A DNA stretch of 63,488 nucleotides. It comes from an uncultured Nitrospiraceae bacterium (GTDB taxonomy: Bacteria; Nitrospirota; Thermodesulfovibrionia; Thermodesulfovibrionales; Dissulfurispiraceae). Made by a program: the position numbers and the translations under genes. Under the pieces are notes generated by a model. That model saw nothing but the letters and a program-made list of their open reading frames with translations. It did not search any database and was not told where the DNA came from. The stretch lies in contig CAMTVO010000009.1 of assembly GCA_947085205.1 (NCBI GenBank), positions 1-63,488 on the forward strand, given 5' to 3'. Shown here piece after piece: positions 1 to 63,488 of the stretch; positions within the stretch are counted from its first letter, which is position 1, and every line of letters starts with the position of its first letter.

Positions 1-17
1 GAACATATTTTGTATAT

Positions 18-46
18 ATCGTATATCATATATATACTGTAGTCAA
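18..46 (-). promoter_or_regulatory. sigma70-like promoter (TTGACT-17-TACGAT) overlapping an inverted repeat, for a gene beyond the left edge
   Basis: Minus strand reads TTGACT acagtatatatatgata TACGAT; GTATATAT..ATATATAC inverted repeat overlaps it. Confidence 0.45.
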
Positions 47-53
47 CTCCTCC

Positions 54-83
54 TCACACACTCCTTGCCTTATCAAGCCTGTT
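54..83 (-). repeat. Diverged second copy of the last 10 codons of the RM gene (NRLDKARSV*)
   Basis: 24/30 nt identical to 4417..4446 (NRLEKAKSV*), stop codon in the same position. Confidence 0.75.
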
Positions 84-170
84 CCCCTCTATTAAGAGGG
101 GACTTCGTCGTGAGCCCTTCGGTCTTGAGCGACTCAGGGTCGAAAGACTCAGTCGAACGATTAAGGTGTG
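84..170. repeat. REP-like palindromic repeat remnant(s)
   Basis: CCCTCT-ATTA-AGAGGG hairpin followed by a nested CTTCG..CGAA/GAGC..GACTC palindromic segment. Confidence 0.4.
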
Positions 171-306
171 TCCATCTCGCAAACAGTTTGGAGGTCTTCC
201 ATCTTTGCCCTTCACAATCGCATCTCCTCCGGGGGGATTGAGCGGGGTGTTGCTTAGTGGAGAGGATTTGGTCAACGAGGGTGATGAAGAGATGCTCCGC
301 TGTCAT

Positions 307-645
307 TCAAAATAAATTGAGCTTTTTAAGAATTTCCAGACTCTTAATAACAAAATCTTCTATATTTATGGATGCTGCATCAATATGAAGCAAAGGATTT
401 TCAAAGGGATGTTCATGATAAAAGCCGCCTTCTTTATCAACTCCATACACCCTTTCACCAGCGACTACAAGAGCCATGTTCAGTTTTTCTTTTGTCTCAT
501 TCGCATAAATCTGTATAAAGATATCATTTGAAAAGCCAATTCGTGAGATTATGGTTATATCTGTATGGTCTAAATCTAAAAGTTTTAAGCCATATCTGTC
601 GGTAATATCTTTTATGGCTTGGATTACTTCTTCAATTCTTGTCAT
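307..645 (-). CDS. Putative toxin, DUF6516/TumE-like
   Basis: 112 aa with a D..xx.HEHP motif near the C-terminus; 4-nt overlap with the upstream small gene. Confidence 0.5.
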   Translation of the reverse strand: MTRIEEVIQAIKDITDRYGLKLLDLDHTDITIISRIGFSNDIFIQIYANETKEKLNMALVVAGERVYGVDKEGGFYHEHPFENPLLHIDAASINIEDFVIKSLEILKKLNLF

Positions 646-911
646 TCGCTCATTGCTTTTATCTTCTTTATTTTTTCTTCAATGTTCCTTATGCCTTCTA
701 CTGCATGCTCCCAGTTCATGGCATCCTGCTCTACTTCCCATAAAAGCCCTTTTTCAGCCACTACATTTTTTTTCTCAAATTCCATAAAACTCATGCCATA
801 TTTTTTCTTGAGCCGTTCGTCTGTTAGCTTGTATAAAACAAGCCTTTTTTCATATTCTCCTAACACAGCTTCTTTTATCTCTTTTTCTGGTAGTAAATCA
901 ACAAGTCTCAT
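642..911 (-). CDS. Putative antitoxin (KKYGMSFxEF...D..xW type)
   Basis: 89 aa helical protein, GGAGGTG RBS, coupled to the downstream gene; palindrome TTTAGTATACTAAA (934..947) upstream fits autoregulation. Confidence 0.5.
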   Translation of the reverse strand: MRLVDLLPEKEIKEAVLGEYEKRLVLYKLTDERLKKKYGMSFMEFEKKNVVAEKGLLWEVEQDAMNWEHAVEGIRNIEEKIKKIKAMSE

Positions 912-1067
912 TTTAACACCACCTCCTCTTGACTTTAGTATACTAAAAGTTGATTACCCTTTCCACAATCGCAATATTTTTATAGAGTTAATAGAAGCTT
1001 CAAGTTTGTAAAAAAATCAAAACCCAAATCTCCGCTTTCATCGAGGTAAAAATAAAGCATTTATCTC

Positions 1068-4000
1068 CTATGTCCTGCTTGGATGCTTCTCATAAATATC
1101 TCTCAAGAATTCATAGCCCCTTGAGCCATAGATATTGCAAATTTTGTTTGCGCTGTCCATTGCGCCGGCATCGTAAAGAAATTCCACTATTGAACGGATA
1201 TGCTTTTGGTCATAGTCAGGAGTAAACTTTTCAAGCATTTTTAAAAAGATTTCGCCAATATATTTTGCTACTTCAACATTATCGCCTTTATCTTTCAGTT
1301 TATCCAAGTACTCAATAAAGAATGATGATTTGAAATTTACATGAACATAAGGTGCTGACAACTTTAGCCACTCAAAGTTTTCACTGTCAATTCGGGGGAG
1401 TATTGCTGCCAATTTTGATGCGCTTGATAGGATTTTCTCATCTTCTTCCTCAAAAGATTGTTTTCCCTTATATTTATCATATAGCAGTTTCCAGAACTCA
1501 AGTATCCTTGTTTTTATCTTTTCATTTTCATCTGAACTCTCAGTGAGATATTCCCTCTGCATCCAGAAGAAGCCAATGATTTCCCTTATTTTGCTATATT
1601 TAAACTTGTCAATTATTTGTTTAAACAGACTGTCAGGCTTCTCAATAGATTCCTGTCCTTTAAGGTATGCTAAGGAGATATGCTGTATAAGGTGTTCATT
1701 GTCCCGTTTTTCTTTAAAATCATATTCAACGCCATACTGATAATGGGGTCTCATTAAACCATAAAGTTCATCATAAACCATTCCAATAGAAAGGTAGCCA
1801 TCTATAAAAGCTTCCCAGTATTTAGTGCCTTTTTCATCTTCAAGGGATTTGATTTTCTCTTTAACCCATTCTTTGTCCAAATAGTAAAGATTTGGTAGAT
1901 AGCGACCAAGATTGACAAATCCTTCTTTGTATCTTTTGTTTAATATATCTTCAAATTTTCCTCTATATTTATCTGTCCACTTTACTTCTTCGGTAACACC
2001 CCTCTGAGCATTAACACGGGCTATACGTAATGCAAGCAATATAAGGGCAGTTAAGGTTTTTCCATGAGGGGTGTTTAAGGTATAGGTAACATAGTCAGTT
2101 ATTTCTTTATCATCTTCTGGCTCTAATCTATCCAGAATTAAAAAGATTATCTTTTCTGCCTTCTCAAAAAGTTTCTCAGGAAATGCCCATGAATCATCTC
2201 TTGTACCCTCCTGAATAAGTTCAGAGACTATTCCTACAACCCATCTATGAGTAGCCTTCCAGTCGTCATCAGTTATTATGAATTTATCCTGCCAGAATTC
2301 AGGGCGGTTAATATATCTTTCAATAAAATTAAGTAACTTTTCCCAATTTATGGCCTTTTTGTTATTCCATGCATCATTAATACCGAATAAAATCTCATAT
2401 ACGTAATAATAAGATGTCTGCAAAAAAGGAGAAAAATCGTTGATAAACTTTTCTGGCCACTCAACAGCAGATTCTTTTAATGCATCAGCAAGCCCGCCAA
2501 CAGTTGGCCCTCTCCATGAATCCTTGGTCTTAAAAGTTCTAAGAAATTCTGCAAGCTTGTCATTAGGCATTTTTATTATTTCCTCTTTTGTAAATGGAGA
2601 CGGCCCGGGTCCCCAGCGTGTTTCAACTTTCCCTATAGCCGGATGTAACGCTACATCCCATTCCGTAATTTTCTTCATTTCCTCATACAAGTTTTTAAAA
2701 TATGAATCATGAGAAAGAGCCTCATAAATTTCCTGTTTATGTAAGGCAATATATTTTTCAGATTCTTCTTTGAAGTCAAGACGTTTTGCGGCATTTTCAA
2801 TTTTTGTATCAAGCATTTTCCTTTGTTCATCTGTCAAATTCTTGAGATTTTTCAAGAGGTGCTTTAATTCATCTCCAAAATATAAAGTCTTCTCCATCAA
2901 GAGGTCGCCTTTTTCTGATTTTAGTATTTCCCAGCATAGATCATTGTATTTGTCCATATTTTGCCCCATAACATAAAGCGCCATTTTGGAAAAGTAGAAA
3001 TATTTATCTTCAATAAATTGCTTCAATGTTATTCTGGCAGTAGTTACATCTCTTTTGGCTTTTGCAAGTAGCACTCTCTTGAGAATAAAAGTAAGCATCT
3101 CCATTGGTTCGGTGATATGATGCTCTCTTTCGTCATAGAAAGAATAATATGTCTCATCTTCTTCGCTTTTAAGCAGGCTTTTTATTTTCTTAGTCAAATC
3201 TTCAACAACTTTAGCTGTGCATTTTTCTCCGATAGTCTCCGAGTATTTTTTAAAGGCTTCTTCCAACCAGTACGAGTCAATAACGAGCCTTGCTTCTTTC
3301 TGTTCGCCGAGTAATTTTGCCCTTTCTTCAGATAATGGTACCGTTTTAAATGCTGTGATATAGTCAACAATTCTTTCAGCTTTTTTAATGTCTTCTGGAG
3401 TCGGTTTTTCAGGTAGAAATTTTGGCAATAATTTAGTTGCTATCTCTGAACCTTGCAAATCTGCATCAAACTTGGAATCAAGCCAGATGGGGATTAGGTC
3501 AATAATATCAATGGGTATTTTGTCAGGAGGGATATTGCAAAGGATTTTTACAAAATAATACCATGTGCGGTAGTTGTCAATATGTTGCTCGTTGGAATCC
3601 CTGTAGTTCGAGACATCTTTGATTATTGCGAGTAGATCATCAATATATTTTTCATTGCCTGGAATCGTCACTTGCTGAGAAACTTTTTCTAAATACGGTA
3701 AAACATTCCATTGAGGGATAGTAAAATAACCTTCTTGGTCAGCAGGTTTTGGAGATGGAGCTTCTTCAGGTTTAAAGTAACCACGTTCAAATAAAAGACT
3801 AAACCATTGTACGAATGTAAGTTTATTAAAGAAGTATCTTCTTCTTATCTCATTTTGTAATAGGTTGCTTAATGTTTCCAAGATTTCTTTTGTAGGCTGG
3901 TCATAAGTTAATACTTGGTCTACCAATGTAAGCAAATTTAAATAATTCCCTACTAAACGGTGTAAAACTTTTCTTTCAAATTGTTTCCATAAATCGTCAA

Positions 4001-4415
4001 ATGCTTCTTTCTCTCTGGTTGTTTTCCATGAACCTTGTCTATGTGCATATTTGTGAAAGTCCCTTGCGATTTTATGCCATTCATTAGCAAATTCATCATT
4101 GGTATCTACTCCGAGAATTTTGCATATTTCATCAATATGAGAATTTTGTTTTCTTGTAGCATCACATTGTGAACATTTTTGAACCTCTGATTTCTTTCCC
4201 GAAGCAAAAATATCTCGTATTCCACCTTCAATTTCTCTTGCTATATGTGCCAGCAAATAAGGTTTTGAACTAAAGTTACTTCTAAATATCTTTACTCCAT
4301 CATAATAGAGAGTAGATATTTCTTCTCCAACTTCATTCAGTCCATTAAAAATACTACGCTGATACTCATCTAACAGAGACATATCCATATTTTCGTTCGG
4401 CTTGTTTAAGTTCAT
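1068..4415 (-). CDS. Large uncharacterised helical protein, probably defence-associated
   Basis: 1115-aa ORF; ATG at 4415 lies 1 nt after the RM stop; AT-rich; N-terminal AHxxRE...FHKYAH and CxxC. Confidence 0.7.
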   Translation of the reverse strand: MNLNKPNENMDMSLLDEYQRSIFNGLNEVGEEISTLYYDGVKIFRSNFSSKPYLLAHIAREIEGGIRDIFASGKKSEVQKCSQCDATRKQNSHIDEICKILGVDTNDEFANEWHKIARDFHKYAHRQGSWKTTREKEAFDDLWKQFERKVLHRLVGNYLNLLTLVDQVLTYDQPTKEILETLSNLLQNEIRRRYFFNKLTFVQWFSLLFERGYFKPEEAPSPKPADQEGYFTIPQWNVLPYLEKVSQQVTIPGNEKYIDDLLAIIKDVSNYRDSNEQHIDNYRTWYYFVKILCNIPPDKIPIDIIDLIPIWLDSKFDADLQGSEIATKLLPKFLPEKPTPEDIKKAERIVDYITAFKTVPLSEERAKLLGEQKEARLVIDSYWLEEAFKKYSETIGEKCTAKVVEDLTKKIKSLLKSEEDETYYSFYDEREHHITEPMEMLTFILKRVLLAKAKRDVTTARITLKQFIEDKYFYFSKMALYVMGQNMDKYNDLCWEILKSEKGDLLMEKTLYFGDELKHLLKNLKNLTDEQRKMLDTKIENAAKRLDFKEESEKYIALHKQEIYEALSHDSYFKNLYEEMKKITEWDVALHPAIGKVETRWGPGPSPFTKEEIIKMPNDKLAEFLRTFKTKDSWRGPTVGGLADALKESAVEWPEKFINDFSPFLQTSYYYVYEILFGINDAWNNKKAINWEKLLNFIERYINRPEFWQDKFIITDDDWKATHRWVVGIVSELIQEGTRDDSWAFPEKLFEKAEKIIFLILDRLEPEDDKEITDYVTYTLNTPHGKTLTALILLALRIARVNAQRGVTEEVKWTDKYRGKFEDILNKRYKEGFVNLGRYLPNLYYLDKEWVKEKIKSLEDEKGTKYWEAFIDGYLSIGMVYDELYGLMRPHYQYGVEYDFKEKRDNEHLIQHISLAYLKGQESIEKPDSLFKQIIDKFKYSKIREIIGFFWMQREYLTESSDENEKIKTRILEFWKLLYDKYKGKQSFEEEDEKILSSASKLAAILPRIDSENFEWLKLSAPYVHVNFKSSFFIEYLDKLKDKGDNVEVAKYIGEIFLKMLEKFTPDYDQKHIRSIVEFLYDAGAMDSANKICNIYGSRGYEFLRDIYEKHPSRT

Positions 4416-4416
4416 T

Positions 4417-7400
4417 TTATACACTCTTTGCTTTTTCAAGCCGGTTTTTGACAAGTTCACATACTGCCCAGTAAACCTCCTTCCGTTCATTTTCCGTCAA
4501 ACCAAGGATGTCAAATACAATATCGTCAAGGGCTTTACGCTCAGGTAGAGGATTCGGCTTTTGCTCACGGACTGGATGGGCAGGGTTTAACCCACACTGG
4601 TCGTAGATTGAGAGATTGCACTTATCAGAAAAGTTAATCAAAACCTCTTCTATAAACTTATCATTGCGCTTGATTCTTGATGGATCAACACTGAGCAAAT
4701 CTGAAACTTCATATGTTTGTATTTTTAAAAGCCCACCACCAAAATTGGACCGCCCAATCATATTTATAAAAAATTGACAGACAATGCTGTTTAAAACAAC
4801 GGCCAACGAAACGTAACTCTTTGAGGAGTGAATCTCTTGAAAATTATCACTGAACCATGTGCCCTTTCGACTGCAATAGAAGCGCATGTAATCATTAACA
4901 AGATAATTACAGGCTAAAAAGCATTCTGGTCGTCCTGAAAGTGACCACCACTTATCACGAGGTTTGCATGTTGGACGTTGATTGAACTTTTGTCGTTCAC
5001 CCCATTTGATATACAGGTTTAGGCCTTGTGACAGTTTAGCTTTCTGATCGAGAAGCAATAAGTGCTTATTCAGGTCTGAAGATTTTATGTAAAGCGAATC
5101 AACATCTCTCGGACTGAGAACTGCAAATGGCAAATATTTTTCCTCAATTCTGATCCCTTTCGGTAGTCCTTCGTTTTTCGGAATAAGTTCATAATATTTT
5201 CCGTCTTTCTTTAAATCAAAGTGCTTGCTCGGAAGATAGAAGAACTCGTTACAGCCAGTAGTAAAGCCACGCCTCACCTCTGCTATATCACCCAATCTAA
5301 CAAGTTTTCCTTTTCCCTTCTCAAGGATCGTAAAGAAAATATCCGGCGCCCGAAGATATTTTCCGCCCCATTTATTGCCTTCGTATTTTCCAGTGATGAA
5401 TTTTTCTTTCAGGAGGGATTGAGATTGCTTCGTCGCTTTGCTCCTCGCAATGACAGTCTTTTCTTCTGACTCCTGACTTTCCTCTTCCGGCTTCTCCCAT
5501 CCCTCTTCAAGGAGCGTCTCCTGTTTCACGGGATATACCCGGTAAGATTCAGTCTTGTGGATAGAATCGGCTTTTTCAATGGCAAGAAGGTTCTTGGTGT
5601 TTATCGCCTCCTCGAAAGGCTTCTTTAACATGACAAAGCGTGCAGTCTCTTTCAGCGCAGGCCATAAATTCCCCTTTTTTTCAATTATTGGTGGACCTAA
5701 AAGGGCTATTATTGTATTAACATCCGCATGTTCAAAGCTCCTCTTTGCCTCGTTATCGTAGATCGCTTTGACGTGGCAATACTTGAGAAGGAATTCCTGC
5801 AAGTCCTTGCCGTATCCAACATCGAGCCATGAATTGGAAGTAATGAAACAGAAAGCACCTTTCTCATTAAGGAGTGAAAGGCCATGGAAGTAAAAGTAAA
5901 TGTAGTAGTCGCTCTTTTTATCGAGCTTCTTCACAAAAGGATAATGCACCTGTATTGAACTTAGGAGCTTGTCTTTATATTCCCGCTTATTTTCAAGCGT
6001 CACTTCTGCCTTGAGCTTGTTCGGCGGAGCTATCTTTTCCTGCCTCACATAAGGCGGATTGCCGATGACAATATCAAAGCCGCCTTTGTCGCCGAATATC
6101 TCGGCAAAGTCAATGTCCCAGACGAAAGGCTTCTGCCCGGGAGCCTGTATCTTTCTCTTTGTCTCCCGCAGGTGCTCGATCTCCTGCCCTGCGGCCTTTA
6201 TCTGTTCTTCAAAAAGAGACTTCTGCTTTTCCTCTTTCTTGCTTTCCCCGAACATGCTCATCTGGAGCTTCTGTTTTTCGCCTTCGAGATTCTGAACCTC
6301 TTTCTGGAGAGTGACGATCTTGTCATCCAATATCTCGCCGAATATCCTCAGCTCTTCCTGATGCAGGGATTCGCTGCTTTTGAACTTGGCCGTAGAGTCG
6401 TTGTTATAGTATTTCTCCTTCTCCGACTTCAGAGATGTGAGCCTTCTCTTTAATGCAGGGGAGAGCTTGCTGTCTCTCACATGAAGACTTATGCCGCCGA
6501 CTTCATGGACAAGGGAATCGCCTACTCTCAATTTCATGTTCAGGTTCGGCAGGAGAGGAAAGAGCTTCCTCTGCTCATAGGGGATATCCTCTTCGATAAT
6601 AAGCTGGAGCCACAGCCTCAATTCGGCGGAATGCACAGCCCATGGCATGACATCAACGCCATAGAGCGAATTCCCGATGATCTTTTTCTTGAGTTCGAAT
6701 TCGGTCATCTCCCTGTTTATGTAGCTGTAGATGAGACGATAAAGTTCTGCAAGGACATGGAGCATTCCTACAAGGAAGGCGCCGCTGCCGCAGGCAGGGT
6801 CAACCACGGCAAGGTTATCAAGAAGCTCTTCAAGTCGGTACCAGAGCTTCAGCTTTGAGATATACTCGGCAACAGCCTTCTTGTCCTCGTCAAAGAGAAG
6901 GCGGTATATCCATTCTCTTGACAACTCGGCCATGTGATTTGAAAGATGCTCCACCACCGTCCGGCGGCACATGAAATCAACCTCGACTGTAGGGGTATAA
7001 AAAATGCCGAGATCCTGCCTTTCATAAATTTCCTCCGCAACATTAGACAAGGACTCATACACATAACCGATCATCTGAGGATCAACCGCCACCTCGACTT
7101 CAAGGGGAAGGTCTTCACGAATGGTAAAATTATATTTTTCAAACACGCTGAAGACCGTCTCAAAGAGCCTGTCGCTAATGCTGAAGGGCAGCTCGTCAAG
7201 CTCATTTCTGTGAAAGAGGCCGCCGTTAAGATGTGGGGCATCTGAAAGAATCTTTTTGACATCAGGAGGGATGAAAGGCGAATTCTTGAAGCCCGGATTA
7301 TTATTAAAGGCCTCAAGAAAGAGCACCCTAAGCCAATTTTCATAAAAGGTATTGTCCTTTGCAACGTCCTTCCGCCTTTCCTCTCTGTATCGCTCCCAGT

Positions 7401-8100
7401 ACCACTTGATAAACTTAGAGTCATTGTTAAGCCATTTTTTCTTTGCGATGAAGTAAAGGAACATAAGCCTGTTGAGGAACTGCTGGGAAAGCTCATGAGC
7501 GTTCTTTACAGCTATCTTCTGATTCTCAAAAGTCTTCCTCAGCTCGAAGAAGGCGTTCTTATAGTCCTCGAAGAACCGGTTTGTTACCTTCTCGACGCTG
7601 AAGGCATCCTTCCATCTTTTCTAGATGTCTCTCCAGTGCTCTTCATCGCCGGTGAGGGCAATATTTGAGATTGTAAGCAGGTCTGTGTAGTAAGGATTCT
7701 CTCTGTCGAAGTTGAGCCTTGTGAGCTTGAGCTTGTGCTTTCCTTCTTCAATGCTTTCAAATTCCGGGAATACAAAGGTGTATTCCTTGTAATCGGTTGT
7801 CAGTATGAGAAGAAATCTTAGATATCTATCAGAAAGGCGTTTTGTGAAGTATCTAACCAGCGGAACTGAAAGAGATTTTGTTTCAATGAGGAATATCTGG
7901 AGCTTGCCGTCATAGTTAAAGACAGTGTAGATGTCTTTAACCTTTTCCCTTTCCTCTTTGGCAAACTCAAATTCATCATTCTTTCTTTTGTATGAGGGAT
8001 CGAGGAGCTTGTCTTTTTGATAGCCGAGTCCGAGGAAGAGATCATAAACCCTTTCAGGGGAATCTGTCTTTGTAATAATATCCTGAACATTGATCGCCAT
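4417..8100 (-). pseudogene. Type IIG/Eco57I-like restriction-modification (N6-adenine methyltransferase) gene with one in-frame TAG at 7621..7623
   Basis: GIFYTP, DPACGSGAF and GNPPY motifs; the frame continues across the stop: WRDI*KRWKDAFSVEKVTNRFFEDY...NRLMFLYFI. Confidence 0.85.
5421..5455 (-). repeat. GTCATTGCGAG-type palindromic element inserted in frame in the RM gene
   Basis: Minus strand TGTCATTGCGAGGAGCAAAGCGACGAAGCAATCTC encodes VIARSKATKQS in an acidic linker. Confidence 0.65.
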
Positions 8101-8146
8101 TTATTCCTTCTGTCTTCCCTCAAGATTTAATAATGCACATCGTTTC

Positions 8147-8407
8147 CTAATACCTCTTCTCCTCCACGATCTTGCCGATAATTTGATACCGGTGCCCTTT
8201 CCTGATCTCCATATTCGCATATTTCGGATTGAGTGAGTGCAAGACGGTTGTTTCACCGTAAATCTTCAACTGTTTGAAGGCGGCTTCATCTTCATCGTTC
8301 TTCACGACAACATAGTCCCCTGATTTCGCCTCGACATGAGGATTCACTATGACAATCTCGCCCTCATGAAATTCAGTCCCCATGGAATCACCCTTAACCC
8401 TTGTCAT
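8147..8407 (-). pseudogene. S24/LexA-type peptidase domain fragment lacking the HTH
   Basis: RVKGDSM...GEIVIV...FKQL...IIGKIV; no N-terminal DNA-binding domain. Confidence 0.7.
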
Positions 8408-8499
8408 AACAGGCTTATTTTATCACAAACAGGTTGATTTGATAGAAATATTTAATAAAATGCCGGGAGCAGGGGTAAGAAGATTTGCAAAGTAAAATC

Positions 8500-8577
<78 letters not shown>

Positions 8578-8585
8578 ACTATTGT

Positions 8586-8615
8586 AATTTAATGCATTTT
8601 TGCCTCGGCTGTCAA
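8586..8615 (-). promoter_or_regulatory. Element-supplied sigma70-like promoter for tRNA-Ala, in the integrase 3' end
   Basis: TTGACA-18 nt-TAAATT ending about 10 nt before the tRNA 5' end. Confidence 0.6.
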
Positions 8616-9704
8616 GCCGTTTCCATTGAGTGTCATAAATTTGTAATAATTTTGCGATTTTTTACCCTCCGGATCGCTGTTTTTTGAATTCATGAAAACA
8701 TCGAATTTTTTAACGGCCTCTACCTTATGGCTCGGTGCAAGATGTGCATATCGCAATGTCATGGTTAAGGTCTTATGTCCTAAGAGTTCCTTGACTGTGG
8801 TTATATCCACGCCTGCCATGACAAGATGCGATGCAAAGGTATGTCTGAGGTCATGGAAATGAAAATCCTTAATCCCTGCCCTTCTTAATGCCGTATTAAA
8901 GCTCCGTTTGACATCCCGATAAGGCTTACCGGTAGCGTTATCATAAAAGACATAGGGAATATCGAGTCTCCGCGTAATACCCTGCAAAACGCCTCTCAGG
9001 GTGTCATTGATAGGGATTTCCCGCCTCTCTCCGTTCTTGGTGATGTCAAGAAGGATAAAGCCATGTTTCATGTCGACGTTATCCCACTTAAGAGTGAGTA
9101 TCTCTCCTTTTCTCATGCCGGTATTCAGAGCGGTAATAACTATCGGTTTCAGGTGAGGTTCGCATGCGTTGATAAGGTTCTGGCACTCCTCTTTAGATAG
9201 ATACCTTAAACGCCGGTTGTTCTCTTTGATGTGTTTTACCTTTCTAATGCGCTTTAACACGTCCGCGCTGCACATTTCCCAATCACACGCCTTGCTAATC
9301 ATATGCGCTAATACAGCTATCGCCCTGTTAGCAGTTGCCGGTTTTTTACCGTTAGCGAGGATTTCGGATTGATATTGTTCAATCATCTGCGTGGTAACGT
9401 CGGATAGGTATAGGTTTCCGAACCTCGTAACCAGTTTTTTGACAAGATAGCTTTTCCACCGCTTAAACGCCCTCTGCCTGCCCTGCGCCCATGCGGTGTA
9501 TTGTTCGGCTAACTCATTGAACGATGTTTCGGGTTTTTCCTGCCGTTCCTCTGGTATCCACTGGCCTAACGCTATCTTGCCCCGGACGGCATCGTGTATC
9601 CGTTGCGCTATTGCCTTGTCCGTTGTGCCTGTTGAACGCTGGTATTGCCTGCCCTGGTAAGAAAAGGACATCCACCATGTGTTTTTTCTCTTATAGAGTC
9701 CCAT
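8589..9704 (-). CDS. int: Tyrosine recombinase (integrase)
   Basis: TGMRKGE, FHFHDLRHTFASHL, LLGH and RYAHL catalytic motifs; adjacent to att. Confidence 0.96.
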   Translation of the reverse strand: MGLYKRKNTWWMSFSYQGRQYQRSTGTTDKAIAQRIHDAVRGKIALGQWIPEERQEKPETSFNELAEQYTAWAQGRQRAFKRWKSYLVKKLVTRFGNLYLSDVTTQMIEQYQSEILANGKKPATANRAIAVLAHMISKACDWEMCSADVLKRIRKVKHIKENNRRLRYLSKEECQNLINACEPHLKPIVITALNTGMRKGEILTLKWDNVDMKHGFILLDITKNGERREIPINDTLRGVLQGITRRLDIPYVFYDNATGKPYRDVKRSFNTALRRAGIKDFHFHDLRHTFASHLVMAGVDITTVKELLGHKTLTMTLRYAHLAPSHKVEAVKKFDVFMNSKNSDPEGKKSQNYYKFMTLNGNGLTAEAKMH

Positions 9705-9813
9705 AGGTTTTCTCCTTATTAACCCGTGGGCCCTGCAAATCCGTTGTCAAAGAGCTGATATGATTATACATGATTTTTAAAAAAAGAAAAAAACAAAAAA
9801 AATGAGATAAAAC

Positions 9814-10068
9814 TCATTGCGTGCGTGATATTCTCTCGATGAATGTCGATAACTCCCGAATGTCATCCCGGATCATGTGCAGGAATTCGGTTATATCAGG
9901 TTCAAGGCATTCCTGTTTGTCGGCGAGGAGCATTTCGATCGCCCCTGCCATTGCCTGTGTGCGGTTGATAATCATATCGGTTAGGCACTGGATATGGTTT
10001 TTTTCCAGTGCCTCGCTGATGCAGGTATCCCCGCTGCTGCAGAATATTGAGCACCTATGCCTGCGCAT
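9814..10068 (-). CDS. Hypothetical protein
   Basis: 84 aa; 1-nt overlap with the upstream gene. Confidence 0.55.
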   Translation of the reverse strand: MRRHRCSIFCSSGDTCISEALEKNHIQCLTDMIINRTQAMAGAIEMLLADKQECLEPDITEFLHMIRDDIRELSTFIERISRTQ

Positions 10069-10400
10069 TATTTATAAAATTCCCGCGCGTTCCAGTCGCC
10101 GCTGGAATAGAATTCTGATTTTTTCACTGTTCCGCCCTCTCGCTGTTTCCGTTTTTCCGGTGCCGGGCCTGCCGCCGCCTGCCTCGCCTGTTCCCGTGAT
10201 TCCTCGGCCTGCCGCTGTAATTCCGCCGCCTGTTCACGAACAACATCCTGCAGTTGTTGTTCGGTAATATTGCCCGGATTTTTGAGCATTGAAATAATTT
10301 TATGCTTGAATTTCTCCACGTCCGCCCGCCCGAAATCGATAGCGTTCAACAGCGCTATCAGCGCCGCGATTGCCGCGGCGGATTTTGCAAGGTTAATCAT
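10068..10400 (-). CDS. Hypothetical protein (hydrophobic N-terminus, coiled coil)
   Basis: 110 aa, GGAGG RBS. Confidence 0.6.
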   Translation of the reverse strand: MINLAKSAAAIAALIALLNAIDFGRADVEKFKHKIISMLKNPGNITEQQLQDVVREQAAELQRQAEESREQARQAAAGPAPEKRKQREGGTVKKSEFYSSGDWNAREFYK

Positions 10401-10411
10401 ATTTTTGCCTC

Positions 10412-10612
10412 CTATTCTATCGCGCCGTAATTGTCATCCGTGGCCTCAACGAGGCCCTCGGCTATCGCGCATCCCCGGCATAGTACTGTTTTCCCGACGC
10501 GGTAAAAATCGCACCAATCTGATGGGTCGTTCGAGTTTTGTGCTCCACAACTCGAGCACATAATTTCGAATTCATAATATTTTTTAAGATTGATTTTTTC
10601 TATACTTCCCAT
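10412..10612 (-). CDS. Small Zn-finger-like protein
   Basis: CxxC...CxxC; GAGGGAG RBS. Confidence 0.6.
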   Translation of the reverse strand: MGSIEKINLKKYYEFEIMCSSCGAQNSNDPSDWCDFYRVGKTVLCRGCAIAEGLVEATDDNYGAIE

Positions 10613-10621
10613 CGCTCCCTC

Positions 10622-10726
10622 CTATCCTCTGAAATGTGCGTCGATATGCGCGGACGCGATAATTATTAATACGTATGCAAAAAATCCGATACCCGCGATT
10701 CCTGCAAGGATTTGTAATGCTGCCAT
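10622..10726 (-). CDS. 34-aa single-TM peptide (not in the ORF track)
   Basis: MAALQILAGIAGIGFFAYVLIIIASAHIDAHFRG*; CAGGAGG RBS; element promoter motif upstream. Confidence 0.55.
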   Translation of the reverse strand: MAALQILAGIAGIGFFAYVLIIIASAHIDAHFRG

Positions 10727-10801
10727 TTTTCGTCCTCCTGCGCTTTAAGCCCGCCGGCTGTTATTAATATATATATGCGTTGTGCACTATATTTTTTTGT
10801 T

Positions 10802-11374
10802 TTATTTTTTAATCCATTGAATAATTTTTTGAATGACGTTAATATCGCGGACCAGTTCGGCGTGATTGAGGTTAAAAATGGCGTATTCTGTCGACGGTAT
10901 AGACAGAACCGAGTCGAGGTCCACTACTCCGTCGTTTATCCCTGACAGATACCATTTTCTTGAGCTGGACGCCCCGGCGATAATGTATATCTCAGCAGTT
11001 GAAGGCGTGGTGCGAAAAATGAACGCCGGAGCATATCGATATCCGCCGTTCGGCGATGCGATCTGGATTATTTTCTTGATTTGTAGTTCGGGATAGCGGC
11101 CGGCTAATTCGCGAGCTACTAATCCGCCCCACGAATAGCCGATTATGGTTTCAACGTTTTCAATTTTTTTGGCGTCTAATTGTGATTTTATGCTTTCTGC
11201 CGCGGCAGATAACGGCATCATCGTAACAGGATATATGACGATAGCTGCGGGGATGCTCGCCTGCAAGAATGCCATTTGTTCGGCGCCGGTATTACTGCCG
11301 GGGATTATGATTGTTGTGCATTCCGCTGATATAGGCATCAGCAGGATAATCAATATCACAAGTGCGGTTCGCAT
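10802..11374 (-). CDS. Exported alpha/beta hydrolase (lipase/esterase-like)
   Basis: Signal peptide, GYSWGG nucleophile elbow, SPNGG, NDGVV and a C-terminal His. Confidence 0.8.
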   Translation of the reverse strand: MRTALVILIILLMPISAECTTIIIPGSNTGAEQMAFLQASIPAAIVIYPVTMMPLSAAAESIKSQLDAKKIENVETIIGYSWGGLVARELAGRYPELQIKKIIQIASPNGGYRYAPAFIFRTTPSTAEIYIIAGASSSRKWYLSGINDGVVDLDSVLSIPSTEYAIFNLNHAELVRDINVIQKIIQWIKK

Positions 11375-11466
11375 GTGATATATATGCTGCAATGCGGGGA
11401 TAGTTAGATATGGACGCCATCAAAATAATCGATTGTAGGGCATTTGGCGAGGTCATTTTTGCCTAT

Positions 11467-11497
11467 AAAAAAAAGGACAGGCGATTTAGCCTGTCCT
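11467..11497 (-). terminator. Rho-independent terminator after the cargo operon
   Basis: AGGACAGGC/GCCTGTCCT stem followed by a T-run on the minus strand. Confidence 0.75.
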
Positions 11498-11522
11498 GTG
11501 GGGGCTGTGGTTGGTTAGTGGT

Positions 11523-12350
11523 TTAATGCTGCGGCATGAACTTTGTGGGCGATACTGCTTGCTTGCCGCTCTTGGCGATCTCCCACGCTTTTTTATGCGA
11601 CATCACAATTTCTTTTGCTTTCTTGCTTGACTGTGAAACCCGATATTCTCCTGAATATCCGCCGAAACGCTGTCCATACCATTCCACGTTCCCAAACATT
11701 AGGCGGTTGGCTGCAAGGTCTATCTGTGCCACACCACACTGGATGTTTGTAAGGCTCCCGTTAAACCGGCAATTCCCAGCATCCTTGAGGATCTCATAAC
11801 TCTGCTTTATCTGCCCTTGCAGTCCATCCAAAAGCGTCTGTTCTATTATTATCCGCGATAATTCCTTAAGGTCTTCGTATCCTACCTGCTCGTTTGTAAT
11901 AAGCCTCGCCATCCTTTCATGTGCCTGTCCAATTATCGCCCCATACATTACAAGGCAGTTCTTGTATCGTTCTACGCTTTTTGGAGCCATGGCATTGGAC
12001 TGTGCGCTTGTATTCAGCACCTGTGCCATAATCGTATCATACACACCAGGAGATGTCTCAGCGCTCAGTCCAAAATCAGCAGGTTTACGAGGCTTGGAGA
12101 TTATCTTACATGATTTTAGTTCAGGATGTGTCTTTTCAAGGTTAGTAAGCACTGGGAAAAAAACAGCATCAAGCGATAGTTTAATTTCTACGCCCTGACT
12201 GCCCTCCTGCGCTTTTCTCTGGTTTATTGACCTTTCTTTTGTATCTTTCCTTGATTTTCCTGTGTCTATGTTAGTGTCCACCGAGTATGCTATGCCGTTA
12301 AGGCAATAAATGAACATAAACATTATTGCTACTGAAATAAAAGTTTTCAT
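11523..12350 (-). CDS. Uncharacterised exported protein
   Basis: 275 aa, signal peptide, several Cys; overlaps the upstream gene by 4 nt. Confidence 0.75.
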   Translation of the reverse strand: MKTFISVAIMFMFIYCLNGIAYSVDTNIDTGKSRKDTKERSINQRKAQEGSQGVEIKLSLDAVFFPVLTNLEKTHPELKSCKIISKPRKPADFGLSAETSPGVYDTIMAQVLNTSAQSNAMAPKSVERYKNCLVMYGAIIGQAHERMARLITNEQVGYEDLKELSRIIIEQTLLDGLQGQIKQSYEILKDAGNCRFNGSLTNIQCGVAQIDLAANRLMFGNVEWYGQRFGGYSGEYRVSQSSKKAKEIVMSHKKAWEIAKSGKQAVSPTKFMPQH

Positions 12351-13738
12351 TTTACATCACCTATTTTTTGTGTTAATGATTCAATCCATTCTAAATAATA
12401 TTTTCCATCGTTTTTGCACTTTTCGCCGCATTTGGTCATAATGTCCTGCGCTCTTTGAATGTCAGCTGTTGCTTTGGCTTTATCTCCGTTTTTTATATAT
12501 GCCTCTGCACTGTATAAATACGTAGAAACGCTCCAATATGGCGGGACATCTTCGGTGATAGATGTAAGTAACTGTATCATTTTTTCCGATATTTCTTTTG
12601 TTTTTTTAAAATCGCCTTTCATGTCGTATATATCATATAGATATGCATATGCTTGCATCTCTCCTGTTAACTTATCAGAAAGAGTTTTATTTTTCTTTGT
12701 GTGGTAAATTTCTATAGCCTCGTTAAGCTTTTTAATTGCGTCGTCGTAATTTTTATTTATCGTTATGTCAATAAGTGACCAATTTACCAGCACTATTGCT
12801 CGTACTAGCGAGTTATACGGGTCTGCATATATATTATACGCTGCCCTGCAGGTCACAATAACGTCATCTACATCTTTTTGTGCGATGTTAGCTCCTCTTT
12901 GTTTATCTACTGTCATAGCTTTATTGATACAATCGTCTCTGTATGAAAAATACTCTTTTTCTATTGCACTACAATAATTGCTAACCTTGTCTATTTCTTT
13001 AAGCTGCACTGATGAGGATATTATCTTCAATGCCTGTTTAGCATCAGCCTTTAAGTATGCAGCTAATAAGGCTTTAAAGTCTTGGGGCATATTTCCTTTA
13101 GATGCTTTCATAATATCCAGAAAACTTGTTAGAAAAGCATAAGCAGATTGGCGATTTCTGCTAATAAATTTAGAATGAGAATAATCCCATAGTTTACCTG
13201 TCATTCTTAACACATGTTCCTCAACTGGCTCTTTACTCTTACTTACTGCTTTATCTGCCTTGGCAGTAATGTATATAAATTTTCGAACAAGGTTAAGAGC
13301 CTCACTGTTACCGAATGCTTGATATCCCACATGTATATGGTTTAGCGTGTCAGCTATAGCGTTACACATTGTCTGCATGTTCTTAGTTCTCTCAAGTCCT
13401 AGTCCTATATTGGTACTGGCAATAATATGCCGCAAATCACCATAGCGCGCCTCGATGTTCTGGTCAATTGTATTATTCTTAGTGCATACTATATTTGTCC
13501 ACGTTATGTCAGCTAATTTTTCTGCGTCCCAAACATACACGTTACAATCCCCCCTATTGATATGTAATTTCTGCAATTTCTGTTTTTCGTGTTGTATGTC
13601 TACATTGCTGTAGTCTCTTTGTGTATTTTTAGACATAGTTTTCTTGTCTTCCTTCGTCGCTGCCTCTGTATGAGGTATATACATTATTGTTGTTAAAAAC
13701 ATCGCAATAAATGTAACTATAGCAATTAACTTTTTCAT
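12347..13738 (-). CDS. Uncharacterised exported helical/TPR-like protein
   Basis: 463 aa, signal peptide, C-terminal TPR-like motifs (YDDAIKKLNEAIEI; AEAYIKNGDKAKA). Confidence 0.75.
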   Translation of the reverse strand: MKKLIAIVTFIAMFLTTIMYIPHTEAATKEDKKTMSKNTQRDYSNVDIQHEKQKLQKLHINRGDCNVYVWDAEKLADITWTNIVCTKNNTIDQNIEARYGDLRHIIASTNIGLGLERTKNMQTMCNAIADTLNHIHVGYQAFGNSEALNLVRKFIYITAKADKAVSKSKEPVEEHVLRMTGKLWDYSHSKFISRNRQSAYAFLTSFLDIMKASKGNMPQDFKALLAAYLKADAKQALKIISSSVQLKEIDKVSNYCSAIEKEYFSYRDDCINKAMTVDKQRGANIAQKDVDDVIVTCRAAYNIYADPYNSLVRAIVLVNWSLIDITINKNYDDAIKKLNEAIEIYHTKKNKTLSDKLTGEMQAYAYLYDIYDMKGDFKKTKEISEKMIQLLTSITEDVPPYWSVSTYLYSAEAYIKNGDKAKATADIQRAQDIMTKCGEKCKNDGKYYLEWIESLTQKIGDVK

Positions 13739-13755
13739 AGCCCCCTCCTAATTTT

Positions 13756-14949
13756 TTATTTCTCCTTTTTCGTTAACTGAGAAACAAATTCATTTTTAAC
13801 CCCATTCCTTTTCCTGGCATATATCACTCCAATTACCAATCCTGCTACTGCTACTGCCACAATTACAGGAATTACAGGGATTGGACTGCCCTTGACTGTT
13901 ACAATCTGAACGCTTTTATCCTTTGCCTTGATTGCTGCCTCGAATTCCTGCCTCTGTCCCTGGAAAAAGCTGGCATCTGCGTCTGTCAAAAGGTTAGCTT
14001 TGATTTTTCGCAGAACACCAATAGCAGCCATATATTTGTCAGTCAATGGCATGTCGTCTATCAGCTTAACAAAACGATGAGTATCTGCAAGCCATTTAAC
14101 AAACGCAATGTCTGGATTGGTTTGATGCAGTTTCAATACTGTCTGTCCTGGTTTGAGTAGCAATTTAAGGGTATCCATATCTTTCTTGTATTCCTCGGAT
14201 ATCTTGACTGCCTCTTCTGTATTACGCGAGAGGCCATATACGGTTTGGCTTGCAAATGCATACCTTACAGATGGCTCTGATAGATGATATCTTGTTAGCC
14301 CTATATATTTAGTCAGAATCAAAACCTTATTTTCGTCCGTGAGTTTCGCATCCACTGCTATGTCCTCTATTGCCTCGGCGTTTCTTGCGATGAAAAACTG
14401 TTCTATTAATTCCTCTATGTTTCCGTTCTTATACGCACTTAAAGCCATTTCTGCCGCTGCCCAATATCGCTGGATGCTTTTATCAAAACCAAATCTTGTA
14501 TCCCCCAGCCACTCGACAAAGGCAAGTGTGTAATTTATGTTCACTTTTTTGCCCATTGTCTTGCCCTGTGATATTGAACGCTTTTTTGCGAATAGGTTTT
14601 CCTTGCTGCCTGTGGTGCCTGCAGAAGGTCCGCCCATACCATCTGGAGCATCTGCTTTAACGTTTGTATCTGTGCCTTTCTTACGTGTTATTGTCTTTTC
14701 TATGGTCAATTCAATTTTTTTCTCTACCGACTGGTAATCATCGATTGAGATGGGTATTCCCTCTACACCGGTAAGTTTGCCCTGATATATATTATTAAAT
14801 CCTGCTGCCATCCAATACACTTTTAGCGCACCTTGAGCTGCCTCGCATGAGTTATTCGTGCACTGGATGCTCCAATTGCCTGCCTCCGCACGAGGTATAT
14901 ACATTGTCATTGCTAAAAATGATACAATACTTGCAATTATTCGTTTCAT
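13756..14949 (-). CDS. Uncharacterised exported protein with C-terminal membrane anchor
   Basis: 397 aa, signal peptide, C-terminal TM followed by a basic tail. Confidence 0.75.
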   Translation of the reverse strand: MKRIIASIVSFLAMTMYIPRAEAGNWSIQCTNNSCEAAQGALKVYWMAAGFNNIYQGKLTGVEGIPISIDDYQSVEKKIELTIEKTITRKKGTDTNVKADAPDGMGGPSAGTTGSKENLFAKKRSISQGKTMGKKVNINYTLAFVEWLGDTRFGFDKSIQRYWAAAEMALSAYKNGNIEELIEQFFIARNAEAIEDIAVDAKLTDENKVLILTKYIGLTRYHLSEPSVRYAFASQTVYGLSRNTEEAVKISEEYKKDMDTLKLLLKPGQTVLKLHQTNPDIAFVKWLADTHRFVKLIDDMPLTDKYMAAIGVLRKIKANLLTDADASFFQGQRQEFEAAIKAKDKSVQIVTVKGSPIPVIPVIVAVAVAGLVIGVIYARKRNGVKNEFVSQLTKKEK

Positions 14950-15004
14950 CGTCTTTTCTCCTTTTTTTTAGGGGATGGTTCTCATCCCCTTTGTTTTGAG
15001 TAGT

Positions 15005-15400
15005 TTAGTGTTTTTTGAGTGTTATTTCAATTGTGCCGTCTGCTAACGGACATATCACGCGTTCGGTTGTTACGTTATCGATCGCCCCGCCGGAAATTTT
15101 TACAAATTCGGCGCGTGCGGTCGACAATACTTTAAGCGCCTCGGCCGCATTTGCAGCCGGGATTGTTTTCAGGTTAGCAGGGATGATCACTGTCCATTTT
15201 ATCTGCCGTTCCCCGCCTCTCCCCTCGTAATATCCGTTGCATTCGGTCGTGGTTGCCGCCGGCTCCGCCTCTGTCGCTGCAAATGCGGTTGCGGCAATGA
15301 GCGTGCATAGCGCCAGGATTAATACGATCGCGAGCGCGAACAGATATGATCCGCCGCGCCCCGCCTCAAAAATCGGTGATGCTGTTTTTACGGGTGCCAT
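15005..15400 (-). CDS. Small exported or membrane-anchored protein
   Basis: 131 aa, hydrophobic N-terminus with AxA, two mature-region Cys; preceded by the repeated leader. Confidence 0.65.
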   Translation of the reverse strand: MAPVKTASPIFEAGRGGSYLFALAIVLILALCTLIAATAFAATEAEPAATTTECNGYYEGRGGERQIKWTVIIPANLKTIPAANAAEALKVLSTARAEFVKISGGAIDNVTTERVICPLADGTIEITLKKH

Positions 15401-15481
15401 TTTAACCTCCTCGGGCTGTTGAAGGCCGGCGGCAATGCCGCCGGTGTTCCCTCTCTTTTGCCCTCCTTCTTATATATATGC
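15395..15481 (-). repeat. Repeated promoter/leader/RBS module, copy A
   Basis: Near-identical to 24173..24263 and 24515..24612; includes the CCGGCGGCA-TTGCCGCCGG hairpin and GAGGAGG. Confidence 0.9.
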
Positions 15482-15500
15482 GCTCTGCTGTTTTGTTTTT

Positions 15501-17315
15501 TTAATCATTTTCCAATTCGAGTTCCGCGCCTCGGTCGCGGTTATCCTTCCGCGCCTGTCTCTCGCTCTGCATTGCCGGACCGCCGTCCCGGTCCTCCCGT
15601 TCCCGCGATCCCGTTGCCGCTGCAGCAGCAGCGAGGATATCCGCCTCCGCCTGCATTATGTGTTCGAGCGATAGATCCGGCCGGCACACGAATGATTCCG
15701 TTACGTCCGAATATCCGCGGTACTCGAGCGTTACCGCGCCGTAATGGTAGCCCGGAAATTTTATCAATCCGTGCAAATCGCGGAGGTTCTGAATTTCCGA
15801 TGGTAATATTAGCCGCTCTGTTTTTTTCCGGCGCATCAGCGAAATGCCGTCGCGATTATCCTGAACACCCATAGAATGAGTCTCCTCGGTTTCAATATAT
15901 TCGCGTTCGCCGATTTTGTCCGATAGAAATTTAGCGGTATCTGGATCAGCAACTGAGAATATCAGGTTGGATCCGCACGCGTTAACGATTGTCTGCCGGC
16001 CGCTGTGGGTGTATATTTTATCGAGCTGTCCGATGTCCTGGATTCCGATCCATGCCGCGCCGCCCTTCGAGCGCGCGAGGGTTAACAATTTCTGGATTGT
16101 TGACAACCGCTGCAAAGTTCCGAATTCATCGAGGACGAAAAATATCCGCCTGTCGTAATCATCCGGCAGCGATAGTAATTTCCTGCCGAGTAGGTCAACG
16201 AATAACGATAGGATAGGGCGGAGCGTCGCCTCGATATCCGCATAACTCGTCACGAATATGATCCCGCCGCGGGCGTTCTCAATCCAGCGTTTTAACGAAA
16301 AATCGCCTCGCATTTTAGCCATATATTCGAACGATTTTACATATTGCATCATAACCGCGAAAACCGACAACGCCTGTTTGCTGCTGGCGTCCTCGATATA
16401 CCGATAGCCTCTCTCTCCGCCGCGGCAATCCTTCAACCACGCGCTGATATCCGCGCCTGCAGCGGTTACGGCTGCCCATATATCGGCGTTGGTGCGGAGT
16501 CGGTTTTGATACAAATAATGCAAAATCCCGCTAAAAACATCACGCGCGGCGTCGTTCCAAAATGGATCGTTACTACTGATTGCGGGAGGGATCAGCGATA
16601 CGGATACAGAGTCGATGTCCATTGCAGTTTCAATCTCGTTGAACAAACTCCAACCGACTGAACGCGTGTCCAGCGGATTGAAAATAACGTCCGTCGAGGG
16701 GTTGAAGAATTTGCAAAGGTAATCCCCTTTAAAATCATATATAACCGCCCGATCAGCGCGATCGCGGATATTGTCAATTACCCCGCGCATAGCGACCGTT
16801 TTCCCCGTTCCCGGCCTGCCGATTATGAACGCGTGTTTTGGCTCTGCGGCTACCGGCATTGCAACGTTGCCGATACGGATATGTGTTTTTTCGCCGGCTC
16901 GCCGGATCTGCCGGTTCAGCTCCTCCGCCGTCAATAATTGTGCGCCGCGGACGTATTTTTCAGCGCTCTGCTCCCGTGCGCGGGTGGAAAATTTGCGGAT
17001 AATCGCCGGATAGAAAATCCACGCGGAAAACGATAAAACGAATATCCATATACTTTTCATAAGCAGGCGGCCCGCGAGCGGGACCAATCTATCCAGCAGA
17101 ACAGTGAACTGCCCCTCCCTGATTGCATAACACGTGTAATTGATTACGATTGTCCACGGTTCGCGGTACCATATGTAACTGAGCGCGAGGGTAATTATTA
17201 CCTGAGCGATCAGTAGCAACAGCGCTATATGTAAATACATTTTAATGTTCATCTGGACCGCCGCCCACCATGTTTCGTGGCCCTTGAACGCCTGATTTTT
17301 TTTGTCCACGTTCAC
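15501..17315 (-). CDS. Type IV coupling protein (TraD/TrwB family)
   Basis: Two N-terminal TMs, RGAQL, Walker A GRPGTGKT, YDFKG, FNPLDTRS, Walker B LDEFGTL. Confidence 0.93.
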   Translation of the reverse strand: MNVDKKNQAFKGHETWWAAVQMNIKMYLHIALLLLIAQVIITLALSYIWYREPWTIVINYTCYAIREGQFTVLLDRLVPLAGRLLMKSIWIFVLSFSAWIFYPAIIRKFSTRAREQSAEKYVRGAQLLTAEELNRQIRRAGEKTHIRIGNVAMPVAAEPKHAFIIGRPGTGKTVAMRGVIDNIRDRADRAVIYDFKGDYLCKFFNPSTDVIFNPLDTRSVGWSLFNEIETAMDIDSVSVSLIPPAISSNDPFWNDAARDVFSGILHYLYQNRLRTNADIWAAVTAAGADISAWLKDCRGGERGYRYIEDASSKQALSVFAVMMQYVKSFEYMAKMRGDFSLKRWIENARGGIIFVTSYADIEATLRPILSLFVDLLGRKLLSLPDDYDRRIFFVLDEFGTLQRLSTIQKLLTLARSKGGAAWIGIQDIGQLDKIYTHSGRQTIVNACGSNLIFSVADPDTAKFLSDKIGEREYIETEETHSMGVQDNRDGISLMRRKKTERLILPSEIQNLRDLHGLIKFPGYHYGAVTLEYRGYSDVTESFVCRPDLSLEHIMQAEADILAAAAAATGSREREDRDGGPAMQSERQARKDNRDRGAELELEND

Positions 17316-17318
17316 CTC

Positions 17319-17507
17319 CTAATTGATTTTTTCTAATGTATCCGTGATAAAGGTTTTTAATTCCCCGGCGTCCATTTTCTCGAGTTCGTTTTTTCGATGA
17401 AGGATCGCCCTACCTATCGCCGCCGCCTGCTGATCCTCTAAGTTCCTCGCCAAATCCAGCAGCCTCTTGGCCTCTGCCCTGAGCTGGTCAGGTGTTCTCT
17501 TTCCCAT
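17319..17507 (-). CDS. Small relaxosome-accessory-like protein (Ti-plasmid TraC-like)
   Basis: 62 aa coiled coil followed by AIGRAIL; sits just upstream of the coupling protein. Confidence 0.45.
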   Translation of the reverse strand: MGKRTPDQLRAEAKRLLDLARNLEDQQAAAIGRAILHRKNELEKMDAGELKTFITDTLEKIN

Positions 17508-17521
17508 TTTCCATCACCTCC

Positions 17522-17704
17522 TTAGTCGATAAATTTTTCAAGGGTTTTAAATAAATATCCTGCAATGAAAGACAGCGGTAGCAGGACCACCAATACTAAT
17601 ATTTGTATTATCTCCGCCCGCCTTATGCATTCCATGCAGTTGTCGCTATCCGCCGTTACGCCGTCCTCGGCAAAATTGCAATTATCGCATTTCATATTTA
17701 TCAC
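17522..17704 (-). CDS. Small Cys-rich membrane protein
   Basis: CxxC...CxxC plus a TM segment; GAGAGGTG RBS. Confidence 0.55.
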   Translation of the reverse strand: MINMKCDNCNFAEDGVTADSDNCMECIRRAEIIQILVLVVLLPLSFIAGYLFKTLEKFID

Positions 17705-17721
17705 CTCTCCTTATATATGCA

Positions 17722-18423
17722 TTAAGCATTTTTCGTTTTTAAAAAACGGTAAATTTTAGATACAGGGATGTCCGTCTCCGCTGCTATCTGCCGATATGAA
17801 AAACCCTGTTTTCTGAGTTCGGCAATTTGAGCTTTGAGCGCGTCCTCGTCTGTTGTTTTCACTGTTTCACCGCCCTGCTGTTTCACTGTTTCAAGTGTTT
17901 CAAGTGTTCCCTGTTTCACAAAAACAGTCGAGGCGAGATATATCGAAACACCCTGAAGTGTGATAACCAAAAACAGAAAAACCACTGCCTTGCCCACTGC
18001 TATTCTGCCGCCTGCCTGCGCGGAGACTTGGAGCATTAGGTCCCTCAACCTCCTCTCTCTCTCCATTGTCTTGGTGGTGTATTTTTGACCATACTGGTAT
18101 GCCTGTTGAGTGGCTTTCAAATCTTCTGAAAGTATCTCAACCTGCTGCTTTTGAGTGAGCATTTTTTCGAGTTCAGTCTCGTTTGAAACCACAAAACTTG
18201 CCGCCGCCGCTACCACCGAAATTACATATAGAGGGACTAAAAAAATGAGCGATACCCGGCGCTGTCTCACCTGCATTGCAAGCGCGATGATCATCGCCTC
18301 TACAAGAATACTTGCAAGCCATGAAAACGCAGGGTTAGGCTCTATACCTGCAATGAAAATCTGCGTGTGAAAGGTAAGAAAAACCGCGGTTGCGATGACT
18401 ATGGTTAGTTTGAAGTATCGCAT
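17722..18423 (-). CDS. Multi-TM coiled-coil protein with C-terminal HTH
   Basis: About 4 hydrophobic segments; GFSYRQIAAETDIPVSKIYR HTH. Confidence 0.7.
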   Translation of the reverse strand: MRYFKLTIVIATAVFLTFHTQIFIAGIEPNPAFSWLASILVEAMIIALAMQVRQRRVSLIFLVPLYVISVVAAAASFVVSNETELEKMLTQKQQVEILSEDLKATQQAYQYGQKYTTKTMERERRLRDLMLQVSAQAGGRIAVGKAVVFLFLVITLQGVSIYLASTVFVKQGTLETLETVKQQGGETVKTTDEDALKAQIAELRKQGFSYRQIAAETDIPVSKIYRFLKTKNA

Positions 18424-18851
18424 CGCTTGCCCTCCTCGTCCCTAATTTTCCGCCTCCGCGCCTGAAAACTCATCGCCGATTTTTCCCCGATTGTCGGGGT
18501 CCATTCCATCGTCTGAATTATCGCTGCATAGACATCGGCAATGTCGGCCGCGAGGGTATCGAGGCGTGATTCAATCCGTTCAACCGCGCTCGGACCAGTT
18601 CGAGGTTTTGGTTTTAGCGCGGCAATGTCTGCCGCGAGGATTTCGAGTTTTTGAGAAATTTTCGATAGGTCGGCCGTGTCGATTTTTTGCATTAATGACA
18701 GAAATGTTTTGGCATTTTCCCGTTCCTGTTCGACGGCAGCGGTAATCAATTCTCGTATTGCCTGCCCGACAGTTTTGCCGTTTTTGAGCGCCTGCAACCT
18801 CGAAAACTCCGCCTCGGATAATCTTAAACCTATGAATCTGTTTTTTTTCAT
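18405..18851 (-). CDS. Ribbon-helix-helix relaxosome accessory protein (TrwA/MobC-like)
   Basis: FIGLRLSEAEFSRL...VGQAIRELI; next to the oriT candidate; GGAGGT RBS. Confidence 0.65.
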   Translation of the reverse strand: MKKNRFIGLRLSEAEFSRLQALKNGKTVGQAIRELITAAVEQERENAKTFLSLMQKIDTADLSKISQKLEILAADIAALKPKPRTGPSAVERIESRLDTLAADIADVYAAIIQTMEWTPTIGEKSAMSFQARRRKIRDEEGKRCDTSN

Positions 18852-19044
18852 TTTGCGTTTACCTCCGTTTTTATATATGCCAAAAACCCCGATTTTTTTG
18901 TAAAATTTGTTAAACATTTTTCATTAATTACAATGTTTAACAACCAAACCCGCACCAATACTGGATTTGCAGGGTAAAAAAAGTAGTGAAGTTTTACAAA
19001 ACAAAATTTCAAAAACCGCGCTAAGTCTTTGTCTTTTTTGTCTT

Positions 19045-19090
19045 TTTCGTTTTCGGCCTGCAAACGGAGATTGCGTTGGGTGTGGAAAAA
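19045..19090 (+). other. oriT candidate with F-like nic site
   Basis: TTGCGTTGGGTGTGG at 19071..19085 matches F TTGCGTGGGGTGT^GG at 14/15 positions; CGTTT/AAACG inverted repeat just upstream; intergenic. Confidence 0.75.
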
Positions 19091-19363
19091 AAGCGGGAAA
19101 CTCCTGATAAAAAAACAAACCCTTCAATTCGACAAATCCACGATTGATAAAAATGAAAAAAGCGGGTAGCCGATTTTGTAAAATCGACTACGTGCGGATA
19201 TAAAAAAATCGGAAATAGTATCCGAGTAAAACGAGGATTCTATTTCCGATTATCCGATGATTTGCAAAAAGGTGAGGCAGTTATTCTGAATTTTCCTGCC
19301 ATGAATTTTCGCCGGTCATGGCGGAGAAAAATCGGAAATAACCGCCCTGCCGTATCGCTGATT

Positions 19364-19744
19364 TTAAGCGCCGGCCGTTTCTGATTCTGCCGTTCCCCGC
19401 TCCTCATCTTTCACCAAAACGTAATCTTTGTATTTCCGTTTTGTTTTTTTGCTCTGGACCAGTCCGAGGAATTTTATAGCGATGTGGTCCCCGACTTTAA
19501 CATCCTCAGCGACTATCATTTGACGTAAAACCGAATTTATAAAAATCATAAATTTGCCGGTTCCGGTTTCGCCGTTTCCGGTCTCCATCTGAAGATATTC
19601 GGCGTCTCCGTTCTCGGTAATTGTCTCGCCCATTTCCACGACCGTCCCCTCGATAACCTCGTTTTCATTTGGCCTCCAAAAGAGGATGTCATAACCTTTT
19701 TGCCTTTCGTTTTCCTTCTCCTTCAGCTTATCCATCAGGTTCAT
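19364..19744 (-). CDS. Putative OB-fold (ssDNA-binding-like) protein
   Basis: FWRP..VIEG...VKVGDHIAIKFLG...YKDY pattern with acidic tail; AAAGGAGGTG RBS. Confidence 0.55.
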   Translation of the reverse strand: MNLMDKLKEKENERQKGYDILFWRPNENEVIEGTVVEMGETITENGDAEYLQMETGNGETGTGKFMIFINSVLRQMIVAEDVKVGDHIAIKFLGLVQSKKTKRKYKDYVLVKDEERGTAESETAGA

Positions 19745-19790
19745 TTTGTTTCACCTCCTTTCAAAAAAAAGTATTGTCTTTATAAAATCT

Positions 19791-19934
19791 TTACGCTGCT
19801 TTCCCCGATTTCATTTTTTCGATTGTTGCCTCGACGGTTATCCTAACCAGCCCCTTGAATTCAGATATGTCTCGCCTTCCAGCGATAACGTCCCGGGCCA
19901 TGTCCTCAAAAAAATTTTTTGTCGTTTCTGCCAT
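19791..19934 (-). CDS. 47-aa hypothetical protein (not in the ORF track)
   Basis: MAETTKKFFEDMARDVIAGRRDISEFKGLVRITVEATIEKMKSGKAA*; AAGGAGGTG RBS. Confidence 0.55.
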   Translation of the reverse strand: MAETTKNFFEDMARDVIAGRRDISEFKGLVRITVEATIEKMKSGKAA

Positions 19935-19955
19935 TTGTCATCACCTCCTTAAAGA

Positions 19956-22900
19956 TTATTTGGACCGCTCCATACCGCGGCTATCGTCCCGCGTTTTTTC
20001 CGATTTTCCGCTCTCGGATTTCTCCGTTTTGTCCCCGCCGCGGCTCTCGTGTTTCGCTGTTTCAGTCGTTCCTTGTTTCGCTGTTTCAGGCGTTTCAGTA
20101 GTTCGCTGTTTCACTGTTTCAGCGTTTCCGGTTTTTCCGTTTTCCGCGGAAACTTTTCCGGAGTTTCCGGAAATTCTTCCTGCGTCTGCCGGCTGTTTTA
20201 AAAATTCCGATTTTGAAAATGTTGTGTTCCCGGACGTGTGCGACGTGGCAACGTGGATGCTGCCGTTCGCGCGGAGTGTCGTAACTTCCACATCCTGTTT
20301 TGCGCGGGTGTTCGTAATTTTCACAACCTGTTTTGCGCGTTCAATCCGCCCGTCTTTGTGGCGGATAAATACATCGTATTTCCGGGTTGTGCTGTGATAT
20401 TTTTTATCAAAAATTTTTCCGAACGCGTTTTTAAATTCGTCTTTAACTCTCGATTTCCATGCGTCCGAGAGTTTTTCGGTTTTGTATTTCTCGGTTTTTG
20501 TTTTGGGGTCGTATGTCGTTTTTGTTGAAACAATAAACGATTTTATCCCCGCGGCTTTTTTTATGTCCTTCTCCTTCGCCGCCTTCTGCAGATCGCGGCG
20601 ATCGCGGTCTGTGAATTTTTTTGCAAATTTCCGGTATTTTTTGATGTCCTGTTCGTTCGTTTTTCCCGTCCGTTCCGCCCGCGCCCTGCCGCGGCTCTCT
20701 CTGCGGTCCTCTCGCTGGATGTCCCTGCGCTCGCGCTCGATAGCCTCGGCCGCCCTGTCCAGCGGGTGGGCTGCCCTGCTATCCTTCCGCGCCTCGTAAT
20801 CCAGCGTGCTGGTTTTCTGCTGTTCATTTTTTAGCTGTTCGCGGAAATTTTCTTTGTCGTTCGTGTAAATTTTGAGGCTGTGCTTGCCGCGGGTAACCGC
20901 GACATACGCCTGATTATAATTAACGCCGCTACTGGTGTCGGCGTGATATATCACATCTCGCGACGTCTGTCCCTGTGATTTATAGTCTGTAACGGCGTAG
21001 CCGTGGTCGATATAATTGTATTGAGTCCTGATATTAATAGCCTTCATGCCGCCGGTCTCCATTTTTACTGTTGCCCGGCCGTCCCGGTCAACGGATTGCA
21101 GCGTTCCAGTCTGCCCGTTTTTGACGTTGAGAGTTTTATCATTTTTTAAAAAAACGATTTTCTCCCCTTGTGAAAATGACTGTTGTTTTTCGCGATATAC
21201 TGCAAGGTGTTGGCCCTCACTTTTCAGGTCGATTTGGTGCGCGCCGCCCCCTGCCTCGACTGTGATTTTATGATTCTGCTGGTCAACAGATATTACCCGC
21301 CCCTCCGCTCCGGATCGTCCGATAATACCGGCACGGTTGACGATTATGCGGTCGCCGGGTTCGAACGATTGAGAAAAAATTTTCTCAATAGGAGAAAGAT
21401 TTTTCGATTCCCTGACTGTAAAAACATGCTCCTGCTGTCCGATTTTACCCTGTCGCTGTAAATCGGCTCGTATCGCCGAGTTCAGGGCATTCCGGTCGGC
21501 GTTGCGCGCGGTAACGATGATTGTGTTCATATGATTATCGCGGCTCGTGTAATCCTTGACGATAGTATCAAGCCGCCCCGCCCTATCGCTGATTTCAGAA
21601 ATTTTGTTCGTCGATTCTAATTTTTCCATTGCGCTGTCAATTTTCCTATCCGCGATATCGCGGATCACGCCCCTGTAATCCTCTGTTTTTTGCCGCTGAA
21701 TTTCTGACATTCTCACTGTAGTAAGGTCGCCGCTCTCCTGAAGTTTTTGAAACATTTTCCCTGCGGCGACTGATTGAAGTTGTTTAGTATCTCCCATAAA
21801 TACAACTCTCGCATTAGTCGCCTCTGCCCGTTCCAGTAGGCCGTGCATCTGTCTACTACCTAGCATTGATGCCTCGTCCACAATCCATAATTGCCGTTCG
21901 CCCTGCCGTTCGCCTGCAGCTAAAAACGAATCAATGGTCTGAGAACTGATCCCCGCCTGCGCTTCAACCTCGGCCGCCGATTTTCCCGTAAATCCGAGGC
22001 CTCGGACGCTGTAACCTGCCTCCGCCGCCTGCAGGCGAACGGTAGATAACATTGTAGTTTTGCCGGTTCCGGCGTCGCCCTGAATACCGATATAGCGGTC
22101 CTGCGATGTGAGGATATGCGATACTGCGTTTTTTTGCCCCGCCGTCAATGTCAATCCTCGCGCCTGTTCGAACGCTCCAATCCCCGCCTGCACCCGTTCA
22201 GGCGATAGGATAGCGTTTCCGGCGCCGCGGCCGTCTTGAACCATTGATACGATATCCTGTTCGGTTCTCAACATCTCCGCGGTGGTATATCGGTCGTCTG
22301 CGAGTCGGGCAACGTCGCCGGTTACTGTTGCGCGGTGGAACGCGCGCTCGATGTCATCTATCCTCGCGTTACCTACAGATAATTTTAACGCGGTGTCCGT
22401 GACATCCTTCCTGCTAAAAACCGATTCCTGCTCGGTTACGATCCTGCTGCCGGCGCGGACGTAATCGTGCTCGTTCCCGTGCGTGCGCCCCTGTGTCTGC
22501 GTCTGCTCCGAGGACTGCCGGATACCGCCCTGAACCTGCTCCCTGCTGTAGCCGATGTTCTCAAGCCTCTCCTGCCATGACTGCCTTACATCGTCCATGT
22601 TTACGTCTTTCTTGGCCTCACGGCTATCGAGACAAGCCATTTCCTTGAGCTTGCTTTCGCTGGCGTCGGGATATTGTTTTTTTAATTCTTCCACTGCTGC
22701 CTGTATTTGTTCGCTCCTGCGTGAAAACTCGTCCAAAACCTGTTTGTCGACACCTTGAACCTCGAAAAAACCGCGGCTATCGGTCTGGATTGCATAACCG
22801 AGATCCTTCATGCTCGCGGCTAATTCAGACCTGTATATCTGCCCGATGTGCATTTTGTTGGAATATAATTCCTCATTCGACAATGCGCGCCATTGCCCAT

Positions 22901-23399
22901 CCTCGCGCTGTGTCATGTTCATAACAACGGCGTGCGTGTGCAATTGCGGGTCGAGTTCGCGGCTGGTGTAGTGGTCGAATTTCGCTATTGCCATGTTGCC
23001 TGTGTTTACCCTCTCCGTCTGCCCGTCCTGCGTTACTCGTGCCTGTGCGTAATGCTGTTCAACGTATTCAAGGGTTTTTTGCACGGCGGCAGCGTGCGCG
23101 TCGCGGATGCGTTCGTCTCCGAGTATTTCAGCTGCTATTGATACTGATTTCGGTGCAGAAAAAGTGAGGTCGACGCCTGCGCGGTGTTCGTGGTTCTCTC
23201 CGCCTCCGGCGATTAACTGGTTGCCCTGCGGGTCCCTGCCATTAATGAGGTTTTCAAAATCCCCTTTTTGGATTTCGCCGGATAACCTTAATGCCTCCGC
23301 GCCCGCGCCCTGCCATTGTCCATCGGCACGGGTGTAATAGTTATCGCGCTGGTAATAAGTCGAGGCCTGCCCTGAACTGACATTCGTTATACTTACCAT
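19956..23399 (-). CDS. MOBF relaxase-helicase (TrwC/TraI-like)
   Basis: YY..DNYY, DLTFSAPKSVS, HYTSRELDPQLHTH; helicase motifs GDAGTGKT, DEASM, GDTKQL, HGYAVT..KSQG. Confidence 0.95.
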   Translation of the reverse strand: MVSITNVSSGQASTYYQRDNYYTRADGQWQGAGAEALRLSGEIQKGDFENLINGRDPQGNQLIAGGGENHEHRAGVDLTFSAPKSVSIAAEILGDERIRDAHAAAVQKTLEYVEQHYAQARVTQDGQTERVNTGNMAIAKFDHYTSRELDPQLHTHAVVMNMTQREDGQWRALSNEELYSNKMHIGQIYRSELAASMKDLGYAIQTDSRGFFEVQGVDKQVLDEFSRRSEQIQAAVEELKKQYPDASESKLKEMACLDSREAKKDVNMDDVRQSWQERLENIGYSREQVQGGIRQSSEQTQTQGRTHGNEHDYVRAGSRIVTEQESVFSRKDVTDTALKLSVGNARIDDIERAFHRATVTGDVARLADDRYTTAEMLRTEQDIVSMVQDGRGAGNAILSPERVQAGIGAFEQARGLTLTAGQKNAVSHILTSQDRYIGIQGDAGTGKTTMLSTVRLQAAEAGYSVRGLGFTGKSAAEVEAQAGISSQTIDSFLAAGERQGERQLWIVDEASMLGSRQMHGLLERAEATNARVVFMGDTKQLQSVAAGKMFQKLQESGDLTTVRMSEIQRQKTEDYRGVIRDIADRKIDSAMEKLESTNKISEISDRAGRLDTIVKDYTSRDNHMNTIIVTARNADRNALNSAIRADLQRQGKIGQQEHVFTVRESKNLSPIEKIFSQSFEPGDRIIVNRAGIIGRSGAEGRVISVDQQNHKITVEAGGGAHQIDLKSEGQHLAVYREKQQSFSQGEKIVFLKNDKTLNVKNGQTGTLQSVDRDGRATVKMETGGMKAINIRTQYNYIDHGYAVTDYKSQGQTSRDVIYHADTSSGVNYNQAYVAVTRGKHSLKIYTNDKENFREQLKNEQQKTSTLDYEARKDSRAAHPLDRAAEAIERERRDIQREDRRESRGRARAERTGKTNEQDIKKYRKFAKKFTDRDRRDLQKAAKEKDIKKAAGIKSFIVSTKTTYDPKTKTEKYKTEKLSDAWKSRVKDEFKNAFGKIFDKKYHSTTRKYDVFIRHKDGRIERAKQVVKITNTRAKQDVEVTTLRANGSIHVATSHTSGNTTFSKSEFLKQPADAGRISGNSGKVSAENGKTGNAETVKQRTTETPETAKQGTTETAKHESRGGDKTEKSESGKSEKTRDDSRGMERSK

Positions 23400-23575
23400 A
23401 GGCCCGCCGTTACAATATTGAGCGAGGCAATCAGCGCTGCAAATGTGGCCATGTTGCGGACAAAAAATGATATTGTCGCCGCCCTCTCGCTGTTAATACC
23501 GGTCCGCGTTAATTGTGTGATAATCGCGGAGTCGATTTTGACGATTATATTATCGATTTTTTCTATAGGTCTCAT
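23393..23575 (-). CDS. Small membrane protein
   Basis: About 60 aa from MRPIEK, hydrophobic C-terminus; overlaps its neighbours. Confidence 0.45.
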   Translation of the reverse strand: MRPIEKIDNIIVKIDSAIITQLTRTGINSERAATISFFVRNMATFAALIASLNIVTAGLW

Positions 23576-23900
23576 GGTTAATTCCCTCCTTTTCCGCCTG
23601 CTCGATTGATTTTTCGAATTCCGATTGGAATTTCTCTGCATTTTCTTCCCTTTCTTTTTCTTTCTTTTTCATCTCCTGAAATTCCTGCTCCGCTTGCTGT
23701 GCCCGCTGTTCGTATTTTCGTTTTTTGTCGTTTTTAAAGTCGCTGTTAAATTCGTTGTTGAACTCGTTCCAGTCCCTCTCAAAACGGGCGTCGTCCTTTT
23801 TCATTTCCACGTCCAGTTTCGACTGCTGACTGACAACATAATAAAAAATCAGTCCGAGAACGGGAGACGTAAAAAGCAGAATTTTAAAAAGCCCACTCAT
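23550..23900 (-). CDS. Membrane-anchored coiled-coil protein
   Basis: N-terminal TM followed by a charged helix; coupled to xis. Confidence 0.6.
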   Translation of the reverse strand: MSGLFKILLFTSPVLGLIFYYVVSQQSKLDVEMKKDDARFERDWNEFNNEFNSDFKNDKKRKYEQRAQQAEQEFQEMKKKEKEREENAEKFQSEFEKSIEQAEKEGINHETYRKNR

Positions 23901-24187
23901 ATTTCCACCTCCTGCCGCGCCGCGTCTACAATTCGGTCAATCCGCGCCCTGTCGCCTGCAGTAGCCCCGCCGCCGCCTCCAGGATACTGGACGGACCTAC
24001 GTGGGTTTGCCTCCGCGGTTTTTTCCGCGAGCCATTTTTTGATTGCCTGCGGGTCAAAACGCACGCAATGGGTGGATAGTTTGATGACCGGAATTCGCCG
24101 GTAGAAAATCATCTGGTATATACCCTGTTTTTTCATCCCCAGAAATTCCGCGACCTCGTTCACATTCCATAATTTTTCCTCTGCCAT
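23897..24187 (-). CDS. Excisionase-like HTH protein
   Basis: LWNVNEVAEFLGMKKQGIYQM...IPVIKL...VRFD...IKKWL. Confidence 0.85.
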   Translation of the reverse strand: MAEEKLWNVNEVAEFLGMKKQGIYQMIFYRRIPVIKLSTHCVRFDPQAIKKWLAEKTAEANPRRSVQYPGGGGGATAGDRARIDRIVDAARQEVEI

Positions 24188-24263
24188 TTTTAAACCTCCT
24201 CGGGCTGTTGAAGGCCGGCGGCAATGCCGCCGGTGTTCCTCTTTTTTTTGCCCTCCTGCTTAT
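24173..24263 (-). repeat. Repeated leader module, copy B
   Basis: About 91-bp direct repeat of 24515..24606, including the first codons MAEEK. Confidence 0.9.
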
Positions 24264-24529
24264 CCTTCTGCCTGTAGGGCGGCGTAGCCGCCCCTAGTCA
24301 GACAAAATGTGTACATGAGCCGCAATGCAGGGCGCGCCTGCCGCATGTAGGCGTGGATTGATTCGATCATTTCACCCGATTTTTCGGCGGCTTCCTCTAT
24401 CGATAAATTATCGAAAAACCGGAGGAAAACCACGGCGCGGCAGCGAGGCGACAATCTCATGATTGCCTGCCTGACTGCCTGTTCCAGCTCCTCTATATCA
24501 ATGTCATCCATTAGTTTTTCCTCTGCCAT
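24260..24529 (-). CDS. Sigma70 region-4-only protein
   Basis: AVRQAIMRLSPRCRAVVFLRFFDNLSIEEAAEKSG; paralogue of the C-terminus of 25335..25943. Confidence 0.8.
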   Translation of the reverse strand: MAEEKLMDDIDIEELEQAVRQAIMRLSPRCRAVVFLRFFDNLSIEEAAEKSGEMIESIHAYMRQARPALRLMYTFCLTRGGYAALQAEG

Positions 24530-24612
24530 TTTTAAACCTCCTCGGGCTGTTGAAGGCCGGCGGCAATGCCGCCGGTGTTCCCTCTTTTTTTTGCCCTCCT
24601 GCTTATATATGC
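24515..24612 (-). repeat. Repeated promoter/leader module, copy C
   Basis: Matches copies A and B; includes GCATATATAA. Confidence 0.9.
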
Positions 24613-24630
24613 ATCGCCGCGGCGATTTTT

Positions 24631-25338
24631 TTAAGCGCGGGCGCGGGCGCGTGCCTCCGCCTGTTTTTCTGCCCGCCGGCGAGCGGCTGCGAGGCGTGCC
24701 TCGGCCTCCTGCTCCTGCCGCCGTAGCTCCGCCTGTTCCGCCGCCGGGTTCCAGTCGGGCGGTGGTGTTAATGCGCGAAGGTAGGCGGAAATATTCTTTA
24801 TGTTTTCCGGGCGGATTTTGCCGGCGCGATACAGATACAGAAAATATTGGATATTCAGGGCTGGCACGGCGGCGCTGATGCGCTCGGCAGGGAACAGACT
24901 CTGTAATTCGGATATCGCAGAATCACACACACGAGTGTGATTATTATTCTTACTATTCTTATTATTCTTATTACCCTGCACGAAAACCGACTTTCGGGAA
25001 AACCGAAAGTCGGTTTTCGTGCTTTCGGTGCCGCGGCGCGGACTCTCGCGGACGGTCCATGACCAGCCCGCAAATTTTCCACCCGCGCCCCGGACAGGTT
25101 CAATAATGAGATAACCGTTTTTTTTAAGGTCATTGATCGCTGTTTTAAGCGCAGACCTTGAATTGCATGATCTACTAAGCAGGTCCGAATAGTACAATTT
25201 CCAGCCGTCCGGCCGGCTGATCAGATATGTATGCAACCCCTTCGCCGCCCAGCTCATCCGCCCGTCCTCGACCGCCAATAGGCTGATCGACCTATATTTT
25301 TGGGTGCGTTCTATTCTGCACGCTATTAGATCGCTCAT
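24631..25338 (-). CDS. Phage/plasmid-type HTH replication initiator
   Basis: MSWAAKGLHTYLISRPDGW...AINDLKKNGYL winged-helix pattern; internal inverted repeat and AT-rich tract. Confidence 0.7.
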   Translation of the reverse strand: MSDLIACRIERTQKYRSISLLAVEDGRMSWAAKGLHTYLISRPDGWKLYYSDLLSRSCNSRSALKTAINDLKKNGYLIIEPVRGAGGKFAGWSWTVRESPRRGTESTKTDFRFSRKSVFVQGNKNNKNSKNNNHTRVCDSAISELQSLFPAERISAAVPALNIQYFLYLYRAGKIRPENIKNISAYLRALTPPPDWNPAAEQAELRRQEQEAEARLAAARRRAEKQAEARARARA

Positions 25339-25943
25339 TGTTTCGCCTCCTCGAAGAGCGGCAATGCCGCCGTTGGCGCGGGTTTGCGGCTGGTGGTTGG
25401 AGCGTAATCGGACAGTAGACAGCGCAATACAGCGCTCGCCTGCTGCAAGCATGTGTGGATTGCGCTGATTGTCTCACCTGTTTTTCCGGCAATCTCTTCG
25501 AGGGTTAACTCATTGAAAAACCTGAGAAAAACAACGGCGCGGCAGCGAGGAGAGAGTTGAGATATCGCCTGCCGGACCGCCTGTTCCCGTTCCGCCGCCT
25601 CCAGTGAATGGCTCTGGTTCATGGCGGAGGCAGGTTCATATCCGATGTCGTCAATGGACTGCTCGCCCGCGATTTTGAAGATTTTGAGATTCCTCGCCGC
25701 CTCGCTCAACATCTCCTTAGTGCTGTAACCCCTTGATTTTGCGAGAATAAACGCCTCGTGCGCTACGTCGTCCGCGTCCTGTCCGTATGCGACGCGCATC
25801 CGCGCGGCGCGTAAAAAACGGGAGTATGTTATAATGTCAGCGTCCTCGCGGCACTCTGTCGCGGAGACCTCGCCCTCGGCGCGCTCTGGCTGCGAGTCTG
25901 GCGCGCCGAAGGTTTTTTCTGCTACTACTGTTAATGTTTTCAT
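25335..25943 (-). CDS. ECF-like sigma70-family factor
   Basis: Region 2-like DADDVAHEAFI and region 4 LSPRCRAVVFLRFFNELTLEEIA. Confidence 0.75.
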   Translation of the reverse strand: MKTLTVVAEKTFGAPDSQPERAEGEVSATECREDADIITYSRFLRAARMRVAYGQDADDVAHEAFILAKSRGYSTKEMLSEAARNLKIFKIAGEQSIDDIGYEPASAMNQSHSLEAAEREQAVRQAISQLSPRCRAVVFLRFFNELTLEEIAGKTGETISAIHTCLQQASAVLRCLLSDYAPTTSRKPAPTAALPLFEEAKQ

Positions 25944-26144
25944 TTTTTACCTCCGTATCGTTCCGAGGCCGGCGGCGCCTGCCGCCTGTTCTGCCCCTTA
26001 ACGGAATAATACGGAGGTTTTTATTTCCATTTTTTGCCTATTTTCTGCGTTTCCCTTATATTTCAATGAGTTATCCATGTTCTATAAGAAAAACTTATTG
26101 ATTGATTTAAAAATAAAATAGGAAATGGCGGTTTTTGGGGGTTT

Positions 26145-26312
26145 CTCAAACCCGTTAGTTGACTAACGGGTTTGAGGGATTTTCCCAAACCCGTTACTTG
26201 AGTAACGGGTTTGGGGATTTTTGAAACCCATTACTTGAGTAATGGGTTTGGTTTTTTTCAAACCCATTAGTCAACTAATGGGTTTAGGGATACCGTTTAG
26301 TAACTAAACGGT
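26145..26312. repeat. Array of five palindromes (four 26-bp AAACCCRTTAST-NN-ASTAAYGGGTTT plus one variant)
   Basis: Cores at 26148..26173, 26187..26212, 26224..26249 and 26260..26285; variant at 26292..26312. Confidence 0.92.
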
Positions 26313-26452
26313 TTAAAAAAAAGATGTCATAAAATTGCAATAAAAATATGAGATACCAACAGAATACCAACAAAAAAACATGATAATCAAAATCTGTGCA
26401 GATGGTTGATAATACTGGATTTGCAGGGCTTTGGGTGTTGTTTATGTTGCGT

Positions 26453-26492
<40 letters not shown>

Positions 26493-26577
26493 GCAAAATT
26501 TGCTTTAGCAAATTTTGAGTGAATAGTTATTAGTGGTTAGTTGTCAGCAAAGAAACCGAGAACTAAAAAGTCTATTA

Positions 26578-26607
26578 AAAATAGCATCTCCGGCTACGGA
26601 TTGTCAA
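26578..26607 (-). promoter_or_regulatory. Probable native tRNA-Ala promoter
   Basis: TTGACA-18 nt-TATTTT with an extended -10 TG, upstream of the displaced 5' half. Confidence 0.55.
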
Positions 26608-26646
26608 GGATTGAGCATAATTCGGCATTCTGGTATTATTAAATCC

Positions 26647-27057
26647 ATGAAGAAAAAAGTAGTCTGTGCAGGGACTTTCGACCATCTGCATAAAGGGCAT
26701 ATAGATTTTCTGAAGCAGGCAAAATCGCTCGGCGATGAACTGATTGTAATCGTTGCAAGGGATGAGACTGTAAAAAGGATTAAGGGATTTCTGCCGACGC
26801 ATGAGGAGCGGACGAGAAGAAATGATGTCGAAGATACAGGCGTGCCTGACATCGTCGTTTTAGGGAATCTCGACACAGACCTTTTTAATATACTAAAAGA
26901 ACTGGAACCGGACATCATAGCCCTCGGATATGACCAGCGGGTGTCTGAGGAAGAGATAGCAAAGAGATTCCCTAAATGCAAAGTAATAAGGCTCGCATCG
27001 TTCCAGCCCGAAAAATACAAGTCATCATTCTTTAGAAATAATAGACAGGATAATTAG
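26647..27057 (+). CDS. Cytidylyltransferase-family protein (stand-alone FAD synthase RibL-like)
   Basis: GTFDHLHKGH, VIVARD, PDIIALGYDQ, YKSS. Confidence 0.8.
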   Translation: MKKKVVCAGTFDHLHKGHIDFLKQAKSLGDELIVIVARDETVKRIKGFLPTHEERTRRNDVEDTGVPDIVVLGNLDTDLFNILKELEPDIIALGYDQRVSEEEIAKRFPKCKVIRLASFQPEKYKSSFFRNNRQDN

Positions 27058-27184
27058 AAGATTCTATGGCATTGGAGCGACTTCGACAGACCAAGCGCAA
27101 CATGGATGTTTAAGCGGGCTGTCGTAGCTTCGGAGACAGGCTGGATGCCTGTCGAGAATGAAGCGGAAATGCCACAGAATCTTC
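27057..27184. repeat. MITE/REP-like element with 17-bp terminal inverted repeats
   Basis: GAAGATTCTATGGCATT...AATGCCACAGAATCTTC (1 mismatch); internal GACAGGC/GCCTGTC hairpin. Confidence 0.6.
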
Positions 27185-27204
27185 AATAATAACTTTTATC
27201 CAAA

Positions 27205-27235
27205 TAAAAAAATGGGGACTCCGTGAGGAGTCCCC
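27205..27235 (-). terminator. Terminator after atpE
   Basis: GGGGACTC/GAGTCCCC stem plus T-run on the minus strand. Confidence 0.75.
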
Positions 27236-27262
27236 GTCCCTTTCTTATGAATGGTGAAAAAA

Positions 27263-27610
27263 TTAAACTTTGAAAGGATTTGCAAAAAGAACGATAAGAA
27301 CAACAACAAGGGCATAAATAGCAAGAGACTCTATCATCGCAAGACCGATGATAAGGGTCGTTGTAATCTTGCCCGATGCTCCCGGATTCCTTGCAACACC
27401 TTCTGTTGCGCCCCTCAAGCCTACGCCCATACCGATTCCCGTTCCAAGACCTGCAAGGCCTATTGCAAGACCGCAGCCGAGAACAGCCATTCCGTAATAG
27501 CTGAGTTTCGCATCGCTCGCAACAGCCTTGGCCTCTTCAGCAAAGGCGATAGGCGCAAACAGCGTGAGCGCGACAAGTGTCAGCACAGTGAGTGCGAGTA
27601 TCTTTTTCAT
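27263..27610 (-). CDS. atpE: ATP synthase F0 subunit c
   Basis: [12 protein letters not shown]...ARNP...IESLAIY. Confidence 0.95.
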
Positions 27611-27639
27611 AGCGTTTCCCTCCTTTCTTTCGAGATATT

Positions 27640-28317
27640 TTAATGCCCTTCCTCAACCGCCCCAGCAAGATATAATGTAGTCAATAGAGTAAAAACAAAT
27701 GCCTGCACTACACTTACAAGCACGCCGAGTCCTAAAATAGCAATAGGTATTATAGCAGGCGCCAGAATACCTAATATAATCATAAGAGTATGCTTCGCCA
27801 TCATATTGCCAAAAAGCCTGACGGATAATGTGATAGGCCTAACGAGATGACCTATAATCTCTATAAAAAACATCATTATCATTAATGGCAATGCATATAT
27901 AGACCTCATGGGGCCGAGGAAATGATTCAAATATTTCAGTCCATGCACCTTTATCCCGTAAAATTGGTATATCAGGAATACGGGAACGGCCATGGACGCG
28001 GTCATGTTTATGTTGCTGGTGGGCGCCTCAAATCCTGGTATCAAGCCCATAAAATTACAGGTAAGGATATAAAGAAAGATTGTCCCTATAAGGGGATAAA
28101 ATTTATCTCCCCAATGATGTCCGATGTTATTCCGTGCAAGGGTTAGCAGAAAGTCTGCAAAGACCTCCATCACATTTTGAAGTCCTGACGGCACAATTCT
28201 TAGCTTATTTTTTATAGCAAGGGCAGTGCCTATTAAGATACCCATTGCGAGCCATGAATATGAAACATAAGGCGGTATATTAGGTAGTACTGCATGTAAG
28301 ATTGTAGGTGCTTCCAC
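27640..28317 (-). CDS. atpB: ATP synthase F0 subunit a
   Basis: [23 protein letters not shown]. Confidence 0.95.
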
Positions 28318-28433
28318 GGAGAGCCTCCTTTTAGAAAATTAAAAGGTATCTTAATTTAAACCCGCTTAAATGTCAAGATTTTGGAGGTTTAATTTTTTTA
28401 TTGATTAATAAACTTTTGTAATTCTTTAGGTCT

Positions 28434-29315
28434 TCAAGGGGGATTTTCAAAGGGGGGACAATTATTCATCAGGAGCATTGAACCCTTTGAGAGCCCCAGT
28501 TCCTTTGAGACCACATCGCATTTTGACTGAAAAAGAAAAAAGACATCTTTATCACTGATATTTGCGGTATTGTAGATGGTTTCAAAATTTCCCTGCCCCT
28601 TGCTTATGATAAGTCCAGCTTTCTTAAATGTCTCCTGAAATTTTGGAGGAGTGAATTGCAGTATTGTGCCTATGCAGTCAGAGCCGTTGTCAATCACTTC
28701 GCAGACATCTGTAAGTCCAACCTCTCCGGCATCTTCAATCGTTGAGTCGTTCAATACAGGCTTACCCTTCACAACAGCCCTGACATTTTTGCCCATGCCA
28801 TTTAATATCTCAATAAGAATCCTGTCAAATAATATCTCGCCAGCATTGTCAAGCAGATAGAGGACATCGGAGTTCTTATCTATTGTATCTTTAAAGGATT
28901 TGTATTCATCAATGGTGAGTGAATTATGCAACGCTTTTTCAATCGTCCCGACAATATCAACTGATGTAAATATGCCGAAATCTATCACATTGCCTGCGAT
29001 AGCAAGCCGAACTGCTGTCCAGAGCGGATCAGGACTATTGTCCACCATTTTTTTCAGTTCTGGATAAATGCCCAGCGCTATCTGATTGTATTCCGACTTT
29101 ATATCTTTGAAAGGGTCTTTACCGAGAAGCTGTCTTATCTTCCTGTGCAAAAATGTGGTGGAATAGGCCGGTGGCTGCGCCATATCAGTTGCCCTAATCT
29201 CATCAAGCACGTCCTTGATCACCTCTGCCTGCAGCCGCTCATCCTTTGTGCCGAGCCTTACAGCAATCAGTGTCTGCTTCAAAAAACAGGGGAAGCAATC
29301 TAAATGAACCTTCAT
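28434..29315 (-). CDS. ARMT1/DUF89 damage-control phosphatase
   Basis: DCFPC, AIAGNVIDFG, LDNAGE, SKGQGNFE. Confidence 0.88.
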   Translation of the reverse strand: MKVHLDCFPCFLKQTLIAVRLGTKDERLQAEVIKDVLDEIRATDMAQPPAYSTTFLHRKIRQLLGKDPFKDIKSEYNQIALGIYPELKKMVDNSPDPLWTAVRLAIAGNVIDFGIFTSVDIVGTIEKALHNSLTIDEYKSFKDTIDKNSDVLYLLDNAGEILFDRILIEILNGMGKNVRAVVKGKPVLNDSTIEDAGEVGLTDVCEVIDNGSDCIGTILQFTPPKFQETFKKAGLIISKGQGNFETIYNTANISDKDVFFLFQSKCDVVSKELGLSKGSMLLMNNCPPFENPP

Positions 29316-30586
29316 TACCTATTCAATGCCTTATCAGCGATATCTTTCCTGTAATGCATCCCTTCAAACTGAATCTTCTTTATAGCCTCATACGCCCTGT
29401 CCTTTGCAGCCTTTATGTCCTTTCCGAGCGCGGTAACCCCCAAAACCCTTCCTCCGTTAGTAACTATGTCGTTGTTATTAAAGGCAGTGGCTGCATGAAA
29501 GACAACCACACCATCAATTTCCTTTACATCATTGAGCCCATGAATAACCTTTCCCTTTTCATATTTTCCGGGGTATCCCTTTGATGCAAGCACAACGCAC
29601 ACAGATGCCTCGTCCTTCCACTCGATGTCTATATCTGAAAGTTTTCCGTCGGTTATCGCCATCGAAATATCCACAAGGTCTGTATTTAGTCTCGAAAGGA
29701 TTGGCTGTGTCTCCGGGTCTCCGAGCCTGCAGTTGAATTCGAGAACATAAGGGTTTCCATTATTAATCATGAGACCTGCATACAATATTCCTTTATACTT
29801 TATTCCTTCGCTCCTAAGCCCTTCGATTGTGGGTCTCATTACAGTGTCTATTACTAAGGACTCAAGCTCCTTTGTGACAACAGGCGCCGGGCTGTATGCG
29901 CCCATGCCCCCTGTGTTCGGTCCTTTGTCGCCGTCAAGAACCCTTTTGTGATCCTGAGAACTTACCATCGGCACAATGGTCTTGCCGTCCGTAAAGACCA
30001 TAAAGGATGCCTCTTCTCCCTGAAGGCACTCCTCCACAATGACCTTATTTCCTGCATCGCCGAATGCCTTGTCCTTCATAATGAGCCTTAATGCATCTAT
30101 CGCCTCGTCAACTGTTGATGCGACGATAACGCCCTTGCCTGCTGCAAGACCGTCCGCCTTAATAACAATGGGAGCGCCCTTCATCCGCACATGATCCTCG
30201 GCATGAATATACGAGCTGAAAACTTTATATTCCGCGGTCGGTATGCGGTGCCTCTTCATAAACTCCTTAGAAAAAACCTTGCTCGATTCAAGCTGCGCCG
30301 CCGCCTTTGAAGGCCCGAGTATCCTCCTGCCTTCCTTCTCAAAGGCATCTACTATTCCCCTCGAAAGCGGGTCTTCAGGCCCGACAATCGTGAGGTCTAC
30401 CCATTCGTATCTGACAAAATCCACCAAAGCACTGAAGTCCGAAGAGTCCACATCTATGCATTCGGCCATTCCGGATATTCCCGCATTGCCGGGAGTGCAG
30501 TAAATCTTATCGACAAGCCTGGACTGCGAGAGCTTCCACGCGATCGCATGCTCCCTTCCTCCGCTGCCTACAACCAAAACCTTCAT
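29315..30586 (-). CDS. purD: Phosphoribosylamine-glycine ligase
   Basis: GSGGREHA, KADGLAAGKGV, GPNTGGMGAY. Confidence 0.97.
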   Translation of the reverse strand: MKVLVVGSGGREHAIAWKLSQSRLVDKIYCTPGNAGISGMAECIDVDSSDFSALVDFVRYEWVDLTIVGPEDPLSRGIVDAFEKEGRRILGPSKAAAQLESSKVFSKEFMKRHRIPTAEYKVFSSYIHAEDHVRMKGAPIVIKADGLAAGKGVIVASTVDEAIDALRLIMKDKAFGDAGNKVIVEECLQGEEASFMVFTDGKTIVPMVSSQDHKRVLDGDKGPNTGGMGAYSPAPVVTKELESLVIDTVMRPTIEGLRSEGIKYKGILYAGLMINNGNPYVLEFNCRLGDPETQPILSRLNTDLVDISMAITDGKLSDIDIEWKDEASVCVVLASKGYPGKYEKGKVIHGLNDVKEIDGVVVFHAATAFNNNDIVTNGGRVLGVTALGKDIKAAKDRAYEAIKKIQFEGMHYRKDIADKALNR

Positions 30587-30684
30587 ACAACCTCCTGAAA
30601 GAGTTAAGGAGTTATGGAATTATCGTGAACTCTTTAATTCTTTTAACTCCTTTACTTCTTTACTCTTTTACTCCTTAACTTTAT

Positions 30685-32232
30685 TTAGTGCCTGAAATGC
30701 CTCGTGCCTGTAAGAATCATCGCCATATTATGTTCGTCTGCCGCCTGTATAATCTCCTGATCTTTTACAGAGCCTCCAGGCTGAACAACCGCGGTAACGC
30801 CCATTTCATGCAAAACGTCTATGCCGTCCCTGAACGGGAAAAATCCGTCGGAAGCCGCGACAGAGCCTTGAATCGGCTCTCCTGCGTTCATAGCTCCTAT
30901 TTTGGCCGTATAAACCCTCTTTGTCTGCCCGATGCCTATACCTGCTGTCCTATCCTTGAATGCATACACAATGGCGTTCGACTTGACATGCTTGCATACC
31001 TTCCATGCAAACGATAATGCCTCAAGCTCATCGTTTGTAGGCTGCCGTTTTGTGATCGCCTTCATCGACATAATGTCCTCATCCGAATAATCCCATCCCT
31101 GAAGGAGCATTCCGCCGGCAATCCGCTTAATGTCCCAAGATCCAGCTTTTTTATTTGAAACCATATCCGGAAACTCCAACAGCCGCACATTGGGCTTCTT
31201 CGAGAATATTTCCATAGCCTCCTTGGTGAAAGAAGGCGCTATAACAACTTCGAGGAAAAGCTCCACCATCTCCTTTGCGGCAGCTCCGTCAACCTCTGTA
31301 TTGAATGCAACGACTCCGCCAAACGCTGAGACAGGGTCCGCCTTTTCCGCCTTTCTGTATGCCTCTGCGGCAGTTGCGCCGATTGCAGCGCCGCATGGGT
31401 TGTTATGCTTTATGATTGCACATGCCTTTTGGTCGAATTCAAGTGCAAGCATGAGTGCTGAATGGGCGTCGAGGTAATTGTTGAATGACATCGCTTTGCC
31501 CTGAAGCACCCTTGCATCAGGAAGGGAAAGGCCGGATGTTCTTTCTTTATATATGGCAGCTTTCTGCTGAGGGTTTTCACCGTATCTCAGCACAGAGACC
31601 CTTTTCATAGACATTGTCAAATATTCCGGGAATGCCGGTTCCTTCTCGGTCACTCCGGTTAAATAATCTGCGATGAGCGTATCGTATCTCGATGTATGGG
31701 CAAAAACCTTTTTCGCAAGGTTCAGTTTTGTCTCTTTGCTTAATGCGCCGCCAGATGACTTCATCTCTTCTATTATCTTCTTGTAATCATCAGGGTCAAC
31801 AACAACAGCCACATCCTGAAAATTCTTGGATGCAGCCCTGAGCATTGTTGGTCCCCCAATATCGATATTTTCTATCGCGTCCTCAAAGGTTACATTCGGC
31901 TTTGAAATGGTATCCTCGAAGGGATAAAGATTAACAACTACCATGTCTATAGGTTTAATGCCGTGCTTCTGTATATCTTCCATGTCCTTGGGGTTGGCGC
32001 GCCTCGAAAGCAGCCCGCCGTGAATCTTCGGATGCAGGGTCTTCAGCCTGCCGTCGAGCATCTCCGGGAATCCGGTGTAATCCGAAACCTCGACAACGGA
32101 AACACCCGCGTCTCTCAGCGCCTTTGCAGTGCCTCCTGTGGACAGTATCTCGACTCCTATTGCGGCTAATTCCTTTGCAAAGTCAACAATTCCTCTCTTG
32201 TCAGAGACACTGATAAGCGCCCTTTTAACCAT
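30685..32232 (-). CDS. purH: Bifunctional AICAR transformylase/IMP cyclohydrolase
   Basis: [32 protein letters not shown]. Confidence 0.97.
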
Positions 32233-32285
32233 TGCACTTTCCTCCTATAGTAAAATTATTAGTTCTGTCTTTCCAACCACTGGCT

Positions 32286-32450
32286 TTATGACTTCTTTGA
32301 TGTTACGGCAAAAAATCCCGAATATACAGGCTTTACCTTCACACTCTTGCATTTGGGACATTTCACCTTCTTTTTCTCTTTCTCGCTTATGCTCATAATT
32401 AAAGAAAAGGTCTCTCCACATTTACCACACTTGTAATCATATGCCGGCAT
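32286..32450 (-). CDS. FmdB-family zinc-ribbon protein (not in the ORF track)
   Basis: MPAYDYKCGKCGETF...KCPKCKS; AGGAGG RBS. Confidence 0.85.
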   Translation of the reverse strand: MPAYDYKCGKCGETFSLIMSISEKEKKKVKCPKCKSVKVKPVYSGFFAVTSKKS

Positions 32451-32485
32451 GTCAAAACCTCCTTAATGAAATATGAGTTATTCTA

Positions 32486-33169
32486 TCACAATAAGCCCTT
32501 CTCTTTAAGGCTTACATATTTTCCATCACCAATAATCACATGGTCCAGCACGTTTATGCCGATAATCTCTCCCGCGCTTTTCAGCCGTTCGGTAATAACG
32601 ATATCGTCCTTGCTCGGCTCCGGATCTCCGCTCGGATGGTTATGCGCAAATATTACCGACGCCGCCGATTCTTTTATCGCCTCTTTAAACGCCTCTCTTG
32701 GATGAATGATAGAATTGGTGAGCGTGCCTTCGGAGACTTTGCATTCCCTTATGAACCTGTTTTTCGCATCAAGAAGCACTGAGATGAAGAATTCTTTTTT
32801 CAGATTTTTAAATCTTGGAGCAAAATACGAATACACTGCATGGCTCGAAGAAAATACAGGCATACCTTCTGAAGATTCGCCCATCAGTCTTTTACCGAGT
32901 TCAAATGCGGCCTTTATCTGGGAAACCTTCGCCGTTCCGAGGCCTTTCATCGATGAGAGTTCCGCTATCGAAGCGGCGTCCATATTTCTCAAGGTTTTAA
33001 ATGCGTCGAGGAGCGACATTGAAAGGCTTAAAACGCCCTTTTCTCCGCTGCCTGTCCGTAGTATTATCGCAAGGAGTTGAGCGTCGGAAAGGCTTTCCGC
33101 GCCGTATTTAACGAGCCGCTCCCTCGGCCGCTCGTTCTCGGGCCAGTGTTTTATTTTGCCGTCGGACAT
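32486..33169 (-). CDS. radC: RadC/JAB-domain protein
   Basis: ERPRERL, HPRE, AHNHPSGDPEPS, LDHVIIG. Confidence 0.95.
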   Translation of the reverse strand: MSDGKIKHWPENERPRERLVKYGAESLSDAQLLAIILRTGSGEKGVLSLSMSLLDAFKTLRNMDAASIAELSSMKGLGTAKVSQIKAAFELGKRLMGESSEGMPVFSSSHAVYSYFAPRFKNLKKEFFISVLLDAKNRFIRECKVSEGTLTNSIIHPREAFKEAIKESAASVIFAHNHPSGDPEPSKDDIVITERLKSAGEIIGINVLDHVIIGDGKYVSLKEKGLL

Positions 33170-33186
33170 TACTTCACCCTCTTTAA

Positions 33187-33591
33187 TTATGATGATATCT
33201 TATAAACCTTCATATCGCTCGCATTTTCAATATCATCGAAATCCTTATCATTATGCATAAGCGCTAAATTATTCTCAATGGCAATCTGCGCTATCAACAG
33301 GTCAACCGTAGACCTCAAAGTAATCCCCTTTTTCCTGCACTTTCTATAAAGCTCTGCGGCAGCAATATAAGAATTATGGTCTTTTAAGGAATATACAGGG
33401 AAAGACAGAAGCGATGTCTTAATCTCTTCATGCTCTTTATCGTCTCTTATGCCCTGAAGAATTTCGGTCAGGATAATATCGGCAATAGCTACATCTTCTT
33501 CGTTAACTATGAGGCGTTCTACTTCCCTGTCAAAAGTTGAGCCGGTGTGATTGAGGAATTCGATAAAGACGCTTGTATCAATTAGTACCAA
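33187..33591 (-). CDS. vapC: PIN-domain toxin
   Basis: LIDTSVFI, EILQG, DLLIA, DKDF. Confidence 0.9.
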   Translation of the reverse strand: MVLIDTSVFIEFLNHTGSTFDREVERLIVNEEDVAIADIILTEILQGIRDDKEHEEIKTSLLSFPVYSLKDHNSYIAAAELYRKCRKKGITLRSTVDLLIAQIAIENNLALMHNDKDFDDIENASDMKVYKISS

Positions 33592-33790
33592 CTCTCTTCC
33601 TTCTCAATTCAGAAAGATTACCCTGCCATAATCCCTTGCGCCTTATAGCGAGGAGCTTTTTTCTTTTCAAGTGATTTATAAGTTCTCTCAGGGCAAAGTC
33701 AATGACCTCCTTCTTTGTTTTCAAAGAAGTTAATTTTTTTGCCTCTTCTATGACTTCGTCGTCAAGAATTATATTTGTTCTTGTCTGCAA
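33578..33790 (-). CDS. vapB: VapB antitoxin
   Basis: RTNIILDDEVIEEA...TKKEVI; upstream inverted repeat ATACACAT/ATGTGTAT. Confidence 0.85.
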   Translation of the reverse strand: MQTRTNIILDDEVIEEAKKLTSLKTKKEVIDFALRELINHLKRKKLLAIRRKGLWQGNLSELRRKRVGTN

Positions 33791-33868
33791 TGCCCTTCAC
33801 CTCCATACACATAAAATATATCATATAATGTGTATATTTTCAAGAAATTATTTTGGCCTTAATTCCAT

Positions 33869-35800
33869 TTACTTCACCCTCGCGCCCTGCTTCACTTCCC
33901 TGTCAAGAGCGAGAACGGATAATCTTCCTTCTTCATCTGTTGCCGCAAGGAGCATGCCGTGGGACTCTATGCCCATGAGCTTTGCGGGCTTTAGATTCGT
34001 GACTACAACTATTTTCTTACCTGTTAAATCATCAGGCGTATAAGCCTTTGCGATGCCCGCGACTATCTGTCTTTCCTCTGTTCCTATGTCTACATTCAAT
34101 TTCAAAAGCTTTTCTGATTTCTCGACCTTTTCTGCGGCTATAATCTTTCCTACTTTTAATTCGACCTTTGCAAAGTCATCTATGGCAATCAATTCTTTAA
34201 CGCCTTCGGTCATCTTCTGTTTCTCCTTCTTATATTCGGGTTTTTGTTTTTCTTCTTTTTTCTCTATGCGTGGGAAAAGCTGCTCGCCCTTTGAAACTTT
34301 TATCTCATAAGACGGTTTCCAATCCCAATCAAATATTGCCCGACTTTCTTTTGTCTCGTCAGTCAAAGACCTCAACCCTATCTGCTTCCAAATCTTCCCT
34401 GCCGTGTCGGGCATAAAGGGATATATGGCTAATGCAATAAGCCTCAACGCGTTCCAGATGTTGAATAGGACAGCTTTGAGTTCGTCAGGATCGCTCTTTG
34501 CAAGCTTCCAAGGCTCTTTCTGCGCAATATGGTTGTTTGCTGCTCCAATAATATTCCATACACTTTCGAGAATCAGATTGAATTGAAGACGCAGCCAAAA
34601 ATCTTCTTTATTAATACTTTCGTTTACCTTCACGCATTCCTGAGCAAAATCGCCGGAAGATTCGACAACATTAATCCTTCCCTCAAAATACTTGTCAGCC
34701 ATTGTAAGAAATCTGCTCAAAAGATTTCCGAGGTCATTGGCGAGGTCTGTGTTAATGCGCCTTACCAACGCATCTTCCGAAAAATCGCCATCGAGTCCGA
34801 AGGGCACTTCCCTGAAAAGGAAATATCTGAAAGCGTCAACGCCGTATTTATCAACTATCGCATTCGGGTCAACAACATTGCCGATGGACTTTGACATCTT
34901 TTTGCCGTCCACTGTCCACCATCCGTGGGCAAAGATGTTGCCCGGCAAGGGCATATTCAGCGCCATCAGCATGGTTGACCAGTAAACAGCATGGGTGGTC
35001 AAAATATCCTTTCCGATGATATGATGATCAGCAGGCCACCAATCATTACAGTGAACAGATGGAGCAAGATACCTCGTTGCAGAAAAATAATTTACGAGCG
35101 CATCAAACCATACATATGTTACAAAATTATCGTCGAATGGAAGCGGAATCCCCCATGAAAGCCTGTGCTTAGGCCTCGAAATGCAGAGGTCTCCGAGGGT
35201 GTTGTTCTTTAAAAAGCCGATCACTTCATTTTTGCGGGTTTCTGGAAGTATGTATAAAGAATTTTCCTCTATATATTTTATCAGCCGCTCCTGATACTTC
35301 GACATGAGGAAGAAATAGTTCTCTTCCTGTATCTGTTCGACAGGGCGCCCACAGTCAGGGCAGTTGCCGCCTATCAGGTCTTTCTCTGTCCAGAACCTTT
35401 CGTCAGGAACGCAGTACCATCCCGCATAATTCCTTTTTTTTATCTCTCCCCTGTCAAAGAGCATCTGTAAAAACCAATGCACGGTCTTTATATGCTCGAC
35501 GTCTGTAGTGCGTATGAAGGCATCGTTTGATACATTCATTTTCTTCCAAAGGTTTTTAAAATTATCGACCATGCTGTCTGCTTGCTCCTTTGGAGTCTTT
35601 CCCCTATCCGTTGCAGCCTTCTCAACCTTCTGGCCATGCTCATCGGTGCCTGTCAAAAAGAATACTTCGTTTCCTTTAAGACGGTTATAGCGTGCAAGGA
35701 TATCTGCTGCAATGGTTGTATATGCGTGGCCGATATGAGGAATGTCATTAACATAATAAATCGGCGTTGTAACATAGAATCTTTTAGCGCCGTCTCTCAT
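33869..35800 (-). CDS. metG: Methionine-tRNA ligase
   Basis: TTPIYY, HIGH, KMSKS and C-terminal tRNA-binding domain. Confidence 0.97.
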   Translation of the reverse strand: MRDGAKRFYVTTPIYYVNDIPHIGHAYTTIAADILARYNRLKGNEVFFLTGTDEHGQKVEKAATDRGKTPKEQADSMVDNFKNLWKKMNVSNDAFIRTTDVEHIKTVHWFLQMLFDRGEIKKRNYAGWYCVPDERFWTEKDLIGGNCPDCGRPVEQIQEENYFFLMSKYQERLIKYIEENSLYILPETRKNEVIGFLKNNTLGDLCISRPKHRLSWGIPLPFDDNFVTYVWFDALVNYFSATRYLAPSVHCNDWWPADHHIIGKDILTTHAVYWSTMLMALNMPLPGNIFAHGWWTVDGKKMSKSIGNVVDPNAIVDKYGVDAFRYFLFREVPFGLDGDFSEDALVRRINTDLANDLGNLLSRFLTMADKYFEGRINVVESSGDFAQECVKVNESINKEDFWLRLQFNLILESVWNIIGAANNHIAQKEPWKLAKSDPDELKAVLFNIWNALRLIALAIYPFMPDTAGKIWKQIGLRSLTDETKESRAIFDWDWKPSYEIKVSKGEQLFPRIEKKEEKQKPEYKKEKQKMTEGVKELIAIDDFAKVELKVGKIIAAEKVEKSEKLLKLNVDIGTEERQIVAGIAKAYTPDDLTGKKIVVVTNLKPAKLMGIESHGMLLAATDEEGRLSVLALDREVKQGARVK

Positions 35801-36690
35801 CTCTTGAAACGCCTCCTTTTATGTCTGAACCTGTTATGTCTCTGTTCGCTCTTTTCAGGTTTAGCTTCCTGCTCCTGCTTTGTCTCTTCGCTTGTCTGCC
35901 CCTGCCCCGAATCTTTATCCAGAGACGTTTCAATCGAGTCGTCATTCATATCGCCCTGCTCAAGCTTGGAAAGAACGACCGAAATCCCGATCTCTCGGCC
36001 CCCTGCAGGAGCATCTTCATCCTCTATAGGTATCTCGTCATCAGACGAAATGCTTTCCGTATCGCCGTCGTATTCGTACCTTAGACAGCACATAAGCCTG
36101 CTGCAAAGTCCCGAAAGTTTGCCTACATTCAAAACCAGTTCCTGTTTTTTCGCCATCTTTATGGATACAGGCTCAAAGGATGAGAGGAATGTGCTGCAGC
36201 AAAGCTCCCTGCCGCATATGCCGAGGCCTCCGATAAGCTTTGCCTCGTCCCTTACGCCTATCTGCCTCATCTCTATCCTTGTCTTGAACCTTGCGGCAAG
36301 GTCCTTTACCAGTTCCCTGAAATCTATTCTCCCGTCTGCCGTGAAATAGAAGATTATCCTTTTCCTGTCAAGGGTCGTCTCTGCTCCTACAAGCTTCATC
36401 TGGATCCCGCGCGCCATTATCCGCTCGACACAGAAATCCTTAGCCTCTTGTTCGAGTTTCCTGTTTCCCTCGTCTGTTTTTATATCGTCTTCGCCGACAA
36501 CCCTCATAACCTTCTTGAGTTCCCTTCCACCGGCTTCTACCGTGCGCCTCCCCCTTATTACCCTGCCTATACTGACACCGAAATCAGACTCCACGACAAC
36601 GGAATCCCCTTCATTCACCTCTATTCCGTTAACCTCGAAATCGTATATTTTTCCGCAACTCTTAAATCGTATACCTACAACATCCGGCAT
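35797..36690 (-). CDS. ricT: PSP1/YaaT (RicT) family protein
   Basis: FTADGRIDFRELVKDL, GICGRELCC, SGLCSRLMCCL. Confidence 0.88.
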   Translation of the reverse strand: MPDVVGIRFKSCGKIYDFEVNGIEVNEGDSVVVESDFGVSIGRVIRGRRTVEAGGRELKKVMRVVGEDDIKTDEGNRKLEQEAKDFCVERIMARGIQMKLVGAETTLDRKRIIFYFTADGRIDFRELVKDLAARFKTRIEMRQIGVRDEAKLIGGLGICGRELCCSTFLSSFEPVSIKMAKKQELVLNVGKLSGLCSRLMCCLRYEYDGDTESISSDDEIPIEDEDAPAGGREIGISVVLSKLEQGDMNDDSIETSLDKDSGQGQTSEETKQEQEAKPEKSEQRHNRFRHKRRRFKR

Positions 36691-36695
36691 TATAT

Positions 36696-37691
36696 TTACA
36701 CCTCCACAACTCTTCTCATTATCGTTGATACATAATTCCATGTTATGGATTTATTGAGATTAAAATCAAGGAGTCCCTTTACCTGCTGCATGTCCTGATA
36801 CGAATTCAGAATGTCCTTAGTTTTCTGTTTATTGCCTATTGCCCATTGCCTATTGCCTAATATCAGATCAGATTCCCTCTCTGTAATTTTATAGACAGCC
36901 ATATCCCTCAAAAGGATAAAGGCCGTATCGAGCCATGACTTAATTTCACCCTTATCCGACCATGTGTCTTTTGATCCCCCATGAATCATATTATTAAAAA
37001 GCTTCGCAAACCATTCATTCTCTTTTATGAAATCCCTCGATATTGCAAGACCCGGCCTTCCCATCGAAAGATTAAGCACGGCGCGAATATTTTTCATGTC
37101 GATATTTTTAGATACAACTTCCCTGCATCCATCCACGGGCAGAGGATAAAAACGGACATTTATGCACCGTGATCTTATCGTGTCAGGCAGTTTATCCGGA
37201 TTGGACGATATAAGCAGTATGAGGCTATCCTCAGGCGGCTCTTCAAGGGTCTTGAGAAATGCAATTGCAGCATTGATATTCATGGTATCGGCATCGTCTA
37301 TGATAATAACTTTTTTTTTCCCTTCGTTCGGTTTTAAAGATATTATTTCTTCAATTCTTCTTATGGCCCCTATCGGAATTTCATATCTGCTGTCGTCTTT
37401 TGATTCTCTTTTTTCCAGACCGAGCTTGTCCTCCATATTTTCAAGCGTAACGATTAGTACATCCGGATGATTATCGTAGTCTATCTTTTTGCAAGACATA
37501 CATTTATCGCAGCAGTCGAAATCAACAGGCTGCAAACAATTGATGGCTTTCGCATAGTTTAAGGCGGCAAGCCTTTTGCCTATTCCCGAGTCTCCCGAAA
37601 GCAGCATGGATGAAGGAACCCTGTTTCTTTTCAGGGTGCCGAAGAGTATTCTCAAAGCCTTTTCCTGACCTATTATATCTCTAATCGCCAT
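36696..37691 (-). CDS. holB: DNA polymerase III delta' subunit
   Basis: Zn motif, HPD, LKTLEEPP, TIRSRC; downstream of tmk. Confidence 0.92.
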   Translation of the reverse strand: MAIRDIIGQEKALRILFGTLKRNRVPSSMLLSGDSGIGKRLAALNYAKAINCLQPVDFDCCDKCMSCKKIDYDNHPDVLIVTLENMEDKLGLEKRESKDDSRYEIPIGAIRRIEEIISLKPNEGKKKVIIIDDADTMNINAAIAFLKTLEEPPEDSLILLISSNPDKLPDTIRSRCINVRFYPLPVDGCREVVSKNIDMKNIRAVLNLSMGRPGLAISRDFIKENEWFAKLFNNMIHGGSKDTWSDKGEIKSWLDTAFILLRDMAVYKITERESDLILGNRQWAIGNKQKTKDILNSYQDMQQVKGLLDFNLNKSITWNYVSTIMRRVVEV

Positions 37692-38338
37692 CGAACAATC
37701 TCCCAGACCTTTTCGCTTACCTGCTCAAACGTCATCGATGCATCGACGACCTTAATCCTCTCGGATTCTTTATCCGCAATCTTAAAATAACCTTCACGCA
37801 CCTTTTTATGAAATTCGATGTCCTCAAGCTCAAGCCTGTCGACCTTATTTATCCCTTTGTTCCTCTTTAATCCTGCTTCGACATCAAGGTCAAAAAGTAT
37901 GGTCAAATCAGGTCTTATACCGCCTGCTGCTATTTCATCGATTGACCTTATAAGAGACATGTCAATGCCTCGTCCATAGCCCTGATATGCGATGGTTGAG
38001 TCGGTAAACCTGTCGGTTATGACAACCTTTCCTTCGTCTATTGCAGGGAATATTAATTCTTTCAGATGCTGTGCCCTGTCCGCATTATAGAGCAGAAGCT
38101 CTGTCAGATAAAACATCTCTTTGTGTTCCGGCTGAAGCAATACCTCTCTTATTTTATTGCCGATAACAGTGCCACCCGGCTCTTTTGTCAAAACTACACC
38201 ATACCCTTCCTCAGCGAGCCTCTCTGCCAGAAGCCTTGCCTGTGTTGTCTTGCCAGTGCCTTCTATTCCTTCAAAAGATATAAAAATACCTTTTTTTGAC
38301 TGCTGACTGCTAACTGCTAACTTCTGACTTTCTTTCAT
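37673..38338 (-). CDS. tmk: Thymidylate kinase
   Basis: FEGIEGTGKTTQ, EPGGT, DRFTDSTIAYQGYGRG. Confidence 0.95.
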   Translation of the reverse strand: MKESQKLAVSSQQSKKGIFISFEGIEGTGKTTQARLLAERLAEEGYGVVLTKEPGGTVIGNKIREVLLQPEHKEMFYLTELLLYNADRAQHLKELIFPAIDEGKVVITDRFTDSTIAYQGYGRGIDMSLIRSIDEIAAGGIRPDLTILFDLDVEAGLKRNKGINKVDRLELEDIEFHKKVREGYFKIADKESERIKVVDASMTFEQVSEKVWEIVRWRLEI

Positions 38339-39348
38339 GCCATCGCCTCTTTCAGTCTCATGACGAGTTGGAACACCTTTATGGTCTCTTCTATGCTCAT
38401 TGAGCCTGTGCCGCAAGAAGGGGTAAGGAGGATGCGTGAATTTACAAGTTCAGAAGGCACATGGTCGCATATTTTTTTAAGATTGTTATCCATTAATGTC
38501 TTGAGATATTTATCATCCACTGATTTTATGGCATCGGATGTCGGCACAATACCCCATGCGAGATAGCCTCCGCCCTCAAGGAACTTTTTCATGTCTTCAT
38601 GGTATATGGCAAGTGTATCAAAATATTCAAAGGCATCAAAACTGACAACCCCGACGCCGCTTTTAATTACCACTGGCCAGTCCGCCCTGCCGCAGCAATG
38701 TATTCCGGATATGCCGCCTGCCTCCTCGATGGCGGATACAAGTTCCTTCAGGAGCCTCGGCACATCTTCGCTGTTGACTCCAAGGTAAGAAGAACTGCCT
38801 ATCGCAGAAAGAATCGGCTCGTCTATAAAAATTATGACATTATCGGCATGCTGCTTGAGCATGTCTATCTGCCATCGCACTTTTGCCTTTAAGAGCATTG
38901 AAGATATTTCACGGAGCTCTTCGTCAAAAAACACAAACCGTCCGTAGTTGTCCTTAAGTCCGAGAGTAAATGTCAGAGGGCCCGTAACATGCCCCTTCAA
39001 TATCTTAAACCTCCTGCCCTTTATCATTCTCAAAAATGTGTGAAGCCCTATGGCGTAATCTTCTGATACGGCTATCTTTGTATTTTCGGCGCATGATTCA
39101 TAAAATCTTTCAAGTTCGTCGCTGCCGTCCCTAATAATCCATGCCTCCTGCTCTTTTTCGTTTGTCCTGATATAAGGCATGCCCTCAGAATACTGGATAA
39201 TCATCGATTCTTTGAATGAAATCTTCGGAAGCTGGGGCCAAAAAGGGATATCGAATGTCCTCAGTATAAGCTCGCACGCCTCTTCAGGATTTCTATGCGG
39301 GAGACTGCCGATACCTGTGGTGGAAAAGGGTTTGATAATATCCGACAT
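38335..39348 (-). CDS. Core (catalytic-domain-only) methionine synthase-like protein
   Basis: TGIGSLP, GPLTF, IDEP, IHCCG, LLTPSCG. Confidence 0.75.
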   Translation of the reverse strand: MSDIIKPFSTTGIGSLPHRNPEEACELILRTFDIPFWPQLPKISFKESMIIQYSEGMPYIRTNEKEQEAWIIRDGSDELERFYESCAENTKIAVSEDYAIGLHTFLRMIKGRRFKILKGHVTGPLTFTLGLKDNYGRFVFFDEELREISSMLLKAKVRWQIDMLKQHADNVIIFIDEPILSAIGSSSYLGVNSEDVPRLLKELVSAIEEAGGISGIHCCGRADWPVVIKSGVGVVSFDAFEYFDTLAIYHEDMKKFLEGGGYLAWGIVPTSDAIKSVDDKYLKTLMDNNLKKICDHVPSELVNSRILLTPSCGTGSMSIEETIKVFQLVMRLKEAMA

Positions 39349-39407
39349 GTGGTATTATAGCATATGAAACACACATGCCGACAAAGCGGCAGAAATGGGA
39401 ATGAAAA

Positions 39408-39475
39408 TGTCATTCCCCGACCCTCTTGTCATTCCCCGATTAAGGACTTCGAGGGCAGGCAAGTGCGGAATGACA
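39408..39475. repeat. TGTCATTCC-type REP element
   Basis: TGTCATTCCCCGA twice, closed by GGAATGACA. Confidence 0.6.
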
Positions 39476-39519
39476 AATTATTAATTACTTACAAATCAAT
39501 TAGTTAGAGACATTTCCGG

Positions 39520-40275
39520 GTGAAGAAATTATGGGTCAGGGATTGGGGATTGGTAATAATTGTATTTTTCCTGATCACTGATTGCCTTGCCCTTACTGAT
39601 ATGGAAATCAGCAAATTTCAGTCTGAAATAAAAAACAAACCAATCGGTGAAAAGATAGCTGCATGGGCGGAAAAATTTGTAGGCGCGCCTTATGATAAAG
39701 ACCCAATGGGAGAGTATGTCTCCAGAGCGGTTATTGTTGCGGACGAAAGGGTGGACTGCATGTATCTCACATTCAGGGCGGTAGAGCTTGCCCTGAGCAA
39801 TTCTCCGGATAAGGCAGTCGGGATAGCGTTGGATAAAAGGTTTCACTCAAAGGGCATTCTTAAAGACGGTATTGTAATAAATTATGATGACCGATTTGAA
39901 TACGGCGAGGACATGATATACAGCGGTAAGTGGGGCGAGGAGATAACTGCAGAAATAGGAAGAACCATAGAAATAAAAGGATCAAGGGGCAGAGATTTAA
40001 TTGATATGCTCCCACCTGATGAGCTGATGAAAGGAGTGCAAAAATTAAAAAGCGGCGATATCATCTTCTTTATAAAAGACGCTAAAAAAAGAATTTCAGG
40101 AGAAATAGTAGGGCACATAGGAATCATTAAGACAGAAAACAGGAAACAACAAGAGATTTATTTGATTCACGCAAGCGGGATAAAAGGCAAGGGCGGCTCG
40201 GTAAAAAAGGTTTTATTGAAAGACTATATCAGGAAAATGCCCTTTGTAGGAGCTAAGATTACAAGGTTTTATTAG
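39520..40275 (+). CDS. Exported DUF1460/NlpC-P60-like amidase
   Basis: Signal peptide, VGAPY, VDCM, GDIIF, HIGI, LIHAS. Confidence 0.7.
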   Translation: MKKLWVRDWGLVIIVFFLITDCLALTDMEISKFQSEIKNKPIGEKIAAWAEKFVGAPYDKDPMGEYVSRAVIVADERVDCMYLTFRAVELALSNSPDKAVGIALDKRFHSKGILKDGIVINYDDRFEYGEDMIYSGKWGEEITAEIGRTIEIKGSRGRDLIDMLPPDELMKGVQKLKSGDIIFFIKDAKKRISGEIVGHIGIIKTENRKQQEIYLIHASGIKGKGGSVKKVLLKDYIRKMPFVGAKITRFY

Positions 40276-40278
40276 TCT

Positions 40279-40482
40279 TTACAGCTTTTTCAGTATATCA
40301 GGGAGTTGGGTCTTAAAATCAGGATGAACCCTTCCCAGAAAGATCTTCAATCCTTTTATCTCCAACTTCAAGTCGTTTATCTCGCTCAATGCCTTTTCCA
40401 ATTTTGTAACCTTATCGGTAAGGGTCTTTAACTCTTTTTCTACAAGAGCAGCTTTTTCCTGCAAAGCAATTATATCCTTCAT
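40279..40482 (-). CDS. Small coiled-coil protein
   Basis: 67 aa, AAAGGAG RBS. Confidence 0.6.
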   Translation of the reverse strand: MKDIIALQEKAALVEKELKTLTDKVTKLEKALSEINDLKLEIKGLKIFLGRVHPDFKTQLPDILKKL

Positions 40483-40507
40483 CGTTGACTCCTTTTATTT
40501 TCTCGCA

Positions 40508-40600
40508 TTATTTTCTCCTCTGCGCCCTTGTCCTTTTGCGAAGCTTTCTATGTTTGTGCTTACGCATCTTCTTCTTACGCCACTTTGCTACATTGCCCAC
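40508..40600 (-). CDS. bS22/AURKAIP1-COX24-like small basic ribosomal protein (not in the ORF track)
   Basis: MGNVAKWRKKKMRKHKHRKLRKRTRAQRRK*; GTG start with AGGAGGTG RBS. Confidence 0.85.
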   Translation of the reverse strand: MGNVAKWRKKKMRKHKHRKLRKRTRAQRRK

Positions 40601-40604
40601 ACCA

Positions 40605-43600
40605 TCACCTCCTTAACTCCTTAACCCCTAACTCTTTAACTCTATCACGCGCTGCTTCCATAAAAGCCTCCAACTGAAGCTCAATGGCCGGAGACTCTGT
40701 CCCATCATACGGAATGCTTATACAGGGGACGCCGTATTCTTTACTTACTGCCTTCATCAATGCAGCTACTATAGTGCCGGGCATGCAGCCAAAAGGCATG
40801 GCATTTATAATGCCTGATGCGCCTCTTTCTATAAGGTCTATAGCCTTGCCTATACTTAAAACCGTTTCGCCCTCAAAGGTATCAGAGACATAAGGCGATG
40901 CCTTTTTCAATATTTCCGCCGTCTTTGGTTCTCTTAAGGTATTCAAATATCCCTTGAAAGGCCTCTCGAGCCTATGCTGGATCCTCTCCTGAAAGAACCT
41001 CTTCAAGAAGATATTAATCATAGCAGACCTGTCTTTTTTTATCAATGCCCTCCTGAATGAGAGTGTATCTACATAATAAAGCCATTCCTCCATTGGTGCA
41101 AGCCACACTTCTCCTCCCGTGGATTCGATCTTTCTGACAAGGCCTTCATTGGAAAACCTGTGCAACCTCACAAAGATCTCCCCAATGATACCAATAAGGG
41201 GCCTCGTTTCCTTTCTCTTAGGTACAGACATGAAGTCATTTCTCATCTTTTTAAGCAGTCCTTCCATGTCCCCGTTTCTACCCCTCAGTCCCTGATATAT
41301 CTTTTCACGGTATATCTCGTATATCCCTTCGGAATCCCCTTCCATCTTCTCATATGGTCTCGTCTCGTGGAGGCACTTTGTGAGCATCTCATAGGCGACT
41401 ATACCTGTCCATGCCTTCCTTGAGTAATCCCTCCTCTCAACACCCATGTCAGCGAAAAACTGAATATCCTGCTCAGGCGCAAGTACCGGGACATCCTTTA
41501 GTCCTAACTTCTCAAGTATCAGTCTGTGGGACACGTTGTATTGCCCGAATCTGCATGGTCCGCTAGCAGAGGGCATAAAGAAGGCCGCCTCATCAGGTCT
41601 GAATCCAGGTGAAAAGACCACCTTCAGCATATCACCAGATGTTACGATATAAGGATAACACTCCTTGCCCGACACATACCGCCTGCCGATGTCCACAGAT
41701 TTTTTATCGGATTCGGGCAGGACCTCGGCAGGCGCGCCGCAATATTCAAAAGCTGCCTTCAGGGCAAAGGCATGGTCAGCCATGCGAGGTATAAAGACAG
41801 TACGTTTTTTAAGTGATGGGTAATGCGTAACGCGTGATGAGTCTCTGTTCTTAGTCTTTAGCTCATTACGCATTACGCTTAACGCATCGCGCCTTTGTTG
41901 TTCAACGCTGTCAAGGAATGCCTCGCATCTTGTTATTGCGCCTGCATCTGCACTGTGTTCGTCTATCTCGATGTGCAGGAACGGTTTCTCCCCCATCTCT
42001 TCTTTAAAATATTTAAGAATGAATGAATCAGGGCCGCATGAGAAGTTTCCTATATAAATGGCGTACAGATTAGGCGTATTTCTCACGAACCTCGCAGCCC
42101 TCAATATCCTCTGCCCCGACCTCCAGTACATATTCGGCCATGAATCCTGAAGCCTTTCATGCTCAAGCGGAAGCATATCCATAGGTATCGAAATAACGTC
42201 GATATTTGACAGCTTCTTCGGAATATCGAGATTTACGCCTGAATCAAAAGAATTATATGCCCTGCCGATGATAACAATAGTTGGGAGTTTAGAGTTAAGA
42301 GTTTGGAGTTCAGGATTTATATCTTCCTTGCTCTGTCTTCTGTCTTCTGTCTTCTGTATTCTGTCTAATATCTCCCTTCCCTTTTCTTTAATCGCACTCT
42401 GGAATTCATCCTGAACTGACTGGGCAAGCCTAATCGCCCTTTCAATGCCCTTATCCCTGACGCCATAGTCACCTAAAGCCCTTTTTATTTCCTTCTTGAG
42501 ATAGTTCATACCAAGCCCAAGGTCAATAACAGGAGTAATCGTCTTCAAACCCTTAATCGCAGCCCTCGAGACATAAGGAATTGTCTGTACATACGGACAC
42601 GACACGCCTTTTTTGAACTCATCGCCGTTCTGGTTTATACTGATAAAACTTGGAATGAATACAGCCTCTACTCCGGCATCCTTAAGCCATTTAATATGTC
42701 CATGTGCGACCTTCACAGGAAGGCACGTCTCGGAAAGCACATTCTCTACTCCGAGGTTGATAATCTGCTTATTCGTCTTTGGAGATACAACAACCTCAAA
42801 GCCCAATTCCCATAAAAATGTTGACCAGAAAGGCAAATAATCGTGGAAGGAAAAAATGTAAGGGATTCCGATTTTAGTCCGTGATGCGTGATCCGTGATC
42901 CGTGATGAGACGCATAACGCTTTACGCTTTTCATGTTCTTTCCACAGCATCTCTTCCCTGAATGCAAAGAGGTCCGGAACCTCTGACTTTTTAGCGCGCC
43001 TTACGTCATATTTCTCGCATCTTCCTCCGTAAAAAAGATTGCCTTCCTCTCCCTGAACCTTCACCATGTTTATCTCGCAGACATTGGGGCAGCTTTTGCA
43101 TTCAAATGAGCTTATCTCATACCGTCTCTTTGAAAGCTCAAAACCCTTGAATTTAGTACTGCTTTTCATATAATCTCTGACAATCAGCGCCATCCCAATG
43201 GCACCAGTAACATCATGATTAGGCGGGACAGTTACCGTCCTGCCGACATAATTTTCAAAGGCTGCAACAACCGCCTTGTTAAAGGCTACTCCGCCCTGAA
43301 AGAAGATGTTTTCGCCGATAGACTTGCCCGCGACAACCCTATTTATGTAATTCTGTACGATAGAATATGCGAGCCCTGCAAGGAGACTGTCTTTATCAGC
43401 GCCCCTCTGGAGATTTGACATGAGAGAGTTTTCCATAAACACAGTGCACCGCTCTCCGAGCCTGCAAGGATTTTTTGAGCGGAATGCGCATTCTGCAAAT
43501 TGGTCTTTTACGGAAATATCGAGCTTTTCGGCCTGTTCTTCTATAAAAGAGCCTGTGCCTGCAGCGCACGCCTTGTTCATTTCGAAATCGACAATGATAC

Positions 43601-44879
43601 CGTCCCTTATCGAGATATACTTCGAGTCCTGCCCGCCTATCTCGAATATGGTATCCACTTTAGGATCGATAAATATTGCGGCAGTTGCCTGAGCGGTAAT
43701 CTCGTTCTTCACAATATCGGCGCCGACATAATCCGCTATCATATACCTGCCTGAGCCTGTAGTGCCCACGCCCATAATCTCCACATTGTCTCCGATTTCA
43801 GAATAAATCTCTTCAAGCCCTTGTTTCACAGCCTCTATAGGCCTGCCGGCAGTCATAAGATAACGCTTTGCAAGCAGATTGCCGTTCTCATCTGCTACAG
43901 CAAGGTTTGTGCTTATAGAACCTATATCAATGCCGAGATAAGCCTTAATCTTAGAAGGCGATAGGTTTTTATTTTTTTCTGACTGCTGACTGTCTTTAAT
44001 GTGTCTTTCAAAAAAGTCATCATCTCCCGATATTAAAGGCGCATAACCATGCTCGGAGAATTTTGTGGATGAAACGAATTGTTCCAGCCTCTCTAAATCA
44101 AATGCATTCACGAAGTTTTCATCAATGTTCTTCAAGGCTGCGCCCAATGCGCCCATAAATGCAAAATCAGGCGGGACAAACAATTCATCAAGCTCAAAGA
44201 CCTCTCTAAATGCCCTTACCATGCCTTTATTTGCGGCCACTCCGCCCTGAAACGCCGCTGGAAGTCTCAAATCCCTTCCTTTTGCAATTGTACCCTTGAA
44301 ATTCCTCGCAACGGCAAAACAGAGGCCGGCAACGATGTCCTCCATAGGGGTGGCAATCTGCTGCAAGTGTATCATGTCTGATTTTGCAAAGACACTGCAC
44401 CTGCCTGCAATCTTTGAAGGTCTCTTTGACCTTGCTGCAATCTCGCTGAATTCTTCTATGCTCAACCTCAATCTTTCTGCCTGCTGCTCAAGAAATGAGC
44501 CTGTACCTGCAGCGCATACGGAGTTCATCGAAAAGTCCTTTATGTTTCCGTTATCCAAAATGATAAGCTTTGAGTCCTCTCCTCCGAGTTCGATGACGGT
44601 GTTGATACGAGGGAATAATTTTTTTATTGAATAAGACTGCGCGACAATCTCGTTGACCGGTTTGATATTAAGAGCAGAAGCGATAATCTTTCCTGCAGAG
44701 CCGGTTATCGACAGGGAGCTTTCTGGAAATCTTTCCTTTATCCCCTTCAATAGCCTTAATGCTACACTGACAGTATGACCGCAATGTCTTACATAATGTC
44801 CTTCAACCTTACTGCCGTTTTCATCAAGGACAACAATCTTAACAGCAACCGAACCGGCATCAAGGCCAATAAAATGCAT
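40605..44879 (-). CDS. 2-hydroxyacyl-CoA dehydratase activase fusion (two ASKHA ATPase domains plus DUF2229-like)
   Basis: Two GxDxGS / GGxDSK / CAAGTGSF modules; CLPVKVAHGH, SCGPD, PFGCMP. Confidence 0.9.
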   Translation of the reverse strand: MHFIGLDAGSVAVKIVVLDENGSKVEGHYVRHCGHTVSVALRLLKGIKERFPESSLSITGSAGKIIASALNIKPVNEIVAQSYSIKKLFPRINTVIELGGEDSKLIILDNGNIKDFSMNSVCAAGTGSFLEQQAERLRLSIEEFSEIAARSKRPSKIAGRCSVFAKSDMIHLQQIATPMEDIVAGLCFAVARNFKGTIAKGRDLRLPAAFQGGVAANKGMVRAFREVFELDELFVPPDFAFMGALGAALKNIDENFVNAFDLERLEQFVSSTKFSEHGYAPLISGDDDFFERHIKDSQQSEKNKNLSPSKIKAYLGIDIGSISTNLAVADENGNLLAKRYLMTAGRPIEAVKQGLEEIYSEIGDNVEIMGVGTTGSGRYMIADYVGADIVKNEITAQATAAIFIDPKVDTIFEIGGQDSKYISIRDGIIVDFEMNKACAAGTGSFIEEQAEKLDISVKDQFAECAFRSKNPCRLGERCTVFMENSLMSNLQRGADKDSLLAGLAYSIVQNYINRVVAGKSIGENIFFQGGVAFNKAVVAAFENYVGRTVTVPPNHDVTGAIGMALIVRDYMKSSTKFKGFELSKRRYEISSFECKSCPNVCEINMVKVQGEEGNLFYGGRCEKYDVRRAKKSEVPDLFAFREEMLWKEHEKRKALCVSSRITDHASRTKIGIPYIFSFHDYLPFWSTFLWELGFEVVVSPKTNKQIINLGVENVLSETCLPVKVAHGHIKWLKDAGVEAVFIPSFISINQNGDEFKKGVSCPYVQTIPYVSRAAIKGLKTITPVIDLGLGMNYLKKEIKRALGDYGVRDKGIERAIRLAQSVQDEFQSAIKEKGREILDRIQKTEDRRQSKEDINPELQTLNSKLPTIVIIGRAYNSFDSGVNLDIPKKLSNIDVISIPMDMLPLEHERLQDSWPNMYWRSGQRILRAARFVRNTPNLYAIYIGNFSCGPDSFILKYFKEEMGEKPFLHIEIDEHSADAGAITRCEAFLDSVEQQRRDALSVMRNELKTKNRDSSRVTHYPSLKKRTVFIPRMADHAFALKAAFEYCGAPAEVLPESDKKSVDIGRRYVSGKECYPYIVTSGDMLKVVFSPGFRPDEAAFFMPSASGPCRFGQYNVSHRLILEKLGLKDVPVLAPEQDIQFFADMGVERRDYSRKAWTGIVAYEMLTKCLHETRPYEKMEGDSEGIYEIYREKIYQGLRGRNGDMEGLLKKMRNDFMSVPKRKETRPLIGIIGEIFVRLHRFSNEGLVRKIESTGGEVWLAPMEEWLYYVDTLSFRRALIKKDRSAMINIFLKRFFQERIQHRLERPFKGYLNTLREPKTAEILKKASPYVSDTFEGETVLSIGKAIDLIERGASGIINAMPFGCMPGTIVAALMKAVSKEYGVPCISIPYDGTESPAIELQLEAFMEAARDRVKELGVKELRR

Positions 44880-45049
44880 CGTCCCTCCATTGAAAAATTC
44901 TCTGATGTATATACGGCAATGTCGTAGAAATTTATAATTTTAGTCTATTACATTGGAAAATGTTTTATCAATACCCATACAGAACCACAATACAAATCTT
45001 TTGAAATCTCACTTTTAAGTATAAGTATTTTATCGTTTATTTATGTGTG

Positions 45050-45612
45050 TTAGAAGACCTTCTCTATTTCAACTTCAAAACCTTCAAGAAGCTTTGACTT
45101 TATACTGCCTTTTTGCTGTCCTTGATTGAAGAGTTTAAACCCGCTGTTTGTATTCTCATAAACCTCTATGCTCTTTTCCATGGGGTCAACTATCCAGTAT
45201 TCCTTCACACCTGTTTTCTCATATACATGTTTTTTGTGTCTTAAATCATAATATGCAGTTGCAGGGGAGAGTATTTCAATTACAAGGTCAGGGGCTGCCT
45301 CTATCTTTTTTTCGCCGATTATATTAAGCCTTTCCTTTGATATAAAAATAATGTCGGGCTGATAGGTCTCAGTTTCGGATAGATAAACATCCATTGGTGC
45401 AAAAATAATTTCTCCGAGGTTTTTTGTTCATTAAACTTTAATGCCTCAACTCCGATATTTCTTGATATTATTTGATGATAAGGCATAGGTGACGGTATCA
45501 TGATTAGTTCTCCTCCTACTAATTGATACGGTGCGCCTTCTGGAAGCTTTTCATAGTCTTCATAGGTATATTGTTTTTTGATAGTTTCCTTTTCTAATAA
45601 TGTACTTGTCAT
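45050..45612 (-). pseudogene. Uma2/DUF820 endonuclease with a 1-nt frameshift in an A6 run (45420..45425)
   Basis: N-terminal half YTYEDY..YQLVGG..PSP..HQ and C-terminal half QPDI..APDLVIEILSP..GVKEYWIVDP lie in different frames; one extra A joins them. Confidence 0.85.
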
Positions 45613-45787
45613 ACAAAACACCTCCTCGTCGGTTCTATAGCTAAATTATAGCAATTATATAACACTTTTTCATTATCATAATCCGTAATGAAACCCTCAT
45701 GAGCCTTTGGCTCACAAAGGAAAATTTGAACCCATTGTACTAGCTCACTAATTCGGTAACTTTTTGTAGTTTATCAAAATGTAAGTC

Positions 45788-45882
45788 TGTCATTGTCCTC
45801 CTCCGGCTTGACCGGGGGATTGACCGGACAATCCAGAAGTCATTGAAAACACTGGATTCCCCGATTAAATCGGGGAATGACA
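45788..45882. repeat. TGTCATT-type REP element
   Basis: TGTCATTG...ATCCAG...CTGGATTCCCCGATTAAATCGGGGAATGACA. Confidence 0.6.
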
Positions 45883-45896
45883 AATTTTAAAAAAAT

Positions 45897-45920
45897 AAAA
45901 GGGGCGTTTTAACGCCCCTT
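45897..45920 (-). terminator. Terminator after pilA
   Basis: AAGGGGCGTT/AACGCCCCTT stem plus T-run. Confidence 0.75.
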
Positions 45921-45957
45921 GAAAAATAGAACCGTCCCATTTTAGGTCTTGGTCCTT

Positions 45958-46395
45958 TTACGACCAAACTCCAGTTCCGCCAGGTCCATTTACAGTAAAT
46001 GTTGTACGATTGGCTCTCGTGGCACCTGGATTTGTAACAACAATTGTATAGGTAGTAGCAGTAGGATTAGTAATAGTTACTGTATTACCTGCGCTTATGG
46101 CGACAGTCGGAGCGCCTCCAGCAGCGCAGACGCCTGCAAGTGCAGGAGTAGCCGGGCCTGTAGTTGCAGCCAATGTTGCATATGCCTGACAATCAGCAAA
46201 AACAGCTTCCAGCGCTGTAGCTGCATTCTTTCCATCAGATGACATAGTTGCCTCAATACCCCTTTGCCTATAAGCTGCAAACTGTGGTATTGCTATCGCT
46301 GCCAGTATTGCGATAATGGCAATGACGATTAATAATTCTACAAGGGTAAAACCCCTGTTATCCCTTACCTTCATTTTACTAATTGCTTTAAACAT
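45958..46395 (-). CDS. pilA: Type IV major pilin
   Basis: G^FTLVELLIVIAIIAILAAIAIPQF. Confidence 0.92.
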   Translation of the reverse strand: MFKAISKMKVRDNRGFTLVELLIVIAIIAILAAIAIPQFAAYRQRGIEATMSSDGKNAATALEAVFADCQAYATLAATTGPATPALAGVCAAGGAPTVAISAGNTVTITNPTATTYTIVVTNPGATRANRTTFTVNGPGGTGVWS

Positions 46396-46504
46396 TTCTT
46401 AACCCTCCGATTGAAGATTTCATCCGCCAATGGCGGATTTGCAGCCTTTTATTTCACCCCCTTTGCCTCAGACATCGATAATCTGGACTTTTACATATTT
46501 GTAG

Positions 46505-46620
46505 AGCATGTTTTATGCCAGAATACACCAACTTATAACAGATTGATTTTTAATGATATTGAAAAAGAATAAAAACTGAAAACAAACAATCTCTGTCACT
46601 TTAATTGACAAAAATTGTCA
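46505..46620 (-). promoter_or_regulatory. sigma54 promoter of pilA with IHF site and candidate PilR sites
   Basis: TGGCATAAAACATGCT (GG-N10-GC) at 46505..46520; AATCAAtctgTTA at 46536..46548; TGTCA/TGACA repeats at 46594..46620. Confidence 0.75.
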
Positions 46621-46641
46621 GTCGCCCTACACTATTTATAA

Positions 46642-47787
46642 ATGTATTTGTCATCCTTTTTCAACTATTACAGGATCGGGCGGTTCATATTTGCACTGGC
46701 ATTGCTGATATCGTTCCAGATTGCAGGCCTGCCTTATGCCCTACCTAAATTGACGTATATCCTGGCTATATACAGTTTTATAGTCATGTTCAGGCTTTTC
46801 GTTACATCCGAAAAGGTCAATTATTTCGACTTCCTTTTGGATATCGTTTTCATTTCGGCAATGGTTTATATAAACCTCGAAATGTATTCATATCTGACCC
46901 TTCTCTACCTGTTTCCCATATTTTTTTCCTCTGTCCTGATAAAAACTAAGAAGATGTTTATATTCCCGGTTACAGCAGTGATTCTTTATGGAGCGGTTTA
47001 TTACATGAGCGGAATTACTAACCCAAAAGAAGGTATCCTGAATATTTCCCTGCATTTGCTTTCCTTCTCCCTCATCGCCCTCGCAGGAGACAATCTAAAA
47101 GAAAGGTTGGAAGAGCAAGAGGAGCATATCAGGCGCTTGGAGGAAGATAAGATAAAGATGAAAGGATACGAAAGGCTGTACAGGGTGAGCGCTGATTTAG
47201 CGCATGAGCTGAGAAATCCGCTTGCATCCATCTCTGCTGCAGCGCAGTTCTTACAGGAAGGCAGGAATGACAGGGAATTTATCGATATGCTAAGCACGGA
47301 AACAAAACGGCTCGCGAATCTCGTTAATGACTTCCTGCTGTTCTCCCGTCCATCGGATGCGCCGAAAGAAGAAGTTGATTTATCCGAGACCTTGAAGTCT
47401 TTGATAAACCGTCAGGAGAGTGACAAAAAAATATCGCTCGAAATCATAAACAATGCCGCCGTTATTGCAAACAGGACATTTATGGGGGTTGCGCTGAACA
47501 ATATTATTAAAAACGCCATCGAAGCTGCGAAGTCGGAGATAAGAGTCTCACTTCTGCGAAATCAAAAAGAAACAAGGATAGAAATAGAAGATGACGGTGC
47601 AGGGATAGATAAGGACATGAAAGACAGGATATTTGAACCATTTGTAACGACAAAAGCCAATGGCACAGGACTCGGGCTGGCAATAGCATACAGGATAATA
47701 ACGAGTTTGGGAGGGAATATTATGGTAAACAAATCTCCTTTCGGAGGGGCAAAGTTTACGATTGTGTTTCCCGCAAAAGAAACGTAA
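46642..47787 (+). CDS. pilS: Sensor histidine kinase (PilS-like)
   Basis: TM region, AHELRNPL, NAIEA, DDGAGI, GTGLGL; divergent from pilA. Confidence 0.85.
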   Translation: MYLSSFFNYYRIGRFIFALALLISFQIAGLPYALPKLTYILAIYSFIVMFRLFVTSEKVNYFDFLLDIVFISAMVYINLEMYSYLTLLYLFPIFFSSVLIKTKKMFIFPVTAVILYGAVYYMSGITNPKEGILNISLHLLSFSLIALAGDNLKERLEEQEEHIRRLEEDKIKMKGYERLYRVSADLAHELRNPLASISAAAQFLQEGRNDREFIDMLSTETKRLANLVNDFLLFSRPSDAPKEEVDLSETLKSLINRQESDKKISLEIINNAAVIANRTFMGVALNNIIKNAIEAAKSEIRVSLLRNQKETRIEIEDDGAGIDKDMKDRIFEPFVTTKANGTGLGLAIAYRIITSLGGNIMVNKSPFGGAKFTIVFPAKET

Positions 47788-47865
47788 AGAGTCGAGTGTC
47801 GAGTGTCAAGAGTCGAGAATCAAGTCACGCTTGACGTATGACGCTTGACGCATTATGGAGGTTTT

Positions 47866-49200
47866 ATGCGCGCGTTAATTGTTGATGATGAACAGAATAT
47901 CAGAAAGGTATTAAAGGCCATTCTTTCTGAAGGTGATTTTGAAGTCCATGAGGCAGCAAGCGTAATAGATGCTAATAATCTAATAAACAAGTACTATTTC
48001 GACACCGCACTCATTGACCTTCGCCTTCCGGATGGCTCCGGGATTGAAATACTCAGGACAACAAAAGAACAAAACCCCGAAACCGTGGTGCTTATAATTA
48101 CTGCGTTTGCATCAACGGAGACAGCAATAGAGGCGATGAAGTCAGGGGCATATGATTATGTGACAAAGCCCTTTAATCTGGATGAAATAAGGATTGTCCT
48201 GAAGAACATAAGGGAAAAAATAACCATCCAGAGGAAAGTCCGAGAACTCCAGCAATATGCGGATGCATATCAGGATATCATTGGAAAGTCTGAGGCTATG
48301 AAAATGGTATTTAATATGATAGATAAGATAGCGCCATTTGATACCAATGTCCTCATAACTGGAAAAAGCGGTACAGGCAAAGAACTGGTTGCAAAGGCAA
48401 TACACGAAAAAAGCAGGAGGGCGAAAAAATCATTCGTTGCTATAAACTGTGCCAGCCTGCCGGCAGAACTACTTGAGAGTGAATTGTTTGGATACACTAA
48501 GGGCTCTTTCACGGGCGCCTACACATCAAAGCGAGGGTTAATAGATGAGGCAAGTGGCGGGACATTATTTCTGGATGAAATAGGCGAAATGCCTTTGTCG
48601 CTGCAGGCAAAACTCTTGCGATTCTTAGAAGAGAAAAAAATCAGGCCCATTGGCAGCACGAATGAGATAGAGGTTGACGTAAGGATAATTGCCTCAACAA
48701 ATAAAGCACTGAAGGATTCGCTGGAAAAAGGTGAATTCAGAGAAGACCTCTACTACAGGCTCGCAACATTTGAAATAAAACTTCCTTCTTTAAGAGAAAG
48801 ACGTGAAGATATTCCGTTGCTCATTGACCACTTTGTAAGGTTATTTTCAAGGAAGTTTCAGAAAAACATATCCAGAATTGACCCTGCGTTTGTTGACTTC
48901 ATAATGCATCAGGAACTCAAAGGCAATGTCAGGGAGCTGAAAAACATAATAGAGCGAGAGGTCATCCTTTCTGAGAATGGATATCTAAAATGCAACGCAT
49001 GTTCAGCGCCAGCAGGCATAAACCAGCCCAGCTCAGAGATTTTAGAAGTGGGAATAGACCTGAATAAATATCTTGCAAATGTGGAGAGGGACTTATTACA
49101 CAAAGCACTGCAAATGGCAACCGGCGTAAAAACAAAGGCCGCGGAGATTCTGGGATTATCGTTCAGGGAGTTCAGATACAGACTGTCTAAGTATAAGTAG
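47866..49200 (+). CDS. pilR: sigma54-dependent response regulator (PilR-like)
   Basis: Receiver domain, GKSGTGKE, GSFTGA, LFLDEIGE, C-terminal SFREFRYRL HTH. Confidence 0.88.
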   Translation: MRALIVDDEQNIRKVLKAILSEGDFEVHEAASVIDANNLINKYYFDTALIDLRLPDGSGIEILRTTKEQNPETVVLIITAFASTETAIEAMKSGAYDYVTKPFNLDEIRIVLKNIREKITIQRKVRELQQYADAYQDIIGKSEAMKMVFNMIDKIAPFDTNVLITGKSGTGKELVAKAIHEKSRRAKKSFVAINCASLPAELLESELFGYTKGSFTGAYTSKRGLIDEASGGTLFLDEIGEMPLSLQAKLLRFLEEKKIRPIGSTNEIEVDVRIIASTNKALKDSLEKGEFREDLYYRLATFEIKLPSLRERREDIPLLIDHFVRLFSRKFQKNISRIDPAFVDFIMHQELKGNVRELKNIIEREVILSENGYLKCNACSAPAGINQPSSEILEVGIDLNKYLANVERDLLHKALQMATGVKTKAAEILGLSFREFRYRLSKYK

Positions 49201-49204
49201 GAAT

Positions 49205-50419
49205 TTACTTCCCGATGACTTCTCCCATCTTGAATATCGGGAGATAAAGCGCTACAACAATATAACCGATGGTTATTCCTAAAAATACCATGAGCATTGG
49301 CTCCAACATTGTTGTAAGATTTGCAACGGAATCATCCACTTCGTCATCGTAAAAGTCGGCTATTTTTACAAGCATCTGGTCAAGTGCGCCTGTAGATTCG
49401 CCGACATTTATCATCTGAACGACCATCTGGGGAAATACATCGGACTTCGAAAGGGGCTCTGCAACGGTCTTACCGGATGCCACCTCCCTTCTAACCTCGA
49501 AAACAACTTCTTCCACAACCTTATTGCCCGAAGACCTTGCGCATATATCAAGGCCGTCTAATATGGGAACGCCGCTGCTTATCAGGGTTCCAAGTGTCCT
49601 TGTGAATCTCGCAACTGCAACCTTTCGCAAGAGGTTTCCAATTACAGGCGCCTTGAGCAGAAGCCTGTCGGTATTTTTTCTGCCTGCCTCGGTTCTTCTG
49701 TACTGCCTTATCCCAAAAATCGCTGATATCAACCCTGCCAGTATCACCACGCCGCCGATGCCGCCAAGAAAATTACTTAGCCATATGACACTCATTGTCG
49801 GCGCCGGAAGTTTTGCTCCCATCTCTGTAAATATCTTTGAAAATATGGGGATAACCCATATCATGATTATGGAAATAACAAGCACAGCGACGGATATGAC
49901 AATTGCAGGGTATATCATTGCGCCCTTGACCTTTTTCTTGAGCTTCATTGCCTTTTCGATATAACCTGCAAGCCTCATAAGCACTGCATCTAAGACGCCG
50001 CCTGCTTCTCCGGCAGCCACGAGGTTTACATAAAGGTCATCAAATATCCTCGGGTGTTTTTTCAGGGCATCAGCGAGGGTTGTGCCTGTCTCTACATCAG
50101 CTTTTATTTGTGTTATTACAGCGCCGAGGGACTTGTTTCCCGCCTGTTTTGACATTATGTCAAGGCCCTGCACAATCGGTATGCCTGCGATAAACATTGT
50201 GGCAAACTGCCTTGTGAAGACAACAATATCCTTATCTGTAATCTTCTGTCTTTTGGGTCCGAAGAGTTTTTTGGATGGCGCTGTTTCGGTGATAACTGTG
50301 GGGAGTATGCCCTGCCTTCTCAAAGCCGAGATTACTTCATCTTTGCTATTTGCGGACATCTCTCCGCTCTTTGGCTCTCCTTTCAGAGTCTTTCCGGCCC
50401 ATTTAAAGGTTATAGGCAT
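49205..50419 (-). CDS. pilC: Type IV pilus platform protein
   Basis: FTRQFATM, GEAGGVL, RFTRTLGTL, GESTGAL. Confidence 0.92.
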   Translation of the reverse strand: MPITFKWAGKTLKGEPKSGEMSANSKDEVISALRRQGILPTVITETAPSKKLFGPKRQKITDKDIVVFTRQFATMFIAGIPIVQGLDIMSKQAGNKSLGAVITQIKADVETGTTLADALKKHPRIFDDLYVNLVAAGEAGGVLDAVLMRLAGYIEKAMKLKKKVKGAMIYPAIVISVAVLVISIIMIWVIPIFSKIFTEMGAKLPAPTMSVIWLSNFLGGIGGVVILAGLISAIFGIRQYRRTEAGRKNTDRLLLKAPVIGNLLRKVAVARFTRTLGTLISSGVPILDGLDICARSSGNKVVEEVVFEVRREVASGKTVAEPLSKSDVFPQMVVQMINVGESTGALDQMLVKIADFYDDEVDDSVANLTTMLEPMLMVFLGITIGYIVVALYLPIFKMGEVIGK

Positions 50420-50434
50420 ACGCCTCCCTTATTA

Positions 50435-51316
50435 TTATAATAATCCTGCCCTTTCCATAATTGTCGGTACTTTATCTTCCATTCCGATGGCCATAATGTG
50501 GACACCGTCGCATACATTCTCTTCTTTGAGCTGCTTGATATGCCGCGCTGCTATATTTAATCCGGTGTCCAGCGCCTTTTCCTTACCGGCTGCCTTGAGT
50601 TCGTCTATAAGCTCCTGCGGCACTCTTATGCCCGGGACATTGTTGTTTATGAAATTGGCCATCCCTGCGCTCTTTAGAACAACAATTCCTGCAAGTATCT
50701 TTACAGGAAACTTCCTCGCATATTTCATAAACTCTTTAAACTTATTTATATCATAAATTGCCTGCGTTTGGAAGAATTTTGCGCCTGCCTTCACCTTTTT
50801 CTCGAATTTTATAAGCTGCGGCTCTATAGGATTTGCCTCCGGAGTTACGACAGCGCCCTGGAAAAAGTCTGTCGAGCCTTTCAGATCATTTCCGGCCATG
50901 TCTTTTCCATTATTCAGAGAATCGACAATATTGAGGAGTTGCACAGACTCTACATCGTAAACAGGCTTTGCCTGCTTGTGGTCTCCTGCAAGCACATAGT
51001 CTCCTGTCATGCAAAGGACATTCTTTATCCCGAGGATATTGGCGCCAAGAAGGTCTGACTGAAGCCCTATTCTGTTTCTGTCCCTGCATGTCATCTGAAG
51101 TATAGGCTCAACACCATGCTCAAGCGCTACTTTGCAGACTGCAAGAGAGCATATCCTCATCACGGCAGACTGATTATCTGTAACATTTAATGCATCGACC
51201 TTACCCTTTAAAAGCTCGATGTGGTGAATCATCTCCTTTATGTCGGTACCCTTTGGAGGGCCGACCTCTGCTGTAACTACAAATTTTCCTGAATTCAATG
51301 CCTCTCTGAAAACCAT
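50435..51316 (-). CDS. metF: Methylenetetrahydrofolate reductase
   Basis: PPKGTD, CRDRNRIGLQSDL, KKVKAGAKFFQTQ. Confidence 0.92.
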   Translation of the reverse strand: MVFREALNSGKFVVTAEVGPPKGTDIKEMIHHIELLKGKVDALNVTDNQSAVMRICSLAVCKVALEHGVEPILQMTCRDRNRIGLQSDLLGANILGIKNVLCMTGDYVLAGDHKQAKPVYDVESVQLLNIVDSLNNGKDMAGNDLKGSTDFFQGAVVTPEANPIEPQLIKFEKKVKAGAKFFQTQAIYDINKFKEFMKYARKFPVKILAGIVVLKSAGMANFINNNVPGIRVPQELIDELKAAGKEKALDTGLNIAARHIKQLKEENVCDGVHIMAIGMEDKVPTIMERAGLL

Positions 51317-51367
51317 CTTCTGTTATCCTCCTTCTCATCTTCTCAACTTCTTAGCTTCATCACTCCA

Positions 51368-52030
51368 TTACTTTTTACCTTCCCTTGTCACAAGAGTTCT
51401 CGGCTTTATGCCTGCAGACCAGTCCTTCGCCTCCATTGTCGTATCGCAAAGCTCCTGAAGCCTGTCAAGCCTTTTCATCCTTTCGTATATTCTCACCCAT
51501 GCGCATTTAATGTCTGGACTCACCTCGCATTTGCCGTCCTTGCACCCTCCGCAAGGCCCGTTTAAGATTCCTTTCGGGCATGCGGTTACAGGGCAAATGC
51601 CGCCTGTCTTGTCTAAAATGCACTTGCCGCAAAGCGAGCACCTCTCGTCAAAGAACTGAAGCCGCGTCATGTTTCCAAGGAAAAGGCTGTCATTCGTCGG
51701 ATATACAGGCTTGTCATCAAAGAGTTCCACTGCTGTCTGCGTCCCTGCGCCGCATGACATCACGAGGATGCAGTCGGCGTTATCGAGCGAATCTTTAAAG
51801 GGCTTCAGTTCAACCTTTGTGCCTAAAACCTGACAACCGGTTTTTGCAACGAATTTGCCTGCAACTTCCTTGCCCTGAGACTTTAATGCATCTTCCATCT
51901 CATTTAACTCATTTTCTCCGCCTGTTCCACAGAGTGTTGCACATTCTGAGCATCCGAGCAAAAAGAATCTCTTATAGTTCTTTATGTTTTCCATCAATTC
52001 TTTAAAATCACGCTTTTTGGTAATAATCAT
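51368..52030 (-). CDS. metV: MTHFR partner subunit (MetV-like, Cys-rich)
   Basis: CSECATLC, CSLCGKC, CPVTACPKGILNGPCGG. Confidence 0.85.
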   Translation of the reverse strand: MIITKKRDFKELMENIKNYKRFFLLGCSECATLCGTGGENELNEMEDALKSQGKEVAGKFVAKTGCQVLGTKVELKPFKDSLDNADCILVMSCGAGTQTAVELFDDKPVYPTNDSLFLGNMTRLQFFDERCSLCGKCILDKTGGICPVTACPKGILNGPCGGCKDGKCEVSPDIKCAWVRIYERMKRLDRLQELCDTTMEAKDWSAGIKPRTLVTREGKK

Positions 52031-52079
52031 CGTGCCTCCAAACTATTTAAACAATTTTGAACTACTTGAACCATTTTTA

Positions 52080-52988
52080 TTAATGTATTCCTGCATGAAG
52101 TTTTGCCGACTTCACCGTGTTCTTCATGAGCATTGTAATGGTCATGGGGCCGACACCGCCGGGCACAGGAGTGATCGCTCCTGCTATCTCTTTTGCTGCA
52201 TCGAAATCCACATCTCCCTTCAGGATGGGCACAGGTTTGCCGGTCTTTTCGCTTATCTTCTCCCCGACACGGTTGACGCCCACATCGATAACACAGGCCC
52301 CGGCCTTGATCCATTCAGGCTTCACCAGACCGGGGACGCCTGCAGCAACAATGAGAATATCCGCACGCTTGCAGTGGGCTTCGAGATTCTTTGTGCCGGT
52401 ATGCACAACGGTAACTGTGGCATTAGCGCCTCTTCCCTTCTGAAGCAGGATGTTTGCGATAGGTTTGCCGACGATATTGGAGCGGCCCACAACCACGACC
52501 TCGGCTCCTGAGGTTTCGAAACCGGAGCGCACGATCAATTCCTGAATGCCTGCAGGCGTGCAGGGGAGAAACTTTACTTCGTCGCCTCCGATCATAAGGC
52601 GTCCGACATTTACAGGATGAAAGCCGTCCACATCCTTGTCCGGATCAATAGCATTCAGAACCTTCTTCTCATCTATGTGCCTGGGAAGGGGAAGCTGGAC
52701 AAGTATGCCGTGTATCTTGGGATCCTTATTGTATTTGTCAATGAGTTTGAGAAGGTCTGCCTCGGAAATATCCTCGGGCTGGTCGTCCTGAATAGAGTAT
52801 AAACCGAGCTCGTGTGCGGTTTTCTGTTTGCCTGTAACATAGCTTACCGAGGCCGGGTTTTTTCCGACCAGTATCGTTACTAGACCCGGAACAATTCCGT
52901 GCTTCTCTTTCATTTCTGCGACTTCCTTTTTCATCTCTTCCCTTATCTGTGCTGCTATTTCGGTACCGCTGATGATTTTTGCTGACAT
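52080..52988 (-). CDS. folD: Methylene-THF dehydrogenase/cyclohydrolase
   Basis: VQLPLP, KDVDGFHP, PCTP, GRSNIVGKP, TPVPGGVGPMT. Confidence 0.97.
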   Translation of the reverse strand: MSAKIISGTEIAAQIREEMKKEVAEMKEKHGIVPGLVTILVGKNPASVSYVTGKQKTAHELGLYSIQDDQPEDISEADLLKLIDKYNKDPKIHGILVQLPLPRHIDEKKVLNAIDPDKDVDGFHPVNVGRLMIGGDEVKFLPCTPAGIQELIVRSGFETSGAEVVVVGRSNIVGKPIANILLQKGRGANATVTVVHTGTKNLEAHCKRADILIVAAGVPGLVKPEWIKAGACVIDVGVNRVGEKISEKTGKPVPILKGDVDFDAAKEIAGAITPVPGGVGPMTITMLMKNTVKSAKLHAGIH

Positions 52989-53022
52989 TGCTCCTCCCTT
53001 TATTTTAATTAAGAATTATAAA

Positions 53023-53595
53023 TTATGAATCTTTTTTAATTAGCGATAGCATTTCCTCCCTTGTGCTCTGCTTGCTCCTGAATATTCCACGGACCGCTGA
53101 TGTAACCGTCCTGGAACCTGGTTTTTTTATGCCCCTCATGCTCATACAGAGATGTTCTGCATCAATAACAACCATGCAGCCCCTCGGTCTGAGTTTATCC
53201 ATAATCATATCAGCAAGCTGGGCTGTCAATCTTTCCTGAACCTGCGGCCTCTTGGCAAGATGTTCAAGCGCCTTTGCGAGCTCGCTGAGTCCTACTATCC
53301 TGCCTGAAGGTATATATGCAATATGAGCCTTTCCTATAAATGGCAATAGATGATGTTCGCACACAGAATAAAAGGGAATATCCTTAAGCAATACCATCTC
53401 ATCGTGGCTCTCGCCCTCTATAGGCTTCAGCAGATCCTCCTCAGGGGTTTCAAGCCCTGCGAATATCTCGGCAAACATCTTTGCCACACGCCTCGGCGTG
53501 TCTTTAATGCCCGGACGTTCCCTGTCCTCGCCTATGCCCTCAAGGATCAGTCTTACGCCTTCTTCAATCTTTTTACTATCCATCTTATTGGCCAC
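53023..53595 (-). CDS. folE: GTP cyclohydrolase I
   Basis: [30 protein letters not shown]. Confidence 0.96.
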
Positions 53596-54226
53596 AACAC
53601 TCTATAATCCTTTTATCAGTTATTATCTTATCCATCCTTATATCATGCAATTCAGAAGGTATTAACTCCACAATCTGCTCTTCATAAGCAATCGCAATTA
53701 CTCCCTTGACCCTTGACCCCTGCGCTTTAATATATCCCTTGACCCTCATCAATAATTTATCATAAAAGCCTTTGCCATATCCCAGCCTGTTGCAATGTTC
53801 GTCAAAGGCAACTCCTGGAACAACTATTAAATCAATATCCTCTATATTCATCCTTCTATCTTCAGAAACATTCGGCTCAGGTATTCCAAGATAGCCTGGA
53901 ACAAGTTCATTTATATCCCTTATCTCATAAAGCATGATCTCTTTTCTCTGTTTGTCTACCTTCGGCAGCACAGTAACTTTGCCGTTTGCGATACAGTATT
54001 TTATCAAATCAATGGTATCGACTTCGCTTCTGAAAGAGGCATATAAAAGAATTTTATGAGAGGTCTTAAACTCAGAAAAGCCGAACAGCGTCTCCCGGAT
54101 TTTTCCGTCCTTGTCTTTTTTGATCTCCTCACTGATGAAATCCCTTCTTAATAAGACATATCTTCTTATGGAAAACTTGTCTGATAGTAATCCAGAATCC
54201 CTATGTTCTTCCGAGACGGCTTTCAA
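53585..54226 (-). CDS. 5-formyltetrahydrofolate cyclo-ligase
   Basis: [27 protein letters not shown]; start uncertain. Confidence 0.9.
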
Positions 54227-54983
54227 GCTTTTCCTTTATCACGCTGACTTCTTCAACGACTTCCGATGCGGCACTGAAAGGCGAATCTCCCCTGACATCT
54301 GCATCCATAACAGACTGGCTGAACCTTACTGCGCCTAAAAACTCCATGTCCCTGATATATTCCTTTAAAAAAGCAATATCGCTTTCGCTCCTTACTTTAT
54401 TTGCAACAACAAAGACATTCTTCACGCCGAGGTCCTTTGCCATTTCCCTCACGGTATTTGCTGTCTGGATACTTCTTTGTCCCGGCTCCACAACAACGAT
54501 AAATGCATCCACTGCCTCTGCTGTGCCCCTTGTGAGATGCTCTATTCCTGCCTCCATATCGACCACAACGACCTCATCTCTCTCAATTACAAGATGTTTC
54601 AGCAGTCTCCTTAAAAGGACATTTTCGGGGCAGTAGCAGCCTGATGCGGCAGCCTTTGACCTTCCTGTAACAAGCAGGGTAATACCGTTGAACTTGTATC
54701 CTATTTCTTCCGGAAGGTCGTCGACCTTTGGGTTCAGCTTGAATATTCCCCCCATGCTTCCCGGTTTTGCACCTGTCCTCTCTTCTATCAACTCGGGCAT
54801 GTCCGCGATAGGTCTTATCTTTTGCATATCATCAGCCTTAATTCCCAATGCCTGAGCAAGATTTGCATCAGGGTCTGCATCGACAGCAATCACCCTTTTC
54901 CCGTCCGCTGCAAACAGATGGCTCAAAACCGCAGAAAGAGTCGTTTTCCCGACGCCCCCCTTGCCTGTAACCGCAATCTTCAT
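54201..54983 (-). CDS. cooC: CooC/AcsF-type nickel-insertion ATPase
   Basis: GKGGVGKTT, DADPDANL, GCYCP, DMEAGIEHL. Confidence 0.88.
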   Translation of the reverse strand: MKIAVTGKGGVGKTTLSAVLSHLFAADGKRVIAVDADPDANLAQALGIKADDMQKIRPIADMPELIEERTGAKPGSMGGIFKLNPKVDDLPEEIGYKFNGITLLVTGRSKAAASGCYCPENVLLRRLLKHLVIERDEVVVVDMEAGIEHLTRGTAEAVDAFIVVVEPGQRSIQTANTVREMAKDLGVKNVFVVANKVRSESDIAFLKEYIRDMEFLGAVRFSQSVMDADVRGDSPFSAASEVVEEVSVIKEKLESRLGRT

Positions 54984-55042
54984 AGTCCGAAAATTATAAC
55001 ACACTCATTTACCCATTCACCAATATTATGTTATCATTTCCT

Positions 55043-56263
55043 ATGGAAGCCAAGAAAATCGCACCAAAAGAGCTTATTGCCAATTTGCTGAATGACTCGG
55101 AGCGTTACCTGATGCACACCTACACCCGCCAGCCTGTAGCTCTCAGAAAAGGCCGCGGTATAAAGGTTTGGGGCGCTGACGGAAAGGAGTATCTCGACTT
55201 TGTCGGCGGCATTGCGGTAAATGTGCTCGGACACTGCCATCCGAAGGTCGTCATAGCGCTGCAGAAACAGGCACAGAGATTGCTCCATGTATCGAACCTT
55301 TACTACATCGAGCCGCAGATAAAGCTCGCAAAACTGCTCTGCACACACTCATTTGCAGACAAGGTCTTTTTCTGCAATTCGGGTGCAGAGGCCAATGAGG
55401 CAGCAATAAAGCTAACAAGGAAATATGCAAAGGAACACCACGGACAGGAACGTTTTGAAATTATAACAGCGCTGAACTCATTTCACGGTAGAACGCTCGC
55501 AACCGTGACGGCCACAGGACAGGAGAAATTCCAGAAGGGATTCGAGCCTCTTATGCCCGGATTCAGATATGTGCCGTTCAACGACATAAATGCGCTTGAA
55601 TCCGCAATAAATCAGAACACCTGCGCGATTATGCTCGAACCGATTCAGGGAGAGGGGGGAGTAAAAATTCCTTCGGATGATTATCTTAAAAAAGTGAGGG
55701 AAGTCTGCGACAGAAACGGACTCCTTCTGATTTTAGACGAGGTCCAGACAGGAATGGGAAGGACAGGAAAGCTCTTTGCCTATGAGCATTACGGCATAAC
55801 GCCTGATATAATGACCCTTGCTAAAGGGCTTGGAGGGGGAGCGCCCATCGGCGCAATGCTTGCTACAGAAAAGGTAGCATCGGCATTTCAGCCCGGCAAC
55901 CATGCCTCGACCTTCGGCGGAAATCCTCTTGTCTGTGCGGCAGCAATAGCAACGCTTGAAACAATCTTAGAGGATGGATTTATTTTAGACCATTGTAATA
56001 GGATAGGCGGATATTTCATAGAAAAATTAGAGATTCTTAAAGATAATTATCCGGAGCAGATTGTGGATATAAGGGGAAAGGGGTTAATTGTTGCTCTGGA
56101 ACTAACGAGAGACGGAACGCCTATAGTCAAGGCATGTCTCGAAAAAGGCATCCTGATAAACTGCACCGCAGGCAATGTCCTGCGCTTTACTCCGCCCCTT
56201 ATTGTGGAAGAAAAAGATATCGACCATCTGGTGGATATCATGGAGGAGGTTCTATCAAAATGA
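55043..56263 (+). CDS. argD: Acetylornithine aminotransferase
   Basis: NSGAEANE, SFHGRT, DEVQTG, AKGLGGG. Confidence 0.93.
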   Translation: MEAKKIAPKELIANLLNDSERYLMHTYTRQPVALRKGRGIKVWGADGKEYLDFVGGIAVNVLGHCHPKVVIALQKQAQRLLHVSNLYYIEPQIKLAKLLCTHSFADKVFFCNSGAEANEAAIKLTRKYAKEHHGQERFEIITALNSFHGRTLATVTATGQEKFQKGFEPLMPGFRYVPFNDINALESAINQNTCAIMLEPIQGEGGVKIPSDDYLKKVREVCDRNGLLLILDEVQTGMGRTGKLFAYEHYGITPDIMTLAKGLGGGAPIGAMLATEKVASAFQPGNHASTFGGNPLVCAAAIATLETILEDGFILDHCNRIGGYFIEKLEILKDNYPEQIVDIRGKGLIVALELTRDGTPIVKACLEKGILINCTAGNVLRFTPPLIVEEKDIDHLVDIMEEVLSK

Positions 56264-57174
56264 CAGACAAAAGAGATTTTCTTACAATATGGGATTTGAC
56301 AAGGGAAGAGATAGAAGGCCTTATTAGACGGGCAATAGAATTAAAATCGGGTGCGGACAAGAGTAAGTGTCCGCTTATAGGCAAAAGCATAGGGCTGTTT
56401 TTTGAGAAGCCTTCCACAAGGACAAGGGTCTCCTTCGAGGTTGGCATATACCAGTTAGGCGGACAATCCATATACCTGAATCCGAAAGAGATACAGTTAG
56501 GCAGGGGAGAAAGCATTGCGGACACGGCAAGGGTTTTGTCCAGATATTTAAACGGCACAATCTTAAGGACATACACGCACTCTTCTGTTGAGGAATTTGC
56601 ATCGCACGCTGCAGTGCCTGTGATAAACGGGCTTTCTGACTTGCACCATCCATGCCAGGCCCTTGCTGACCTTATGACCATCATGGAAAAGAAAGGAAAA
56701 CTGAAAGGAATCCGCCTTGCTTACATAGGAGACGGCAATAATGTCGCTAACTCTCTGATCGAGGCTGCGGCAATGACAGGAATCGATATGACAATAGCAT
56801 GCCCCGAAGGCTATGAGCCTGACCCTGACGTCCTCGACAGGGCAAGAGGTAGCAAGGATGCAGGAGACATCATAATCCTCAGAAATCCGAAAGAGGCTGC
56901 AGGCAGGGCGGATGTGATTTATACGGATGTTTGGGTAAGCATGGGACAGGAAGAAGAGGCAGAAAAGAAAAAGTCGAAATTTAAAAATTACCAGATAAAC
57001 AGCCAGTTATTGCAGTGCGCTAAAAGCGATGCAATCGTCCTTCACTGCCTTCCTGCACACAGGGGGCAAGAGATTACGGATAAAGTCATGGACGGGCCGA
57101 ACAGCGCTGTCTTTGACCAGGCAGAAAACAGGCTGCATACGGAAAAGGCGCTATTGGAGTTTCTAATACGGTAA
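56260..57174 (+). CDS. argF: Ornithine carbamoyltransferase
   Basis: STRTRVSF, HPCQALAD, HCLPAHRG. Confidence 0.96.
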   Translation: MTDKRDFLTIWDLTREEIEGLIRRAIELKSGADKSKCPLIGKSIGLFFEKPSTRTRVSFEVGIYQLGGQSIYLNPKEIQLGRGESIADTARVLSRYLNGTILRTYTHSSVEEFASHAAVPVINGLSDLHHPCQALADLMTIMEKKGKLKGIRLAYIGDGNNVANSLIEAAAMTGIDMTIACPEGYEPDPDVLDRARGSKDAGDIIILRNPKEAAGRADVIYTDVWVSMGQEEEAEKKKSKFKNYQINSQLLQCAKSDAIVLHCLPAHRGQEITDKVMDGPNSAVFDQAENRLHTEKALLEFLIR

Positions 57175-57267
57175 ACCCTCTCGTTTCCTTGACTTCAATC
57201 ACACCTCTTTTATAAAATATTCAATTAGTCGCTAATTAACGTTTAATGACAAGGCTTCGGAGGATAA

Positions 57268-57720
57268 ATGCTCATCGCTGTCGGTTCCGACCACGCAGGG
57301 CTTGAGATAAAGATAGAAATAATCTCGGTATTAAAAGAGTTAGGACACGAATACGCCGATTACGGCACAAACACCCCGCAATCCGTTGACTATCCCGACT
57401 TTGGAGAAAAGGTCTCGGATGCGGTATCAGCAGGAAAGGTCGACAGGGGAATACTCATATGCGGCACCGGAATAGGCATGTCAATCGTTGCAAACAAGTT
57501 CCCGAATATCCGCGCTGCGGTATGCAATGAGCTTTTCTCAGCAAAAATGAGCAGGCTGCATAACGATGCAAATATCCTTGTGCTCGGTGGAAGGATTATA
57601 GGCAAAGACCTCGCAAAGGAGATTGTAAGGACATGGATGACAACCCCGTTTGAAGGCGGAAGGCATGCAAACAGGCTTAAGAAAATCACTCTCATCGAGG
57701 AAAAGACAGCAAGAAAATGA
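57268..57720 (+). CDS. rpiB: Ribose-5-phosphate isomerase B
   Basis: SDHAG, CGTGIG, HNDAN, FEGGRH. Confidence 0.95.
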
Positions 57721-58955
57721 ATCTCGAAAATCTGAAGGCAATAGACCAGGATATCTACGACACAATCATTAAAGAGACCGAAAGGGAGCAAAACAAAATC
57801 CTCTTAATCGCATCAGAAAACTATGCAAGCCGCGCAGTGCTTGAAGCGCAAGGCTCTGTATTCACGAACAAATATGCAGAAGGCTATCCGAACAAGAGAT
57901 ACTACGGCGGCTGCGAATACGCAGACATAGTCGAAAGACTTGCCATAGACAGGGCAAAGGAGATATTCGGAGCAGAGCATGTGAATGTTCAGCCCCATTC
58001 AGGCACACAGGCAAACATGGCGGTATATTTTTCATTCTTAAAACCGGGTGATACAATTCTCGGAATGAATTTGGCACACGGAGGACATCTCTCACACGGC
58101 GCATCAGTCAATTTCACAGGCATGCTTTATAAGGCAGTCTCTTACGGCGTAAATAAAGATACAGGCTATATAGAGATGGACGAGGTAAGAAGGCTCACTC
58201 ACGAACACAAACCGAAAATGATAGTTGTCGGTGCAAGCGCATATTCGCGCATAATCGATTTCAAGGCATTTTCTGATATAGCAAAAGAAGTCGGAGCGTA
58301 TCTCATGGCAGATATAGCACACATTGCAGGACTGATTGCCGCTGGACAGCATCCGTCGCCTATTCCATATGCAGATTTCGTTACATCCACAACGCATAAG
58401 ACCCTGAGAGGGCCGAGGGGCGGCATGATTATGTGCAAGGCGGAATACGCAAAGGCAGTTGATAAGATGATATTTCCCGGAATACAGGGAGGCCCGCTTG
58501 TCCATGTAATCGCCGCAAAGGCTGTTGCATTTAAAGAGGCTTTGGGTCAGGAGTTCAAGGAATACCAGAAAAATGTTGTAAGCAATGCCAAGAAGCTTGC
58601 GGCAGGACTTATAAAAAGAGGATTCAGGATAATATCAGGCGGCACCGACAATCACCTGATGCTCGTGGATTTGAACAGCATGAATGTAACAGGCAAAGAG
58701 GCGGAAGATAAGCTGGACAAGGCGGGAATAACAGCAAATAAAAACTCCATTCCTTACGACGACAAGCCTCCGACAATAACAAGCGGCATAAGGCTCGGAA
58801 CGTCGTCCATAACCACAAGGGGAATGGGCGATTCTGAAATGGATGAGATAGCGGACATAATATCAAATGTCATTCGGAACATAAACAATCCTTCTGTAAT
58901 AGCTGACATGAACATAAGGGTAAAGACCCTTTGTGACAGGCATCCCATTTATTGA
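57717..58955 (+). CDS. glyA: Serine hydroxymethyltransferase
   Basis: [26 protein letters not shown]. Confidence 0.97.
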
Positions 58956-58957
58956 TC

Positions 58958-59422
58958 ATGAAATGCCCTTTTTGCGGAAGCATCGAAGACAAAGTAATCG
59001 ATTCAAGAGCGAGCAAGGAAGGGGATGTCATCAGAAGAAGAAGGGAATGCCTGAAGTGCGAGCAGCGCTTCACCTCATACGAAAGGGTCGAAGACCCGTT
59101 CCCGATGGTGATTAAAAAAGACGGAAGCCGCGAATTCTTCGACGGCCACAAAATCCTCACAGGGCTCAAAAAGGCATGCGAGAAACGCCCTATTCCCATC
59201 ACAAAGCTCGAAGATATAGAGAAGAGCATCGAAAAGAAATTGATGGGGCTGAACGTAAAAGAAGTGCAGAGCTCTTGGATAGGCGAGGAGATTATGTCGG
59301 CATTAAAAGACCTCGACAAAGTGGCTTATGTGAGATTCGCCTCTGTTTACAGGCAGTTTAAGGACATAAACGACCTCATGGAAGAGGTAAAGGGGCTGTT
59401 CGAAACAAAAAAAAGTGAATAG
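58958..59422 (+). CDS. nrdR: Transcriptional repressor NrdR
   Basis: CPFC..VIDSR..RRRREC, AYVRFASVY. Confidence 0.96.
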   Translation: MKCPFCGSIEDKVIDSRASKEGDVIRRRRECLKCEQRFTSYERVEDPFPMVIKKDGSREFFDGHKILTGLKKACEKRPIPITKLEDIEKSIEKKLMGLNVKEVQSSWIGEEIMSALKDLDKVAYVRFASVYRQFKDINDLMEEVKGLFETKKSE

Positions 59423-59504
59423 TGAACAGTGAATAGTTTAGACGGAAAATATTCCATTTTTTACTGCCTTTTGTTTATACTAATTACTATTCACTGTATT
59501 TGAT

Positions 59505-59578
59505 TGGGGAGTCGTCCAACGGCAGGACGGCAGACTCTGGATCTGCTTATAGGGGTTCGAATCCTCTCTCCCCAGCCA
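59505..59578 (+). tRNA. tRNA-Gln(CTG)
   Basis: TGGGGAG acceptor stem, GCAGA-CTCTGGA-TCTGC anticodon arm, GGTTCGAATCC, CCA. Confidence 0.95.
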
Positions 59579-59581
59579 TGT

Positions 59582-59657
59582 GGTCCCATCGTCTAGAGGC
59601 CTAGGACGTGGCCCTCTCAAGGCTAAAACACGGGTTCGAATCCCGTTGGGACTGCCA
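59582..59657 (+). tRNA. tRNA-Glu(CTC)
   Basis: GGTCCCA acceptor stem, loop CTCTCAA, GGTTCGAATCC, CCA. Confidence 0.95.
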
Positions 59658-59752
59658 AATCTTTCTAAATAAAAACCTTTAAAAAGGCTTCTTAAAATTT
59701 GAAACCTGCCCGATTTTAGGCTATAATTTTCAAAACGAACACAGAGGAGCAT

Positions 59753-60847
59753 ATGATAAAAGAAATCCAAGAAATCGGCCCTTCAAAGGTAATCCAGTTA
59801 TTCTTCCCTGTCTCCAATTTCCGTGCAATAGTTGTTGTGGACAACACTGCCCTTGGACCTTCCATAGGAGGAGTGAGGGTATCCCCTGATGTTACTGTTG
59901 AAGAAGTGAGAAGGCTTGCCAGAACCATGACAATGAAGAACTCCATTGCAGAGCTTCCCCACGGCGGAGGAAAGGCAGGAATCATCGCCGACCCTAAAAA
60001 CCCTAAAAAAGAGCACTACTTCAGAATATTCGCGCAGGCCATAAAAGATTTACATGAATACATTCCAGGTCCTGACATGGGAAGCAATGAAGAATGCATG
60101 GCATGGATACAAGACGAAATAGGCAGGGTTGCTGGACTGCCTGAAGAGATGATAGGAGGACTTCCACTTGACAAGCTTGGTGCAACAGGGCTTGGATTGG
60201 CAGAATGTGCAGAGGTTGCATGTCCATACGCAAATGTTGAATTAAAAGGCGCACAGGTCGTAATTCAGGGCTTTGGAAGCGTTGGTAAGGCTGCTGCAAA
60301 ATTTCTCTCAGAAAAGGGCGCTGTCATCATTGCGGCAAGTGACACAATGGGAAGCATATGCAATCCTGACGGGCTTGATGTAAAAGAGTTAATTGATATA
60401 AAAGAAAATACTGGAAGCGTCATAAATTACAAAAAGGGAACTGTCAAAAAATGTGAAGAGTTATTTTTGACACCATGCGATATCCTTATCCCTGCTGCAA
60501 CACCTGATGTGATAAATAAAGACAATGTTGATAAAATAGAGGCAAAACTGATACTTCAAGGTGCAAATATTCCCGCAACAATAGAAGCAGAAGAAATACT
60601 CCATAAAAAGAGAATACTCTCAATCCCTGATTTTATTGCCAATGCAGGCGGCGTAATAATGGCTGCCGCAGAATATGCAAAGAAATCAGAGAAAGAGGCG
60701 TTCGACGCAATATCTGGGAGGATAAAGAAAAACACAAAATTAATCCTCGAAAAGACCTTCAAGGAGAATGTCCTTCCGAGGCAGGCAGCAGAAGCTATTG
60801 CAAAGGAAAGGGTGTTAAAGGCAATGGCGTATAAGAGGATTTTATAG
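59753..60847 (+). CDS. Glu/Leu/Phe/Val dehydrogenase
   Basis: GGVR, MTMKN, GGGKAG, PGPDMG, QGFGSVG, PDFIANAGGV. Confidence 0.92.
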   Translation: MIKEIQEIGPSKVIQLFFPVSNFRAIVVVDNTALGPSIGGVRVSPDVTVEEVRRLARTMTMKNSIAELPHGGGKAGIIADPKNPKKEHYFRIFAQAIKDLHEYIPGPDMGSNEECMAWIQDEIGRVAGLPEEMIGGLPLDKLGATGLGLAECAEVACPYANVELKGAQVVIQGFGSVGKAAAKFLSEKGAVIIAASDTMGSICNPDGLDVKELIDIKENTGSVINYKKGTVKKCEELFLTPCDILIPAATPDVINKDNVDKIEAKLILQGANIPATIEAEEILHKKRILSIPDFIANAGGVIMAAAEYAKKSEKEAFDAISGRIKKNTKLILEKTFKENVLPRQAAEAIAKERVLKAMAYKRIL

Positions 60848-60908
60848 GATATATCCACAGTCACTCATTCAAAGACTAAATAATCTATCAATTCCATAAA
60901 ATTTTTGT

Positions 60909-60969
60909 TTGACATTTTAAAATATTTAATTTAAGATTATTATCGCATTCCGTTATCGGGTTTAGATAT
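60909..60969 (+). promoter_or_regulatory. sigma70 promoter and probable PadR operator
   Basis: TTGACA-17-TAAGAT, then two imperfect TATCG-N5-CGATA boxes. Confidence 0.6.
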
Positions 60970-61266
60970 ATGATAAGAGATTTCTTTCTGGGATTTATAA
61001 AAATTCACATCCTGCACCATGCAGCAAAAGAGCCTGTTTATGGTCTATGGCTTATTGAGGAGCTTAGTCGGCATGGATATAAGCTAAGTCCTGGCACGCT
61101 GTATCCCATACTACACAAACTTGAACAGGAAAAACTCTTAAAGTCTTATTCTGAAAATGTTGATGGAAAGATAAGGAAATATTACAGAACAACCCCCAGA
61201 GGGTTAAAGACTTTAACAAAGATTAAAAACAAGGTTAGCGAACTCATAAAGGAGATAATGGATTGA
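60970..61266 (+). CDS. PadR-family regulator
   Basis: YGLWLIEEL, SPGTLYPILHKLE, RKYY. Confidence 0.9.
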   Translation: MIRDFFLGFIKIHILHHAAKEPVYGLWLIEELSRHGYKLSPGTLYPILHKLEQEKLLKSYSENVDGKIRKYYRTTPRGLKTLTKIKNKVSELIKEIMD

Positions 61267-62531
61267 TTCACAATAAGGTCTCGTTCTGGGAGGCATTCAA
61301 ATTCTGGCTGAAGTTGGGCTTTATAGGCTTTGGCGGCCCTGCAGGACAAATATCCCTAATGCACACAGAGCTTGTGGAACGAAAGAAATGGATATCCGAA
61401 AATCGCTTCCTCCACGCACTGAACTATTGCATGATGCTTCCAGGCCCCGAGGCGCAACAGCTTGCCACATATATGGGCTGGCTTCTGCATGGAACAAAGG
61501 GCGGGATTATTGCCGGGACGTTGTTTATAATCCCATCCCTGCTTTTAATGATTATCCTGAGTTGGATATATATTGCTTACGGCGAAGTTAAAGCGATAAG
61601 CGGTATTCTTTACGGGTTTAAGCCGGCAGTAGTAGCTATCGTAGCGTATGCTGTTATACGAATAGGTCAAAAGACTCTTAAAAATCGGCTTGCCGTATTC
61701 CTTGCAGTATTTGCCTTCTGCGCCCTTTATTTCTTTAAGGTTCCGTTTCCATTGATAATAATTTCAGCAGGGTTCATGGGATGGGCAGCTTCCCGCTTTT
61801 TGAAACATGAGGAAATTTCTGCAAAAGAAAGCGTCGTTGTCGAATCCCATACAAAACCATCTCCAAAAAAGATGATTGCCCACCTGTTAATTGGTCTGGC
61901 ATTATGGGCAGCTCCAATTTTAATGCTCACAGCGCTGCACTCATGGCACGGCACATTTACACAGATAGGATGGTTTTTCACTAAGGTAGCGCTGGTTACA
62001 TTCGGCGGCGCTTATGCAGTGCTTCCCTATGTAGCGCAGAATGCAATCGATAACTACAGCTGGCTTAAACCGGGCCAGATGATAGATGGCCTGGCGCTGG
62101 GCGAAACCACGCCGGGTCCCCTTATAAAAATAGTAGCCTTTGTCGGCTTCCTCGGTGCATTGCAGGTAACAGAATTTGGAATGCCTGGAGCTGTTCTCGG
62201 CGCCGTTGTGGCAACATATTTTACATTCCTGCCTTCCTTTCTCTTTATCCTGCTCGGAGCGCCGTTTATTGAGGCGTTACGCGGCATGACATGGTTGTCA
62301 GCAGCCCTGTCCGGCATCACAGCGGCAGTTGTAGGCGTAATATTCAATCTCGGCGTCTTCTTCGGCTCTCATGTCTTCATGCCTAAGTCAGGCGAGATCG
62401 ATTTAATTGCAATCCTGCTGTCTGCAGTATCGTTTATCGGAATGTGGCGGTTGAAATGGAATCTTATTTATGTAATCATAGGCGCCGGTATAATCGGAAT
62501 GTGCTATAAGTTGATAATAATAAATTTATAA
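61263..62531 (+). CDS. chrA: Chromate ion transporter (long-chain CHR family)
   Basis: GFGGPAGQI, LPGPEAQQ, TFGGAYAV, ETTPGP. Confidence 0.92.
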   Translation: MIHNKVSFWEAFKFWLKLGFIGFGGPAGQISLMHTELVERKKWISENRFLHALNYCMMLPGPEAQQLATYMGWLLHGTKGGIIAGTLFIIPSLLLMIILSWIYIAYGEVKAISGILYGFKPAVVAIVAYAVIRIGQKTLKNRLAVFLAVFAFCALYFFKVPFPLIIISAGFMGWAASRFLKHEEISAKESVVVESHTKPSPKKMIAHLLIGLALWAAPILMLTALHSWHGTFTQIGWFFTKVALVTFGGAYAVLPYVAQNAIDNYSWLKPGQMIDGLALGETTPGPLIKIVAFVGFLGALQVTEFGMPGAVLGAVVATYFTFLPSFLFILLGAPFIEALRGMTWLSAALSGITAAVVGVIFNLGVFFGSHVFMPKSGEIDLIAILLSAVSFIGMWRLKWNLIYVIIGAGIIGMCYKLIIINL

Positions 62532-62571
62532 ACAGAACAATGCAAAATCAAAGAAAATCAGGAGAAATAAA

Positions 62572-63303
62572 GTGATACAAGTGGATATATTAATTCCTGC
62601 CCTTATAGCATTTCTTGCCGCATCCCTGACCCTCATGACAGGATTTGGATTGGGCACAATCCTCACCCCAGTCTTTCTCGCATTCTATGACGTAAAGATT
62701 GCCATTTTTATTGTAGCAGTCGTGCATCTCTCAAACAATCTCTTGAAGGTCTCTATTTTTGGAAGGCATATAAGTCTCGACATTTTGAAGAGATTCGGCA
62801 TCTTAACTCTAATAGGAGCCTTCATCGGAGCATTTTTGCAGGGCAAGATGGATTCCTCTGTAGTGAAGGTTCTGCTCGGATTATCATTGATATTTTTAGG
62901 TCTAAAGGAGGCTATGGGGTTTGGAGAAAAACTGAGAATTCCAAAGAAAATAGATGTCATCGGTGGATTTCTATCAGGTCTTCTTGGAGGGTTTGTCGGG
63001 AATCAGGGCGCAGTAAGAAGCGCCTATCTGCTCAATTATAATATCCCAAAGGAGACCTTTATAGCCACAGCAGCCATAATCGCATCTGTTGTGGATGTGA
63101 CGAGGATTCCTGTTTATATATTCAATCAGAGAGATGTACTTTCTGATAATTTACTTCTTCTGTCTGTCACCACTGCATCGGCATTTGCAGGGACCTTTGC
63201 AGGCAGGAAATTCTTAAAAAAAATCTCGCTGAAGGCATTCAAGACATATGTCGCTGCTATGGTAGCAATCATCGGGGTGCTTTTGGCATTTAAAATAATC
63301 TAA
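62572..63303 (+). CDS. TSUP/TauE-SafE family permease
   Basis: GFGLG motif, GGFLSGLLGG, multiple TMs. Confidence 0.8.
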   Translation: MIQVDILIPALIAFLAASLTLMTGFGLGTILTPVFLAFYDVKIAIFIVAVVHLSNNLLKVSIFGRHISLDILKRFGILTLIGAFIGAFLQGKMDSSVVKVLLGLSLIFLGLKEAMGFGEKLRIPKKIDVIGGFLSGLLGGFVGNQGAVRSAYLLNYNIPKETFIATAAIIASVVDVTRIPVYIFNQRDVLSDNLLLLSVTTASAFAGTFAGRKFLKKISLKAFKTYVAAMVAIIGVLLAFKII

Positions 63304-63337
63304 AAAAAGCCATGGAGAAAAATATGTGTAAAAGGTG

Positions 63338-63488
63338 TCAGGTCTTGACAATTGACTCAACCTTTCTCACCAGTCTGGCTAATTCATTATTACTTGCCAA
63401 TTCCTCTTTAAATCTTGCAGATACTTTGCTGACGGCACTACAATGAATCCTCCCAAATAGACTACCCGTTTCTTCATTTCTCACATCA
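63338..63488 (-). CDS. 3' end of a probable REP-associated (RAYT/IS200-like) transposase; truncated by the window edge
   Basis: ...GSLFGRIHCSAVSK...VKT* HTH-like tail ending in GTCAAGACCTGACACC. Confidence 0.4.
   Translation of the reverse strand, partial: DVRNEETGSLFGRIHCSAVSKVSARFKEELASNNELARLVRKVESIVKT

Follow-up and report, generated by a model that had tools for sequence, protein, structure and literature searches.

A 17.9 kb mobile element integrated at tRNA-Ala in the genome of an uncultured Nitrospiraceae bacterium carries, upstream of five of its units, a recurrent word composed of an A-tract and the core GCATATAT. This word is probably the -35/-10 promoter of the five units, recognized by an ECF-like sigma factor that the element itself encodes. 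Four points are established, namely that the word exists, where it lies, that it is enriched and that it co-occurs with a sigma-like gene; the regulatory steps, which we include in this assessment and set out in the Discussion, are those that we infer.

An integrated mobilisable element

The element lies in a window of 63,488 nucleotides (the whole stretch of DNA analyzed) and is bordered by a 100% direct repeat: attL (26453..26492, minus strand) is a 40-bp copy of the 5' half of tRNA-Ala(GGC), and attR (8538..8577, minus strand) is located within the restored tRNA-Ala gene (8500-8575). Four palindromic repeats of ~26 bp (26130..26285), candidate operators, iterons or terminators, separate attL from the gene of a 202-aa sigma-like protein (25335..25943, minus strand). 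The stop codon of this gene is overlapped by the gene of a 235-aa winged-helix protein (24631..25338, minus strand), whose Rep-like role is predicted from sequence and whose homologues follow the sigma gene in the related elements G036C9, G084C51 and G024C8. The minus strand also encodes an excisionase-like HTH_17 protein (xis, 23897..24187; Pfam PF12728), a MOBF (TrwC) relaxase-helicase (19956..23399; PF08751, E 4e-92), a 148-aa RHH-like protein (18405-18851) whose counterpart at the same position in a sister element is NikA-like, a TrwB-type coupling protein (15501..17315; PF10412, E 5e-106) and a tyrosine integrase (int, 8589..9704; PF00589, E 9e-36).

No family of the type IV secretion system (T4SS) mating pore was found by Pfam among the scanned element ORFs, and VirB4 (PF03135) had no match in the genome (89.7% complete), so that transfer likely needs a helper. 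The element thus combines an integrase and att repeats at a target gene with a relaxase and a coupling protein, no mating-pore gene having been found in the scan, and resembles canonical integrative mobilisable elements (IMEs) as described in a 2017 review (PMC5704250). It differs from them by its MOBF relaxase: according to the review, none of the known canonical IMEs has a MobF relaxase, and a sigma-70 gene is given only as cargo of one element (PMC5704250). The sequencing runs listed for this DNA were four DNA data sets of a single study, with no RNA data set among them. No joint was present in the contigs aligned to the element, which is uninformative on excision.

A bipartite promoter-like word

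The pattern AAAAA-N10-18-GCATATAT occurs five times in the window, compared with 0.06 times on average and at most twice in shuffled sequences, the motif having been formulated post hoc on data already seen. The five sites on the minus strand described in a first-pass annotation are thereby confirmed. All of them are on the coding strand, 5' of element genes. In ascending coordinates, they are found at 10771..10798 (A7 at -20), before four small genes that lead from 10726 towards int; at 15474..15502 (A7 at -21), before the cargo genes 15400 to 11523; at 17713..17740 (A5 at -20), before two small genes and the coupling protein gene; at 18873..18899 (A7 at -19), before the RHH-like gene and a gene for a 233-aa membrane/HTH protein; and at 24605..24632 (A7 at -20, core GCATATATA), before an 89-aa gene, xis, small genes and the relaxase gene. 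We predict one promoter at each of them. The distance from the start of the A-run (5-7 A) to the G of the core is 20, 21, 20, 19 and 20 nt, and that from the G to the next ATG is 52, 81, 25, 29 and 83 nt, respectively.

Could these copies have been left behind when one leader was duplicated locally or shuffled as a module, with no common reader? An 87-nt leader is indeed present in three copies within the element, the 89-aa gene is itself a duplicate, and the sites of the sister element have about 20 nt in common; the sites of one element are not independent and some were produced by duplication. However, the sequence between A-tract and core differs at all five sites while the spacing stays at 19-21, the leader copy 5' of xis is devoid of the word, and the core recurs among elements whose relaxases are only 30% identical. 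We consider this explanation very improbable.

The core alone is found 12 times in the window (2.5 expected), nine of these copies being within the element and three of the nine inside cargo ORFs (12495 minus, 12825 plus and 13817 plus). The partial copy previously pointed out near the start of a lipase gene was recovered as a core-only site at 11380..11387 (minus strand), with no A-run, 13 nt 5' of the ATG (11374) of an alpha/beta-hydrolase gene, and is also kept in the sister element. No Shine-Dalgarno sequence (SD) fits between this core and the ATG, and a hydrolase transcript starting from it is likely leaderless. This arrangement bears on a possible function of the word in the RNA, where it might enhance translation or bind a protein in the leader. 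The word is always on the coding strand and often near an SD, as such a role would have it, but at the hydrolase gene there is no room for an SD, elsewhere the G and the SD-like word are at least 9 nt apart, the distances clustering at 12-15 nt and reaching 60-80 nt, and the spaced upstream A-tract fits a DNA promoter. We give an action on RNA hardly any credence.

A scan of the window found no exact GCATATAT directly 5' of the 202-aa sigma gene, the Rep-like gene or int, and no GCAT followed by five A/T upstream of 25943, the start of the sigma gene. The self-contained circuit that had been proposed for the element is contradicted by this result: the circuit needs input from a host promoter.

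The same genome harbors a sister element (G000:C34), which served as a hold-out: it has nine GCATATATA sites, all nine on the coding strand. Together the two elements contain 17 such sites (0.46/kb), and the remaining 1.85 Mb contain 40 (0.022/kb); the comparison inside and outside the elements that the first-pass annotation had called for thus showed the motif to be 21-fold rarer outside. An SD and a start codon follow 12 of the 17 element sites and 7 of the 40 others, and the host upstream windows hold only 2 GCATATATA sites. The sigma-like protein of the sister element (G000:C34 5694-6254) is very different from that of the window. Its model (pLDDT 79) has three confident helices (17-73), and the atlas returned no usable match for it. 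As the core is shared with an element whose sigma-like protein is so different, the regulon is not private.

A probable ECF-like sigma factor

The 202-aa protein consists of a region-2-like three-helix domain, a region 4 and a C-terminal LPLF tail. Its region 4 is recognized by Pfam (PF08281, E 3.5e-10) and its model superimposes on region 4 of sigmaE (Z 10.9, rmsd 1.4 A over 69 residues), whereas region 2 remains below the Pfam cut-off (E 0.16). The structure model (pLDDT 77) displays two helical domains joined by a flexible linker, with three confident helices at 29-85; the family profile aligned to RpoE and SigL over regions 2-4, and the neighbours of the protein in a language-model atlas are region 2+4 sigma clusters (0.96). 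With about 200 aa and neither region 1.1 nor region 3, it corresponds to Group 4 (ECF) sigma factors such as RpoE and SigL in size, region-4 fold and region-2-like helices. It departs from them by the sub-threshold region 2, a very short inter-helix loop and the extra tail, and several family members have lost region 4 or had it replaced. ECF sigma genes are typically autoregulated and adjoined by an anti-sigma gene; here no own site was found, no anti-sigma gene is evident and the next gene is Rep-like.

More than one sigma factor had been attributed to the element. Of the two candidates, the 202-aa protein is ECF-like, with a sub-threshold region 2, and the 89-aa protein (24260..24529, minus strand) was ruled out as a second complete sigma: it is a duplicate of region 4 only, 49% identical to residues 91-178, with neither region 2 nor tail. 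No such second copy was found in the other elements examined. Nor are the region-2-like domain and region 4 divided between two proteins, both being on the 202-aa chain.

The tail of the 202-aa protein, ALPLF, is without the consensus Q; the tail column is conserved. Of the 17 element proteins, 16 end in a (Q/D)xxLF-like tail, a pattern also formulated after the data had been seen; when the four proteins selected for their tail are set aside, the count is 12 of 13. By comparison, such a tail is present in 0 of 94 other sigma-like matches and 11 of 1094 host ORFs. Judged by sequence, these tails resemble beta-clamp-binding motifs, which suggests a coupling to replication like that of T4 gp55. 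Complex predictions of host DnaN (G000:C60) with sigma residues 168-202 scored 0.23, 0.36 and 0.12 and were weighed neither for nor against binding.

Distribution among related elements

With one near-duplicate dropped per group, at least two sites were present in 12 of 16 elements with a sigma-like gene and in none of 12 without; when the two discovery elements and three motif-led elements were also removed, the counts were 7 of 11 and 0 of 12. Two elements, G302C56 (weak sigma match) and G321C78 (left end missing), were excluded from this comparison, and eight loci without a relaxase match, mostly an isolated homologue of the 233-aa protein, were left uncounted. GCAT followed by five A/T, 14-100 nt before starts, was counted 71 times for 17 sigma-positive elements (32.3 kb of upstream windows) and 4 times for 13 sigma-negative ones (11.8 kb), its density in host upstream DNA being 0.42/kb. 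On the relaxase tree, the sigma label needs five changes, three of them forced by well-supported branches. Well-covered elements have five to ten dispersed sites each. Four sigma-positive elements have none (G303C7, G083C20 and G099C100) or one (G084C51) that was counted; three of these are truncated where their contigs stop, and visual inspection revealed a near-match in two.

The A-tract was related to the domains of the sigma-like proteins. Where Pfam recognizes an HTH/region 4 in the sigma, 12 of 16 sites have AAAAA at -24..-14 (8 of 12 without the window element), compared with 9 of 49 sites where it recognizes none, these 49 including the single site of G302C56; a control window gave 1 and 7, respectively. 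The relatives devoid of region 4, with predicted -10-only promoters, include G002C80 and G233C28, and in G036C9 A-tracts are present with a sigma that has no Pfam HTH match. Since the A-tract is commoner where the sigma keeps its region-4 HTH and the word co-occurs with the sigma gene, the sigma likely reads the word as a -35/-10 promoter.

Alternatively, the word could be bound by a different protein of the element, with the 233-aa HTH protein, the RHH-like protein, Xis and Rep as candidates, or the sigma-like protein, instead of being a stand-alone sigma, could assist host sigma70 as an activator or co-factor. In favor of this, the sigma-like proteins share only 17-25% identity and yet the core persists, and activators of the MuC type are described as working with sigma70 and the clamp (PMC12867686). 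Furthermore, the sigma-negative G249C77, a cut contig, has two good A-tract/GCATTTA sites, and the sigma search of its genome was negative; this search also missed the G223 candidate, so that the label 'sigma-negative' is insensitive. However, G098C212 and G243C115 have no site despite their relaxase, coupling protein, xis and 233-aa homologues, no TAnnnT hexamer is found at a fixed place in the core, and the A-tract follows the HTH of the sigma. We regard such a reader as unlikely.

A host alternative sigma, FliA or sigma54, might also read the word, the element sigma being incidental. The host encodes a 260-aa FliA-like sigma, and genus-g33 hosts have 3-8 TGCAT-W6..GGAGG sites outside elements, compared with 0-2 in a reversed control; TAAA..GC..ATA and TGCA, which resemble the sigma28 pattern and the sigma54 -12 box, respectively, were likewise counted in favor of a host sigma. 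Yet the host flagellin gene has a different core (TAAAG-N15-TCCGATAA), GG is at the sigma54 -24 position in only 1 of 64 sites, GCATATATA is as rare in host upstream windows as reported above, and the word is missing from sigma-negative elements. Host sigma70, sigma28 and sigma54 readings were rejected; the sites fit neither the sigma28 CCGATAA -10 nor the sigma54 GG-N10-GC spacing, and a host reader appears highly unlikely.

Among the 12 best profile matches in 390 genomes, seven of which were already in the profile, 11 adjoin a MOBF relaxase and one adjoins xis/int. In several relatives a divergent CI-like repressor gene adjoins the sigma gene. A leave-out profile did not connect four genus-g33 candidates with the family (E 0.44, E 7.9 and, for two, no hit), and their putative sigma status is based on position, a D-V-x-x-E-like helix (three of four) and the tail. 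Viral contigs queried with the sigma and 233-aa alignments, metagenome contigs queried with the 126-aa alignment and plasmids queried with the G027 sigma gave no match; a 22-nt motif scan of genome contigs gave one, on an unrelated contig. A word-seeded protein search returned the query alone and an exhaustive search recovered the subfamily, and a profile of diverged members had no sigma match in PDB sequences. Of the private, self-contained regulon initially envisaged, there remains a word that is enriched in the elements, stands 5' of operon starts and tracks the sigma-like gene, with an A-tract that tracks the region-4 HTH; its privacy and autonomy are lost to the shared core and to the missing site at the sigma gene.

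Discussion

In the mechanism that we favor, a host sigma70-type promoter would switch on the sigma gene, which is first in the gene order of the element. The region-2-like domain would recognize (T)GCAT and the AT-rich core as a -10 element, with a start about 12-13 nt past the G, and the A-tract would serve as -35 for region 4, relatives devoid of this region using the core alone. Xis, the relaxase, the relaxosome accessory gene, the coupling protein and the cargo would be activated jointly, the mating pore being borrowed from a helper. Finally, through its conserved (Q/D)xxLF tail the sigma would attach to the beta sliding clamp of the host, much as gp55 does to gp45 in T4, and element DNA that is nicked or being replicated would then be expressed more strongly. 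This last step is the weakest, and we put its chances at somewhat below even.

The closest precedent is Tn916, where the split sigma Sig7-8 (Orf7/Orf8) drives xis and transfer genes (bioRxiv 10.64898/2026.10.01.756105). Both are integrative elements with their own region 2+4 sigma, whose role on xis and transfer genes is here predicted. Tn916 is a Gram-positive ICE with two sigma subunits, one main auto-activated promoter (Psig7) and its own T4SS, whereas the present elements have a single chain, multiple dispersed sites with none 5' of the sigma gene, a clamp-motif-like tail, a MOBF relaxase and no recognizable mating pore.

T4 gp55 is described as homologous to sigma region 2 and as carrying at its C terminus a motif that binds the sliding clamp, while the upstream DNA of its promoters is not conserved (PMC7892883). 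Family members devoid of region 4 share this with the gp55/gp33-gp45 system, since they too are without conserved upstream promoter DNA; many others, including the window protein with its region 4 and A-tract sites, keep region 4 and the -35 A-tract. Moreover, T4 is a lytic phage described there as encoding its clamp and co-activator, whereas the clamp would here be host DnaN. Phage Mu MuC/Mor use the host beta clamp for transcription through Qx[D/E]LF motifs (PMC12867686); MuC is presented there as a DNA-binding activator acting with sigma70 and having no sigma fold, whereas the proteins studied here are sigma-like and their use of the clamp is predicted.

We tentatively propose, as an idea on balance more doubtful than probable, that the family consists of single-chain sigmas whose transcription is enhanced by the host beta clamp, which would make them the cellular equivalent of the late transcription machinery of T4. 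Its members would range from full ECF-like proteins with a -35 A-tract to gp55-like, region-2-only proteins with -10-only promoters; nicking or replication of the element itself would license its excision and transfer genes, and co-resident elements, or those without a sigma, would be activated in trans if they have the GCAT core.

Compared with Tn916, the family offers several promoters per element, for which a consensus is predicted. Its members also form a natural series, with joint loss of the -35 element and region 4, on which the shedding of sigma domains and the shift to -10-only promoters can be tested directly, and its small sigma/promoter pairs could become orthogonal expression parts. 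If the tail binds DnaN, clamp-coupled sigmas would not be confined to T4-like phages.

A promoter-like word heads the transcription units of the element

The 17.9-kb element is bounded by a 40-bp repeat of the tRNA-Ala 5' half (26453-26492 and 8538-8577) and encodes, in this order, a 202-aa sigma-like protein, a Rep-like protein, an 89-aa region-4-only duplicate, Xis, a TrwC relaxase-helicase, small accessory proteins, a TrwB coupling protein, cargo, a hydrolase and a tyrosine integrase. No mating-pore family was found among the listed element ORFs and no VirB4 family match in the genome (89.7% complete). The first-pass annotation had read an A-tract followed by a core word, on the minus strand at 10771-10798, 15471-15502, 17711-17740, 18871-18899 and 24603-24632, as a promoter read by the element's own sigma factor. 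The pattern AAAAA-N10-18-GCATATAT recovered these same five positions in the window, all on the minus strand (0.06 matches in shuffles). The A-run starts 19-21 nt before the G of the core at all five, with spacers of differing sequence, and the next ATG lies 25-83 nt downstream of that G. The units thus headed are xis with the relaxase gene, an RHH-like gene, the coupling protein gene, the cargo, and the small genes ahead of int. A sixth copy, a core without A-run 13 nt upstream of the hydrolase ATG and with no SD in between, would be consistent with a leaderless transcript that begins 12-13 nt past the G, while three more copies of GCATATAT inside cargo ORFs, none with an A-run, are probably background. 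No A-tract/core site was found ahead of the sigma gene; a sigma70-type promoter (26607-26578), immediately outside attL, is directed into the element.

Upstream of the sigma gene lie four palindromic repeats of about 26 bp (26130-26285), which may serve this element, as it lacks a CI-like gene, for control or replication. An 87-nt leader occurs three times (15374-15460, 24163-24249 and 24505-24591); directly ahead of the SD it forms a strong GC hairpin of -27 to -29 kcal/mol, and one like it stands before the sigma gene. The element provides the restored tRNA-Ala with a TTGACA-type promoter at 8580-8615. This promoter shares sequence with a GCAT+W5 word at 8595 and, once the element is an excised circle, would point at the sigma gene. 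Outside attR (4417-8407) are a fragment of an S24 peptidase and a restriction-modification gene of Eco57I type, in which a stop near 7621 separates off the N-terminal part.

The word recurs in a sister element

A second element of the same genome (G000:C34:4807-24000, L001), integrated in tRNA-Thr, shares this backbone and carries nine GCATATATA sites, every one on its coding strand, with a tighter upstream part, GAAAA..AAAT at -13. Its first gene, followed by genes for an AAA protein and a RepA-like protein, encodes a 186-aa protein of a different sigma subtype, with no BLAST similarity to the window sigma and no Pfam match; by profile comparison the subtypes are linked along 55 columns in their region-2-like part, with a probability of 87% and E 4e-6. 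The shared core means that the regulon is not private, as first proposed, to the window element. Together the two elements account for 17 GCATATATA sites (0.46/kb) against 40 in the remaining genome (0.022/kb), and an SD and start codon follow 12/17 of the former versus 7/40 of the latter.

Sites mostly accompany the sigma-like gene in related elements

Elements for comparison came from 390 genomes searched with a 233-aa membrane/HTH protein alignment, the relaxase domain and a 20-sequence sigma profile. Among the best 12 profile matches (E up to 1e-15; seven already in the profile and one more close to a member), 11 adjoin a MOBF relaxase gene and one adjoins xis and int. Counting GCAT plus five A/T at 14-100 nt upstream of SD-bearing starts gave 71 sites in 32.3 kb of 17 sigma-positive elements versus 4 in 11.8 kb of 13 sigma-negative ones; among the 24 permutations of the four bases, GCAT ranked first in the former set and was unremarkable in the latter. 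At least two sites were present in 12/16 versus 0/12 elements after dropping one near-duplicate from each set, and in 7/11 versus 0/12 once the two discovery elements, plus three that were motif-led, had also been removed, the p-values being overstated by the relatedness of the elements. On the relaxase tree the sigma label has to change five times, three of them forced, so it is not a trait of one clade.

The association has exceptions in both directions. In four sigma-positive elements 0-1 sites were counted, and G249C77 (L049, oriented 5857-6912) has two good A-tract/GCATTTA sites with no sigma detected; it is possibly a satellite activated in trans. This element adjoins a five-tRNA cluster and has an HTH gene with a methyltransferase-like part fused to it. 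In genus g33, four elements have 6-10 sites each, and their first gene adjoins a CI-like gene and ends in QxxLF. Leave-out profiles gave no link between these proteins and the sigma family, so they are candidates only; a few similar sites also lie outside the elements in these hosts. The same procedure gave good links for G027 (5e-17), G036 (2e-6), G002 (3e-5) and the sister element (2e-4), and weak ones for G077 (0.02) and G233 (0.15).

A 128-aa family candidate (L058:17665-18051, G077C83) has a four-cysteine zinc-ribbon-like stretch in place of region 4 and keeps the C-terminal tail. In G036C9 (L012:7807-10652) several frameshifts break the relaxase gene, and the sigma gene and its sites are intact. 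A minimal element at tRNA-Ala (L102:5376-8385, G303C7) consists of a CI-like gene, sigma, a Rep-like gene, xis and int, with neither relaxase nor motif site found. Homologues of the 233-aa protein stand alone, with no relaxase nearby, at L014, L035, L036, L037, L043 and L045, several of the isolated copies near HU-like genes.

The A-tract covaries with region 4

When the sigma-like proteins were split by Pfam HTH or region-4 matches, AAAAA at -24 to -14, a feature already noticed by eye before the count, was present at 12/16 sites of the HTH class (8/12 without the window element) versus 9/49 of the rest, for which a control window gave 7 of 49; G036C9 is an exception. Covariation of this kind is expected if the promoter is bipartite and the element's own sigma reads it, and would be unexpected for a host factor. 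Neither host alternative sigma fits as reader, because the host flagellin promoter reads TAAAG-N15-TCCGATAA and sigma54 spacing is satisfied at 1/64 sites.

A sigma-like fold with a clamp-motif-like tail

The model of the 202-aa protein (pLDDT 77, pTM 0.38) has three helices at 29-85 and, beyond a flexible linker, a domain of four helices that superposes on region 4 of E. coli sigmaE (Z 10.9, rmsd 1.4 A over 69 residues). The region 2 fold is putative, since rmsd is high when the full length is matched to AlgU and other sigmas; the family profile aligns with RpoE and SigL over both regions, and the neighbouring clusters in the atlas are of the region 2+4 type. In the 20-sequence alignment (mean identity 28%) one C-terminal L is shared by all sequences and the F after it by nearly all. 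The tails read QLNLF, QPRLF, QPCLF, QMCLF, QLALF and DLPLF, and that of the window protein reads ALPLF. A loose pattern drawn up after the tails were seen matches 16/17 element proteins (12/13 minus four picked by tail; strict Q form, 8/13), 0/94 other sigma-like matches and 11/1094 host ORFs. The tail is retained in proteins without region 4.

These ends resemble the beta-clamp consensus QL[SD]LF and the QHDLF and QPDLF motifs through which MuC activates transcription via the clamp (PMC12867686). They likewise recall T4 gp55, a region-2 homologue with a clamp motif at its C-terminus (PMC7892883). We infer that the tail may bind the clamp; it is also possible that it serves as a degradation tag or contacts another partner.

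A proposed circuit with a host-promoter input

An ICE-encoded sigma, Sig7-8 of Tn916, is described as driving excision of its own element (bioRxiv 10.64898/2026.10.01.756105), as proposed here. Canonical IMEs differ: according to a 2017 review, none that is known carries a MobF relaxase (PMC5704250), whereas the entire group of tRNA-integrated elements, the window's (relaxase gene 19956-23399) and its relatives, combines a MOBF relaxase with no recognisable mating pore. In the accessible literature, mostly outside subscription journals, we found neither this sigma family nor its promoter described, and no report of a sigma with such a clamp tail on any element other than a phage.

The 89-aa protein is probably a recent, dispensable duplicate, although it could act as a competitor at the -35 or the polymerase flap. 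Some g33 elements have a further site upstream of the repressor gene, where it would provide negative feedback. We conclude that the regulon is real and probably functional. Most likely, a host promoter makes the sigma, in several relatives under a CI-like repressor; the sigma would then open GCAT/AT-rich promoters, using the A-tract where region 4 is present, and the excision, DNA processing, coupling and cargo genes would be switched on together.
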